This document shows positions 1 through 64,000 of a DNA stretch of 64,000 bases, piece by piece; the first letter of the stretch is position 1, and each line of letters begins with the position of its first letter. The DNA is from Lama guanicoe. Lineage: Eukaryota. Made by a program: the position numbers and the translations under genes. The notes below the pieces were generated by a model that ran no database searches, had not been told where the DNA came from, and saw only the letters and a program-made list of their open reading frames with translations. The stretch is from positions 92,132 to 156,131 of the forward strand of contig MU053347.1 in the NCBI GenBank assembly GCA_013239625.1, read 5' to 3'.

Positions 1-1410
1 CTGCCTTTTGTTGTCCCTCCCTCCGTCCCCGTCTCTTCCCCTGGAAACCATTGAACTGCTTTCTATCACAACATATTGGTTTGCATTTTCAATATCTTTA
101 TATGAATGGATTCATGAAGTATCTACTCTATGTTGTGTGACTTCTTTCATTCAGTGTAATTATTTTGAGAGTCATCTGTGTTGCTGTATTAATAGCTTAT
201 TTGTCTTATAGCAGAGTATTGTTTAGTGCTGAGTTTTACTGAATAGTTTATTGTGAGCAGTGTTTGGATAGACCATCATTTCTTTCTGCGTTTACTTCTT
301 GATGGATGCATGGGTTATTTACAACTTGAGCTATTATAAATAAATTTGCAGTGAATATTTGGTTACAAGTCTTTGTATGCTTTTCTTTTCTAAAGCACCA
401 GATGAGGAATATCTGGGTTATATGGTAGATAGGTGTTTAAATTTCTTAAAGAAAGTGTTAAAGACTTTTCCAAAATGGTTGTACTATTATAAATTCCACA
501 TGGTGTGTATCAGTTCTGGTTGCTCTACTTTCTTGCCAGCACTTTTTAAGGTCGATCTTTCTAATCGTATTCCTTCTAGTATGTATGTGAACTAGTATCT
601 CACTGTGGTATTTAAAAGCATTTCTCTAATGACTAATGACATCTTTAATTAGCATCTTTTCATCTGCTTATTATCCATCTGGATATCTTTACTGAAGTGT
701 ATTTTCTGGTCTCATTCATTCATTCAGGTGTTTGCATTATTATTGAATTTTGAGACCTCTTTATTCTGGATCAGATACAAAGAGAGACCTTTATCAGATA
801 TATGATCTGCAAATAGCTTCTGTCTATGGCTTGCTTTTCATTTGCTTAGCAGTGTTTAGAAGAGCTTTGAAGAGTCTTCATGTTGATAACGTTCACTCTA
901 CCAGTTACTTTTTAAAATACATTATACTTTTGGTGTCATAACAAAGATATATTTGCCAAACCCAAGGTCATAAAGCTTCAGCGTATGCTTTTTCTCCTCG
1001 CTGTCTTATAGTTTTAGATTTCCTATTAAGATCTATGATCCATTTTAAGTTAAATATTGTATATTTTGTGAGGTGTGGATCAAAGTTCATTTCTTTTTTT
1101 TGCGTATCACTATCTAATTGTTCCAGCACTACATGTTGTAAAGATCCTTTCTCCACTGCATGCTTTTTGAGAATCAATTGTCTATATAAGTGTTGGTTTA
1201 GTTCTGAACATTCTATTGTGTTCCATTATTCTATTTTCCTGTTTTACACCAACACCATACTTTCTGATTACTGTAGCTTTATAAAAAAAGTCTGAAAATC
1301 AGATAGTGTAAGTCTTCCAGCTTTGTTTTTCTTGTTCAAAGTTGTTTCAGATATTTGGGATCCTTTGCATTTTTATATGAATTTTAGAATCAGTTTTCAT
1401 ATTCCTTACA
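1..1410 (-). mobile_element. Old L1M (L1MD/ME-like) LINE 3' portion, degenerate
   Basis: T-rich antisense L1 3'UTR/ORF2-end text. Minus ORF 968-1177 (EMNFDPHLTKYTIFNLKWIIDLN) resembles the L1 ORF2 C-terminus. Confidence 0.85.
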
Positions 1411-2788
1411 TCCTGTTCTGCCAAAATTCCACCCATGTCTTTGACCATCTCCAAAGCCACATTTTCTGAAGAAGTCTCTCTAGATCCCAGGTGAAAGGAA
1501 TTTCTCTTTTGTCTGTGCTCCATTCGCATTTCATAATATTTGATTACATTTATTCATATTTGGCTGTATGTACTTGTCTGATCTTTCCTGCCATAGAGTA
1601 AACCTCTCAAGATTAGGAATCTTGACTTTGTTCCCTATGTCTGCTGAGAAAATTAGTTCTGTGTTTTGCAGGAGTGAGCCCTGCAGTAAGAGGTATCTGC
1701 AGCACACACCTAGCTCATTGCTTGCGTATTGTCAAGGAATCCTGCAGATTTAGAATTGTTTATTGATTGTTGTCTCCAAGACGTCTCAGTCTTTTTTATT
1801 TCTATTACTACTGCTGCAGTTTCAAAGAACAATGGGCTAATTATTTTCCAAATATCAAAACATACTGTAATTGAGTTGTGATGCAAATTATGTGCTGCTG
1901 TGTCTTAAAAACCTGCTTAGTGTTCACAGGCTCCTTCACTCATGGAACTTTTGGGAGAATGACATATCCTTAGAGAAAGCACTGCTGACTTTGGCGACCT
2001 GAGCAGCAGTATCTGAACTCACTCCTGCTGTATTTACATTGTCCCCTCTAGCCCTCCTCCAGCCATCCATGGGGGGACCTGCAGTTCTACCCTTGAAAAG
2101 CCTGTTGCTTCTTAGGGAGACTTCCCTATGAAACATAATCATATCCTTCTTGTGGGGACATTCAGTCCAGTGACCTGACAGCGGGGGAAAATGTTTAGCC
2201 TGCTCTTGGTACAGCCTAAACTCTTCCATACTAATTAGAAGCAAATCCAATGAGGAAATTGTGTTGGCATCTAACAAATCAGCATAAATGTCTGATGAGG
2301 AAGATCAGCTTCCCCATCCCACTCAGGCTTAATGTTGATGTGACACTCACCTTGGCTAACATTTTCTCCTGTGAGAAACGTAAGTTTCAAGACATTATGA
2401 ATGGCTTTTTGTTTTTCTTCCTTGGTCTCTCCACATTAACTGTGTCTGGTGAGATTATATGAATCCTGCTTATTTTCAGCCCAGCACTTACCCTTTTTAA
2501 AGGATCACATGTTTAAAAGTCTAGTGGACAATTTGTTAGAAGATGGAAATCCTTAGATTTTGGTCCTAGAGTTGAATCTTGGTTAGGGGTGAGTGAAAAT
2601 TCCCATTTAAGTTTTAAATTCAGCGTTACAAAGTTTCAAAAATAGTTAAATATTAGTGAATTTCATTAAACACTTTAGCAGTTATTTAATTTTAAGCCTG
2701 TTTCTGGGGCAATTTTGCAATGATTCCCTCTCTTTATTGATTCCCTCTCTATCAGAATCCTTGAGAGGCCCCTGTCATCACTGTCAGT

Positions 2789-2817
2789 ATCATCATCATC
2801 ATCATCATCATAATCAT
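2789..2817. repeat. (CAT)n microsatellite
   Basis: atcatcatcatcatcatcatcataatcat. Confidence 0.9.
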
Positions 2818-3439
2818 GGAACTGATTCCTCTGGAAGATTATAGGAAAATAAACAGATGGGTGGGGTTATGTGTAGCTCAGTGTGTGCATATACAATAAG
2901 AACAGTTATCAGACATTAGATGCAAGATATCCATTTTATTTAGAGAAGAATGTGGTCATTAAATCCTGATGTGGTGAATGAAGCAGTGGGAACAGGATAG
3001 TCAATGGAAAGGAGGAGGAAGTGAGCAAAGCGGGGAGCATAGATCCTTGGTTAGCCGATCATCAAATTGGTGTGAATGAGGGGAGTGGGGTGGCAGAATC
3101 ATGTTCCTCTCCCACCACAGGTTAGCCAACTGTGACATGTTTCTGTACATGGCAAAAGGGATGACAGATATATTAGGAGAAAAATCTTAGAGGATTTCTG
3201 TCTTCTAAATTGTCTATTAGCCTTTTAAACCCATGATACATTATTAAAGATTAGTGGAGGGCCACAAAAAAAAGGATTCATATAATCTCACCACACATAC
3301 TGAAGGTAGAAAGACTAAGGAAGAAAAACAAAAAGTCATTCATAAGTGCCTTGAACCTTAAATTGCTCATGAGAGGAAATGTCACACAAGGTGAATGTCA
3401 CAGCCACATACATAATGCCTGAATGGGAGGGGAGAAGGG

Positions 3440-3849
3440 GATCCTGAGATGAGACAATAGGGTGAGTAGCCTGGATTGTCCAGGTGGGCCCAATGTAATC
3501 AAAGGTGTCCTTAAAATGGAGGACATAGCCCAACTGAGTTTAAAATCAGAGGGAGGTGTAGCCATGGAGCAGTGTTCAGAAAGGCTGCTGGCCATGAAAA
3601 TGGAATAAGTTGTGGGGCACAAGCTAAGGAAGGTGGGTGACCTCTGGAAACTGGAAAATAAAACAAAAAAAAGGAAACATTCTCTTCTAGATCCTCTAGA
3701 AGGAAGGAATCCTGCTATTAACTTGAATTTAGCTCAATGAGAACTGTGTTGGATCTCTGACCTCCAAAGCCATAAGGTGATAAATCTGTGCTGCTTTAAT
3801 TTGTTAAGCTTATGGAAGTTTTTTACAGTGGTAATAGAAAAATAACATA
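3440..3849 (+). mobile_element. MaLR solo LTR, MLT1D-like
   Basis: ggattgtccaggtgggcccaatgtaatca ... ctctgacctcca ... ataaatctgtgctgctttaa ... atagaaaaataaca match the recalled MLT1 consensus. Confidence 0.8.
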
Positions 3850-4141
3850 GTGAGCGGTAGTGTAAGGGATTAAAGTTCTAGGCTGGGGTGTGGAGAGGAT
3901 TCTGACATTTACACCTAAAAAACAACCAGGTGCAGTGGGAAGGTGTTTTAAGGAAGACCTACCTGGCAGGGCTGTTAAGAGGACTGTTTGGTGTGAGGAG
4001 AGCATTGGAGTAGAGGAATCAATTAAATCTCTAACTGAAAAATAATGAATAAAATCTAACAGGGCTTCAGTGTTAGTGGATGCAGGAATGGAAATGGGCA
4101 AATTAGCTACTGATGATTGCATGTTAGGGAGAGTTAGCCGA

Positions 4142-4493
4142 TGTGTGGACTGAATGTTTGCATCCCCTCAAAATCCATATGATGAAACCCCATCTCCCAG
4201 TGTGATGGTATTGGGAGGCAGGGCCTTTGAGAGGTGATTACTAGGATAAAATGAGGTCATGAGAGTAGAGCCCTCATGAATGGGATTAGTGCCCTTATAA
4301 AGGGCCCCAGATTGCTTGCTTCTCTCTGTTCTCTGGCCCATGAAGATAGTGGGAAGACAGCCATCTTCGAGCCATGAAGGCTATCCTCTCCCAGATACAT
4401 TAACCTCAGCCTCCAAAACTTAAGCAACATGCTGGTTGTTTAAGCCACCCGACCCACGGTAATTTGTTACAGCATCCCAGACTGACGAAGACA
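4142..4493 (+). mobile_element. MaLR solo LTR, MLT1A-like
   Basis: tg..ggactgaatgtttg ... gccctcatgaatgggattagtgcccttataa ... ttgtttaagccaccc ... gactgacgaagaca. Confidence 0.85.
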
Positions 4494-4653
4494 GTGGAGG
4501 ATATCACTGAGTTTGGCACTGATTGCCTGGAGAATGCTGAAACCCAGGGAAGTGGGCAGCACAGACGTTTACTCATTTAATCCTGGCAACACAGTACGAG
4601 ATAGAGTCTACAAATTCCTCGCTATTTAAAAAGGAAGGAAAAAGAGGCACAAA

Positions 4654-4677
4654 TAACAACAACAACAACAACAACAA
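4654..4677. repeat. (CAA)n microsatellite inside a MIR fragment
   Basis: aacaacaacaacaacaacaacaa. Confidence 0.85.
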
Positions 4678-5484
4678 TTTTTCCAAGATTCACACAGAAC
4701 CCCCTGGAGGCAGAGTGAGAATTTATACTCAGGCAGGCTGGCCCCAGAGCCCCAGCTCATAACTACTAAGTCAGATCACCTTGCTTATGTGGATCAATTT
4801 TTTTCAAGTGTGATATGAGGGTACTGTGTCCAGTAACTTATAATTTCAAAATAACTCACTGTAAGGAAATCAGTTGCAGGCATTGCAAACCACAGAAAGC
4901 TAGACATACAAAAATAACTCGTTAGGGCAAGATAACCAATAATGTTTTTAAATATTATACTTGCTGAACCTTTGCAATAAAATGTGTATTTTTAATTCTG
5001 TCTGGCTACAGAATAACTTCATAATCCTGAATGTTGCTGGTGGCTCCAATGGTGGACAGCACGGGCCTAGAGAATTTAAGTGACTTGTCCAGCCTCGCTC
5101 AGTAAACTTGTGGCGGGATCAGAGCTATAGGCTGGGACTTTTCCTTCCTATTCAACATGTCCCTCATGGAAGTTTAGAAGATTTCCTTTGGTGCACAGCT
5201 GTCTATCCATACTTATGACATCTTGTCAGGTGTCCCAGCCTGCTCCTGAACATCAGCCAGTAACCACTTCTGCTCTTTTCTGGCCAGGTAATACATTCTA
5301 GCAACTTCCATTGACTTATTGACATCAGTTCTTACCTGGAAGGATAGTGGCTAGGGATGCAAATGTGTCCACATGACAGGATATTCATAAACATAGCAGG
5401 AGTTGTCAAGAGAAGAAAACGTCAGGAAGACGAGTGGAAACAAGTCATTTAATACACCAAATGGGTACTTTCAATGTATGTTTG

Positions 5485-6005
5485 TGTTTCCAAGTCCAGA
5501 CTTGTTCTGTTCATGCATTACAGGCCAATATATCGGGAGACCAGATTTTGGGGCAACAAATAGCGACTTTAATTTGGAAAGCCAGCTGAGAAGATGGAAG
5601 TCTAATGTCCTGGAAAACCATCTACCGACGTCAGAATTCAGGCTCTTTTTATATTAAAAAGGGGAAGCAGGAATGCTTGGTTGTTGCAAACTTGGTTTAT
5701 GAATTCTTCGTTGTTAGAATCTTTTGTTCTTGCAGCTCTTCACCTGGGTCAGATCCGTGTAAACCTCCAACAAACAAATGTTATTTTATATTCTGTAACT
5801 TGTTATCTTTATATGAATGGAAAAGTGTTAATATCCTTTAAAGTCAGGGCCTTGAGAATAGGGCCTCCTGTATGTATCAGGCTCTAGGCAACATTGTTTA
5901 ACAAAAGGTGCAGAACCAACAAGACTAATCCTAGGAAACAGGGCACAGGTTTAAAGTGAAAAGAACAGATATAATATGGAGTCAGATTTGTTCTTTCCTA
6001 TTTCA
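5485..6005 (-). mobile_element. ERV1 solo LTR (MER41/LTR39-like), copy A
   Basis: TG...CA termini. Homologous along its length to 6679-7153 (inverted) and 42722-43261 (same orientation). Shared terminal motif atggagtcagatttgttc. Confidence 0.85.
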
Positions 6006-6678
6006 GTAGTGCCATGGAGAAGACACTTTGGGCAGCTTGTTGTAGGGTCCTGGAGGCTTTCTCTCTCAGCCTCTGGGCGCCTCTATTGTAAACCCTTCAT
6101 AGCTGTCTGGCCTGCTGGAAAAAGACTCCGACTGTTTTGCCCAGAAGATGTGTTCTGTTTATAACTCATCTCTACTCCTTGGAAAACAACTCAAGAGAAA
6201 CTAAGTTGGCTTTCCACCAGCCCTGGACAGGGGTGAGGGATAGCATGTTATTATTTTATAAAATAAAAATAAAAATAAAAATAATAAAAATAATAAAAGA
6301 AGTCTTAAAACAGCACTGTGCACATAGCAGAGAGACAATAAATGTTTCTTGGCTTAAATTAACAGTGATGGCTCAGTGATTCCATGGCTACTGTATTTGC
6401 TGTGCTAGATACTCCTTTGCTCCATTAAAATTTTTTTAACTGAAAAAGAAATACATGCATATGATTAAAAAATTTCAAACAGAGCACAAAAATACACAAG
6501 TGAAAGAAGTTTTCCCTCATCCTCTGTTCTTTCAGCCCTCCCTGGAGATGCCACAGTTTATCCTTTGTGTGCTTTTCCAGATATGTTATGCACATTCTCA
6601 CCTATGTATGTAAATTCCTTTAAACTTTTACTAATTTTTAACTTATAGGGGTATAAATCCTCAAGCGCCTTCTGCCCG

Positions 6679-7153
6679 GGTAATAGAAAAGAACAAATCT
6701 GACTCCATACTAGATCTTTTCCTTTGACTTTAACCCTGTGCTCTGTCTCCTAGGCTTCATCTTGCTTGTGAAACAATGTTGCCTAGAGCCTGAAATATAC
6801 AGGAGAGCCTATTCTGAAGTTTAACGATATTTAACACTTTTTCATTCATAAAAAGATAACAAGTTTCAGAATAGAAAATAACTTTTGGTTTGCTGGAGGT
6901 TTAGAGATTTGACTCAGGCAGATAGCTGCAAGAATAAAGGATTCTAACAAAAAAGAATTCCTACACCAAGAAGAGTTTGCTACAACCAAGCACGTAGGAA
7001 AGGAGCCTGAATTTTGACTTGGGGAGATGGTATTCCAGGACATTAGTTTGCCATCTAGGTCTACAGAAACTTGCTATTCCACGCCCCAACACCTGGTCTC
7101 CCAACTTACTGGCCAGTCCTGCACTGAGGAGAATGAATTTGGACCCGGTAACA
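6679..7153 (+). mobile_element. ERV1 solo LTR (MER41/LTR39-like), copy B, inverted relative to copy A
   Basis: gtaatagaaaagaacaaatctgactccat ... ggacccggtaaca is the reverse complement of copies A and C. The polyA-signal region is deleted or degenerate. Confidence 0.85.
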
Positions 7154-7779
7154 CTCCTATTTACCTAGCAAGCTGGGCACTGGAACTGAGGGCAGCTCTC
7201 CCACACCCAGGGACCTACTGTGAGCCCTTGATGGTTCCCCTATAGTGGGGTGTGGTTTAATCAGGAGGGATGGGGACTATGCACCAACACTCAGGCAGTC
7301 TGCTCCCTCTGGGGCTCTGATCTTGTACCACACCGCTCCCCGCCAGCCCAACACCTGGGACAGTGGAGCTAAGGCAGAGATCTTGCCTGCCTGTTTCCCA
7401 GCGTGTAAAAGGGGAATATGTACTCTTCCCAAGGTACTTCTGAGCGACAACACCCGCTAGTGCTTGGTTCCCAGAATAACAGGAAACCCAGCTCCGCGTG
7501 GGGGCAATGGGTGTGATCCCCGTAGGGGTTCTGCAGAGGCCTCGGCTGGAGGGCTGGACCAGGGAGGTAAAATTTGAGCTGCGGGCCTTGAAGGGTTAGA
7601 GAAGGGTACAGAGGCAGGACTGCCGCCTGTTTCGGGGTTCGCCCAGAGGTAAAGCTTTTTCTCTCCAGCTCTGCTACTCCCCTCCCTCCTCCAGATTACT
7701 CCCTTCTCTCTGCACCTCCTGTCCATCTGTCTACCTCCACTTTTCCCCTCCTCCCCTCCTCCTCCGATCTTCTCCCTCC

Positions 7780-8400
7780 CTCACTTCCCCAGCTTCTCTC
7801 ACAGAACCCAGAGGAGCGCTGGCCCTCCTGCGCATGCGTAGTCGGTGCCAGGTGGACCGCGGTTTGGAAGCTCCAGCTCCGAGCCGGGGATCGGCCACAA
7901 AGGCTTCTCAGCTATGTCACCCGGTAGGCCTTTGGTTCCTTCCCCGGGCCGGGGCCTCCGGCTGTGGAAGTACAAGGTGGGGGGCTCACGGGAAAGGTTC
8001 AGGCGGCTGCGGGAGGGCGGTCGGCGTGTCACAGCCCGCGAGGGCGCGAGTCAGCATGTGTTCAGCTGAATTGCTCGGGCCAAGCCCCTCTGCCCCGGCG
8101 CCCTGGCCACAGCTGCCCAGGGCCAGGTGTGCACCTGCCGCCTCTCGCCCCAGCCGGGGTCCCCTTCCCCTCTCCCGCCCGCGAGTCCTCTCCTCCCGGG
8201 CTTCCTCTCCTAGGCCGCCGGCCCGTCCCCGCCCCTGGGCGGGCTGTGTCCCGGGACGGCGGGGTCTGCTGACCCGGACGGGGGCGGGCGGCTGGGGCTG
8301 GGGCTGGCCTCCGAGCGGGGCTGCAGCCCGCGTCAACCCCCCCCCCCCGCTTTCCCTCTCCCCCGACCCCGGGGCTGCACTGCTCTCCCTTTCCTGCTCC
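7780..8400 (+). promoter_or_regulatory. CpG-island promoter with NRF1 motif
   Basis: Strongest dense CpG/GC-rich block in the window. TGCGCATGCGTA at 7829-7840, GC-box-like GGGGCGGG at ~8281, upstream pyrimidine tract 7655-7800, candidate donor AAG|GTGGGG at 7976/7977. Confidence 0.85.
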
Positions 8401-8405
8401 TTCAG

Positions 8406-8545
8406 GACCTGCTCAGCAGCGTGGGCGCTGCTCCCAGGGCTGAGAGCCTCAGGCTGTAAATACCACCTTCTCCTGGTGAAGTCGGCAAAAGGGAGCGTCA
8501 GTGCTGAGGTAGCTTCCGTCTCCTCCCTCAGTGTTTCTGCCCCAA
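8406..8545 (+). ncRNA. Predicted non-coding exon of a CpG-island-driven transcript
   Basis: Long polypyrimidine tract ctctccctttcctgctccttcAG and strong donor CAA|GTAAGT, 140 nt. Confidence 0.5.
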
Positions 8546-8934
8546 GTAAGTACCTTGAATACTTTCAGGTGTTACGATGGCTGTGCTTGTTGATGTCACA
8601 TGTTTTTATAGTGAGAGAGATTACTGGGTTGAAAGCAGGGCTTGGTTCAGTTAAAAATGAGCTGAAGGCATGAGTCTGTGACATCCTCCAGGCTTCCCTC
8701 TCCCAGGGTGAAACGTGTGACTTTTGATTTTAGAAAGATAGTTACAGTCCCTAACAAGTCCAGCCCAGCTAGTGTGTGTTAACAGGAAGAGCACCACCAG
8801 AGGCGTTGGAGACCTAAGGACATTGCAGTCCTAAAGATCTCCTGGCACAGTTTGGTTTGTTTTGGTTTTTTGTTTTTCTTAAATTGTGTGGCAGACTAGT
8901 TGCATAGAGGGGAAAATAATTGTCAAGAAATATG

Positions 8935-9300
8935 TTTTTCATATAACAGCTTTATTGTGATATTGTTCACACAAAATGAAGTCATCCATTTAAATGGTAC
9001 AATTCAGCAGCTTTTAGCATATTCACAGTGGTGCAACCATTATTATTCCAGAACGTTTTCATCACTTCAGAAAGAACAGTGGAAATCAATGACCTATCCA
9101 CCCTTCCCCAGTGGTGGTTCTAAAGAAGTTTCTTGGTTGTTTCTGACCATAAATTAACTTGTTACATTCCATGAAAAATCTGGTAGGAATTCTAATCAGA
9201 ATTGCATTGAATCTGTCTATCAAAACAGGAAGAATTAATATCTTTATGGCATAAAGTTCTTCTACCCATGAATATATCTGAGACGCTATCTTTTCATCTG
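8935..9300 (-). mobile_element. L1M fragments
   Basis: cagctttattgtgatat...catccatttaaa and the ORF2-like peptide ILPVLIDRFNAILIRIPTRFF on the minus strand. Confidence 0.75.
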
Positions 9301-9574
9301 TCCAGATCCTGGTCCATGGGGAGTCCTCGATAATTGTTGGGCTTGTGAATGATGAGGTTCTATACATTGTTAGTTGCAACTCTAGCCTTTCACTGAAGAG
9401 AAAAGTAACCTCAGTTAAGCCAAGTGACTCTCTGATGGTCAGAAAGGGTACAGTCAGTGCTGGAGTGATCCAGTGGACTTGCTGCTTGCAGCCAGAATTC
9501 TCCACCACCTATATCTACGGGGATTACAATGTTCTTTTATTTTTTTTTTAATGACTTGCTTTTATTTTTCGAAT

Positions 9575-9830
9575 TATTTTTTATTGAAGTGTAGTTAACT
9601 AACAATGTTAGTTTCAGGTGTATAGCAGAGATTCAGTTATAAACATATGCATATATATATACGTACGTTTTAGATTGTTTTTAGTACAACTGATTACAAG
9701 AATTTATATATAGTTCCCTGTGCTATATAGCAGGTCCTTGTCATATATTTTATATTTATTAACGTGTATCTGTTAATCCCCCTTTTGCGCCTACTAACCA
9801 CAGTTTGTTTCTATGTCCATGAGTCCATTT
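9575..9830 (-). mobile_element. Camelid/laurasiatherian L1 3' end
   Basis: ttttattgaagtgtagtt..acaatgttagtttcaggtgtatagca...ccctgtgctatatag...ctatgtccatgagtc. Confidence 0.8.
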
Positions 9831-12060
9831 CTAGCAGCTCCATTTTTCCTAGTTAATATATGCTGCTTGGCTGCTTTCAGTTTCAGTAATTCCATCTTAT
9901 CTGTGGGCATTTTTCTTCTGGTGGGCCTGTATGTGGTTTGCACACGTGGTAATAGAGATCTGTATTTGGGAGAACTCCAGGCCTCGTGCAGTCTCTGGTA
10001 CAGAGCGCCCACTGAGCTGATGCTTGAACTGGGAAAAAAGCATAGTAAATGTTGGAATTTCCAGTATGGTTGAGACTTCCAGGTTTCTATAACCTCTGTA
10101 GCCCACCTTAATATTGGCTGCACCCATACTGGGTAATTTGGTGGAACTCCATGTTATGGGCATCTAGAGACAGGGCCTTGTATGCTTCTTCTCTTTCCTT
10201 TTTCTAACACTTATTCTCCTTGGCCTCCCAGATCCTCCCACAGCAGTCCCCAGGGATGGCTTGCTGCTGCACTCAGGCAATATTTGTTAATAAGGCCCTT
10301 TCCTCATCTCTTCTGAGCCTCCGTTTCCTTCTCTGCACAATGAGACCGTAGACTAGATAAGTCCTTGTCAGTTTCTTTTAAAGCCATGTTTCCTTTGAGA
10401 AACAGAAAATGCAAATCTCTCCTCCCATTGTAACCCTTTAGATTTTGATACGTCCTCCAAGGATGACATAGCTGTTTGTGGAAAACTGATGCGATTGTGA
10501 TTCCAGATGGCACAGAAAAAAACTCTTCAGAAATTTATTGCAGGGTAAGGGCAGGAAAGGGGCAGTATGTCACACTTTCTAGCGTGAGCAATGGAGTTGG
10601 GGATTGGGTTTAAATACGGTGTCTGTTGTGTTCTCTCTCTAATCTTGCACAATGTGATAAACCTCTCTCCCTCAGTTTCTTCATGTGTCAAGTTGGGGTG
10701 ATAGTATTTTAGGGTTTTTGTGAAACATTATACACATAATCAATTTGTGTCTTGGTAGAAATAAGAGGTGCTAGGGAGTCAGTGATTTCTTTAAAAAAAA
10801 AAAAATCTTGTCCATAGCACTCTGTCTGTGTGTATTTTGATGTTCCTGGAGGGTGAGTGTTGAAACTAAAGTCCATCGTGGGACAGGTGGCCCATGGTTC
10901 TCTTTGTCCCAGATTGCCCCCTCCTGCCCAGTCCTCTTCCCCTCAGTCCAGGATGAAGTTCCCTGGTAGATTTACACAGAGTTCTTGTGGAAATGGCTTT
11001 TCATTTTATTGTTTCACCAAGGAGGGCTGCCATCATGATCTCTGTGGTCAGGTTTTGGTGACCTGAAGGCTATGCATATGAGGGTTTCTATTTAATAAAA
11101 AGAAAAAAATTACAAATACAACCTTAGACCTAGGGTGGTGACAGGGGCTCTTGAAAGTGGGGACCATTAGCTTTGTTAGCTTCAGGTGCAGTGGCCTCTG
11201 GCCATGAGGACCCATCCTCGTGCTCTGAAGTTGGAGGGACCAGTGGGTTCAGTGGGAAATTTAACTGAGTGTATCTCATGGTCTAGGGATTGTCCTATTT
11301 GTGCTGTGTGTTCCTTATTTGAGACAATGAACTCATTTAACCTCAATAGCCTCTTTAAAAAATTAGACTTTTAATTTTGTGATATAATGTAGATTCCCAT
11401 GTAGTTGTAAGACATAATATGGAGAGGGCCAATGGACTCTTTGCCCAATTTTCCTTAATGGTTCAATCTTGCGAAATTCAGGTACAGTTCATTATTGACT
11501 CACTAACCCTTTGAGGTTTGTATTATTGCCCTCATTTCTATTCATGATTAAACTGGGGGTTATAGAAGCACATAGTCCTGCACAGTTCACCCACATGGTT
11601 AGTGTAGAGTCGGGTAAGCGTGGGCTTGGGACTTCCAGGCAGTACCATTATGATGGTCTTTGGCAGGGAGCAGCATGCACTTTGCTTGTTTATTCATTCA
11701 TTCAACAAACATTTATTGAGTAACCTCTGTGTGTCAGATGCTTTCATAGGGTTATCAGATTCTTTAGCAGTACTGAGAATCAGGTAATATTTTCTTTTTT
11801 TTTTTAATCTGAGAAAATTAGCTCTGAGAGGTTATAAACCCCCCAAAGGAAATATAGCTCATAAAGGAAGGATAGTAAATTTGTACAGTCCCCCCTTTTA
11901 ATGCAGGTGGTACCCTAGGCAATTTACATTTGCAAACTTCTGTAACCCAGATATATTCTTGTAAGGCAAGGATTTGATTTTTAATTGAAGTATAGTCAAG
12001 TTTACAATGTTGTGTCAATTGCAGGATGTTTTTTGAATTTTGAATTAAAGAATATTTTTT

Positions 12061-12180
12061 GAGGAGGTTAATTAGGATTGTTTATTTGTTTCATGTTTTA
12101 AAATGAGGTACTGGGGATTAAACCTAGGACCTGGTACTTGCTAAGCACGTGCTCTACCACTGAACTGTACCCTCCTCCCC
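12061..12180 (-). mobile_element. Camelid tRNA-derived SINE (Vic-1 type)
   Basis: aattagg..tttatt...gaggtactggggattaaacctaggacc...ctaagcacgtgctctaccactgaact. A/B boxes are on the minus strand. Confidence 0.85.
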
Positions 12181-12611
12181 AAGGCAAGTTTTCTTATCCA
12201 TTATTCTGCAGCTTTGGAGTTCAAATAAGTTGGCGTTGAAATCCAGATGTTTTGATCCCAGTGTGGTTCTTTTCTTTATATTCTGCTTAAAGGGGTGTGG
12301 AAAGCAGTTCCTTTGTTCATTTCTTTATTCCTCAGTTTTGAGCAGTGACTTTGCATCAGTGTCTGGCTAGGTACTTGGAACAGAAAATAAGAAATTACCC
12401 TGCTCGGCAGGGGCAGGAAGCCTAGACCAAAAGCTGGGTAATGTGATCCGACCTACAGTAGCTATGTGCAGACACTGAGGACAAACTTTACCCCCGGCTT
12501 TGCTTGGACTTCCCTTGTCTTCTGGCTGGTACATACCAGGTCACCACAACCCAGAGGGGCCCACAGCCCACAGCAAAGTATGTATCTCGATCTCCTCTCC
12601 CCTCTTGGCAG

Positions 12612-13169
12612 AAGCTGAAACATGAGCATCCCTGACTACCTGCAGTGCGCTGAGAACGACCAGATTCTCCCCGTGGTGGTCCAAGCCGTTGGAATCATCT
12701 CAGAGGAGAATTTCTTTTGCATCTATAAGCGAATCTCCTTGGTGAACCAGATCAGGCTGTGCGGCTCAAATTGGGCACTCGGGCACCACTATGTGCCCGA
12801 GAATGGGTGGAGAAACTTCCAGACCTACAGCAAGGTAGTGGGCCTTGTCACCATTACCGACTGCCTGTCTGCCAAGGCCTTCGGGAAGCTCCGTGTGCAG
12901 AGGAGCTGTATGGCACCGCGCTTAATGACTCTCAGCTCTTTGTCTTTGTGCTGCGTGGAGAGGTAGCCTAGCAGACGCGCACCGACGTGGCCTTCAATCT
13001 ACGAGTACTGCAGGCTGGTGAAGAGGATTGAGGATTTCACTGAGTCACTCTTCATCATGCTCAAGTCCGACTGGTTGGAAAGGGCCCCCGATAAGTCTGA
13101 GGACAAGATCCCCCTCCTCTGCACATTGTTTGAGAAGGAGGACTTCATGGGACTTGACACAGACAGCAG
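12612..13169 (+). pseudogene. TRAPPC9: Non-processed, disabled copy of TRAPPC9 (NIBP) first coding exon
   Basis: Translation across frameshifts [38 protein letters not shown]...[20 protein letters not shown]...[15 protein letters not shown]...QTRTDVAF...[14 protein letters not shown]...[23 protein letters not shown] matches recalled TRAPPC9 aa 1-195. Acceptor tcctctcccctcttggcAG at 12610-12611, ATG at 12622, donor AG|GTAAGT at 13170. Lesions: 1-nt deletion ~12901, TAG at 12969-12971, ~5-nt deletion ~12996. Confidence 0.93.
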
Positions 13170-13405
13170 GTAAGTCTACCTGGAGGCCCGGACACCCTGG
13201 CTGTGTGCCGGATTGCTTCCCTACATCCAGGAAGGGATCAGCAAGGAAGAGGGCTGTCTTGTAGCCAAGGTTGGAGGGAGGTGAAGCCGGCCGGTTTACA
13301 GACATTTAAAAGTGAATCCACCTTTCTTTCAGAGAGATTGTTTTAGTGTTAGTGTGGACACTTCCTCCCGCTTTTCAGCCAGGAACCCTGGTGGGACCCC
13401 TGGAG

Positions 13406-13729
13406 TTGCTGTCCAATAAATTAGCCACGGCCACTGATACTAGGAGCTCTGGGGAGGAGGCTGGTCTGAGCTGACATGTGCTGTAGGTCAAATGCACATC
13501 AGACGCTGAGACTTATCTAGTAAAAGCAATGTAATCTATCTTCTTACTTTCTATATTGATTACATGTCAAAATGATAGTATTTTACATACAGTAGAATAA
13601 GTAAGATCGGTTCTTAAAATCATTTTCTAATATTTGTTTTTTTGTTTGTTTGTTTCTTTGTTTACTTTTTAAATTTGGCAACTGGGAAACTTTCTTTACA
13701 TAGATCTCATTTCATTTCTGTTGGGCAGC
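13406..13729. mobile_element. MER33-like hAT-Charlie DNA transposon fossil
   Basis: TIRs gctgtccaata / tgttgggcagc. Internal tatattgattacatgtcaaaatgata..atttt matches the recalled MER33 consensus. Confidence 0.8.
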
Positions 13730-16700
13730 CTGTCCTGGGACAGTCTCATTCCTTTGCTTATACATGGGATGCTGAATCCCGAGATGCAGAACGAGGCTCT
13801 GGTTGAGCTGGGGATGGTGTTGGTGTCTCCTGCCTCCCAGGCCCAGCACCTGCACGGCTCAGGCCCTTTCTTCATGCCCGACAGCCACCATGCCAGTTTA
13901 GGATATCAGAAACACCGCCAGGGACTTCCGAATGAGCTCCTTAAGCAGGGAAAGGCATGTCACGGAGTATGGGACAGAGCAGTGAAAGATTCCTCCTCAT
14001 TCTGTCCCTGTGATTAGGTCAACGGCCCCACTTTGCCTCGGAAGTGTAGATGAGATCTTCTGGGCTGCCTAACCCCCCACATTCTGCTCTGTTTCCCCGT
14101 GTGTCTATCGTGCTGTCCCTCGGGCAGAAGAGGGTGAGATGCCTTTGCCGAGAGGTGGTCCCCCTTTGCTGGGGAGAGTGAGGGAATTTGTGTCCCCCCG
14201 GCCTACGGCCTCGGGCCTTGAGTCCGGACAGCGCTGATTGCAACCCACAGGTGACTGTTGGAGGACCTGGCATGTGATGCCGGGACCGCTATGGAGGCAG
14301 TGCTCTGTGATTCTTGAAGTTACATAAGATCAGATCCTACTTTCTGGTTATTGGTCAGTTGGAGGAGAAGATGCCAGAGAATTGATAAAAAGAAATTCCA
14401 GACCAGCCCTGTGAGTGAGAGGCACAGGGGACCCGAGTCCCACCTGCGTGTGGTGTCTGGCGAACTATGGATTAATTTTCAGTTCCTCCCAGGAAATTCC
14501 TCTATGGCTTAAGGAAAGGGCAAGGAATTTCGTGGCCATGATCTGTACTTGTCTTCACAGGGACCTGTGATCTACATGTCCTCACTCCCCTTCTGCTCCT
14601 TGGAGTTGAGGTGGCAAGTTTAGGAGCCTGGGCACTGCTGAAGGCACAGCTACCAGCATCAGGCTTCGCCCAGACTGGCCCCGTTCACCTCACCTGTCAC
14701 CTCCTGCTGAGCCCCTAGGCATCAGTCAAGGTAGGTGCATAAGTGCAACGTAAGCAGGGACCACCTTCTCCCCCTGGACACACTGGTTGGTGAGCAGTGG
14801 AAGCCTAGAACCATGCCCCGGTCCCCTGGCCAGTGCCTCGTCTTTTGTCATAGGAGGCACTGGTGACATTTTTGCTTAGCAACTGCTTGGCTCTGAGTCT
14901 GCAGACCCACCAGAGAATGCCAGCTTGTTTTTGCCTTTTGAAGTCTGTCCTCGGGATTTGGCAGAGTAGCTGGATGTGTGCTTAGCCCATAGTGGTCGAC
15001 ACTGTCACCATTGTTTACCAGAACCTCGTGTACCAGGCATGGCTCCTGGCATCAAAATACAGCAGCGCATTAAAACTGCCTCCTGGTGGGTCTGTCTGTT
15101 TTGGTACAATAAGCGCCCAGCCAGCATCTGAGCGTCAGTGAGGTAACGCGGCCAGTGAGCTCAGGTCAAGCACGTTCTCCTCCAGTCACTTTTACTCCTT
15201 GTTCCTTTTACTATTCCACAGTCATTAATTTATAAAAGAATGCTTTGGTGCAGGAGCAGAGCCTAATTTTCTCCTGCTACTCTTGGTGGGAGTGAGTAAA
15301 ACTGTCTAGCCTGAAATGCGACCACATTTTGTAGCTCAAAAGCTATCTAGACGCATGTTGGTGGAGTTTTGGTTGGGGGCTCTGACCACGTTGGTGTCCC
15401 CCGGTAGCGCTGCTCCCCACAGGCCCCTGCCTTCCCTGGAGCAGGAGGTGATAGTGGGTCTCACCGACCCCACGTCCCTGTCCTCATCACACTCACGTAA
15501 GTTCTTGTACAGGCTGTCAAAGTCATTTTTCTTCTTGTGTGTTTCTAATTTTTGCTTGTTCCGCTTTTCCTTTTTCTTTTTTCCTTTTTCTCTTGTACTG
15601 CCCAGTGAGCATGTTGTTGCGTCTGAAAAGGTGGGCTGTGCACACCCTGCATTGGAAGTAGCTAGATCGCCCTCCGTGCTGTCTCCATCGCTTTAAAAAG
15701 CAAAAACTTAACAACTGCCTTGATCCATGTATTATCCTAGTCATCTATTTATTTTCTAATTTTTTGGAATATTTGCTTTGTTAGCACATCACCAACTGGT
15801 GTTTGATACCTGTTAAAATCCTTGCTTTGAGGAACCTGTTTGGTCCTCCTTATATTTGGTAACAAATGCTCCCTTATTAGATTTGTTTGTTTGTTTTGAA
15901 GAAGTGAGATGTGAATTGAATTAGGCTGCTGCTGAGGGATTCTTTTCATGGAGTATTTAAATTTGGAAAGTCAAAGTCTGCAGCAGCTTGCTCGATTTCT
16001 GCTTTTGCACAAACGTGCTTGGCATGTGGTTCCTAGCTGTCGCTGTGTGACGTGCGTGACGGCGCTGCCTGGCCGGCGGTCACTGGTGAGGAAGTGGCCA
16101 GCTCGGGGGTGAGCAGCTGCAGGGGACGCTGTGGGAGGAAGCATTAAGTTTTTTTTTTGCACTTCCACGTGCCATTTACTTTGCCTTCATAAATGGGCAG
16201 AATTGGGTCTAAAATCCATGCCACTCTTTTGTTTCCTTTACGAGGCTGTTTTTTCTGAGTATCAGGACAACATGGCCTTCTCCTTAGTAGCTGGCTCACC
16301 TGGATCTGGTGGACAGAGGGACCACTAAAGGGGACCGTGGCTTCCTCTGTGCTTCAGCCAGTGGGCATGCAGAGCCAGGTCTGTGGTTTGGCTCAGCAGC
16401 CATGCAGGCCTCCCTGCACAGGACTTTACCTTTAACACATGTTAGCAGTAAATAGCTGACTCCGTGTCTGTTGCAGCTGACGTCCACCACTGACGGCCGT
16501 GACGTTAGTTTGCGGTAGTGACTTTCCAACACCCCAGTCAGCCGTGTAGGAAGAAGCTTTGACCTACCTAGGACCTTGGATTCTCACCCCCACCCTGGTT
16601 CATCTCAGTCGGGGGAAGGGTTTGGCCACCACCGTCATGCTGGCCATGAGGCCTTGTTTGTCCTTTCATGCTCTGGTCCAAATGTGGACACTTCATCGTT

Positions 16701-19700
16701 CACTGACTTGGTCTCGCTTGAGACAGGCCAGACTTTCTGAAAGAGTCCATCACATTCTCGGGGGGAACAGAACAGATTTAAGTGTCGCAAGTAGAAGGAG
16801 TCTAGGCTGTCCGGGTTGGCAAATGCAGGCTGGGATCTGTGATGGCTGGGCTGTGCCCTGGACACAGACCTTTTCTGTGGCTTCCGAGAGCCCAGGGGTT
16901 GGAGTGAGAACAGCCTTGCCTGGGTTCCCCCATCCTCATCTGCTCTCTGGCAAGTGTGTCTGCTAATTAGGAGCTTCCCCAGCCCTCAGGCCCTTCAAAG
17001 TTCAGACCATGGAAGAACCTTGAGTCACTTCTCCTGGTCCTCCTTGGTGAGAATCGAGTGCCTTCTGAGGTGACCTGTACCAGGAGATGCCTCCCCCTCC
17101 AGGGAGCACCCTTCGGAGGACTGTGACTCACTGCACCACGCTATGAGCTTGTGGGGTTCCGGCCGTGGTCCCTGCAGAACCAGACTTGAGATTGGCTTAG
17201 CGATGGAAATGACAAGACAGATTCCAGGGCAGGGCTGGGGGGAGGGAACAGGGGAAATTTAGTGTGACCTCAAACACCTAGGTGGGTGCTGGGGCTGTTA
17301 CTAAAATTGGGCGCCTGGGAGGTACCTGCCAGGAATCGAATTCCAGAGTAAATGGTGGACATGAGGCATTTTTAAGATGCCATTTGTTATCCAAGTTAGG
17401 ACTTCAAAGAGGCACTCGGGTCTATGAGCCTGGGGCTCAGGTGAGGAGCCGGACTAGAGATACACGTTGGGAGTCGTCATTCTTAGCTGGTGTTCACAGC
17501 CGTGTAGGTGGATGAGCTAATCTCTAGAGCTGCAGACTAAAGCTGAGGGGGGACAGAGCTGTGCCACGGTTGGAGGAAAGCCCAGACCATGCAGCTTTGG
17601 TGTGTCAGTCAGCGGCGTTTGCGATTTTCAGAGCAATGCGATTTGTCCTTAAGGGGCTGGGGGTTGGGCAGGGCCACCCAGGAAGAAATCTGAAGGGAAG
17701 GTTGTGGCCACGTGTGCGCGTCTTGGGAAGATCCAGAGGCTGCAGGGTCCTCAAGAGGAGACTCCTCAGAAGCTAGAGTTGGAGTGGGGAGTGGGGAGAA
17801 GGTAGTCACACTCACCTGTGAGAGAGGGAGGGAGGCCTAGGGAGACCCCACCTTACCGGACTCGCTTTCCCATGAACAGAAGGCAATCAGACAGAGGATC
17901 TGAGATGAGAAGGGATGGGCTCTGGGTGAGGAGCCAACCTGGAGGATGGTGCTTAGACAGTTCTGGAATAGTCTCCCTGCAAAATAGAGTTAAAAAATCT
18001 CAGAATCTTAAGAACATTGATCATGACTGGGGAGGAGACAGTCCTTTTACTGGCCTCCTAAGGGTAAGGCATGTATCTGGGGATACACAGAAGAATCAGG
18101 CAGTCTGTTCCGGGGGCTTGACCCTTAAAAGGGGGAACAGAGCAAGTTTAAAGGGGGAGAAGGGCAGTGGAGGGAAACTAGCCCGGCCCCATGTCAGGTA
18201 CCAGTTGGCCGCGCTACTTGCGTGTTGCATTCACATCCATGCCTCTCATGTGGTCGGTGGCAGCCCCCTTTTGAAGGTTGGGAAGCCTTCTCAGAGGGAT
18301 TAAGGAATTGGTCCGTTTAGCGGCTAGTGAATGCTGTAGCAGGATTCAAGCAGGGCATTGGCAGACTTCAAGGTCATGTTTTCTCTACTAATTCTGGTAC
18401 CTCCCTGCTGTACCTGGAATGGTGAAGGGGGTCAGTTTTGGAGCCTTTCAGAAAAAGTGCGATTTATGTGCCTCAGGACTGTTTCACAAAGCTCAGTGTT
18501 CTTTGATGGTTTGGAAGCACCGCAGTGCTTTTCGCCCCACAGAGGAGGTCTTATTGACGATGACGTGGTTGCAAATGACGTACAGTTGCAAAACCAGACT
18601 TAGCAGCTTCTGAAGGGAAACTCTCCAGTTCTCCCTTGATAGGCTTTCTTCCGCGGGATGTCACTGTGCTGCAGCGTAGGCCTGATGTTTCCGTATGGAG
18701 TGAGGGTTTGATATCCAAAGTTAGCATAAAGTTTTCAGATGATGAAAATCGACGTTGACAATTTATTTTTGGGTTTCATTAGACAAGGTATACTATCAGT
18801 TCATGGCCCATATAGCGAATGAAATGGAGTACAGAATATTGCATTTCTTCCTTTCTATTTAGAGTTCTCTTAGAGCATAAGGCTGCCTGCTTTGGAACAT
18901 CAGTTCCACCACCAGGGCGCCAGTCAGTGTGTTGGTGTGATTGCATTTACACAGTGAATGTAATCTGGGCTTCCTCAGCCCCAAAAACTCCAGTGCAGAA
19001 TCACGGGCTGTAGCTATCTGTTAGTCACGCAAATACTTCTAAAATTATATGATGATAGAAAAGAAAGAAGAGCGAGAGAGAGATTGCCTTTATTAAATGT
19101 CCTTTCAATTCTAACTGCAAACTGTTGTTGAGCAGCTTTGGCTTCCTTTGGATATGAATATATTCATTTCTTTGCATGTAACCTGGGTTTTGGATTAGAA
19201 CACCAAGCTCTTGTCGTCCACAAGACACAAAAATAGTAGCCAAATTGCACACGTGTGAAATATTTTATTCTTTTCTTCTGAGAAATAAACCTTGAATTTG
19301 TGACTTGGGCTGTGATTTTTGCTTTTTGCTTCTCCCACCCCTCTTGTAATCTCTCACTCCTTCACACGTGGCCCCCAAGAGGTTGTGGTCTCAAAGGAGC
19401 GGGCAAACACCCAGTTGGTCGCCATGCAGTGCTGTTGTAGATGGAGCCCAGCCAAGACCTAAAGGACATCAGAGAGGACTTCCTGGAAGAAATGGGCTCT
19501 ACATTCAGTTGTGAGGACATAGTAAGTGTCAGCCAGGAGAAGGAATCAAACGGATGGCTCACGTGGCAGGTGCAGCCCGGGCAGACGCCTGGAGGCTTGT
19601 GGGGTGGGGACTCGGGGAGAGTACATTGTGTGGTCCAGTATGGAGGGTGCCCTGCTGGGGAGGAAACTGGAGAGGACCTGGGAGGAGGGCTTTGGAAGAG

Positions 19701-19854
19701 GTTGGGTTTTACTAGAACTGACACAGGAGGCAGTGAAGGGTGTCAGCAAGAAGTGACCATCAGGAAAGTTACTTCTGGTTTTGCTTCTGATATTCTACAG
19801 AAAGAAGGGCTGGGAAGGGCGAGAGCAGGTATCTCTGTCCCTTTGAGACCCACC

Positions 19855-20240
19855 CTGTCATTCATTTATTCATAAAACGAGCACTTCTGAGTGTCTAGAG
19901 GAGAGAGGGTGGACCCACATTAGTAAGCAAAATGTATTTGCTTCTTGGGAGCTTAGCAGTGTCAGAAGTTGACTTAGCCTAGAATGTTCTAGTAACAGAG
20001 GAACGAAATGCGGAAATTGGAGGGAGGGAAGGCTTTCTTGAGAAACAATCAAAATGAGCCTGGAGGCAAGTGAGAAGTAGGAGCAAGTCAGGGGGCCCCT
20101 GAGGTCACTGGGGACCTGGGTACTGAGGTGAAGCTGGGCGAGCAGTGTCGCGGGGGCTAGAACTCCACCAGGGAGCCTCTGAAGGGTTTGAAGTGGTGGT
20201 GATGTAATCAAATTTGTGATTTGGGAAGGCTGCCCTGGCT
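19855..20240 (-). mobile_element. L2 LINE fragment
   Basis: cattcatttattcataaa (L2 tail), ggaaggctttcttgag, gggagcctctgaagggtttgaag, ggaaggctgccctggct. Confidence 0.7.
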
Positions 20241-20241
20241 C

Positions 20242-20278
20242 TGTGTGTGTGTGTGTGTGTATGTGTGTGTGTGTGTGT
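20242..20278. repeat. (TG)n microsatellite
   Basis: Direct inspection. Confidence 0.95.
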
Positions 20279-21332
20279 AGCGGGGAAAAGGGGGAGGGTG
20301 CCACCAACTGGGGGGGTGTCATTAGAAGACCATTCACAGGCTGGGAGGTGACCCGTGGGAGAGTGGCGTTGGGGCTCCTTGGGGACGGCAAGGGCAGTGT
20401 GGATGCCGGATTTCCTTATGGGGTGGGCTTGTTAGCGGGGCTGCCCTAGCGGCGCATTTTGGCTGGAAGAAAACAGATGGAGGCCGCCAGGTGGACTTTC
20501 CTCTTCTCTCCTTCCCTGCCTTGTGTGATGATCTTAGCTCAGCCAACATTTGGAACAGAAGAGCTAAGTTCCAGGGTAGCCCAGGACTTTGTTGAGCTCG
20601 TTCGAGGGAGATCTGATAGGATTTAGGTTTGTGTTCAGATCTGCATGTTCACTTAGCTAGAAATGTCCCATCTTTTGGATTTCCATAGGCGTTTTATTCT
20701 TGATAAAAATTGCTTTCTTGGTGAGAGGAAATTTAATACAGCTGTTATCTTTCTCAAAAAAAAATCATATCTTTTAAGAACATTAATATTCAAAAGACTA
20801 GGAATATATAAAAATGATAAAGTAAGACTTTGGTGTAGTTTCTTTGGTTTCTGAGTTAATATGGGCTTATAGCCTTCGCATTACTTAATAGCACATCCTT
20901 GTCAGTATGTAAAAAATAGATGTTAGTGAGTGCCCCAGGCCCCACCTCTCAAAGCATCATTAAAGTTTGCTCTGAAATAGTGAGGTCATAAAGGTCTTGT
21001 TTGCAGAAGCCAAACGGTTTATAAAATGCAGCATAGCTCCCTATATAAAATATTAATAGGATCAACATTAAGAAAGTGGAAGATAATTGTTTTTTTTTTA
21101 AAGCTGAAACATAAACTTTCTTGTGCTAATGTTGCAATTGGTAATTTTGAAAAGAAAAATCCTACTGTAATATCATCTACATTGAATATATGTGTGCCTT
21201 AAACATTTCAAAAGTAACTGCGCAGTGGTTTTTGAAGTCAGGAGCATTCCAGCTCAGATAGTGGCAAGGATGGTTGCTGGTTTTGAATGGAAGAGCCTGA
21301 ATTTGCCTTCCTAGGTTTTTTTTTTTTTTTTT

Positions 21333-21371
21333 NNNNNNNNNNNNNNNNNNNNNNNNNNNNNNNNNNNNNNN
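21333..21371. other. Assembly gap after poly-T
   Basis: N run. Confidence 1.
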
Positions 21372-21894
21372 CATGATATTGATTTAGGGGCAGATGTCGT
21401 GTACCAGCAGTGAGATATTTCCATGCATTTTATTTTCCGGACATCACCAGGGCACTTGTGGGGTTTGTGCCTGCAGGCTGGGATGCTGCAAGACTCCCAG
21501 ATCCATCACCATTATGTCGTGGAGCTGCTCCAGTCAGTGAATGATTTTCTGTGGCTTGGAGGTAAGGTGGTCTGATGCAGATGATCAGATGTGTAGTTAA
21601 GGTGTTATTACTTGAAATAAGAGAAATCAAGAAACATGGCTCTAAAAATACAGGATGAGGGAGGAGAACTGTCAGAGCTGCTTGCAGTGGGGCGTCTTCT
21701 CAGGTGACTCCCTCACCGTGATTCCTGCCAATATCCGCCTCAGCCCTGCACGATAGTCCTGCCGAAGCAAGCATGCACTTTGCTCAGAAACGCACTGAAT
21801 TTCCTTGTGCCTCTGTTGACTATTTTTTTACAGCACATCTTGCCCTTTGCTTAATTGCCATCCCTGCTACTCACCTCTTAAACTCATTTTCTGG

Positions 21895-22490
21895 ACTTCG
21901 TCCATACATAGCTGTTGAATGGATGAACAGAATGTAGTATCTCCATGTAGTGGAACATTATTCAGACATAAGTGTGAATAAAAATGAAAAAAAAAATTGA
22001 GAGGAAAATGAAAAAGGCCACCTGTTCTGGGAAGTCCACCCTGACTGCTCAACCAGAACTTTTCCCTTTGAAACCCAATCCCTTATGCTCCACTCTACTC
22101 TTTTTGATAGTACTTACCACCTTCTAATAAACTTTAACGTTTTCAAAAAAAGAGAAAGAGATACTGATACCACTTCAACATGGCCGTGCCTTGATAACAG
22201 CATGTTAATTGAAAAAAAGCAGACACAAACGGCCACATATTGTTGATTTCAGTGATCTGAAATGCCCAGAAAAGGCACATGCAGAGGCAGACAGCAGGTG
22301 TTGGTTGCAAGGGGCTTGTGAAGGGGGGATGGGGAGTGACTGCTAGTGGACAGGGGGTTTCTTTTGGGATGATGGAGTGTTCTGGAAATAGATGGTGGTG
22401 AGGGCTGCACAGCAGTGAGTTTGCAGAAGACTGCTGAGCGCTGTCTCTGGGAGTGCCTGTTGTAGGGCGGCTGTATATTGTTCTCATCCT
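21895..22490 (+). mobile_element. L1MB-like 3' end, interrupted
   Basis: gaatggatgaacagaatgtagtatctcca...aaggcac...gggagtgactgctagtggacagggggtttcttttgggatgatgg..tgttctggaa. Confidence 0.75.
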
Positions 22491-23514
22491 GCAATGTGAA
22501 GAGTCATCTGGTGCTGTGGCATTTCTACTCCTGTGAGAGGTGAGGCTCTGAGAATTTGCAGAGTCATTTTTCTTTTTTCCCCCTTGCTAAGTGTAGGCAA
22601 AAAAGGTTTAAGCCTGAGAAATTGCTCCATCTGTAGAAATGTATTTCAGTTTTGCATGGTGTAAGAATCTTGTGAGCTTTTATCGTTGAGGACAGTCTGT
22701 GGGGGGAAATAGCCCGTGAAGCCTGGGTGAGACCGGGATGAGCCGCGCTTTCTTCCCTGACAAGGGTGCGGGTTTCACCCCCTTTCATGCAGTGAAGTGC
22801 CAGACCCGTGAGCGGAGTTGACACTCGTGAATATTTACGTGTATCCACTGCTTCATCTTGGATATTAATTTCAAGCTGAGTCAGTTTGTGGCCGCAGCCT
22901 CATCCTACATCAGGAATTCATAGTATCTGCTCTTTGAGGTGAAGACCAGACAGACTTGATTTTTTAACAGTCTCCCTTGAATTGATATCTCAGATTCCTT
23001 TGTCAGAAGCAAAACAACAGAAATACCGACATCCTTTAATGCCAATGTGACCTGGAATGGGTTTAGTCTCAGTGCCTCAGTGGCCTTATCTGCAGGTGGA
23101 GAAGATGATAACAGTGCTTCCCTCAGAGGGGCTGGTGAGGGGGAAGTGAGAAGCACAAATGGAGGACTTACACTAGATCCTCATGAATGACCGAATTTAG
23201 TGCTCTCAGCCTTGTGAGGCCTCAGGGGCAGAGATGTCAGAACAAAGCAGTCCTAGCCGGAGCTCGATTTGCGTTGGCAGCTGTTACAATCACTATCACC
23301 ACTGTGGGTTATCAGGTAGTTTTAAGACATGGTAATATGAATTCTTAAATAATGTTAAAAGAATAGACAACTCAGATTCGGTTTACATAGTTCTCAAGAT
23401 CTCCTCTGAGAAATGGGTGTTTTTTTCCCCATCTTAAATCTGAGTTGATTCTCTAAAAAAATTGTGTATTCTTCCATCATTTTGCTTTAATTCTCCATTT
23501 CTTATAAAAAAAAG

Positions 23515-23598
23515 TTTTTAAATGGAGTTATTGGGGACTGAATTGAGGGCCTCATGCATGCTAAACACATACTCTCCCAAATGAGGTATAATCTCCCT
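23515..23598 (-). mobile_element. Camelid Vic-1-type SINE, degenerate
   Basis: aatggagttattggggactgaa...ctcatgcatgctaaacacatactct. Confidence 0.75.
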
Positions 23599-25596
23599 CT
23601 GATTTTTTTTAAACTTTAATTTCTTAATTTTCAGAGGTTACAGGCCTCTAATTCTTTTTCTGGAGGCTTGTCCATGAACCTGTAAGTCTATAATTAATGG
23701 ACAAAATTGGTTTATTAAAAACATCAATAGAATATTCTGCAATCCACTCCAAAAGGAAATGCTCTTTGACTTAAAAATGTTTCTCCTTTATGGTGATTTC
23801 TTCTTTTTGGTCTAGCTTAATTTATTAACAGGCATCCTCATCATCATAATGACCAAACTCGCTGTGAGTGAACACCTACCTGAAGCTAAAATGCTTTCCT
23901 CATGTTTTACTTCAGTGCAGGTGTTTGAGTGTAGGTATCAGTGTCTCCTTTTTTGCAGCTGAGGGATTGAGAGATGGAGCAGCTTGTCCCACATCACAGG
24001 CAGCTGGCGGTGGCTAGCTGGGTGCTGGAACCCTGGCTGCACAGGATGCATTCATAATTGCTCCTCTTATCAGCCTCCCTTTGAGGGGTTTCTGAAATCC
24101 TCTGAGTCCATAAATGGCCGGTTTTAGTGATCTCAGCCTGATGAGGCCTTGAAAGGAGAGACACCAGTGAGAATGTGAGACAGAGTGGCATACATTAAAA
24201 TTGTACATTTTCACAAATGTTTTATTCTCAGGTAATGACTTAAAAATTTATTATTTTTTTTATTTTAGTGCTCTGTAAGCACTAAAAACAAAAGATTAAA
24301 AGTAATTATAGTGCAAAAGAGAAGTGGGTTTGAAAATCCAACCATTGCTCTAGATGTTGCTTGTTTTTCTCTAGTGGCTCTTATTGACAGAAATACAAAG
24401 ACTGAATTGGTTTTATGTAGTCTTAGTATGGAAGAAAAGATTGTCAGTGAATATTATAAGTAAAATCTTTACTATTTTCTTTCCTGATGATGAATATGTA
24501 AGTTGTTTTCATGGCTTAAGTACATTTCTTCATTTGTGAAATTTGAGTGATATCTTTTACCTTGTCTGACTGTGAGAGTTAGACGCCTTGTATACAAAGC
24601 ACCCAAGAGGTTCTTAATAAAAATATGCTGTCACAATGACAGATAGTTTAGAAGGATCAACTCTGAATACTAAAGAGGGTGGCTTATTTCTGATGCATAT
24701 TCAATATGCATATATATGATATATATTAATATGGTTTAAAGTAAAAGGATTCTTTCTTTTTAGCCTGAGAAATTGCAGTATGAACTTTTAATGAAATCTG
24801 TATCATTCTAGTGAGACAGGGACTAGTTAAATTGCCTTAAGCAGACAACAGTGAAGATTATTTACTCAGAATAAGTATTGTTACAACTCAGAATTCATGT
24901 TGCCGTGTAACCATCCACTCAGACATTTAAATTCGTGTGATTCTGAACAGATCCATTAAGTTTAGAAAAATCCACATTGATCATTTTCAGGGAGTAAGCT
25001 TCTCTCTTTTGTGCTTAAAGAAAATTTTAATTTTTTCCCTGCACTCTTAACACGTTTAAAATATGAAAATATTGATTTGACGTGTCACTTTTAATAGAGA
25101 GAATAAAGCTCATGCTGTTTTATTATGTAAATAAATGTTTTTGTATTTCAAAAAATTTGTATGATTTCCTGGCTCTTTGAGAAGTATTTTGCAAGATACT
25201 TAGATTACCTACTGTTGGAAAAATACAGACGGGACATTTATGAATATAGGTCTAGTACAGATCTGTTGGTTTTTGCTACAGTGCAAGACATGAGGCCTAG
25301 GAGAGCTTTGCTGCTGATTGCCAGGAGGACAGATCTCAGGTCTCAGTCTCCCCTCCTGTAAAATGAAGTGGCTGGACTGTATTCTTTCCTCTTCTAAGAA
25401 GAGTTTCTATGAGCCTATGTCTTTTGTTTATATTCAGGACTATTAGCAATATCAGATTAAATACTGAATAGTCCTTCTTTCCCCCCGAAGCAAAGTGTAG
25501 TATGTGATACGTAAGCTTTTACTTACCTGATTCTCGTTTCTGTTCCTACAGGCAATTTTTGTGTTGCATGTTTACCAGGAACCTGGAAGGTCTTTT

Positions 25597-25615
25597 TAGC
25601 CATAGGTGGCGCTGT
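25597..25615 (+). promoter_or_regulatory. Candidate CTCF site
   Basis: tagccatAGGTGGCGCTG. The right half of the CTCF core matches well, the left half is imperfect. Confidence 0.45.
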
Positions 25616-26999
25616 TGCACCTTCTTACAGTCTTAATTTTCCTGTTTGTAAAAGAAGGCTTAAACAACGTGATTTTATTTTAATTTCTTTGCTTAACACT
25701 TCAGAATAGCAAAATGTCCATTGTTTCTGTCTACCTGGAAAAATTATTCTGCTTACATCTCAGTTTTATTCTGTCATCTCGCTGTGAACATTTCAGACTT
25801 GCTGTGCAAACAATGGCAAAATCTTACTTTGCTTCCAGTGTTAGAAACCAGTGAGCCGGGATTTTATAAAACAGCTGGAAGCAGCCGCTGGAACACCTTA
25901 AATGTGAAAAGTGTATTGAGTTCCCTGAGTATTGACCCTGCCGCTGTGTGTTAATAGGTGGGAAGTGATTTGGCACATATAAGAAGGGGTGTAGTGCTTT
26001 GACTTGGGTTTGCGTGCACGCGCTGCCACTGAGCCATGTGAGACTGAGTCAGTTCGTTCTGAGTTTTTCCCTCGTCTGTGAGATGGGGACGCTCGTATCT
26101 GCTTTGTAGAATTTTGAGAATTAGAAATTATGTACATTGTTTACCACAGTGGGTATGTCAAGAGGGCTCATAAACTTTAGCTGCTGTTTTGTGTGAAGCC
26201 ATCATTTAATGGTCTTTGGGAATTACTAAGAAACAGGAAATTAAGTAAAGCTGGTTTTATGATGAAAGATATTTGAGGAGGTTCCATAGTTCCTATACCC
26301 ATAATTAAGCATCAGCAGAGTCAGAACTGTTACACAGTCACCCTGAAACAATGTTAAGCCACAGAATTTTTTGTTACTTCATATATGTTGGAGCTTAACG
26401 GGATCCAATATTTATACCCATGTTGTCTCCAGCAGCCAACTCAGAGATGACTGAAAAGAGTAGGCAGTCGATAAATGTCTTCTTTGTTACTGATGAAGCC
26501 ACGTTCTCCATAAAATTCAGGGCTGTGGGAAAATGCATGTCGTGATACTGTGTCCCAGATGTAGAGACTCACCGTGTCCCATGTAGCTCTGTGCGACAGC
26601 GAGCCTTCCCTTGAGAGGACCTTCCCCTTCATGCACAGGGCTGTCCTGCCATGGAGTTGAGCATCCCGGGTTCTTCCTAAGGGTGGCCAACACTGGAGGG
26701 AAAGGAAGGGTTTCACATGCCCTGCTTGTCTCCCCGGACTCACATCTCACTCTGTATTGTGACAAGGGCTATCTGTGGGCCAGTGGTCAGCGGTGTGAAG
26801 GAAGAAGCACTCTCCATGGCCCAGAGGAATGGGGAGGAGGAAACTCCTCCCTCAGTTTAAACAGGTGGTGGGATGAAACAGAAGGGTGCTCCCCATGAGT
26901 TTATAAAAGGAGAAATAAGGATTTTCTTTGGGACTTAGACTAGCCAGGAAACATATAAGATGATTAGAAGGGAGACTTGTAAATTACTTTAATATTAAG

Positions 27000-27215
27000 T
27001 TGACATTTGTTGAGCACCAAAAATGTGCTACATTCTTTTCTGAGAGTTTTACAGAAATGAATCCTTCAATCTTCTCAACAAGTGAGTAAGGAAGGTTTGA
27101 TTGTTATCCCAGTTTAACAGTGTGCAAATTGAGGCACACCGAGGGTAAGTAATTTGGCCAAAGTCAGAGAACTAGTAAGTGGCAGAGCTGGTATTTAAAC
27201 CCTGGCTGTCTGGTT
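27000..27215 (-). mobile_element. MIR SINE
   Basis: catttgttgagcac...atcccagtttaacagtgtgcaaattgaggcac..agggtaagtaatttggccaaagtca..actagtaagtggcagagctgg. Confidence 0.85.
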
Positions 27216-28650
27216 TTGAGGCTTACAGAAATAGGCTTTGGTTGTTTAGAGGTATCTGCATGCCTTGATCTCTGTACCCCTGTGCATCAGTTAGCACAGA
27301 AAGGACAGGGAAAGGAGAGTTTCTTATGTGCTCACAGTCGTGTCTCAGCCAATGTCCATGGAGAGTGCACCGTGATTAGAATTAATTGTTTTCCAGGCAG
27401 TAGACCTTTTCGTAAAACAGAAATTTAGTTCATTGAGATAATCTAGAAACCCTTCCTGCTCTGCTTCTGTCCACGCTTGCCATGTGACTGCCTGCCCGTG
27501 ATTGGGCCGTTGAGGAGAAAATGTGCTCATGGTTGATATTTCAGTCTGGTTCATAGTTGCACGTCTTCTGTTACATTAATAAGATACGTTTCTGGTTTTC
27601 TTGCATCAGTGTGTCATGAGTTTGGTTAATGTGAAACCAGTCCATGGGAGCCCAGGTGTGCTGACTGCATAATTTTTGAGCACGTTGTGGCACTTCTACC
27701 CGTGCAGACCTAACTGGAGGATGTCCGCCTTCCGCACTGATTTCCCCCAACAGCAGGGTCCTCTCCCACCCCCGGACATGAGGCTGGGAGCTCTCTGAGA
27801 AGGCCAGTTAGAGGCCAAGTCCACCAATCAGAAAATGATGAAGTACATGGAAGTGGGTTTAATGAAGGAAAGGACTTCCAGGTAGTCTGATGGGCTGTTC
27901 AAGTCCATTTGGTGAGGAGCTGTCCACTCTCTGTGCTTGAGCTGCTTCTTTGCTGTTGAAAAGTCTGAAGTAGATGAAGGGATTTTAAAAAGCAGAAAGA
28001 AGTGATTTCAGGTGGTACATCCACACCGGGCAGATGTCATGGATGACCGCCTATGTGAAGCATAGACAGAGTCTTACAAACTTCATGAAACCGCTTTAAA
28101 AGCTCTGCCATGTGAGTGCACTTCATATGGGGTCCAGTTCATAACTGGTCGCGCTGAGAGGGCAAGTAACTGATGATGGCAGAAAGGACACGGAGGCATC
28201 AAATAGGTCTCAGTCATGTTCCGTGTTTAGAGGATGCGGCACAGTGTAATATATTTGAGCTGGTTTTCCACTGAACACTTTTGAATGTTTTCTGGGACTC
28301 CCCAGTTCCCCAAGTTTCCATGCAGCTGGGTGTCCCCTCAGAGGAGCACTGTCAGCGCTTGCCCTGGGCTGACGTGGTGTCACGGGGAGCAGGACGGTCA
28401 GCGTCCCCGGCTCCTCCGAGCTCCGTCTCCTCATCCGCAGCGCTGGGTTTCTCATCCGTGTCTACTTAGTAGGGTTGCTGAGAACCACACGTGATGGTTG
28501 TCAGGTGTGATTAGTGGTTGTCTCTGTGATTGCCATATAGTCAATATTTGATAGAAACTTGTTTTTTATTAAAATTATGGCTCCTAGATTGCAGTGGTTT
28601 TTAGTCTGCATTTCTTTTTTTATAACTTTATTCTTATTTTTAAACAAGCA

Positions 28651-28748
28651 CTTATTTTTATTTACTTTTATGAAGGTACTCGGGATTGAAGCAAAGACTT
28701 TGTGCATACTAAGCAGGTGTTCTACAACTGAGTAATACAGACCCTCCT
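28651..28748 (-). mobile_element. Camelid Vic-1-type SINE
   Basis: aggtactcgggattgaag...tgcatactaagcaggtgttctacaactgag. Confidence 0.8.
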
Positions 28749-31700
28749 TGTCTGCACTTAAAAATAAATATTTCAATACACAAAATAGCTCTTAAACACC
28801 ATCATGGGACCTAGTGTCTGTATAGACAATTGAATACATATGCTATTTCAATAAGAATAAATGTTGTTGGGACATACTTTCTGAATCTGTTTAAGTGTTT
28901 AAAAATGATCATAGGTAGTGATAAACACGAGTCTTGGATCCACTTCTTCTTAGGGTCTGTTTTGCCATAATGGGAAATTATATTCTGCAGAGAAGGCTAA
29001 TTGGGTCTCGTTGATATTTCGATGATTTAGCAGATGATGAAGGCCTTCAAAAGCTGACAGTTTTGTATTTGAAACTAACTACAAAGTTATCTTCTAGGAG
29101 TTGGAAGTCCTCAGCTTGTGAAGTGCCCAGTAATTCAGTGTGTACAAGTCTGTGTCTCTGTGAACGTGTGTGTGTGTGATTTCATGAAGGTAGAAATAAG
29201 TTCCATATAGACTTCTGATACCTTTCTCCTCCAGTTCAAGGTGTAGGCTTATATTTACACAAATAAATTGATATTCTTTTGTCATTTGGCATATTGGTGG
29301 GAATAAAATGTTCTCATACTTGTTTCAGAAGGGTTGGGGAGCATGAGCTTAGAAAATAGGAGGAGATAGGGGCAGGGAGGTTCTTTACTCTTTGTGCAGT
29401 ATATGAGAAAGAGTAGCTTTTCTTTTTTCTTCTAAAGCAAACTGGCACTGAATTGTAACATACTATTACTCAGAATTGCTTTTCTGATCATATACAAGTG
29501 CCTCAGATTTTTCAAGGCAACATGAATGATGAAATGTGTTTTGTTTATAAAAGTAGTTGTATTTTTCATGTAAAAGGCTATAGCCTGTTCTTTCTTCCAG
29601 TTTTACAAGAAGTTCTCATTGATCCAGGTACATGATAATTGTGCTTAGTTTCTTTGGGTTTTTGTTTTTTTTTAAGTGCTTGTTTCATTGTGGTGTGAAT
29701 GAATGTTTAAAATTTCTGGATTTTAATCTTTAGAATATACTGATTTATCAGAACTGTTAATAACCTGATTGTTGTTTGGTCCTCGTTTGGTGGGGCAACC
29801 TATTGAATTCTGTTGTCTCTTAAAGAGGGAAATTCTTCCTCTAGCCTGCAGATCATTAAGTGAATGGTTTTCAGTGTGCCTTAAAATTCTTTGAATGCTT
29901 TGAGCATGTTTGTCCAGTGAATTTTGAATTGAGTCATTGTAATGACTTTGCTTTCTTTCTGTGGCTTTTGCTCCTCTCCACATAAATTTGAATTCTCTGT
30001 TTCATTTTGTATACGTGTTCTTAACAGGGGAAGAAATATTGCATTTTTTACAGAGGTGGGTTTTCCTATCCCCTCTGAATGCCTCCTGTAATTGTTACAG
30101 CGAAAATCTGTTATTGCAGTGCTTAATTATTTCATAAAGTATTTTTTGGCTTAATCAAAACAATGACAAAGAATGATAATAAAAAATATGAAAACCTTCC
30201 TTCTTTGAAAAATAGAAATGAGGTGGTCAGGCTTAGGCATGCTTTGTACCTGACACCCTTACTTTAATGACATTGTGTATCATGATTCGGAGATGGAGTT
30301 GCTTCAGGTTTGTAGATTTTTGTTTTAACATTTGTGTTGAATTCATTCTCTAGGCTGATGTTTCCTGTTGGGTTTGTGGAAAGTGTAGATGAAGGGAAAC
30401 AAATGCTTTGTTTTGTATTCAGGAGGCCTGAGTTGCTGATGAGAAAAGAGTAGAGGGTGGGCTGAGGAAAAGAGTGGCACTCCCTCTCCTACAGGCTGAA
30501 ATTGATGAACAGTGAAATCAATTAGGTGTATCGGTATTTGACCAATAGATGTCAGAGTGCCCAGAATGTCTAATTATGCGCAATGGAAAGTAATGAATTC
30601 ACCTGCAGAATTAGGTGATTTACCAAGTGGAAGCAGCTTAGAGCAATTAGAAAAATCAGTCCTATGATGAGATATAAAAAGAATATAATATCTATTATTT
30701 CTGAAACTTTTCTACGTTAAGTTGTGTAGAGCTAAAGTTAAGTTTCAAGCACCAGGAGTTAAGAGTCTGGGTGGTTCTGTGGGGTCGTTATTCAGGGATG
30801 TGTCTAGACCCTGCTGGAATGGCTGAAGCTGGCAGGAAAAGACCCAGAGCCTGGATTTGTCACCCTAGGGTGTCCTCCATAATAGTTCCATGTGGTAGCC
30901 CATGATTGGGTTGACAAATTCTAACAAACCCCAGACGCATGTCAAATTTAAGAAGAAAAAATTGTGCTTAGTAACTGCTTTCAAGCAAGCACCTGTGCAT
31001 CCTCACTCCTGTCTCCTTGCCATAAAAAGCAGAGACAATGCCTTGCTTACATATTTGAGGTTTTAGATAGCACTCTGCTGGTTGCATAGCAATGACCCAT
31101 GCCCTCAGTTATAAACGCTGGGCTTGTGTGCTGTTAGATAGTCTGTTATCCCCAAAACAGGGACCTGGCTGGTCTGGTGGTCTGCTTTGTAATGAACTTA
31201 TCTAAAGAATGTATTTTGTTCCCCTCTCCCCATGACTTCACTAAAGGTAAACTAAGCCTTTTTACTCATGGTGGATTCTACAATCTCTGTCTCATCCTGT
31301 CTTTCCCCAAGTTCCTGCTTACTATCACACAACTGTTAAAGACTATTTGCTTTGATTATACACAATAAACATGGGAGCATTTGAGAGGCTCTTGGAATTG
31401 GCTCCCTACTTCCTCTCGCTTTCTTTCCTTTTTCCACAGTCTTGAGTAATTCATTCCCTGTAGGTAAGACTTCTGCCAGCCAGAACCCACAGTTCCAGGT
31501 GAGAAGGATGCAGGCTTTATCTCTCCTACCAGAGGGAGAGAGAGAAGAGAATTGAGATCTGCTCCCCCATCGTCCCTTCCTGCCCCAGGGCCACTCCAGT
31601 TCACCTACAGTCTTCTGGCCTCTGCTCTCAGTGCCTCTGTCCCAGGACTGACAGCAGCCTTTTCTTCCCTTGTCAACATTTCCTGTGCCTTTCAGAAGTT

Positions 31701-32269
31701 GGTCTCTTCTCTGCAATTCAACCCTGGCAGATGTATTGGTGGTCAGCGTGCTGGTGGGCAGTCACTTGGGGACTACCAGGAGCCATGCTCATTCTCCTGA
31801 ATCTCTCATTAGGGGTACAGAACTGTCGAGCACCAGAGGAAGCCCATTTACGTGAGGTCAACACAGCATTATATCACTTTCATTTTATTTTTGACTTTTC
31901 AGTGGAGAAATTATTTGTAGCACACTGTTCCAGATTTTTGGCCTCCTGCTTTCCTCACCACCATTTCTTTGTTGGCTCTGGTGCTTGTTTTACGAACCAG
32001 GTTTCTTCTCTGGTCATTTCTAGCAGCTGGGCTTGCCGAAGCCTTAATCTGCATTTGAAGCAGAATGCTTCATCGTGATGTGAAACTGATTTTCCTATTT
32101 CTGAATATTTCAGCAACTATTTCAAGTGAAGTTCTCTTGTCCAATTTCAGTTAACTCACATTTGCTTAACTCCTGCTTACATGTTGAGGGCAGTTTCTTC
32201 TTCCTGTAATAAAAGTTAGCAATTTGCATTTACTATGGGAAGGTACTGGCCCGAGGTGCTTTTGTTCTT

Positions 32270-33295
32270 AACAGTTTTAATAACAATTCACCCATTAAAA
32301 TGTACGGTCTTTTTTACTCTATGCCCAGAATTGTGAATCCCATTCAATCTTAGAATATTTTCATTCCCCCAACAGGATGCCCCATACGCATAAGCAGACA
32401 TTCCCATATTCCCCATCCTCCCACAGCCACAGGGAGCCATTTTTCTCTCTCTGTGGGTTTGCCTGTGCTGGAAATTTCATATAAATCGAGTTACTTCATG
32501 TAAGTGGAACCATCTATTGTGACTGACTTCTTTCACACTGAGTAACGTTTTCAATGTTTGTCCACGTTGTGGCCTGGGTCAGTACTCTATGCTTTCCTAT
32601 TGCTGAATAATATTCCACTGTATGGCTGGGCCCCACTGTTTGCCAGTTCATCAGGTGATAGGCATTTTGGTTGTTTCTGCTTTTTGGCTGTGATGAGTAG
32701 TGTCGCTGTGAATATTCCTGTAGGAGTTTTTATGTGAACATTTGTTTTCAGTACTCTTACATGTGTGCCCAGGAAGCAAAATTGTCTGGTCATTCAGAAA
32801 CCAAATGTTCAGCTCTCTGAGGACCTGCCAGGCATTTTTCCAATGTGGCCACACTGTGTTACGTCCTCACCAGCAAGGGCTGCGCGCTCCGCTTCCTCTG
32901 TGTCCTCATTAGTGCTTGTTACACTTTTTTTGATTATAAATTATTGTAGTGAGTGTGAAGCGGTTTCTCCTAGTGGTTTTGACTTGATTTCCCTTACAGC
33001 TAATGATATTGAACATCGTTTCATTGTGCTTATCAGCCATTTGTATATTTTCCTTGAAAAATATTTTTTCAGATCCTTTATTCATTTTTTAATTGAGTTG
33101 CCTTTAATTGTTGAGTTGTAGGAGTTTTTTTGTTTTTTTTTTGGAGATACAAATTCCTAATTAGATAAATGATTTGAAAAAATTTTCTCCTGTGTGTTGT
33201 TTTTTCACTTTCTGGATGGTGTCCTTTGAAGGAAAGTTTTAAATTTTGATGAACTCCAATTTATCTCTGTTTTCTTTTTTCCTTGTGCTTTTGAG
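32270..33295 (-). mobile_element. L1MB-like LINE 3' portion
   Basis: Antisense L1 3'UTR. Minus ORFs 32587-32854 (TATLLITAKKQKQPKCLS) resemble the ORF2 C-terminus. Confidence 0.85.
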
Positions 33296-34939
33296 GTAAT
33301 ATTTAATATATGAGGTATTTTATTTAAACTTTTATATACAAAATAACTTAATTCGTAGGACCGTTCTAGGAGACGGGTGCTGTTGTTGTCCCCAGTCTAT
33401 GGATCGGAGACTGAGATGCAGAAAATTTCACTGAAATATCAGTGTCACAGCTACCCAGTGCTGTGGGAGTTCAGACCCTCATGTTTGTCCCTAGCATGTG
33501 TGCTCTTCACCACCATGCTCCACTCCTTCCTGGAATCGTTAATGAAAAAGTCTTTCCTTTTTTTTATTTCTTGTTAGTTTTTGTTTTTCTCATTGGGGAC
33601 CTCATCTCCTCATTTTCCTTGCAGAGATCAGTGTAGGTTTATTTTAGGTCTCATGTAGGCAGAAGCATTGCTATCAGTTAACTTCTTTATTACACACTCT
33701 CCAGTGATGATTGTTGCTAGTTGACCTAATCAAGTCATGCTTAAGTCTTTCCTGCTCATGACACTAACAACACAGTCATGACTTACAGAAAGCTCAAAGA
33801 AGAGAGTACTTGATTGATTTTATTTTGCTAACCAATCAAACCAATCAAATAAAAACCCCAGAGTTGACACAGACTATAAGCCCTCCAGAATAGGGTCACT
33901 GTCTTCCTTCTGTTTCATTTGTTTGGTCACAGTGTCTGGATAGTGCATTGCTGTCCAGCAGTTTTGTTAGGATACAGTGCTCGTGAATCATTGTAAGGAC
34001 AAAATTTTGACAACAGACAGTTCATTTCATGAGGAAAAGTTAATGTAGAAATAATGCTCAGATCAATTTTAAAATTAAGCTTGTAATTTTGAGAAGAATT
34101 CAAGAAACCGTACAAAGATCTTTTTCACTAATTTTAGATCTATCTTAGACACATTATGGTTATATAGCAGAGTAATTTAGCAAGTAGATTTGACAAGAGG
34201 AGTTTATTACTGATTATTTGTTTTAGTTGGAATATTCTACCTGGGATAAAGTAATCAGTGCCCATAAATGAACAAATATGTTTGTATTTCTATGAAACAT
34301 GGGAGCAGACTACATATGTTTCTATATAATATATATGACTGTGTGTTTTAATTTGTCTGTCAGTGTTTTCTTAGTTTTTCAGCAATGTTGTAACTTTAGA
34401 ATTCTTCTAATTAAATCACCCCTGATTCTAGTGCAGTTTGTACTGTGTATCCTGCCTTATGCATGGGATTCCACTGTCCCCTCAGTGAGGAATTTCCTCT
34501 CCTATTGAGTTAGTAGCAGAGTTAAAGGAACTGTGATTTCTAGGCCTTTGCTCTCCATGTGTTTGCAGTTGACTGTCAATAAAGATTTTCCCTTTCTTGA
34601 GTTTTCATTGTTCAATTAGAATTTTTGAAAATTACTATTAATATGTTGCATCTGTCTCCCTAGAAACTTGACGTGTTTGTGCTTTTCACTTTTCAATTTA
34701 TGAAAAATGTAAATGCACTCTTGTTTTTAAGTAGTCCTTCTTCACTAGATATTTGTTTACATCTTTATAGTTAAAATATTTTTTCCCAATGAATGAATCG
34801 CTGTGTATGTTTTAAAAGATACCTTACTTTTTATTTTTCTTATTCTAACAGGTATATTCATTGTACAGAATTCAGAAAATAAGGATAAACACAGTAATAA
34901 CTTCACAATGGACTGTAATCTCATCTGGAGATACAGTTG

Positions 34940-35230
34940 TAAGGTTTGAAATTGAGAATTACAAGTCCTCTCACGTTGTTCTTCTTTTTCAAGTACGTTT
35001 TGGTTACAGAGACCCTCGAATTCCCATATGAATTGTAGCAGCAGCTCATCAGTTTCTGCAGAGGAGCCCGCAGGAATTGTGATCCAGACCACATTGAATA
35101 TACAGATCACTCTGGGGAGTACTGCCATTCCAAGAGCACTGTCTTCTGATCCAGGAATCTGCGTGGTGTGTCTGTCCTGGTATTTAGGTCTTCTTTAATT
35201 TTATTATTTCAACAATGCTTTGAGTTTACA
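34940..35230 (-). mobile_element. L1 ORF2 fragment
   Basis: Minus ORF MAVLPRVICIFNVVWITIPAGSSAETDELLLQFIWE resembles L1 ORF2 MAILPKxIYRFNAIPIKIP..FF.E..K.ILKFIW. Confidence 0.85.
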
Positions 35231-38049
35231 GAGTTTTATTTAACTTTTTTTTTTTGCCTTTTTACTGAGGAAAAGTGTGCAATGTACCGGGATCAGAAGT
35301 GTATTTGAGCCCTGCCACTTGCTGCCAACATGGTCGCTGTGCTCTTGCATTGCCTGCTCTACAATCTTGCACAGCATAGGACCTCAGTAACTCTCTCTAT
35401 CGAATGATTATATGATTGTTGGATGATGTTGAGAGTCCTTGTGATGATTATTTTCCCAAGCTTTTCCCAACTTCTTTACTATGCCCTTTCTCTTCCTTTC
35501 CTCCAGCTTGTGGTTCAGGCTACTTGTGGCATTGATTTTTCTTCTCTGTAGGCAATTCTTTTCACTGATTCACGATAATCTTACATGTGGGCTTTGGAAA
35601 CTTGCTAGATGTCAAGAAAGAGGAAATCCATTTCATGCTAGTATTTTTAGATTGTGGTATTCTTTTATCGATTGAAATTAAATCAGGCTGACCCCCTGAG
35701 CCCTCCCGTGAGCTGTTTTCGCCTTCCTACAGGTGATACTGCCCTGGTTGCTGAATGTGCCCTTCCCCCAGCCTTGGTTTTGGAGTTAAGTCACCATCAG
35801 TGGAGCCCTCTCTTTAAAAGATGAAGAGAACATTTGCTCCTTCTCCCTGGTTGGGGACCTGGATGAGATAAGGTAACAGATAAAGTATGGAGCATCACCT
35901 CATTCTGACCCCCGCTCGTTCCGTTCTTTTCTCCAGGGGAAAAGAGTACAATTCAACAGTATAAAGATTAATGTGAGCTAATGAGATAGACAAGACAACC
36001 GATCATTTATTAAATATCCTTTCATGCCAGAAACAAATGTATTATACACACAAACAGCACACAAAGCACGGTAGTACCGTGGTTACAAACGTGGGTCTGA
36101 GTTCGAGTCCTGCTCTGGAGTGGCCAGTCCTATGAGATGGAGAACTGGTAGGTCAGCTTAGCCTCTCCCGGGCTTGTTTTCTGTCCTGCAGAGACGGGGG
36201 TCGCTAGGCGTCCCCCCCGTAGAGGTGCTGAGTGGTGTAAATGACGCACGTGCGAAGCCCGAGCACAGCTGCTCGTTCCTCATAAGTTCAGGATAGAATG
36301 GATTTGCAGTGACGGCTTTATGACCGCCCCGTGTAGACTCTCAGTGCTCCGAAGGGATGCGTTGCGGTTTGGAGATGGGATTCTCACTTCTGTAAATACC
36401 CAAGGATTGTGTTATTGGGCCCTGCTGATTTCAATCTATTCTTTAGAAAGTACATATTTTAGATATATTTCTCAAGCATGCATGCTTTTTTCCTTTTATT
36501 ATTTATAGTTCTACCCTCTCATCTCTTGGTGTGACTTTTCATGGAATCCAGGAAACACTCCTAAGTCACCTGCCTCTTCACACTTCACCGTGGTGGTTTT
36601 CTTCCCTGACTAGAAGAGGGTTTTGACAGGAAATTTTCTTTGTTCTCCTTGTCTTGGAGTCTCTCTGTCTGTCTGCCCATCTCTCACCTGTTCATCTGTC
36701 CATTTCTCAAACCACTCATTCTTCTGAGTTTTTCCAAAATGCATTTCAGGCAGCTTACAGAAGAACATATACCAAATAAACAGGTGAGAAAATGGGGCCA
36801 AGTTTAGACAGTGAGGCTAGGAGGTGAGCCTGTGTGAGGGTTGCAGGCGCGAGGGACACGTCTCTGCCCTGTGACTTATAAGATCGACAGCAACATTATG
36901 CCTGAGGCTCCCATCAGACACAGGGAAACAGGGTATGTGGGAGATGCTCACTGGCTGTGAAATAAATTAGTGGCTTAGGAGAAGCCCAGCTTTTCCTGCT
37001 GCTAAGGCTTAGGAGAATATTTTGAGTGTCTTTCAAAATCAGAGTATTTCATCTTTTTTTTGTCAGAATTCTATGTATAGTTGGTTACATTCTATACCTG
37101 GAAATTTCTCCAAAACTGATTCCCACGTGAGTCCCATGGCTCAGGAATGGGGTGGTTCTGCTCATTGATGGGGATTGGCCAGAAACAGAAAATGACAGCC
37201 TCCAAGGATCCTGGGATTTTTCAGTTATGTTTTGTCAGTACTGTAGTGTTCAAAAAATGCTTTCAAAGTATCTCTCCATCTGAGGCGGCAGCGTGCTCTC
37301 TTACCAGCTTCAGGAGCTCAGGGCAACGGGATGGTGTGGGCTGACTGCACTGCCGTCAAGACAGCTGAGCTAGTCACGGCAGGTGCGGTTCTTTTACATA
37401 CTGCATTTCATGTTCTTTACTAGAATGTTTCAACAGGGAGTTAATTGAGTTAATTAACATTTAATAAAGATGATCTTTGTTGAAAAGACATTTATAGGCA
37501 GAATATAAGCTGTGAAGACTATAAAAACGGTTTCATTACTGAAATTTCATTTGGGAAGATAGTTTATCTTATATATGCCTCTCTTTTAAAGTAACAAAGA
37601 AACAAGACAGAAAAGGCAGAGGGTGATTTCTGTTCTTCCTCTTGGCTTGCAGGTGCCCTCACCCCCAATAGCATCAATCCAGACACCAGCACTGACACTG
37701 GCCGTGCTCAGAACTGCTTCAGCCCTGAAGACACTGCTGACAAATAGAAGGGGGCCGCGCCCTGTTACAGCAGGTGCTCTCACTTTGAGGGTCCTTATGT
37801 AACTGAGTGGTGTTATTGAGGATCGCCCATTCTACATTGTGTGACACTGCTATGGTGTCTCCTAGCTATTTGTTTCTGTAAGTACTCGTATATTGTTTTC
37901 AATGTGTGGTACTAAACATTTAAAAATGCTTTTTTCAGATGAAAAATAATGTGTACTTAATATAAAAGTCTGAAAAAAGGGACAAAAGTGTCTTCCTGGT
38001 CCCACTACTCAGAGATAATAATTAACACTTTAACATCTATTTTCTGTTC

Positions 38050-40385
38050 TTTTCATCAGTGTGTATTACCTCTGTCATAAAAACCAGTAAGCAATCTGTG
38101 CCTGTTTATTGTGTGGAGACCTCCATTTTCCATTCGGCTTATTACACGTTTTTCTACAATATTCTATCTCCCCTGGCATCATTTTTAATGACCAGTATAG
38201 CATTCTGTCTTCTGGAGGCAACGTCCATTTTACTGCGGACTTAAATAAACCTTTAAATTCCAAGTATACTTAACTGAAATACTGAAAAGAGGACTGTGGT
38301 GGTACCGAAAGGACCCTACATCCCTTCCCATTTTTCCTGAGAGTAAAAACTGCTGACAATGTGGTGTATATATTTCATGACCTTTATGCCTATGTCATAT
38401 ATATATACACACACATACATACACGTATATGAGAAAAACGTATATGACTATGTATATGTGTGTGTATATATGCTTTATTGAAAAATAAGGCCATATTATA
38501 TGTTTTCTGTAGCTCGGTATATTTACTCAGGTGTATATCATAGACATCCTCCCACTCCAGACTCACCCGGTCCTTTCAGATAGAGTAGGGGGTCTCCTGA
38601 TCTGTAGGTTTGGCCTCTTGTGTAAGGACACTTTTGGTGGGAGAGTACTGTGGACAAGGCCTTGGACCACGCCAAAACTCCGTCCCCTAAGTGCCCACAG
38701 CTCACCTTGATTTACCGCATCATTGTCTTGATGGTGGTCACTTAAGTTTTCTCCATTTTCCACTGTCAGAAAGGATGTTTGAATGGCATCCTTCTTGTAC
38801 AAACATTCCTGTGATCTTGTATGAGTATTCCTTTAGTTAAGGTTTCTGGAAATTTAATCCCTGGATGTGGCAATTTCATACATCACAAGGTCCTTTCAAG
38901 TGACTATAGAAATTCCTTCTCCAGTGGGGAATGAAAAGATGCACAATTACTTATGTAACCAATTCTCTGTCGCTGGATATAATTTCACTCCAGCTTTTCT
39001 TCCCACCATTGTAAAAAGTTCTGTGACAATATCCTGATGAGTACATCGTTTTGAACTGATTATTTTCCCTAACGAAATGATTCCTGAAAGTGGAGTTCAG
39101 TCTGTGTGTACACACGTTTTTCAGAGTTTACATATCCATTGACATGTCGTCCTCCAAAAAGATCGCTCACAGTTTGTTCTCTCAAAGATGGACACTAGCT
39201 AGAATATCTTTTAAAAATATTTGCCAATATGATGAGCAAAAGTGCTTTTTCATTGTTTTAGTTTGCACTTGATGACCAGTGAGGTATTGAGCATTTTTCA
39301 CTCATTAGCCATCTGACTTTTAAAAAGTGAATGATCCCTTTTGACCTTTGCACACATTTAAGTTAGGGAGCTTCTTGTTGCTTTGTGACAGCTCTTTGTA
39401 TGTTATGAACATTAACACCTTGTCTTCATCAACATGTATCACAGAGCTTTTACTTGTCATTTCTTGCCTTTCATTTTGTTCAGTATGTTTATCTTTGTTG
39501 TGGCCCAAAATAATCTTAAGATAGTAAATGTCTACTTTTTTGGTTTTATCCTTGATATTATTCTTAGAAATACTTTCTTACAATGGTATAAATCTCTTCT
39601 ATAGGTTTTTTTAATCTCTAAGTTGGAGATGATAATAGTACTTGCTATAGTGAGAGGAAGCTGAATTAATATGAGCAAAGAGTTGTATTTGCTTTTATTA
39701 GTACTTCCTGATATTTACATCACAATTACTAACTGTAATTTTTCTTGTGGTCATTATGACTGGAATAGAATTTCTTTTTCCAGGTGATTCTCTGATTGTC
39801 CCAGGACAATTAATGAATTCATAATTTGCTCTTTGATTTGAAATCCCACCTGTACAAAATACTCATGTACACTAGAGTCTCTTTTTGAGTGCATGGTTTA
39901 TTTCTGTCAATCTTACTTTCATACTCCAGTGCTATATCTTATAAAAATTTATTTAATATTTGACAGTGCGATTTTTTTTTCATCCTTTTTTCCATCGCTA
40001 ATTTTCTTGGCTAGTATTATGACTTTATTACTCCTGAAGAATTCTAAAATACTTTTTACAAGTTAAAAAGAAACAGATAAGAGCTGTCATGGGATTTTTT
40101 AGTAAGTTTTGAATTATCTTTAGGATAACGTCCATCTTTACAAAACTGTTTTCCTCCATACAATATGTTGATGTCTCTACATTCACACCTCTTACTTTAC
40201 CCCGTAGTACAGTCTTGTACTTTCTCCATGTACAACATGGGCATTGTTTTTGAGTTTATTCCAGATTATTGTTGATGTTTTTGTTAATTTTTTAAGTGAG
40301 AATTTTTTGCTACTATATATTTTAACTGTTAAATCTGACACCTAGGAAGGCAGATTCGGTTTGTAAATATTCACTTTGTAACTTG
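38050..40385 (-). mobile_element. Highly degenerate old L1 (L1ME-like) fragments
   Basis: Patches such as gagcatttttca..cattagccat, ttgtcccagga..attaatgaat, gagtttattcc, typical of antisense ancient L1. Confidence 0.6.
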
Positions 40386-41308
40386 TCATTTAAAATTGTA
40401 AGTATTAAGTACTTGTTCCAGAATCCTTTCTTTTCTGTTTTTAAAAATTTGTTTCCAAGATTCTTAAAATGGTCATAGCTAAGTAGTATAGGTGGGGAGA
40501 CAGATGGAGAGAGGTAGTGTGGCTCATGTGCAAACTGTGAGCACTTTCATGGCTGCCTTTACACTGGAAAAGCCACTGAAGAGCCCAGGTCAGACCAGGG
40601 GTGGCTTTGTATGCACTAGAAAGCCAGCTAGGTGGGCGAGTAGATGATCAAGGTCGAATGGAGGTTATTGGCTGCACAGAGCACTGTGTCTGAGAACTGG
40701 AGACCATCGCCATGGGAAATGCTTGGTGCCGGGAACACTGCAGGGGAGCTGGGGTGCCTGTGTGTCAAGGATTTTCAAGCCCTGGGAGTGGGAAGATCAG
40801 ACTCTGCATTCAGATCTGCGTTTGAATTTATCCTCTTTAGTTTACTGGTCATCAGACTTTTGTCAAGTTATATACCCTCTTTCAATTCCTGTTTTCTTGT
40901 CTCTAATAATAGGAGAATTACGGCCTGCTGCTAGAGTATTTGATCAGGGTAAATAATTTGTGTCTATAAGATGCCATGTACAGCCACAATCTCAGTGAGA
41001 AATGGGCTGTCGCCACTTATTCTGCAACTCAGTGCTTGACAAGACATGGGGGAAAGCCAGTCCCTAATTTGTGTGTGATGCAAGTAGGAACAAAATTAAC
41101 GTCTTGCCTTTTCCTAGCAGTATTCGTACTCCTTTGCTTCATTTACTTCTTACCTCCTTTCCTTTCCCCTTTCCCATCCTCCACCAAAAGAGCCTGAGAC
41201 TGTCTCAGATCACTAGTTTCAAATTACTTTAAAGGTTGGCTCATCCTCATGAAATGACAATAACATAAAAAAAATCTGTACACATCCCAGAATACATTGT
41301 ATTTGATT

Positions 41309-41342
41309 TACACACACACACGCGCACACACACACAAACACA
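41309..41342. repeat. (CA)n microsatellite
   Basis: Direct inspection. Confidence 0.9.
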
Positions 41343-42721
41343 ATCAGGCTACCTCCCACTTACTGAGGGAGAAGGAACACTTTTCCTGAGTTTTCATTCA
41401 CTGAGCGTGAGAACAAAGTCTCTTATGCAGACATTCACCAGGCTTCGTGCATGGTGTTTTTAATTGGATTTCTGCTTTGTGGCCATAGATGTAGTCTTCT
41501 AATAGAAGAGAGAAAGTGGAAACATAGACATTCTGCTGAGATATTGGTGTCATCATATTTGAGTTGGAAAGGACTTAAAACAGCATGGAGTCGTAACTTT
41601 TTATGGGTGAGAATCCATGATGGTGTAACTTGGACAAGAAACTGGGTCTTCTGCCATCTTGTCCACGGGGGTGAAGAGGCAACTGGGCAGAGGATGGCAG
41701 GGATCCATCTTGCTTGAGTTCCATGTTCTTGCTAGTTTTCATTGCTCAGCTGCCTTTAGTTATGTCCATGAGGACTCTCATGGGAAGGTCACTCTGTCCT
41801 GATAGATTGAGTTTCTTATCAGCAAAAAGCTCTGGACCCACTCATATTTCCCAGAGATTTATGCTGACCTGCTGACACTTTACATAAATGAGACCTAAGA
41901 AACTACTGAATATAAAATCCATATTGTTATCATTTGCCCTCAATTTCCATAGGAATGGGGTGTTGTCTCAGGCTGTCTAAAGCTAGGTCTGAACAAAGAT
42001 AGGGTGATAGGCTGTGCTGCTGGACCTCCCCAGTCGAAGGGGATTTCCACCTTAGTTTTTAAAATCAGGCAGATGAGTTCAAATCTTGCCTTTACCAGTT
42101 ATTATCTTTGACTTGGGGGAGAAACTGTACTTTTTTTGTGTCCAATTTTCTTTATCTGTAAATAAGTTCAGTATTTATTTTAAGGTTTCTGTTTTAGAAT
42201 TGAATGAGCTAATTCCCTCATTTATACCTAAAATAGTGATCGCGTGGTTCTATGCTGGTGCCTTGGTAGTTGATTACTAAGGGACTCGGCAGTGAGAATG
42301 GGGGTGGGGGACCCCTGGATAATAGAGCTTATATTCCAGGATATGCTTGTAAAAGTCTGGATGTGCAGTGGATTTTTAGTAAATATCCACTCCTTTCCTA
42401 ATCTGCATTGTGTATATATCTTTATACTAATATATGAACAATTTTTATTGTAATTTAAATCTTATTAGTATTTAAATATGTAGCTATAAAAATATGTGAA
42501 ATAAAATGATTTGACTTTTATTTTCTTTTCAATAAGCAAAACAAAATAAAATAGAAAAGAAAAAAAGTTTTGAAGCAGTAGAAATAGTTTTATTTCCGTG
42601 GAATCAATTCAGTATAATAGGTTTTTTGGTCGTATTGTTAAACAGCATATAAAATTGATAGGTTGTGACATACTGGAAATGAGGAAACAGTGGAGACATA
42701 CTACCTCTAATGCAGTCATTT

Positions 42722-43261
42722 TGTTACCAAGTCCAAACTCGATCTGCTTGCTGCATGACAGGCCAATAAATCGGGAGATGAGATGTTGGAGTAAGGAATA
42801 GTGACTTTATTTGAAAAGCTGGCAGACCCAGAAGATGGCATAATGATATCCTGCATAACTCTCTTCTCCAAGTCAGAATTCAGTCTCCTTTTATACTAAA
42901 AAGCGGCAGGGATGTGGTTGGTTGTTGCAAACTTCTTGCTGTATGAATTGTTTGTCCTTGGAATTCTTTGATCTTGCAGTTGTCCATGTGGGTCAAATCA
43001 TGGTGCCCCTGTAAAACCTCCAAAAAAAACCAAAGGCTATTCTGTATTTTGCAACTTGCCATCTCTACATAAGTGTAGAAGAGCAAACATCCTCAAAGAT
43101 CAGAACCCGGAGAATAGGCTCTCCTGGATATTTCAAGCTAAAGGCAACTTTCTTTTACAAAAGGTGCAGAGCTAGAAAGTCTGAGCCTAGAAAACAGGGT
43201 AGAGGTTTAAAGCCAAACGAACACATCTAACATGGAGTCAAATTTGTTCTTTTCTATTACA
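42722..43261 (-). mobile_element. ERV1 solo LTR (MER41/LTR39-like), copy C
   Basis: TGTTACC...ATTACA termini, 4-bp TSD ATTT (42718-42721 and 43262-43265), AATAAA on the minus strand (~42806), homologous to 5485-6005. Confidence 0.9.
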
Positions 43262-44149
43262 ATTTCTTTTTCCACATCATAAATACTTTTAGTAAGAAAC
43301 ATAAGCAATTTTTTAATTTTTGCTCCTCAATAACGGATAAGTGGGCCAACTAAAGTTTTGTGAGCAGGGATGCTGTGCATGCCTTGGGGTCACAGCAAAC
43401 TCTTGTTGGGGGTGGTCGAACCTGCAACATGTCTGATACCCCGTGACTGTTGTTGAGAGTCCCCCTAAACAGAGGCTCTCTTCAGGAACAACCATATGGG
43501 CATTGACCTCTGGAGACCTCTTTTCAGCTGCAGGAAATTTTTTCAGATACTGTGATGGAAAAATCACTCCAGCTGGGGATAATCAGGGAATAAAGGAAGA
43601 GGAAAAGGGCTTGGAGTAGAGTAGAAGAGAAGGACAGAAGATCAGGGAGCCCGGGGGCTTGGCAGCGGGGCCTCGGAAGAGAGAGGAGCAGAGGTGGGGA
43701 GGGGCCCGGCTCCGGAACCAGCTCCTGCACCTGTCCCCGCACCCAAGCCACACAGCTTTTAATTGGGCCCAAGACTCTCTCCTATCTGGATGTCACCCTG
43801 GGCAGAACCTTGAGAATCGAAGGTAAGGGGTGGGCAGCACTCCCCTATGGGTCACTGAGGACTTTGGTCAAGTCCACAGTGCCTTTTCTGGTCATGTGCC
43901 TTCACCTGTTCTTTATCTCAGGATCTGAGAAGCAGGAGCAAGGAACTCAAGGAGAGATCCAGGAAGACATCTGACTGTGTTAAGAGACGACAATCACAGC
44001 GACACGGGGAGCAAAGACGCAGCAAAGTAAAATAACTTCACAATTATTGCATCAGAGCTGCAGGTGTGAGAGAGCTTAAGCCTGTCTCAGAGTGCAGGGG
44101 ACAAGAGGAAAGGAATGGTAAAATTAACAATGACAATTGAAATTTTGTT

Positions 44150-44682
44150 AAATAGCATGCTACTGTTTATTGCATCACTTGAATATATGCTGGTGTATTT
44201 CAATGAGCATTTATAGGTTCACACAACCCCACCAGCCCCTCTTGCTCCCATAGGAGATGGGAGTTCTCAAGCACAGTGCCCCTCCTGCTTGAGTGGGCCA
44301 CACTGCGGGTCCTCGCCTGGGGCCGGACTGCTACAGGACACTCAGTCTCCGAGGCACGGCCTGGCATACATGACAAGAACATTTCTGCTCTTGACTGGGG
44401 GCCTCCTATTCCTCCTGCAGTGTAAGAATGCCGGTGACTCAGTTCGAAGCATGCATCCAAGCCGTCCTTCTGTGTCATCACCATCTAGAATCGGTGACTG
44501 AATCTTCTGAATTTCTCCAGAATGTGGATTACAATCACCTTCGACAAGTGAGTGTGTGTCCTCTTTCAAGTGGAGGAATTACTGCCATTTTCCTGGAACT
44601 TACTCACCACTAGTCCATCTGATTTTTCTGTGCTAGGATTCAGTATGGCCTGCTAAAAATTCTGCAGTCAGATCTTGAAACC
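44150..44682 (-). other. Predicted terminal exon (GFKI-stop plus ~500-nt 3'UTR) of an unidentified minus-strand gene
   Basis: Acceptor aatttcctcttcatcAG|GGT TTC AAG ATC TGA (44682-44668). AATAAA on the minus strand at 44171-44166. Phase 0 matches the exon at 63226-63320. Confidence 0.5.
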
Positions 44683-45199
44683 CTGATGAAGAGGAAATTA
44701 TTTATTTCTTTATATGATAGTATTTTACTTTCAAAATTCAGAGTTTTCGGTTTTGGAGGAATTTTTTCGGAGGTTGGAGAAACAAATTTGCTCTTACCAT
44801 CTTTGCGACCTGTTGCTTTATGCCTCTCACCTGACTTCTGTCACTTGTGAGGCGGTTCCATTTGTGACCCTGTATATGTACCCTGTTCATGTTATAAAAC
44901 ATAAAGTCTGTAAAAGTACAGTCCCTTTTACTCCGAAGATATTCCACAAATACTCCTTAAATCTGGGTGTGGTTTTAAGAAGACAGAATCATTAGAACGT
45001 GTCCTTGCAGGTTGCTAGTGCAAAATCCCGAAATCAATAGTCTAGCTCAACATCTAAAATCTTTCTAATCTACCTTGGATTTGTAGGGATAAGTGAAGCA
45101 GTTTGCTAAAAACTCAAGACCAGGTTTAGAATACAGGCTGGTGTAGCTCAGCAGGTCCTCCCAAGCTGATGCTCTGCCAGAGGGCAGGGCCGAGGGGAG

Positions 45200-45680
45200 A
45201 GGGCGTGTCCTGCCCTGCCTGAGCTGACAGTTTGACGACAAAGACTTTCACCAGGTGAAGAACTTGGAGTTTCTTCTAAGAACTGTGGGTTTGAAAAGAG
45301 TCCAAAATGCGCGGGAGTGACATAATCCCATTTGTCTCAAGTAGGGGAGAGTGGCTGTGGGGCCACTTGGGAGACTCGTGTGTCCCGGTGGGCAGTGTTG
45401 GTGGCTTCCACTTGAGCGGTGGGACGGTCAGTGTGTAAAAGGGAACAGATTGAAGGCATGTTTAGATGGTAAAAAGGAAAGGATGAATGATGTCTGTGAA
45501 GGTAGGATGGAGTAAGGCCCAGGTTTCTGTGTGGATTAATGAGGTAAATGATGGTCCAGCTTTAGTCTGAGGAGGGAAAGCTGCAGAGGGATTTCTGGAG
45601 AAAAACTGATGAGTTCAGCTGTGGGTAAAGTGAAAGGCTGTTCGATGTTTGGTCTGGGAGCTCAGGTGAGATCCAGTAGT
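45200..45680 (-). mobile_element. L2 LINE fragment
   Basis: ggcatgtttagatggtaaaa...gcccaggtttctg...gatgagttcag...ggtctgggagctcagg. Confidence 0.65.
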
Positions 45681-48600
45681 GAGTAGGGTGAGGGGAGAGA
45701 CGCTTTCAAATCATTTTGTCTTGTGAACATACAAATAAGTATGAGTAATGACACACTTAACACCTCTATATTCTGGATTTAAAGCCCAGTAACATTTTGC
45801 TATTCTGACTGCAGACGTTCTTAATTTTATTTTAATAGAAATAAATAGAAACAAAATAGTAGAGTTAATGAATATCTTAGAGTTGATGTGTGTCCTTGTA
45901 TGCATTTTTATACCTCATCTGTTTATAACCATAATCTACAAAAGTTAGCTTGCTTAGCATAAGAATTAAACAGAGGGCCTTGACACACACTCTTGTGTGT
46001 TGAAGCTGATCTTCTTGGGCAAATTATGTCACGTCTCTGTGCCTTAGTTGCATCTTCTGTGACTGTCCCTGGGCCCCTCATAACAGCTGATTTCCTAGAT
46101 TAGATGTTGGGAGGGAGGCTGCTGAAGGGAGTAAGAAGTGGCAACTTCTAGGGATACTGAAGAAAGAGACAAAAACAGATTAAAGCCGAGAAACTGAGTA
46201 CAAATACCCTCAAAAGAGAAAGAATCCCGCAGTGTTTTGAGCCACTTAGTGTAAGGGAAACAAAATCACGTGGACCCAAAATCTTGAGCATGAAATTATT
46301 GTGGGTGGGAGGGTGTAATCAGAAAAGGGTTGAGAAAAGCCTCTTCATTTCCCTTGACGTTTCCAGTAAGGATGGGGAGCAGAAGTGAAAACCCCCTGCT
46401 TCACAGTTGAAGGTGCTGTTTTGTGCGAAACTGACCAAAGGTTGGAAATCACTCATCAGCGATGCTGGCAAATGAGAGGCTTCGGATTGGCTAGGGGACT
46501 TGCTGTGACTTCCAGGTGACCTGCTGGCTTGGGGCTGTGAGGCGGGCAGTAGGTTTGCAGGGTGACCTGGGCATAATCCCTGGCTCTGGGGCTGCTGGTC
46601 TGACTAGCAAACCTGGGCGCACGCTGTCCTAATGCGGCAGCTCGGGATGTGGCCTGGGACAGCTGCCGTCCTGAGGGCAAGAGGGCTTCCCTGAGGGGGT
46701 GTCCCTGCGGAGAGTGGAAACGTCCACCTGCAAGAGAGGAAGAGCCTCTGAGCAAGGGGCCGGATGCACAGGCAAGACCAGCCTGAGCACGGAGGTTTCT
46801 GGGAGCCGGAAGTCATACAGTGACCCAAACCGCCTTGTTCCTGAGAGACTGGAGAGAAAAGATGCTGAAAAGTCAGACTAGGGTCACACCCTGTGTTGGG
46901 TTATGAGTGACAGGAGAGGACTCTTCAGGCAGGCACGAGAGAACCCTGTGGGCATCCCAGCTGGGGCGTCACGACGAAGGGAAGAACAGAGTTATAGACT
47001 TTGCCACTTATTAGCTGTGTGACTTTGAGCAATATCACCCCACCTCTCTATATATCTATCTTCATCTGTTAAATGACAGAGTGACCAGCTCGTGCCATGA
47101 GAAGGCTTAGTTTAGCTCTGATCCTCTTTGTGCAGTCCTGTCAATGCTTCCCTGCAAGGTTCTACAGCGACTGCTCTTACCCTGAGAAGGGAGGGCGTAG
47201 AGGGACATTGTAGCACCCGAGGGCAGGAAGGGGTTGCTTTAAAAGCAGCCATGTAATCGCCTGCAGCTGCAGACCTGCAGGCAGCTTGGTTGACGGTCCT
47301 TGAGAGGACTTTGGAGGCCTTAGCATTGTCTTAAGTCTTGTTTTCCCTTGGGGACCGGATTTGCCTTTGCAGATTGATGTTGAAGATTTGGGCTTCTGGC
47401 AAAGCTGCTTTCAGAAATAGGCATATACTTAACATATAGTATAAAATAAAATGATTTATTTAACGTGTGCGACTTTGCAGCTGTTGGGAACAGCTCTGTT
47501 GGCCTGGTATCCACGGAGGACACCAAGTATCAGCAGAGCGTGCGGGAGGGCAGGCAGCCTGCGGTGCTGCTGTGGGGGGTTCTCCCCAGCACGGTGCTAT
47601 GCTGAGTTGACTCTTCTATGAGTTTGGTTGCCAGAGGAGCAGACAGCAAACTAATGATTTCTGGTGGGATTGTATAATGACAGGAAGAAAGAGGGACGCG
47701 TAGGTTTTCAGGACTAAAACACGCTTTTGTTTCCTGATCCAGCGTGTTCCATTACAGAATTGATGAGTTGTGTCTATTCTGGGACTTCATTGAAATAAAC
47801 GTTCAGCCTAAATGTTAAGGGCTTTGTTTTATTTGGCTGGAGGACTCGAGCCGGGATGACATCCTCTCAGATCACTCCGAGGGACTGCTCCCAAGAGGTA
47901 GGGGAGGAGCTAGGATATATAGAATCTTTACAACAAAGACCAGGTAATTGGAACAATAAAATATTGCTTGTTATCTAAAGAAAACCAGATATCTCAAGTT
48001 CAAGTATTTAGTGCTTTTCTATGTATGGTGGGATGCAAACATTTGGGTCATTGAATTCCTTCCTTTGGCAAGTACCAAGCTGTCTAGGGCCAGTATCCTG
48101 TCCTTTCTTACTCTGAGTCCGCTCAGAGGGCACCACTGTGAGTGGCTGAGAGGCTGGGCTGCAGGCATGTCCTCGCTGGGGGTTGGCAGCAGCCACTGAT
48201 GGCTTGGTTTCAGCATTCTTTGTTTACTGACATGGTTGCAATATTTTCATTCACATTGTAGTATTTTCATTCACAGTGCTCCCCCATGATCCTAAGTTCG
48301 ACCAATATTTTAAGAGACATTTCATGACCAATTTTGTCCCACGGTGCTAGGATGGCTCATTCCTAGTTCAGGTGAAGAATCTTCTGAGTTGCCATTCAAG
48401 GTGTTAGTTTTTTTATCAGGACCTGTTGATACTAAAAGTTCTCTGGATCAACTGTCTTACTAGTCTATTATAATCCAGGAAGTGTTTACCCTTCATTGCT
48501 CATTCCCATACCTGGAATCACACTATTACAATTACTTTATTCAGGGTTATAAATTTTATCTATTTCTTCAAGATGTTTAGCCATCATCAATCTTGTAGGC

Positions 48601-49169
48601 CTAGTTACACATTTGGAAATATAACAGACAACAATTTTATAAAATAGACAGTATATAAGTAATAAAGCTAGTAACGTTAAAAAAGTCACGAGAAAAAATT
48701 TAATAGTCGAGAAGTTGTATTTTTGGGTTAAAATTTTGCTTGTGTTTCTGATTGAGTTTGATCTTATGAGAAAGTTCATATTTATGGTCAGGGTCATAGC
48801 AGGTATTAGTTGGCTAGGTGAGGTCTCCCACCTTGTAAGATCAACTGTGGCCTAAACAGAACTATAATTTCTTTTTAGAATAACGTTTCTGAGGGCTATC
48901 TAGTTAGAGCCTTGGAGTAGGGCAACCCACCAAGGTAACACAGAAGTACTATACATAGATAATTTACCATAAACTTAACAATTGGTGTAGTTCATAATCA
49001 AAGGTAGGAGAAATTATCAAAGTAATTGGCATACAGTCCTGGTCCGGTGTCTTGGGTCAGCTGTCTAACTCAGATGTCGTCGTCTCCTCATCCTGGCCTG
49101 GTAGATTTCTCTCCATTTGGGCATTGTTTTAAGGTGAGCAGTGCTCTATAGGCCAGTGCACTGCAGGGG

Positions 49170-49340
49170 CTGTTTCTGATAGGAAATGTATCCGAGAGTC
49201 CGTTTCCTTCAGATTTGGTTTGTATGGTCTAGTTAAGAGTACCTGAAAAAGTGTCCTTCCGTTCAGGTTGGAAACAGTTCTTTAAGTCATGCCTGTTCCA
49301 GTATGTATAATCCCCTGGCTGCAGGTCATGGGGCATTGGA
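49170..49340 (-). pseudogene. Retroviral integrase C-terminal remnant
   Basis: HDLQPGDYTYWNRHDLKNCFQP..KDTF/QVLLTRP...ETDSRIH with a frameshift resembles gammaretrovirus-like IN LQPGDxVYWKRH...LQPRWKGPYQVLLT...DSWIH. Confidence 0.75.
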
Positions 49341-50755
49341 AATTTACCCAAGGATAGATTACTGAGCTTCAGTAACAAACCTAGAGTATCCTTTTCATAA
49401 TTCAATTAAACTGTACAGCAATGTGACATAACAACAAGGAATGATCTGGGAAGTGTCTTAGTAAATATGGACCTCAATTAACAAAACTAGAATTTAAAAT
49501 CCACTAAAATATAATCTTTTTCTCTCTAAAGTTACCCTCAATTTTCTCAAATAAAGCCAAATGAAGATTAATTTCTTTACAAGTTAAGTCTGATTATTTG
49601 ATCATATAGGCTTTTTTAAATTGGCTGTGTTGGAAGTTTTAATACAGAGTCTAAGGATAGAATGTTAATAAGGTTTGCTAAGGCCAGGAAAGCCATGTCA
49701 AGGCTTGTAATGGGTTTCTGTCTTACAGATTTAGGTAAATTCTTTTCTCTTTAAAATCCTTAAAATAACTTTATAGTCCTATATCTGTTAGGAGATGATC
49801 TTCCTAATTTGTCTGATAGAGCCACTGGGGACCTAAGTGTTTTTAGTCTCTTGAGGGATCAGATAGAGAGAAAAGATAACTGTTTGAAGTCTGATTACAT
49901 AGGTATAATTTATCAAATTGCTGTGAATCATAACTAGCTTAAGGAGAAGAGATTCTTTATGTCTGGGAAACAGGTTAAAAGCGAGTAGTATTTCAGACAA
50001 AATCAAAAATTATAACCCTATACACCAGTTTACTCAGTCCCATGTAACTAATTTTTTAATGAGAGTTTTCATTAGAACTTTAAAATTTCTTAACCAGTTT
50101 AGTTCAGTGCTATAGTATGAAATTTATTAGAAATCAGTAAATCTCCTTGAAGAGAAAGCATTTAGCAAAACCATCAGAAGAAAACTATTAACTGTCTATA
50201 AATGACAAAAGATTTAAAAGCATGGTTAAACACCGTTACACTATAATGGATAAAGAAACCTGTTCACTATACCCAGAATTATCACTGGTAACATTTTAGA
50301 TATACCAGAATTTTAGGGAGTCCATATAATTTCTACAATATCTATATTAATAATATTTTCTCATTCAATATAACCTTAGAAGATTTATTATTCATTTGAC
50401 AATACCATGTTATTTAACATGCCAAATGAAACTTACTAGTTTAAAATCTCTCTTTGGGATGATTCAGGAGCCCTCTGAAGCATCCCAAAGTTCACTGGAG
50501 ATTAAAAGATCTTTAATTAGAAATTGATTTTGGGGAGTTTGTTAAAAGATTTCAGAACACTTGATCAGATAAACATATAGATCACTGTAAAGTAGTACTA
50601 ATTCATTAACAAGAAAATACGTCAAAGGTAAAGGCAGAACAGATCAGCTAAGTGGTATAAGAAGTTTTACAATCTGTTACTGAAGGTGGATTAACATTTT
50701 AAGAAAATTTTTTCCTCTTAACAGAGAGAAAACCAAATCTAATCTTGTTCCAGCT

Positions 50756-50843
50756 NNNNNNNNNNNNNNNNNNNNNNNNNNNNNNNNNNNNNNNNNNNNN
50801 NNNNNNNNNNNNNNNNNNNNNNNNNNNNNNNNNNNNNNNNNNN
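50756..50843. other. Assembly gap
   Basis: N run. Confidence 1.
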
Positions 50844-53800
50844 GGTTTCCCCTAAGCCTTCCACAGCTTTCTGTACTCATATTAGTGTGTCCCTTATTTT
50901 CTCTTCCATTCAGAAGTAACCAGCTGCAGGAGAAAGTCACTATTTTTCATTAACAAAATATAATTCCATTCTTATATCTTCCTTTACACATTTATAATAC
51001 TTTCCTAGGATACTGAGATCAATCCCATGCTAATAGAGACTATTTCAGTGTTGCACCAATCATTTATTAATAATTCTAAACACCTTTAGTCTCACTGTAA
51101 GAGGAAGTTAAATGTTAAGTAATTCATATTTCAATCTTACTTTATCTGAAAATGGCATAGCTATTTAATAAAATCCTATCATTTAACTTAATTTAGCACA
51201 ACTCTAGAATTTAAAGAAACCAAACATTTAGAGATTATCTTAAGCATACATTTTAAAAATATATTTTAATAATTTACCCAAAGCTGTCACCTCATTTGCA
51301 TTTAATTTACATAAATTTTTCCACACCACATTACTATTATATTTTTCTTGACAAATCTGCAACAGATATAACAGGGTCTTATTTGACTTTCATTAAACCT
51401 AGGTACAGTAAAGGTATTATACTTAATATTGATGACTTTAAATATGTCTATATTAAGTAGAACATACTTGAACTAAAAAATATCAAATATTATCTTAATA
51501 TTGAATATTTTCCAGTTCACGTGATGCTGAAGATCAATTTGTTCAGTTTTTATTTAAAAATACTTAATTTTTAAGTCAATTAAGCAGAGCTCTTTGACTT
51601 TAATTTTTCTTTTTTAGCAGTAGAAATATCTCACATCTATAATGTGTATGCAGGCTTATAAAAAGACATAAGCAAGAGACCTCATAGCTTCACTTTAAAA
51701 CTTACTTATAAGATAGGTATAATAATAGTTGGAGTAAGCTGAATTTGCTGGCTCAAATCACTAAGGCTTACTATTTATGAAATAGACAGTTAAGATTGCT
51801 TGCCAAAGTCTGAAGGACCCGTCAGAGTTCTGAGTTCTAAAATGCCAAAAATTTCTTGGCCTTAAGTTCTATTTCATGGAGCTAATTAATTAGGCTCAGT
51901 CCTAGGTCACTGTTTGCTGTATTTACATTTCTGATCGGCAAGACAAAGACACACACTTCCAGTTCCCCAGGAAACTGCTCTGTCACCCAGACCCAATTTT
52001 ATGTCCTTAATTGGCATGTTTTTATCAATGAAAAGAGGTGTAAACAAAGAATTCCATGTTTTAAAACTTTAAGGTTTACTTTATCATGTCTTCCAAAGCT
52101 TGCATAAGGCATTCAGTAAGGTCTCAAGCTTAGGCCCTTCTCAGTTTTTAATTTGATTAATTGGTTTGTTGTCCCAATCATTGATCAGTATTTCAGTCTA
52201 TATATACATATATTTTAAACTGTGGTGAATAAAACGGGCTTGTTTCAACTTTAATGTTGGGGGGTGTAGGTGTTCTCTTTGGCCCTTTTTTTTAAACTTT
52301 ATGTAGTGTAGTATCAAAACCTTGTATCTAAATCCAAAAATGTCCATTTTATTTATCTCATTCAAAATAACAATATAAAAATATTTATCCATTTGGGATA
52401 AGCCCGTTATCTCTCTTTTTTTTTTGACATTTTCACAATCCTTTTTCCAGTTATTCAAACTAATTAACATTAATTATTCTACGTTTTTATTAGCATCTCT
52501 AGAACCATTTATCGGAAAGGAAAAACACAAATGTAGCTTTTCAAACCAGTTTTATTTTTGTAATAAGTTCTTAGGTTAAACATTAGATATATTTTTCTAC
52601 CTTTAAACTTGATTATAATAGGTACCAATAAAACAGCTGTTTATAATTAGATCTCTTTCAACTTTCACCAATTTAAAATTTTTTTGAAATTAAAGGATCC
52701 ATCATATGGCCATCAATTTATATATATATATATAGTGATTTTAAACCAATAACATGAAAAGGCTCTTCCACATGAGAGTGGTGGTGTTGCCTAAATAAAA
52801 TTCAAAGGTTTATTCTCCAAAAGCTAAAGGCCTTTGTGGTCCAGGCTGATGCAACAAAGTTAAAGATGGCAAAATATCTGAAAACTGGTACAATCAAAGA
52901 ATTGCTTAGAATCCCAATTTATTTGCGTGGCCACCATATGTACACAATACTTGAACCTTTTATATGGCAGAGTCAAAGGTTTCCTTTAAAAAATAAAGTA
53001 AACATGTATATACATACATACACACACTTAAAACACCCAGAGAAAGATAAAACATTTACATTTCAAGGACACAGTAAGAGAAATCCAAGTTCCCCCTAAA
53101 GGGGATTTTGTTTTTATAAGTTCAGAATTCCAAAAAATGTTTTTATCAGGCATGGTTAGTTACTTTCAGAGTGAGTTTTTTTTTTTTCCTAATTCCCAAT
53201 TAATGTTGTAAGTTTTGTACATACATAAACCTGGCTGGGATAATAGTTGGAGGCTGACAATCTGTCATTTCTTTTCCTTTTCTTTTCTGTTTTTCATATT
53301 TTTTTGAAAGTTCTATTCCCCATTGTAAGGTCTGATTCTCAGAATAAATTTGCTAGTAAGATTTCCCGCAGGGACAACTCTGTGGCCTGAAGTCTTTGCC
53401 TCTACCACTCCTGCGAGATACTCTGTAACCCGAGAAAGCTGTTGCCAGCCAGGAGGAGGGTCCCATTTTTGGAGTTGAAAGGTTCCTCATAAGAGTTTTA
53501 TTTTACCCTGAAAAATTCAATGGAGGTAACTAAATTGAGGAAAACATTAGACCAGCCTCTTACCTAACCACTCAGTCCTGAACCCAGTGTCTTTCAACTT
53601 GGACCCACTCGGGACGTCTCCACTGGGTGAATATTTTCCTCGTATGTTTCCATCAGCCCCACTTTGGACATCTCCTCAAAGTGGGTATTTCTCGTTATCT
53701 TTCAACCAGGCCCCAACCAGTATGTCTCCACTGGGTGGGTAATTCACCGCATTTTCTTTCAACTGGAGGGCCAGGTACCTGGATACACCGCCAGATAAAA

Positions 53801-56746
53801 CTCAGGATCATCAACCAATATGTGAGATCCGAGAACCAGGAGAGACTCACGCAAATTCATCTGGACTCCCCGAGGAGGCGGATGGGTACAAAGGGCCACT
53901 GCTGGTACCAAGGCTCCGGTTACTCGGAGAGTTGAGGTGGAGAGAAGTCTGCTCTGGGTCCCTTCATGGTGTCCAAATCTGTTGACTGAAATACATGTGC
54001 AGCCTAAAATTTAAGAGTTATGTTTTATTAGGTGGGAAGACTCGAGCTGGGATGACAGCCTCTCAGATCTCTCTGAGGGAGTGCTCGCAAGACGTTGAGG
54101 ACGACCTAGGATATATAGGAGCTTTACAACAAAGACCAGGTTGTTGGAACAATAAAAGATTGCTTGTTATCTAAAGAAAGCCAGGTATCTCAAGTACAAG
54201 AATTTAGTGCTTTTGTATGTATGGGAGGAAGCAAACATTTGGTCTCACTGAATTCATTTCTTAGACAAGCACCTAGCTATCGAGGGCCAGTATCCTGTCC
54301 TATCTTATTCTGAGTCTGCTCAGAGGGCACCATTGTGAGTGGCTGCAGAGGCTGGGCTGTAGGCCTGTCCTAGCTGGGGTTTGGCGGCAGCCTTTAATGA
54401 CTTGGATTCAGCATTCTTTGTTTACTGACATTGTTGCAGTATTCTCATTCACATTGTAATATTTTCATTCACGGACTGATTATGAATAATCTGCAACCTT
54501 GGAAAGCAACCGAGATGGAATTACTGCTGGTACCTTCTACATTAATAAGCCGTGTGCAAATATAAACATGGAAGAAGCATACATTTGGATTTGGTGGTGT
54601 AGGGAAATGTTTCTTCACATTACAGGAGAACGCAAGGCAGAATTCCTTAAGTCCACCTTTCTTTACTGTAGTGGTTTCTGAGGACAGTTTATGGTCATTA
54701 ACCAACATTGATAAAAGGTGGCACACATTGCATTTAAGAGCTGGCCGGCTGTAAACTTGTGCATTGGACCAGTGGAATTCATAGGCAAGTGGTCAGGTGG
54801 GTGGGAGAGAGATGGAGCCCAGGCCTGGGCCCAGATTCCGGTTTAAATCGCCATTTCCTCAGCATAGGGCCTTGGGCTAGAATGTAACCTCTCTTAACCT
54901 GTTGGTGAATCTGTGAAATAGGAATGATAATATTCGTGTGTTTCTGGGATTGGTGTAAGTTCTAAAGAGTATTATAGCACACATGAAGCACTTAACACAC
55001 TGGCACTTAGCAGTGCTGACTGTGTGCGGCCGCCCGGCTTAGCGTGTGTCAGATCCGTAAAGGCAGCATGTGTCTGTTGAGGATGCACTGGTAGCCCCTT
55101 GAATAGGTTGTGAATTTGGTGATTTCCTTTAATTCTTGTAACTCTATGTGCCATGGGCAGTTATTTTCATGGACAGATGAGGAATCTCAGGGTAAAGAAG
55201 ACTGTGTAATTTGCCCAAAGTCAGACCATAATTTTGGGTGCAGGGGCCTCGGTTCAGCATGGGCCCCTGGGCCTTCTGCCCTCTCCGTTCAGCACCAGAG
55301 CCAGATGTGGGGTTGGCTGTTTCCCTGCCCAGACCGGCACAAGACACACCTGGCCCTGTGCTGCTTGAGCAAAATCTCCGGAGGAGAGGCAGTTACAAAA
55401 GTGATAAACATAAAAACAGACGACTGCAAACTGTGATCAGCTCTGAGAAGGACAGGAACAGGCTTCGCTGTGCAGAGCTGGGAGCTTTCCCGTTGGGGCT
55501 GCTCTGGGGGCGTTCATCTCAGCTAAACAATCTCTGCTGCTGCACCAAAGCAGGAAGGCAGAGCGTGTGTGGCCAGGTAGACAGGGCCTCGTTGATCATA
55601 CTCATTCCACATTAAGTGGCAGCTGTCACGGGAACTTACCTAGTAAGCAGATGTCGGCAATAATCATCACGCACTTTGCTTGGTAGTTTTATTGGCCCCA
55701 GCTTTGAGATGAGGTCATTGAAGCTGGGGAGTGTGCTGCATGCCCGTGATTACCTTGGAAATACCCCACTGGTCTTTCAACCTAGACTGGTGTGGCTTTC
55801 ATGTCCCAGCTCTGTGAATGGCATCGTGTAGCTTCTCCCAAGTGGCCCAAATGGCTGACATTGATATGCTTAATTCGTAGGAAATGGTATGTGGCAATAA
55901 GAGAAAAAGGTAGTAAGAAATTGTATGGAAAACTAGAAAAAAATCCAATTCTTCCCCAGCTGGGGGAGCGTACCCTGTGTCACTCACCCCACTGACTGCT
56001 TGTCACCTACTCCCTACCGACTCCGCGTTCAAAAGCCACTTTCGGCCTTTGAACAACATTTTGCCTCATGAGACTGTTGACTAGGACCTCTGACCTCTTT
56101 GTCCCTGGTTAACTCTCTCTTCAAAGCCATTTAAATTTCTTGCAGGCTCCTCCACTCAGATGTAAGAATAGCCTCTTTAAACTTTTTGATGCAGCTCCTT
56201 AATGAAGACCTTCGGAGGAAACCCAGCCAAAACCTGGGAGGTATGCACACAGTGACTGCAACCACAGCACTTTGTGAAGTTCAGAATCAGAGGGGTGGGT
56301 GACTCAGGAAAGGCTTTTTTAAGGTAACAAGGGGAAAGTGAAAGGACGCAGGCTGTGTGAGAAAGAAACATCTCCGTCCCAGCCAGCAAGGCACCTGCGT
56401 TCAGGATGGTGTGTGGAGAGTGCAGAGTTCTCACTAATAAAGAAATAGTGGGATGGGAGGGAGGACAGTTTGGTACCTTACTGGGGAGGGAATAAGTGGG
56501 TTGAACATTTCCTGGTTGAACAAGAGGATTGTGACATGATGTGCTTGTATTTTGGAGAGAAGGGTTTTGTGGGCACAGGCCGAGGACTACGCTGTCTGGC
56601 TGGGGAGTCAGCACCACAGAGAAACACAGAACGGGGCAGACCCCAAGGCCCATGCTGGGGGAGAGGCTGCCCGCCAATTGGGGCCCTGGAGGCTGCTTCT
56701 GTCCCTTAGCTGGGGCCTCCGAGCTCCCTTCACAACCCAGTCCTGT

Positions 56747-57369
56747 TGATACAAGAAGAAAAACGTGGGGCATGAGTAGGGTTGTGTCCCAGGCTTTGGT
56801 TGAGCCCCGGGGGTGTGCCCCACCAGATTTTGTTCCTTGGCTTCATGCAGTAAAGAATTCAAGAGCAAGCCAGTGTTGAGTAAAGGTAGATTTATTTAGA
56901 GAGATACATTGAAAGGCAAGAGAAACATCACTATGTGTGGGGGTTTGATGCTCAGATTAAAAGTAGGTACACACTCCACAGACTGAGTGTGGGCCTTCTC
57001 CGAAGAGGGAGAGAGTGGTGACCGCGAGGTGGCGCTGTGTTGCTTGTTTTCTTGGGCTTTGTGGTTTCATATGCTAATAAGTAGAAGGACCAGCCTTAGG
57101 GCAAGGGGCTGGTATTCCCAGGGAGTTGGCCATTTGCCACCCTATTACATTTTGTGGCTAGCCTTGGAATTGCCTTGGTGCCTGGGGCCCTGTTATTCAC
57201 CATGTTACTATTATAATGGGTGTTTAATGAAGCTCAAGTTCTGCTAGAAGTTAAATCTCTTCATCCTGAGCCTCAAGGCCTATTGGGGGTTGAATCCTTC
57301 ACCATTTTGTTGTTAATTGCTGTGGCCTTCCTTGAATGGCTGTTCTCTGCCCCCTTCCATCCTGTCTCA
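56747..57369 (-). mobile_element. ERV1 solo LTR
   Basis: TG...CA termini, perfect 4-bp TSD CTGT (56743-56746 and 57370-57373), AATAAA on the minus strand at ~56891. Confidence 0.9.
57019..57037 (+). promoter_or_regulatory. CTCF motif carried by an LTR
   Basis: TGACCGCGAGGTGGCGCTG closely matches the CTCF core. Confidence 0.55.
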
Positions 57370-57542
57370 CTGTGATGACACACCGGGCCCTGCCTGTGCT
57401 CCTGCATTTAACAGTGGGAGGGGTGGGGTGGGCTGAGGATGACTCTGAGTGGTGAGAAGGATGTTTCAGATTTTCCCACGTGAGACATGGGAACCTGCCA
57501 GCAGCCACCGCAGATTTATCTCACGGCAATTATCGCTTGTGC

Positions 57543-57951
57543 TGTTACGGAAACAACAGGCCAGCCAAGAAACAAGCACCACTCAGAGGGTGGGAGTACA
57601 GAGATTTATTATGCCGGCGGGCTCAGAGGGGCTTCTTTTCCAAAGATCTGAGCACCTCCAAGACCTGCACATGAGGTTTTATAGGGTTAATTACAAGTAT
57701 GGGCTATTAGCCAATAAGGCTCAAACACCAAAAAGCAAGGAATCAGTACACTGAAGCTTACCAATTTGGAACAGATCACGTTACTGAAAATTGTTGACCT
57801 TGGATTTATGAGTTAGCTTGTTAGCCCAGTAAACTGACTCTAAACTTCAGATTTACGAGTTAGCCCAGCAAAACTTAGATCAGTAAACCGAATCTTATCA
57901 CACTTAGAATTCTGACTTAGCTTGTTAGCCCAGCTGGGTGTTTACTTCACA
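57543..57951 (-). mobile_element. ERV1-type solo LTR, different family
   Basis: TG...CA termini, near-TSD GTGC/GTGT, minus-strand TATA (ctataaaa ~57677) and AATAAA (~57605), internal repeats ttagcttgttagcccag. Confidence 0.85.
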
Positions 57952-58057
57952 GTGTCACTTATCTTTTCTATTTTTTTTAAGTATTTAATCCAAATTTAAT
58001 ATCAAGGATTTTTGGAAAAGAAATTTCTCTTTTTCTTTTCTTTGGGGCTCTATTGTG

Positions 58058-58153
58058 TGGGTAGGTAATTAGGTGTATTTATCTGTTAGTGGAGGCCCTG
58101 GGGCTTAAACTCAGGACCCCGTGCACGCTAAGCACACGCTCCACCACCCGCCC
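58058..58153 (-). mobile_element. Camelid Vic-1-type SINE
   Basis: ggtaattaggtgtattt...tggaggccctggggcttaaactcaggaccccgtgcacgctaagcacacgctccacca. Confidence 0.85.
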
Positions 58154-58377
58154 CATAATCTTTTTCTTTTTGCTTTAGCTGCCAAGAATCTTACAGCTGA
58201 ATTTCTAGTCGGCCTTCAACACTTGCCCTGACTTCATGGAATCCATTTTTATGAGTTTACCTCCCCCTGGTTTCATTTAAGTATTGAATCTCCATTTTTT
58301 CTTCACTCTCAGATTTGCCTTTTTGTTGTTATGGTTGTTAAGCTGTGTTTAAAAAATTGTTTAATTTCTCTTTTATC

Positions 58378-59009
58378 TGCGGGGGGACACTCATGACCTG
58401 AGGACTGCCGAGCACAGAGGTTGGGCCTAAACTCCCACAGTGCAGGGCGTCAGGCTCTGAGGTTGATCTCTCAAGGACAATCTCTGTCCCGCCACCCCTT
58501 TGAGGAATGTGCCAGATGCATTAAGGCCTGAAGGAACATCCTGAGCTATCAAGTCACTAAGGACCTTTGGAAGGAGAGATGCAATCGGCATGCAAGTTAG
58601 TGATCTTAGCCTGAAGAACAATCACCTGAGATAATAGTACACGAGTCACGATGTTAGCTTAGAGGAACAATGCCTTAGTTTATCATCTTGGTTCCAGGAA
58701 CTCTCAATCTTAGTTTTACGAGAACTGTAAACAATAATGATGTCTGTAACAATATACAAGTTAATGATTTTAGTACACGTTGTTAATGTGCCTTAAAACA
58801 ATACCTTTGCCTACATGCAGGAATGTATGAGCTAATGGGTTAAAATCATATAAATTAACTGCAAGAAATAAACTCGTCGTCCACTCTTGACCTAGCGTCT
58901 TGCGGGCTAGAGTGAGACCCTCTCAACCCCACCTTTTAGTCTTGTCTTTCTTTCTCAGTCCTGCAGCACAGGTTTTCTGGACCTGATCGATTGTCGGCAG
59001 GCTCCGACA
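58378..59009 (+). mobile_element. ERVK/ERV2 (betaretrovirus-like) solo LTR
   Basis: TGCGGGGGG...CTCCGACA termini, 6-bp near-TSD TTTATC/TTTAGC, TATA (~58849) directly followed by AATAAA (58867-58872), i.e. a short R region. Confidence 0.88.
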
Positions 59010-59465
59010 TTTAGCAGGAGGCTGAAAGTAAATAAATATGTAATCAAACAGCACAATTAAATGCTTTTATATATTCTAAGCTGTGTAGTAGTTACTTAAA
59101 AACAGAATTGAATATTAAAGTGATAAGATTTTTACATTATTTTTTAATTTTTTATAAAGATATAGGTGATTTAAAATATGATATGTTTCAGGTGTACAGT
59201 AGATGCTCCATTTATAGTTACTGTAAAACATTGTCTGTATTCCCTGTGTTGTAATATACATCCCTCTAGCGTGTTTACATTACATGTTGCAGTTTGTATA
59301 AGAAAGTTGGGTAACGCAGAGTCTGGGACGTGGCTGTGTCTGACCCAGGTTCACGCTCACCCTGCCTGTCAGAGCTCAGGCCTTCACTCCTTTCTGCAGG
59401 GGAGCGAGTGGAGGCAGCTCTCATCAGTGCTGGCACCACCCTCTGAGTGGCAGTGACAGCAGTCA

Positions 59466-59494
59466 NNNNNNNNNNNNNNNNNNNNNNNNNNNNN
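59466..59494. other. Assembly gap
   Basis: N run. Confidence 1.
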
Positions 59495-59809
59495 GTGCAA
59501 AGTGCCAAGAGCTTTACATGCATTTCTGCATTTAATAATTAAAGCCCTCCTGTGAGGAAGTGTTTTATGTTCTTAATGAATAATACATTTTATTTTGATA
59601 TTGATAGATTTCAAACCTACGGAAAATTTACAGGAGTAGTACAATAAAGGCTTAGATACAGTTCACCTTAAAGTGCACTATTTGGCCTTTTGTGTCTGAC
59701 TTATTTTAGTATAAAGTTTAAAGTTTCATCCATATTGTAGCCTGAATCAGTACTTTATTCTTTTTGTTTGAAAATATCCTTTTCCTTTTTTCTCGTTTTT
59801 GGTCTATAT

Positions 59810-61085
59810 AAAAATATTTTCATTGAAGTCTAGTCAGTTTATAATCTGTTACTTTCTTGTGTGCAGCATAACACCTTCAGTTAAATAGTAAAATTCCTGT
59901 ATTAATTTTCATATTCTTTTTGAACATAAGTTACTATAAGACATTAAATATGTTCTCCTGTGCTATACAGTGTAAGCTTGCTGTTTATTCTATACATACT
60001 CTGTATCTGCAAATCTTGAACTCCCAATTTCTTCCTTCCCACACCCTCTCCCCTCTGGTAACCATAGTTTGGTTTCTATGCCTCTGTGTCTTTTTCTGTT
60101 CTGTAGATAAGTTTGTTTCTTTTTTCTTTTTTTTTTTTTAGATTCCACATGTGAGCGATCTCATATGGTATTTTTCTTTCTCTTTCTGGCTTATTTCACT
60201 TAGAATGTCATTCTCCTGGTCCATTCATATTGCTGCAAATGGCATTACATTATTNNNNNNNNNNNNNNNNNNNNNNNNNNNNNNNNNNNNNNNNNNNNNN
60301 NNNNNNNNNNNNNNNNNNNNNNNNNNNNNNNNNNNNNNNNNNNNNNNNNNNNNNNNNNNNNNNNNNNNNNNNNNNNNNNNNNNNNNNNNNNNNNNNNNNN
60401 NNNNNNNNNNNNNNNNNNNNNNNNNNNNNNNNNNNNNNNNNNNNNNNNNNNNNNNNNNNNNNNNNNNNNNNNNNNNNNNNNNNNNNNNNNNNNNNNNNNN
60501 NNNNNNNNNNNNNNNNNNNNNNNNNNNNNNNNNNNNNNNNNNNNNNNNNNNNNNNNNNNNNNNNNNNNNNNNNNNNNNNNNNNNNNNNNNNNNNNNNNNN
60601 NNNNNNNNNNNNNNNNNNNNNNNNNNNNNNNNNNNNNNNNNNNNNNNNNNNNNNNNNNNNNNNNNNNNNNNNNNNNNNNNNNNNNNNNNNNNNNNNNNNN
60701 NNNNNNNNNNTAGGTTGTCTTTTAGTTTTGCTTACTGTTTCCTTAGCTGTGCAAAAGCTTGTAAGTTTAATTAGATCTCAGTTGTATATTTTTGCTTGTA
60801 TTTCTATTGCTTGAGTAGACTGCTCTAGGAAAGCATTGCTGAGATATATGTCAGATGTTTTGCCTATGTTTTCTTCTAAGAGGTTTATAGTGTCTTGTCT
60901 ACATGTTTAAGTCTTTAAGCCATTTTGAATTCATATTTGTGTATGCTGTGAGGAAGTAGTCTAACTTCATTGATTTAAATGCAGCTGTCCAGTTTTCCCT
61001 ACACCATTTGCTGAAGAGGCTGTCTTTATTCCATTGTATGTTCTCACCTCCTTTGTCAAAGATTCAATGACCAAAAGTTTTGGGC
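59810..61085 (-). mobile_element. Younger camelid L1 3' portion (contains gap 60255-60710) nested in an older L1
   Basis: tgaagtctagtcagttt...ttagattccacatgtgagcgatctcatatggtatttttc...gctgtgcaaaagcttgtaagttt. Confidence 0.85.
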
Positions 61086-61219
61086 CTATTCTTCATAATT
61101 TTGTTTATCCATTCATTGATGGATGGATATTGTTAGTAAATTTTGGCTACTCTGAATGATACTGCTTTGAATATTGATGTGAAAGATTATGTGAGAATAT
61201 GTTTTCATTCTGTTGGCTG

Positions 61220-61362
61220 TACAGTTGACCCACCACATCTGTAGTTTCCTCTTCATGGATCCAGATGGCTGATTGTAAAGGGACTCAAACATCTTTGGAT
61301 TATGGTATCCAGGGTGGGGTGTTCCTGAAACCAACCCCCAGAGGATACTGAGGGATGACTCT
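61220..61362. mobile_element. MER2-like TcMar-Tigger MITE fragment
   Basis: ta-cagttgaccc ... ggattatggtatcc...cctgaaaccaaccccc..ggatactgagggatgact TIR-type ends. Confidence 0.7.
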
Positions 61363-61808
61363 TTATGTAGGAGTGGAATTGCTGAGCCATATAACTCTAA
61401 CCGTTTGAGGAAACACCGGGCTTTTCCAAAGAAGCTGCACCTTTACCGCTTTCCAATGGCTGCGTATTGAGGGTTCCCATTTCTCTGCCTCCTAACCGAC
61501 ACTTGTTATAATCCATGTTTTGATTATAACCATACTAGTGAGTGTAAAATGAGATCTCATTTTGATTTTGATTTCACTAGTGATGCTGAGCATCTTTTCA
61601 TATGCTTATTGACCAATTGTGTATCTATTCAAATCCTTGGCAAATTTAAAAATTGGGTCGATTTTCTTTGTATTGTTCAGTTGTAAGCATTTGTTTTATA
61701 TCCTGGGTACTAGTCTCTTATTAGATATATGCTTTGTAAAATTTTTCTCCTATTCTGCAGACTGTCGTTTCACTTTAATTTTTTTAAACATTAAAACAGT
61801 TTCTTTAT

Positions 61809-61882
61809 AGGGGAGGTAATTAGATTTATTCTTTTTTTTTAATTTTGCCAAGCACGAACTCTATCACTTGAGCTACCCCCTT
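61809..61882 (-). mobile_element. Camelid Vic-1-type SINE, internally deleted
   Basis: ggggaggtaattagatttatt ... aagcacgaactctatcacttgagctaccccc. Confidence 0.7.
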
Positions 61883-63225
61883 CCCCTTTCATTTCACTTT
61901 CTTGATGATGTCCTTTGTAACAAATGGTTTTAATTTTGATGAAGTCCATTTTATCTGCTTTTTTTTTTTTTTATCTCTTGTGCTCTTGGTATTGTATCTA
62001 GGAAACCATAGCCTATCCTAGGACCACAAAGATTTATACTATGTCTTCTTTTAGAAAGTTTATACATTTAGTTTTTACGTTTTTGTCTTTCATCCATTTT
62101 GAGTTAATATTTGTTATATAAAATACAGGGGTCCAGATTCAAGATTCATTTTTTGCCTGCAGATACCCAGGTGTCTCTGCACCATTTGTTGAATAGACTA
62201 TCCTTTCAATGGAGTGTTGTTGACATATTTGTGGAAAACTGACTGTAAATGTAAGTTTCCCCCCTGGATTTTTTTGTTTTGTCTCATAGATTTATGCATC
62301 CAAACTTATGCCAGTACCATAATGACTTGAGTACTATAGATTTGTAGTAACCTTTGAGTGAGTCCTCCAAATTTCCTCTTCTTTTTCAAGATTGTTTTGG
62401 CTGACCTGGTTCCCTTGCACTTCCATATGAATTTTGGGATCAGTTTTTCAATTTTTCCAAAGAAGTCAGCTGGAAATTTGATAGGGATTCCATTAAATTT
62501 GTAGATCACTTTGGGGAGTCTTAACATTTTTAACAGTATTGTCTAACATTCATGAACATGGGATGCCTTCCATATATGTAGATCTTTTAAATTTTTTTTG
62601 GTGATACTTCAAAATATTCAATGTACAAATCTTGTAAAATTTTGTTAAATCTATCTCTCATTTTATTTTTAATGCTGTAAATGGAAAGGCTGAGCTTCCT
62701 GAGGGTGGGACTATATAACAATTTGTTTATTTCTAGGATTCCTACACAGCAAATACCCTAGGTTTATATTTGCTACATAAATATATCCACAATTCTTCCC
62801 ACCCCCGTGTTATAAGAAACCAATACCCAGGTTAAGCTACCTGAACACCTATGTGGAAGTGAGAAATGAGACCTTTGGGTGGGGCTTTGTGCAGATTTTA
62901 CTGAGCGCTTATTCAGAATGGCTTCATCTTAAATTCTTTTCAACAATCCTTTCAGTCTATATAGTCAGATACATTAAGAACATGCCCTTTTGATGTGAGG
63001 AGGAGCTAAGATTATAATTTGCAAATAATTTCTAGAGAGAGTGTTGTACTTGAAACCTAATTTACATCAATCTTTGAAGATTTATGTTTCAGGAGCTTTG
63101 ACTAAAGAACACCTGTCTTTATTCAAAAACGACAACTAAATGCTCAAGCAACATGTAAGAGTTTGAGCAAACTGCCCGCCCCGTAGTGTTGGGTGGCTGC
63201 AGCTATAACTGGGGTCAGCGCTTAC

Positions 63226-63320
63226 CTCTCCAAGTACAATTGTGCTGATCTGCTCAAAGGGTTCGTCCAACAGTTTGTCAGTAGTCTTGGACAAAGTCAT
63301 AAAACATTGATTGAAGGTTG
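63226..63320 (-). CDS. Predicted internal coding exon (95 nt, phase 1 to 0) of an unidentified gene: (x)TFNQCFMTLSKTTDKLLDEPFEQISTIVLGE
   Basis: Acceptor ttgcattccAG, donor GAG|GTAAGC. Only one of three frames is open, the composition is protein-like, and the sequence is non-repetitive. Confidence 0.55.
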
Positions 63321-64000
63321 CTGGAATGCAATATATTCTTATTAATATTAAGTAAGCACATATTGAGTGCTTACTGTATGATGGAATTGTTCCTCAGCCT
63401 CACATGAATATTATTTATCTTAAAACCTCACATATTTCCTTGTTATTCTCACTTTACAGATAAGGAGACTGAGAATTAGTCTTCTCTCTTTTGGGGGGAG
63501 CTCATTATCAATGATTGGAAGTTGTAAGGAAAAAGATATAGAGTCATCTTGAGAAAACATTTTTCTAAGAGTCAGCAATGAATAGGGTGGCCACTGAAGA
63601 AGGTGATCATTGTTCGAGTGAGACAAGCCCTGGGTTGTGTGGAGTCAGCATCCCTGTCCGGGACACGGCACGTGTAGAGCTGCTTGGTGGGTGAGGCGCC
63701 GCGGCCGCGCAGGGAACGAGGATGCTGGGCCATTGGGCTGTGCTCAGGCCCGGTGGGGCTTTCTCCTAAGGGCAGTGGACCGTCATTGACAGATTTTAAG
63801 TAGGGGAATGGGGTGCTCTCGTAGTTCACTTTTGTCTTGTAGAATGCTTGGAAACATTTAGAAGGCTTGGCAGGAGGTGATGAGTCAGAGTAGGGTGGCT
63901 GCGAGCTGTAGCAGTGTTCAATTTTCAAGTGGTTTTCAGTCCCAGGCTTGTGGCTCAGTAGCCGTGTCACTTTGGATGACGCACTCAAGGAAGTGAAACA

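Follow-up and report, generated by a model that had tools for sequence, protein, structure and literature searches.

Probable unprocessed 5'-partial TRAPPC9 pseudogenes amplified in camelids, examined from a decayed copy in Lama guanicoe

Duplicated (unprocessed) pseudogenes form a recognized class of sequences within segmental duplications. In primates, the core duplicons TBC1D3, NPIP, NBPF and RGPD are dispersed gene-derived segments with lineage-specific expansions, and positive selection by dN/dS was reported for TBC1D3 (PMC11037872). In camelids, PMC13751797 gives more than 11 million years for the Camelus-Vicugna split and describes pseudogene-rich repetitive blocks in alpaca, with NEK10-, ATF5-, FMN2- and ABHD17A-like sequences; TRAPPC9 is named neither in its main text and one supplement nor in the main text of the VicPac3.1 paper. 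Many of the copies considered below already carry the NCBI label 'TRAPPC9-like' (background from the annotation). No description of a camelid TRAPPC9 copy family was found in the literature searched, although the family may be listed in gene-family tables of camelid genome papers.

The partial TRAPPC9 unit in the window

The window, a 64,000-nt stretch of Lama guanicoe contig MU053347.1, contains a TRAPPC9-derived exon that an earlier note had presented as an orphan, decayed in its coding content and intact at both splice sites. The exon and its parts are as follows.

12612..13169, plus strand: decayed TRAPPC9 exon 2 (first coding exon), length 558 nt
12622..12966, plus strand: residual ORF of 114 codons, following the parent frame as far as about aa 102 and shifted from there to its TAG stop
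12901..13000, plus strand: out-of-frame stretch bounded by the 1-nt and the 5-nt deletion, which together restore the frame

This description of the exon itself was confirmed. A pyrimidine tract and cag lead to the acceptor border at 12611/12612, the ATG lies at 12622, and the donor AG/gtaagt lies at 13169/13170. Frame 1 starts with MSIPDYLQ and stops after 114 codons; TRAPPC9 sequence then resumes and ends with DTDSR. Frameshift-aware alignment yielded the identical six deletions against 6/6 mammalian orthologues (12 nt at ~12781, 3 at 12808, 12 at 12877, 1 at 12901, 5 at 12999 and 3 at 13021), with 68-69% identity over 182 codons, and the previously counted total of 12+3+12+1+5+3 = 36 nt proved exact. 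From the start Met to DTDSR there were 195 aa (584 coding nt) in each of the 108 orthologues that showed both motifs. The claimed parental length of 594 nt was thus supported for its coding part, and is reached with a presumed parental leader of 10 nt before the ATG (584 + 10 = 594). The 114-codon ORF matched no Pfam family at the cut-off and nothing in a PDB sequence search, and a PDB search with the parent profile returned only yeast Trs120, outside exon 2. Twenty-one CpG sites are left in the exon.

Additional TRAPPC9-related features were found on both sides, several of them named from gene models of related camelid copies (hereafter sister copies).

7555..7593, plus strand: putative homologue of the human TRAPPC9 upstream alternative first exon (tblastn best match, E 0.02)
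7800..8400, plus strand: apparent duplicate of TRAPPC9 exon 1 and its CpG-rich promoter; candidate donors 7923 and 7976
8406..8545, plus strand: cryptic or alternative exon in sister-copy models, acceptor and CAA/gtaagt donor present
14560..14787, plus strand: cryptic exon that sister-copy models place after exon 2, matched by 20/120 proteins
21453..21561, plus strand: TRAPPC9 exon-3 remnant, donor GAG/gtaagg kept, 5' end and acceptor lost
37653..37773, plus strand: TRAPPC9 exon 6 (aa 287-327), 121 nt versus 122, in-frame TAG at 37745
44421..44547, plus strand: TRAPPC9 exon 7 (aa 328-369), frameshifted, 127 nt versus 126, both splice sites present
4507..62239, plus strand: minimum span common to sister copies (duplication unit, ends not located), 19 segments

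Upstream, an exact 10-residue match (EVKFELRALK, at 7564) was shared with the N-terminal extension of human isoform P0229, and no further word of more than 5 residues was common to that extension and the six frames of the window; the homology at 7555..7593 is modest when taken alone, and its position and strand fit a first exon ahead of exon 2. The kilobase 8001-9000 has a GC content of 0.58 and 46 CpG, the highest CpG count per kb in the window. The goat N-terminal extension P0214 matched 7843-7971 (E 0.004), a GC-rich, low-complexity match of modest weight.

Downstream, tblastn with full-length TRAPPC9 matched aa 208-243 at 21453-21560 (69-75% identity, E ~1e-11) and aa 323-371 at ~44404-44553 (E 7e-4 to 2e-3), while five mammalian queries matched aa 287-327 at 37652-37774 (E 2e-8 to 1e-10). 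The exon labels 6 and 7 follow human numbering. With 32 sub-queries, neither exon 4 nor anything past aa 371 was found in the window, nor was a second TRAPPC9 unit found inside it. An assembly gap (21333-21371) lies ~80 nt before the exon-3 remnant, which leaves a small chance of a local misassembly there; the bases between the gap and the remnant showed no homology to the missing exon start.

The four coding exons, at 12.6, 21.5, 37.7 and 44.4 kb, thus lie on one strand and in gene order, 8-16 kb apart and with intronic borders. The exon at 12612-13169 is therefore not isolated from the rest of the gene as an exapted orphan exon would be: a promoter and exon-1 region (7.5-8.4 kb), the exon-3 remnant and two later exons share its strand and order. 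The peptide of the next exon that had been used as a probe is indeed absent, but the earlier statement that no exon follows does not hold, as only the 5' end of that exon is gone. Introns are present and exons unjoined, unlike in a processed pseudogene (retrocopy). The retained introns, the four coding exons in order and the promoter homology agree with a duplicated (unprocessed) pseudogene, and so do the disabling lesions, namely two TAG codons (12964 and 37745), a disrupted frame in each of exons 2, 6 and 7 and loss of the exon-3 acceptor. A partial duplication at the DNA level, as first suggested, is supported by the presence of introns, promoter and downstream exons alike, and the feature is an intron-containing 5' partial duplicate of TRAPPC9 that carries the promoter and roughly the first third of the gene.

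Recruitment of the exon into the transcript of another gene, also suggested earlier, was not borne out. The duplicated TRAPPC9 promoter sits ahead of it, and gene models of sister copies splice exon 2 to their own exon 1, to in-unit cryptic exons or to the exon 2 of another copy. Moreover, no Pfam family was found in 148 of the 155 stop-free frames of at least 75 aa, and hence no host gene; the other frames were the exon ORF, which was scanned separately, and six frames across the N gap.

Several repeats accompany the unit. A tRNA-like Rfam match (12104-12174, minus strand), 440 nt before exon 2, is most likely a tRNA-derived SINE, which we take to be a camelid SINE, and similar elements were seen by eye near 58090 and 61800. 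Downstream of exon 7, direct repeats at 47791-48274 and 53987-54472 (~485 nt, 86.8% identical) flank ~5.7 kb with an N gap; 47791-54472 is probably an old endogenous retrovirus-type element, and no Pfam family was found in its longer open frames. Three related LTR-like copies, 78-85% alike, occur at 5480-7080 and 42700-43270, two of them inverted around 6.0-6.7 kb. In the sister models P0012 and P0013, an LTR of the type at 42762 serves as an upstream exon and is spliced to exon 1 or exon 2, so an LTR may feed transcripts into the next unit.

Sister copies in Camelus and Vicugna

In a search with the 114-residue ORF, short camelid proteins made up 15 of 22 hits, and in another search 36 of 36. 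Cluster look-ups enlarged the camelid set to at least 120 sister-copy proteins among the matches listed. All short homologues came from Camelus or Vicugna; the absence of short hits outside camelids suggests a camelid-only origin, the tree having been built without a camelid parent. Among 97 proteins with contig labels, 19 contigs were represented in V. pacos (15 of at least 20 Mb), 8 in C. bactrianus, 14 in C. dromedarius and 3 in C. ferus, the dromedary entries perhaps deriving from several assemblies. Length alone served to distinguish the contigs. Five further V. pacos contigs, two of them large, brought the alpaca total to at least 24 (17 of at least 20 Mb) among the matches listed. Up to 14 isoforms were annotated at one locus.

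Altogether, the 120 proteins matched 19 separate plus-strand segments of the window at 55% identity or more. The stretch 12394-13272 was matched by 118 of the 120, 37647-37894 by 33 and 8323-8541 by 9, and the exon-3 remnant was used by none of them. The duplication unit is probably ~55 kb or more, and some segments may be interspersed repeats present elsewhere. Sister-model exons also fell within introns (14016-14141, 31606-31852, 34991-35035, 36507-36623, 37256-37390, 56242-56274 and 61222-61269), several of them with an AG acceptor at the expected place in the window copy.

Four of the six exon 2 lesions recurred in the 97 proteins: the 3-nt deletion at 12808 in 83, the second 12-nt deletion in 79, the 1-nt deletion in 64 and the 5-nt deletion in 44. 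The parent-type motif was present in 0/97 at the first three of these sites (the 5-nt site lay outside this test), and in the remaining proteins of each count the site was uncovered or the pattern escaped. The first 12-nt and last 3-nt deletions of the window were found in 0/97 and in 0/23 further proteins. Four lesions are thus ancestral and family-wide, and two (~12781 and 13021) private to the window copy. The alternative that the lesions are sequencing errors does not stand for these four, since they recur across sister copies from four species.

In a tree of 97 columns, and so of limited resolution, the copies were separated from 7 orthologues with support of 100/100. The window fell in a 7-row set (98/92), the other members of which were 4 rows from Camelus and 2 from Vicugna; an alpaca-only clade (11 rows, 99/97) and a Camelus-only clade (8 rows, 99/93) were also recovered. 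Two rows (P0332_1 and P0340_1) are partial repeats of the same proteins and were dropped from the residue-variation test below. Because one set is mixed, amplification began before the genus split and continued after it.

Selection, splicing and competing explanations

Taken together, the anatomy, the shared lesions, the multi-copy state and the subfamily spanning both genera are well accounted for by a neutral, probably transcribed family of unprocessed 5'-partial TRAPPC9 pseudogenes amplified in camelids, which we regard as the probable explanation. The duplicate to which the exon belongs retains introns and comprises the promoter, exons 1, 2, 6 and 7 and a portion of exon 3. One ancestral copy would have arisen before the Camelus-Vicugna split and taken the four exon 2 lesions; it would then have been amplified across chromosomes, probably head to tail, as a segmental-duplication unit of the size given above, with genus-specific bursts later. 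The copied CpG promoter may still drive RNA in many copies, in which the inherited splice sites would join exon 1, cryptic exons or the exon 2 of another copy, and the products would be non-coding RNAs or short unstable peptides.

Next in standing, although unlikely, is a family of the core-duplicon type that encodes a fast-evolving protein of 100-190 residues derived from the TRAPPC9 N-terminus, with selection acting to preserve the exon 2 frame of the source copies and with the window copy as a recently dead member. In its boldest form, to which we assign the same low probability, the TRAPPC9 5' end would have spread to many chromosomes both ahead of the camel-alpaca split and later, its source copies holding exon 2 in frame by compensating deletions, and would supply a new, fast-evolving small protein or a dominant-negative TRAPPII fragment, as a non-primate counterpart of NPIP and TBC1D3. 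The indel pattern of exon 2 speaks for it: four of the six deletions have lengths divisible by 3 and the remaining two compensate each other, so that the frame is kept overall, whereas 4/19 indels between LTR copies in the window are divisible by 3 (binomial P ~0.02, post hoc; P ~0.10 for 4/9 when the three frame-breaking indels of exons 6-7 are counted). This joint frame-keeping is one hint against pure neutrality. Additionally, the frame is open across exon 2 in 24/97 models on 8 contigs (7 Camelus, 1 Vicugna), 14 of these models being isoforms of one locus. The first 93 codons of the window are free of stops, an outcome reached in only ~12-28% of neutral simulation runs, which likewise speaks against pure neutrality. 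The number of isoforms annotated at one locus and the genus-specific bursts would also fit such a family. Against it, 31/97 models stop within the shifted stretch, as does the window.

The pattern of substitution was likewise weighed. Relative to the window, median identity was 0.767 in exon 2 versus 0.818 in non-coding segments, the latter biased upward by the trimming of short segments, and exon 2 was the higher in 5 of 23 models, a subset of 50 rows picked so that single loci were not counted repeatedly. Exon 2 thus diverged at least as fast as its flanks, as a fast-evolving protein would, but CpG decay explains this equally well. Substitutions in the family ignored orthologue conservation: in 51 family rows compared with 64 distinct orthologue N-termini, columns invariant and variable among orthologues carried 2.83 and 2.84 residues per column, respectively (rho ~0), and 13 family-majority residues were absent from every orthologue. 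The shifted stretch would also hit two predicted strands (112-118 and 132-135) of the parent N-terminal alpha/beta domain, in a structure model with a mean pLDDT of 36.7 (~46-68 locally) that gives weak evidence, and the open-frame copy P0325 was predicted without a confident fold (mean pLDDT 30.3), again weak evidence given its shallow alignment.

A second and markedly less probable alternative is that the family is kept as a spliced non-coding RNA, linear chimeric or circular, with the exon 2 splice sites under selection. In the sister-copy models, 41 of 45 contexts upstream of the ATG depart from genomic read-through by hand count; the upstream partner is exon 6 in 15 of these, exon 2 in 8, one of the two exon-1 donors (7923 and 7976) in 6, and an LTR or cryptic exon in the remainder. 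Past the donor, 41 of 74 contexts depart, 22 read through and 11 end, and P0009 splices the cryptic exon at 14560..14787 to the exon 2 donor. This use of the same borders would favour the RNA, and back-splicing, mapped onto adjacent copies, could explain the 15 exon 6-to-2 and 8 exon 2-to-2 joins; such joins imply either head-to-tail copies in the assemblies or back-splicing mapped there. However, these are predicted RefSeq/GenBank models, not reads, and were selected for ORFs and splices. Furthermore, 22/74 contexts read through the donor, which is mutated in a Camelus subfamily, and the splice partners are heterogeneous, unlike those of a fixed functional transcript. In a sequencing-run search, 20 of 24 rows contained part of 12000-13800, none with half or more of its words; the share in RNA rows was small (0.06-0.14), and the rows are unaligned, hence not evidence of expression.

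Selection on the splice sites themselves, raised as a possibility in the earlier note, was not supported. In a neutral simulation of the window's exon, the observed identity required ~0.12-0.16 substitutions per non-CpG site. At 0.12-0.14, survival of all four GT/AG bases had a probability of 0.57-0.62, and survival of 11 consensus bases one of 0.21-0.27. Of the 8 splice sites bordering the four coding exons that were detected, 7 survive, versus ~6 expected. The splice-site loss in related copies that had been proposed as a counter-indication was found in part. Seven proteins from 5 contigs (P0006, P0007 and P0037-P0041) carry Lys or Asn, ungapped, at the TAA codon of the window, the first base of which is intron +2 (T in the window, replaced by A in this Camelus subfamily). 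Since Lys and Asn both need A at that position, the donor GT is lost in the subfamily. At 13170-13172, the same change also removes the read-through stop and extends the frame by ~33 codons into the intron. We propose that the splice sites of the window copy persist because too little time has passed for their loss.

Finally, that the window holds the species' own TRAPPC9, decayed or mis-sequenced, is very improbable. In its favour, no camelid full-length TRAPPC9 was present among the matches listed (120 of 1009 hits, and at most 15 per cluster elsewhere). Against it, these are a small part of all hits, models from four species share the lesions, exon 4 and all past aa 371 went undetected, and camelids presumably keep an intact TRAPPC9 gene.

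Relation to described systems

Human TRAPPC9 is located at 8q24 and human POFUT2 at 21q22. Two dromedary genome-wide association studies (PMC10357240 and PMC8027435) give 'TRAPPC9' among their candidates, once together with POFUT2, at ~31 Mb of chromosome 14, and the candidate is repeated in a review (PMC12351130). Alpaca chromosome 14 corresponds to human 13q, whereas 8q corresponds to chromosomes 25 and 29 and 21q to chromosome 1 (PMC6598621). Because chromosome 14 does not match human 8q, the association hits probably name a sister copy, assuming that dromedary and alpaca numbering agree. If so, SNPs at that locus may be paralogue differences. In both studies, several associated SNPs cluster at 30.8-31.4 Mb on dromedary chromosome 14, a pattern that collapsed duplications can produce (PMC10357240 and PMC8027435).

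More generally, TRAPPC9 copies can be mistaken for the real gene, and the family probably gives rise to rearrangement and mis-assembly in camelid genomes. Its importance lies in the copy family, the single exon in the window not being special, and an old, repeatedly amplified, dispersed family offers a useful non-primate test of the core-duplicon idea.

The window copy resembles TRAPPC9 (NIBP, Trs120; a TRAPPII subunit, PF08626) in its promoter region, exon order and exon 2 borders, but represents only about the first 370 of 1138 codons, and 0/3 family proteins tested matched PF08626. Like duplicated pseudogenes, the copies combine copied introns and promoter with disabling lesions and neutral-looking divergence; unlike them, they lie in high copy number on many chromosome-scale contigs and have many annotated spliced isoforms. 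The multi-copy gene fragments in duplicated regions of the alpaca genome are similar in kind, but the blocks described in PMC13751797 are local, on chromosomes 11, 17 and 36, and absent or reduced in camels, whereas the TRAPPC9 copies are dispersed and occur in both genera. With the primate core duplicons (PMC11037872), the family shares over-representation in interspersed segmental duplications (at least 24 contigs in alpaca, 8 in the Bactrian camel) and lineage-specific expansions, seen in the alpaca-only and Camelus-only clades. The TRAPPC9 copies showed no constraint in the protein-level tests, and by its anatomy we would place the family among the duplicated pseudogenes and not among the core duplicons.
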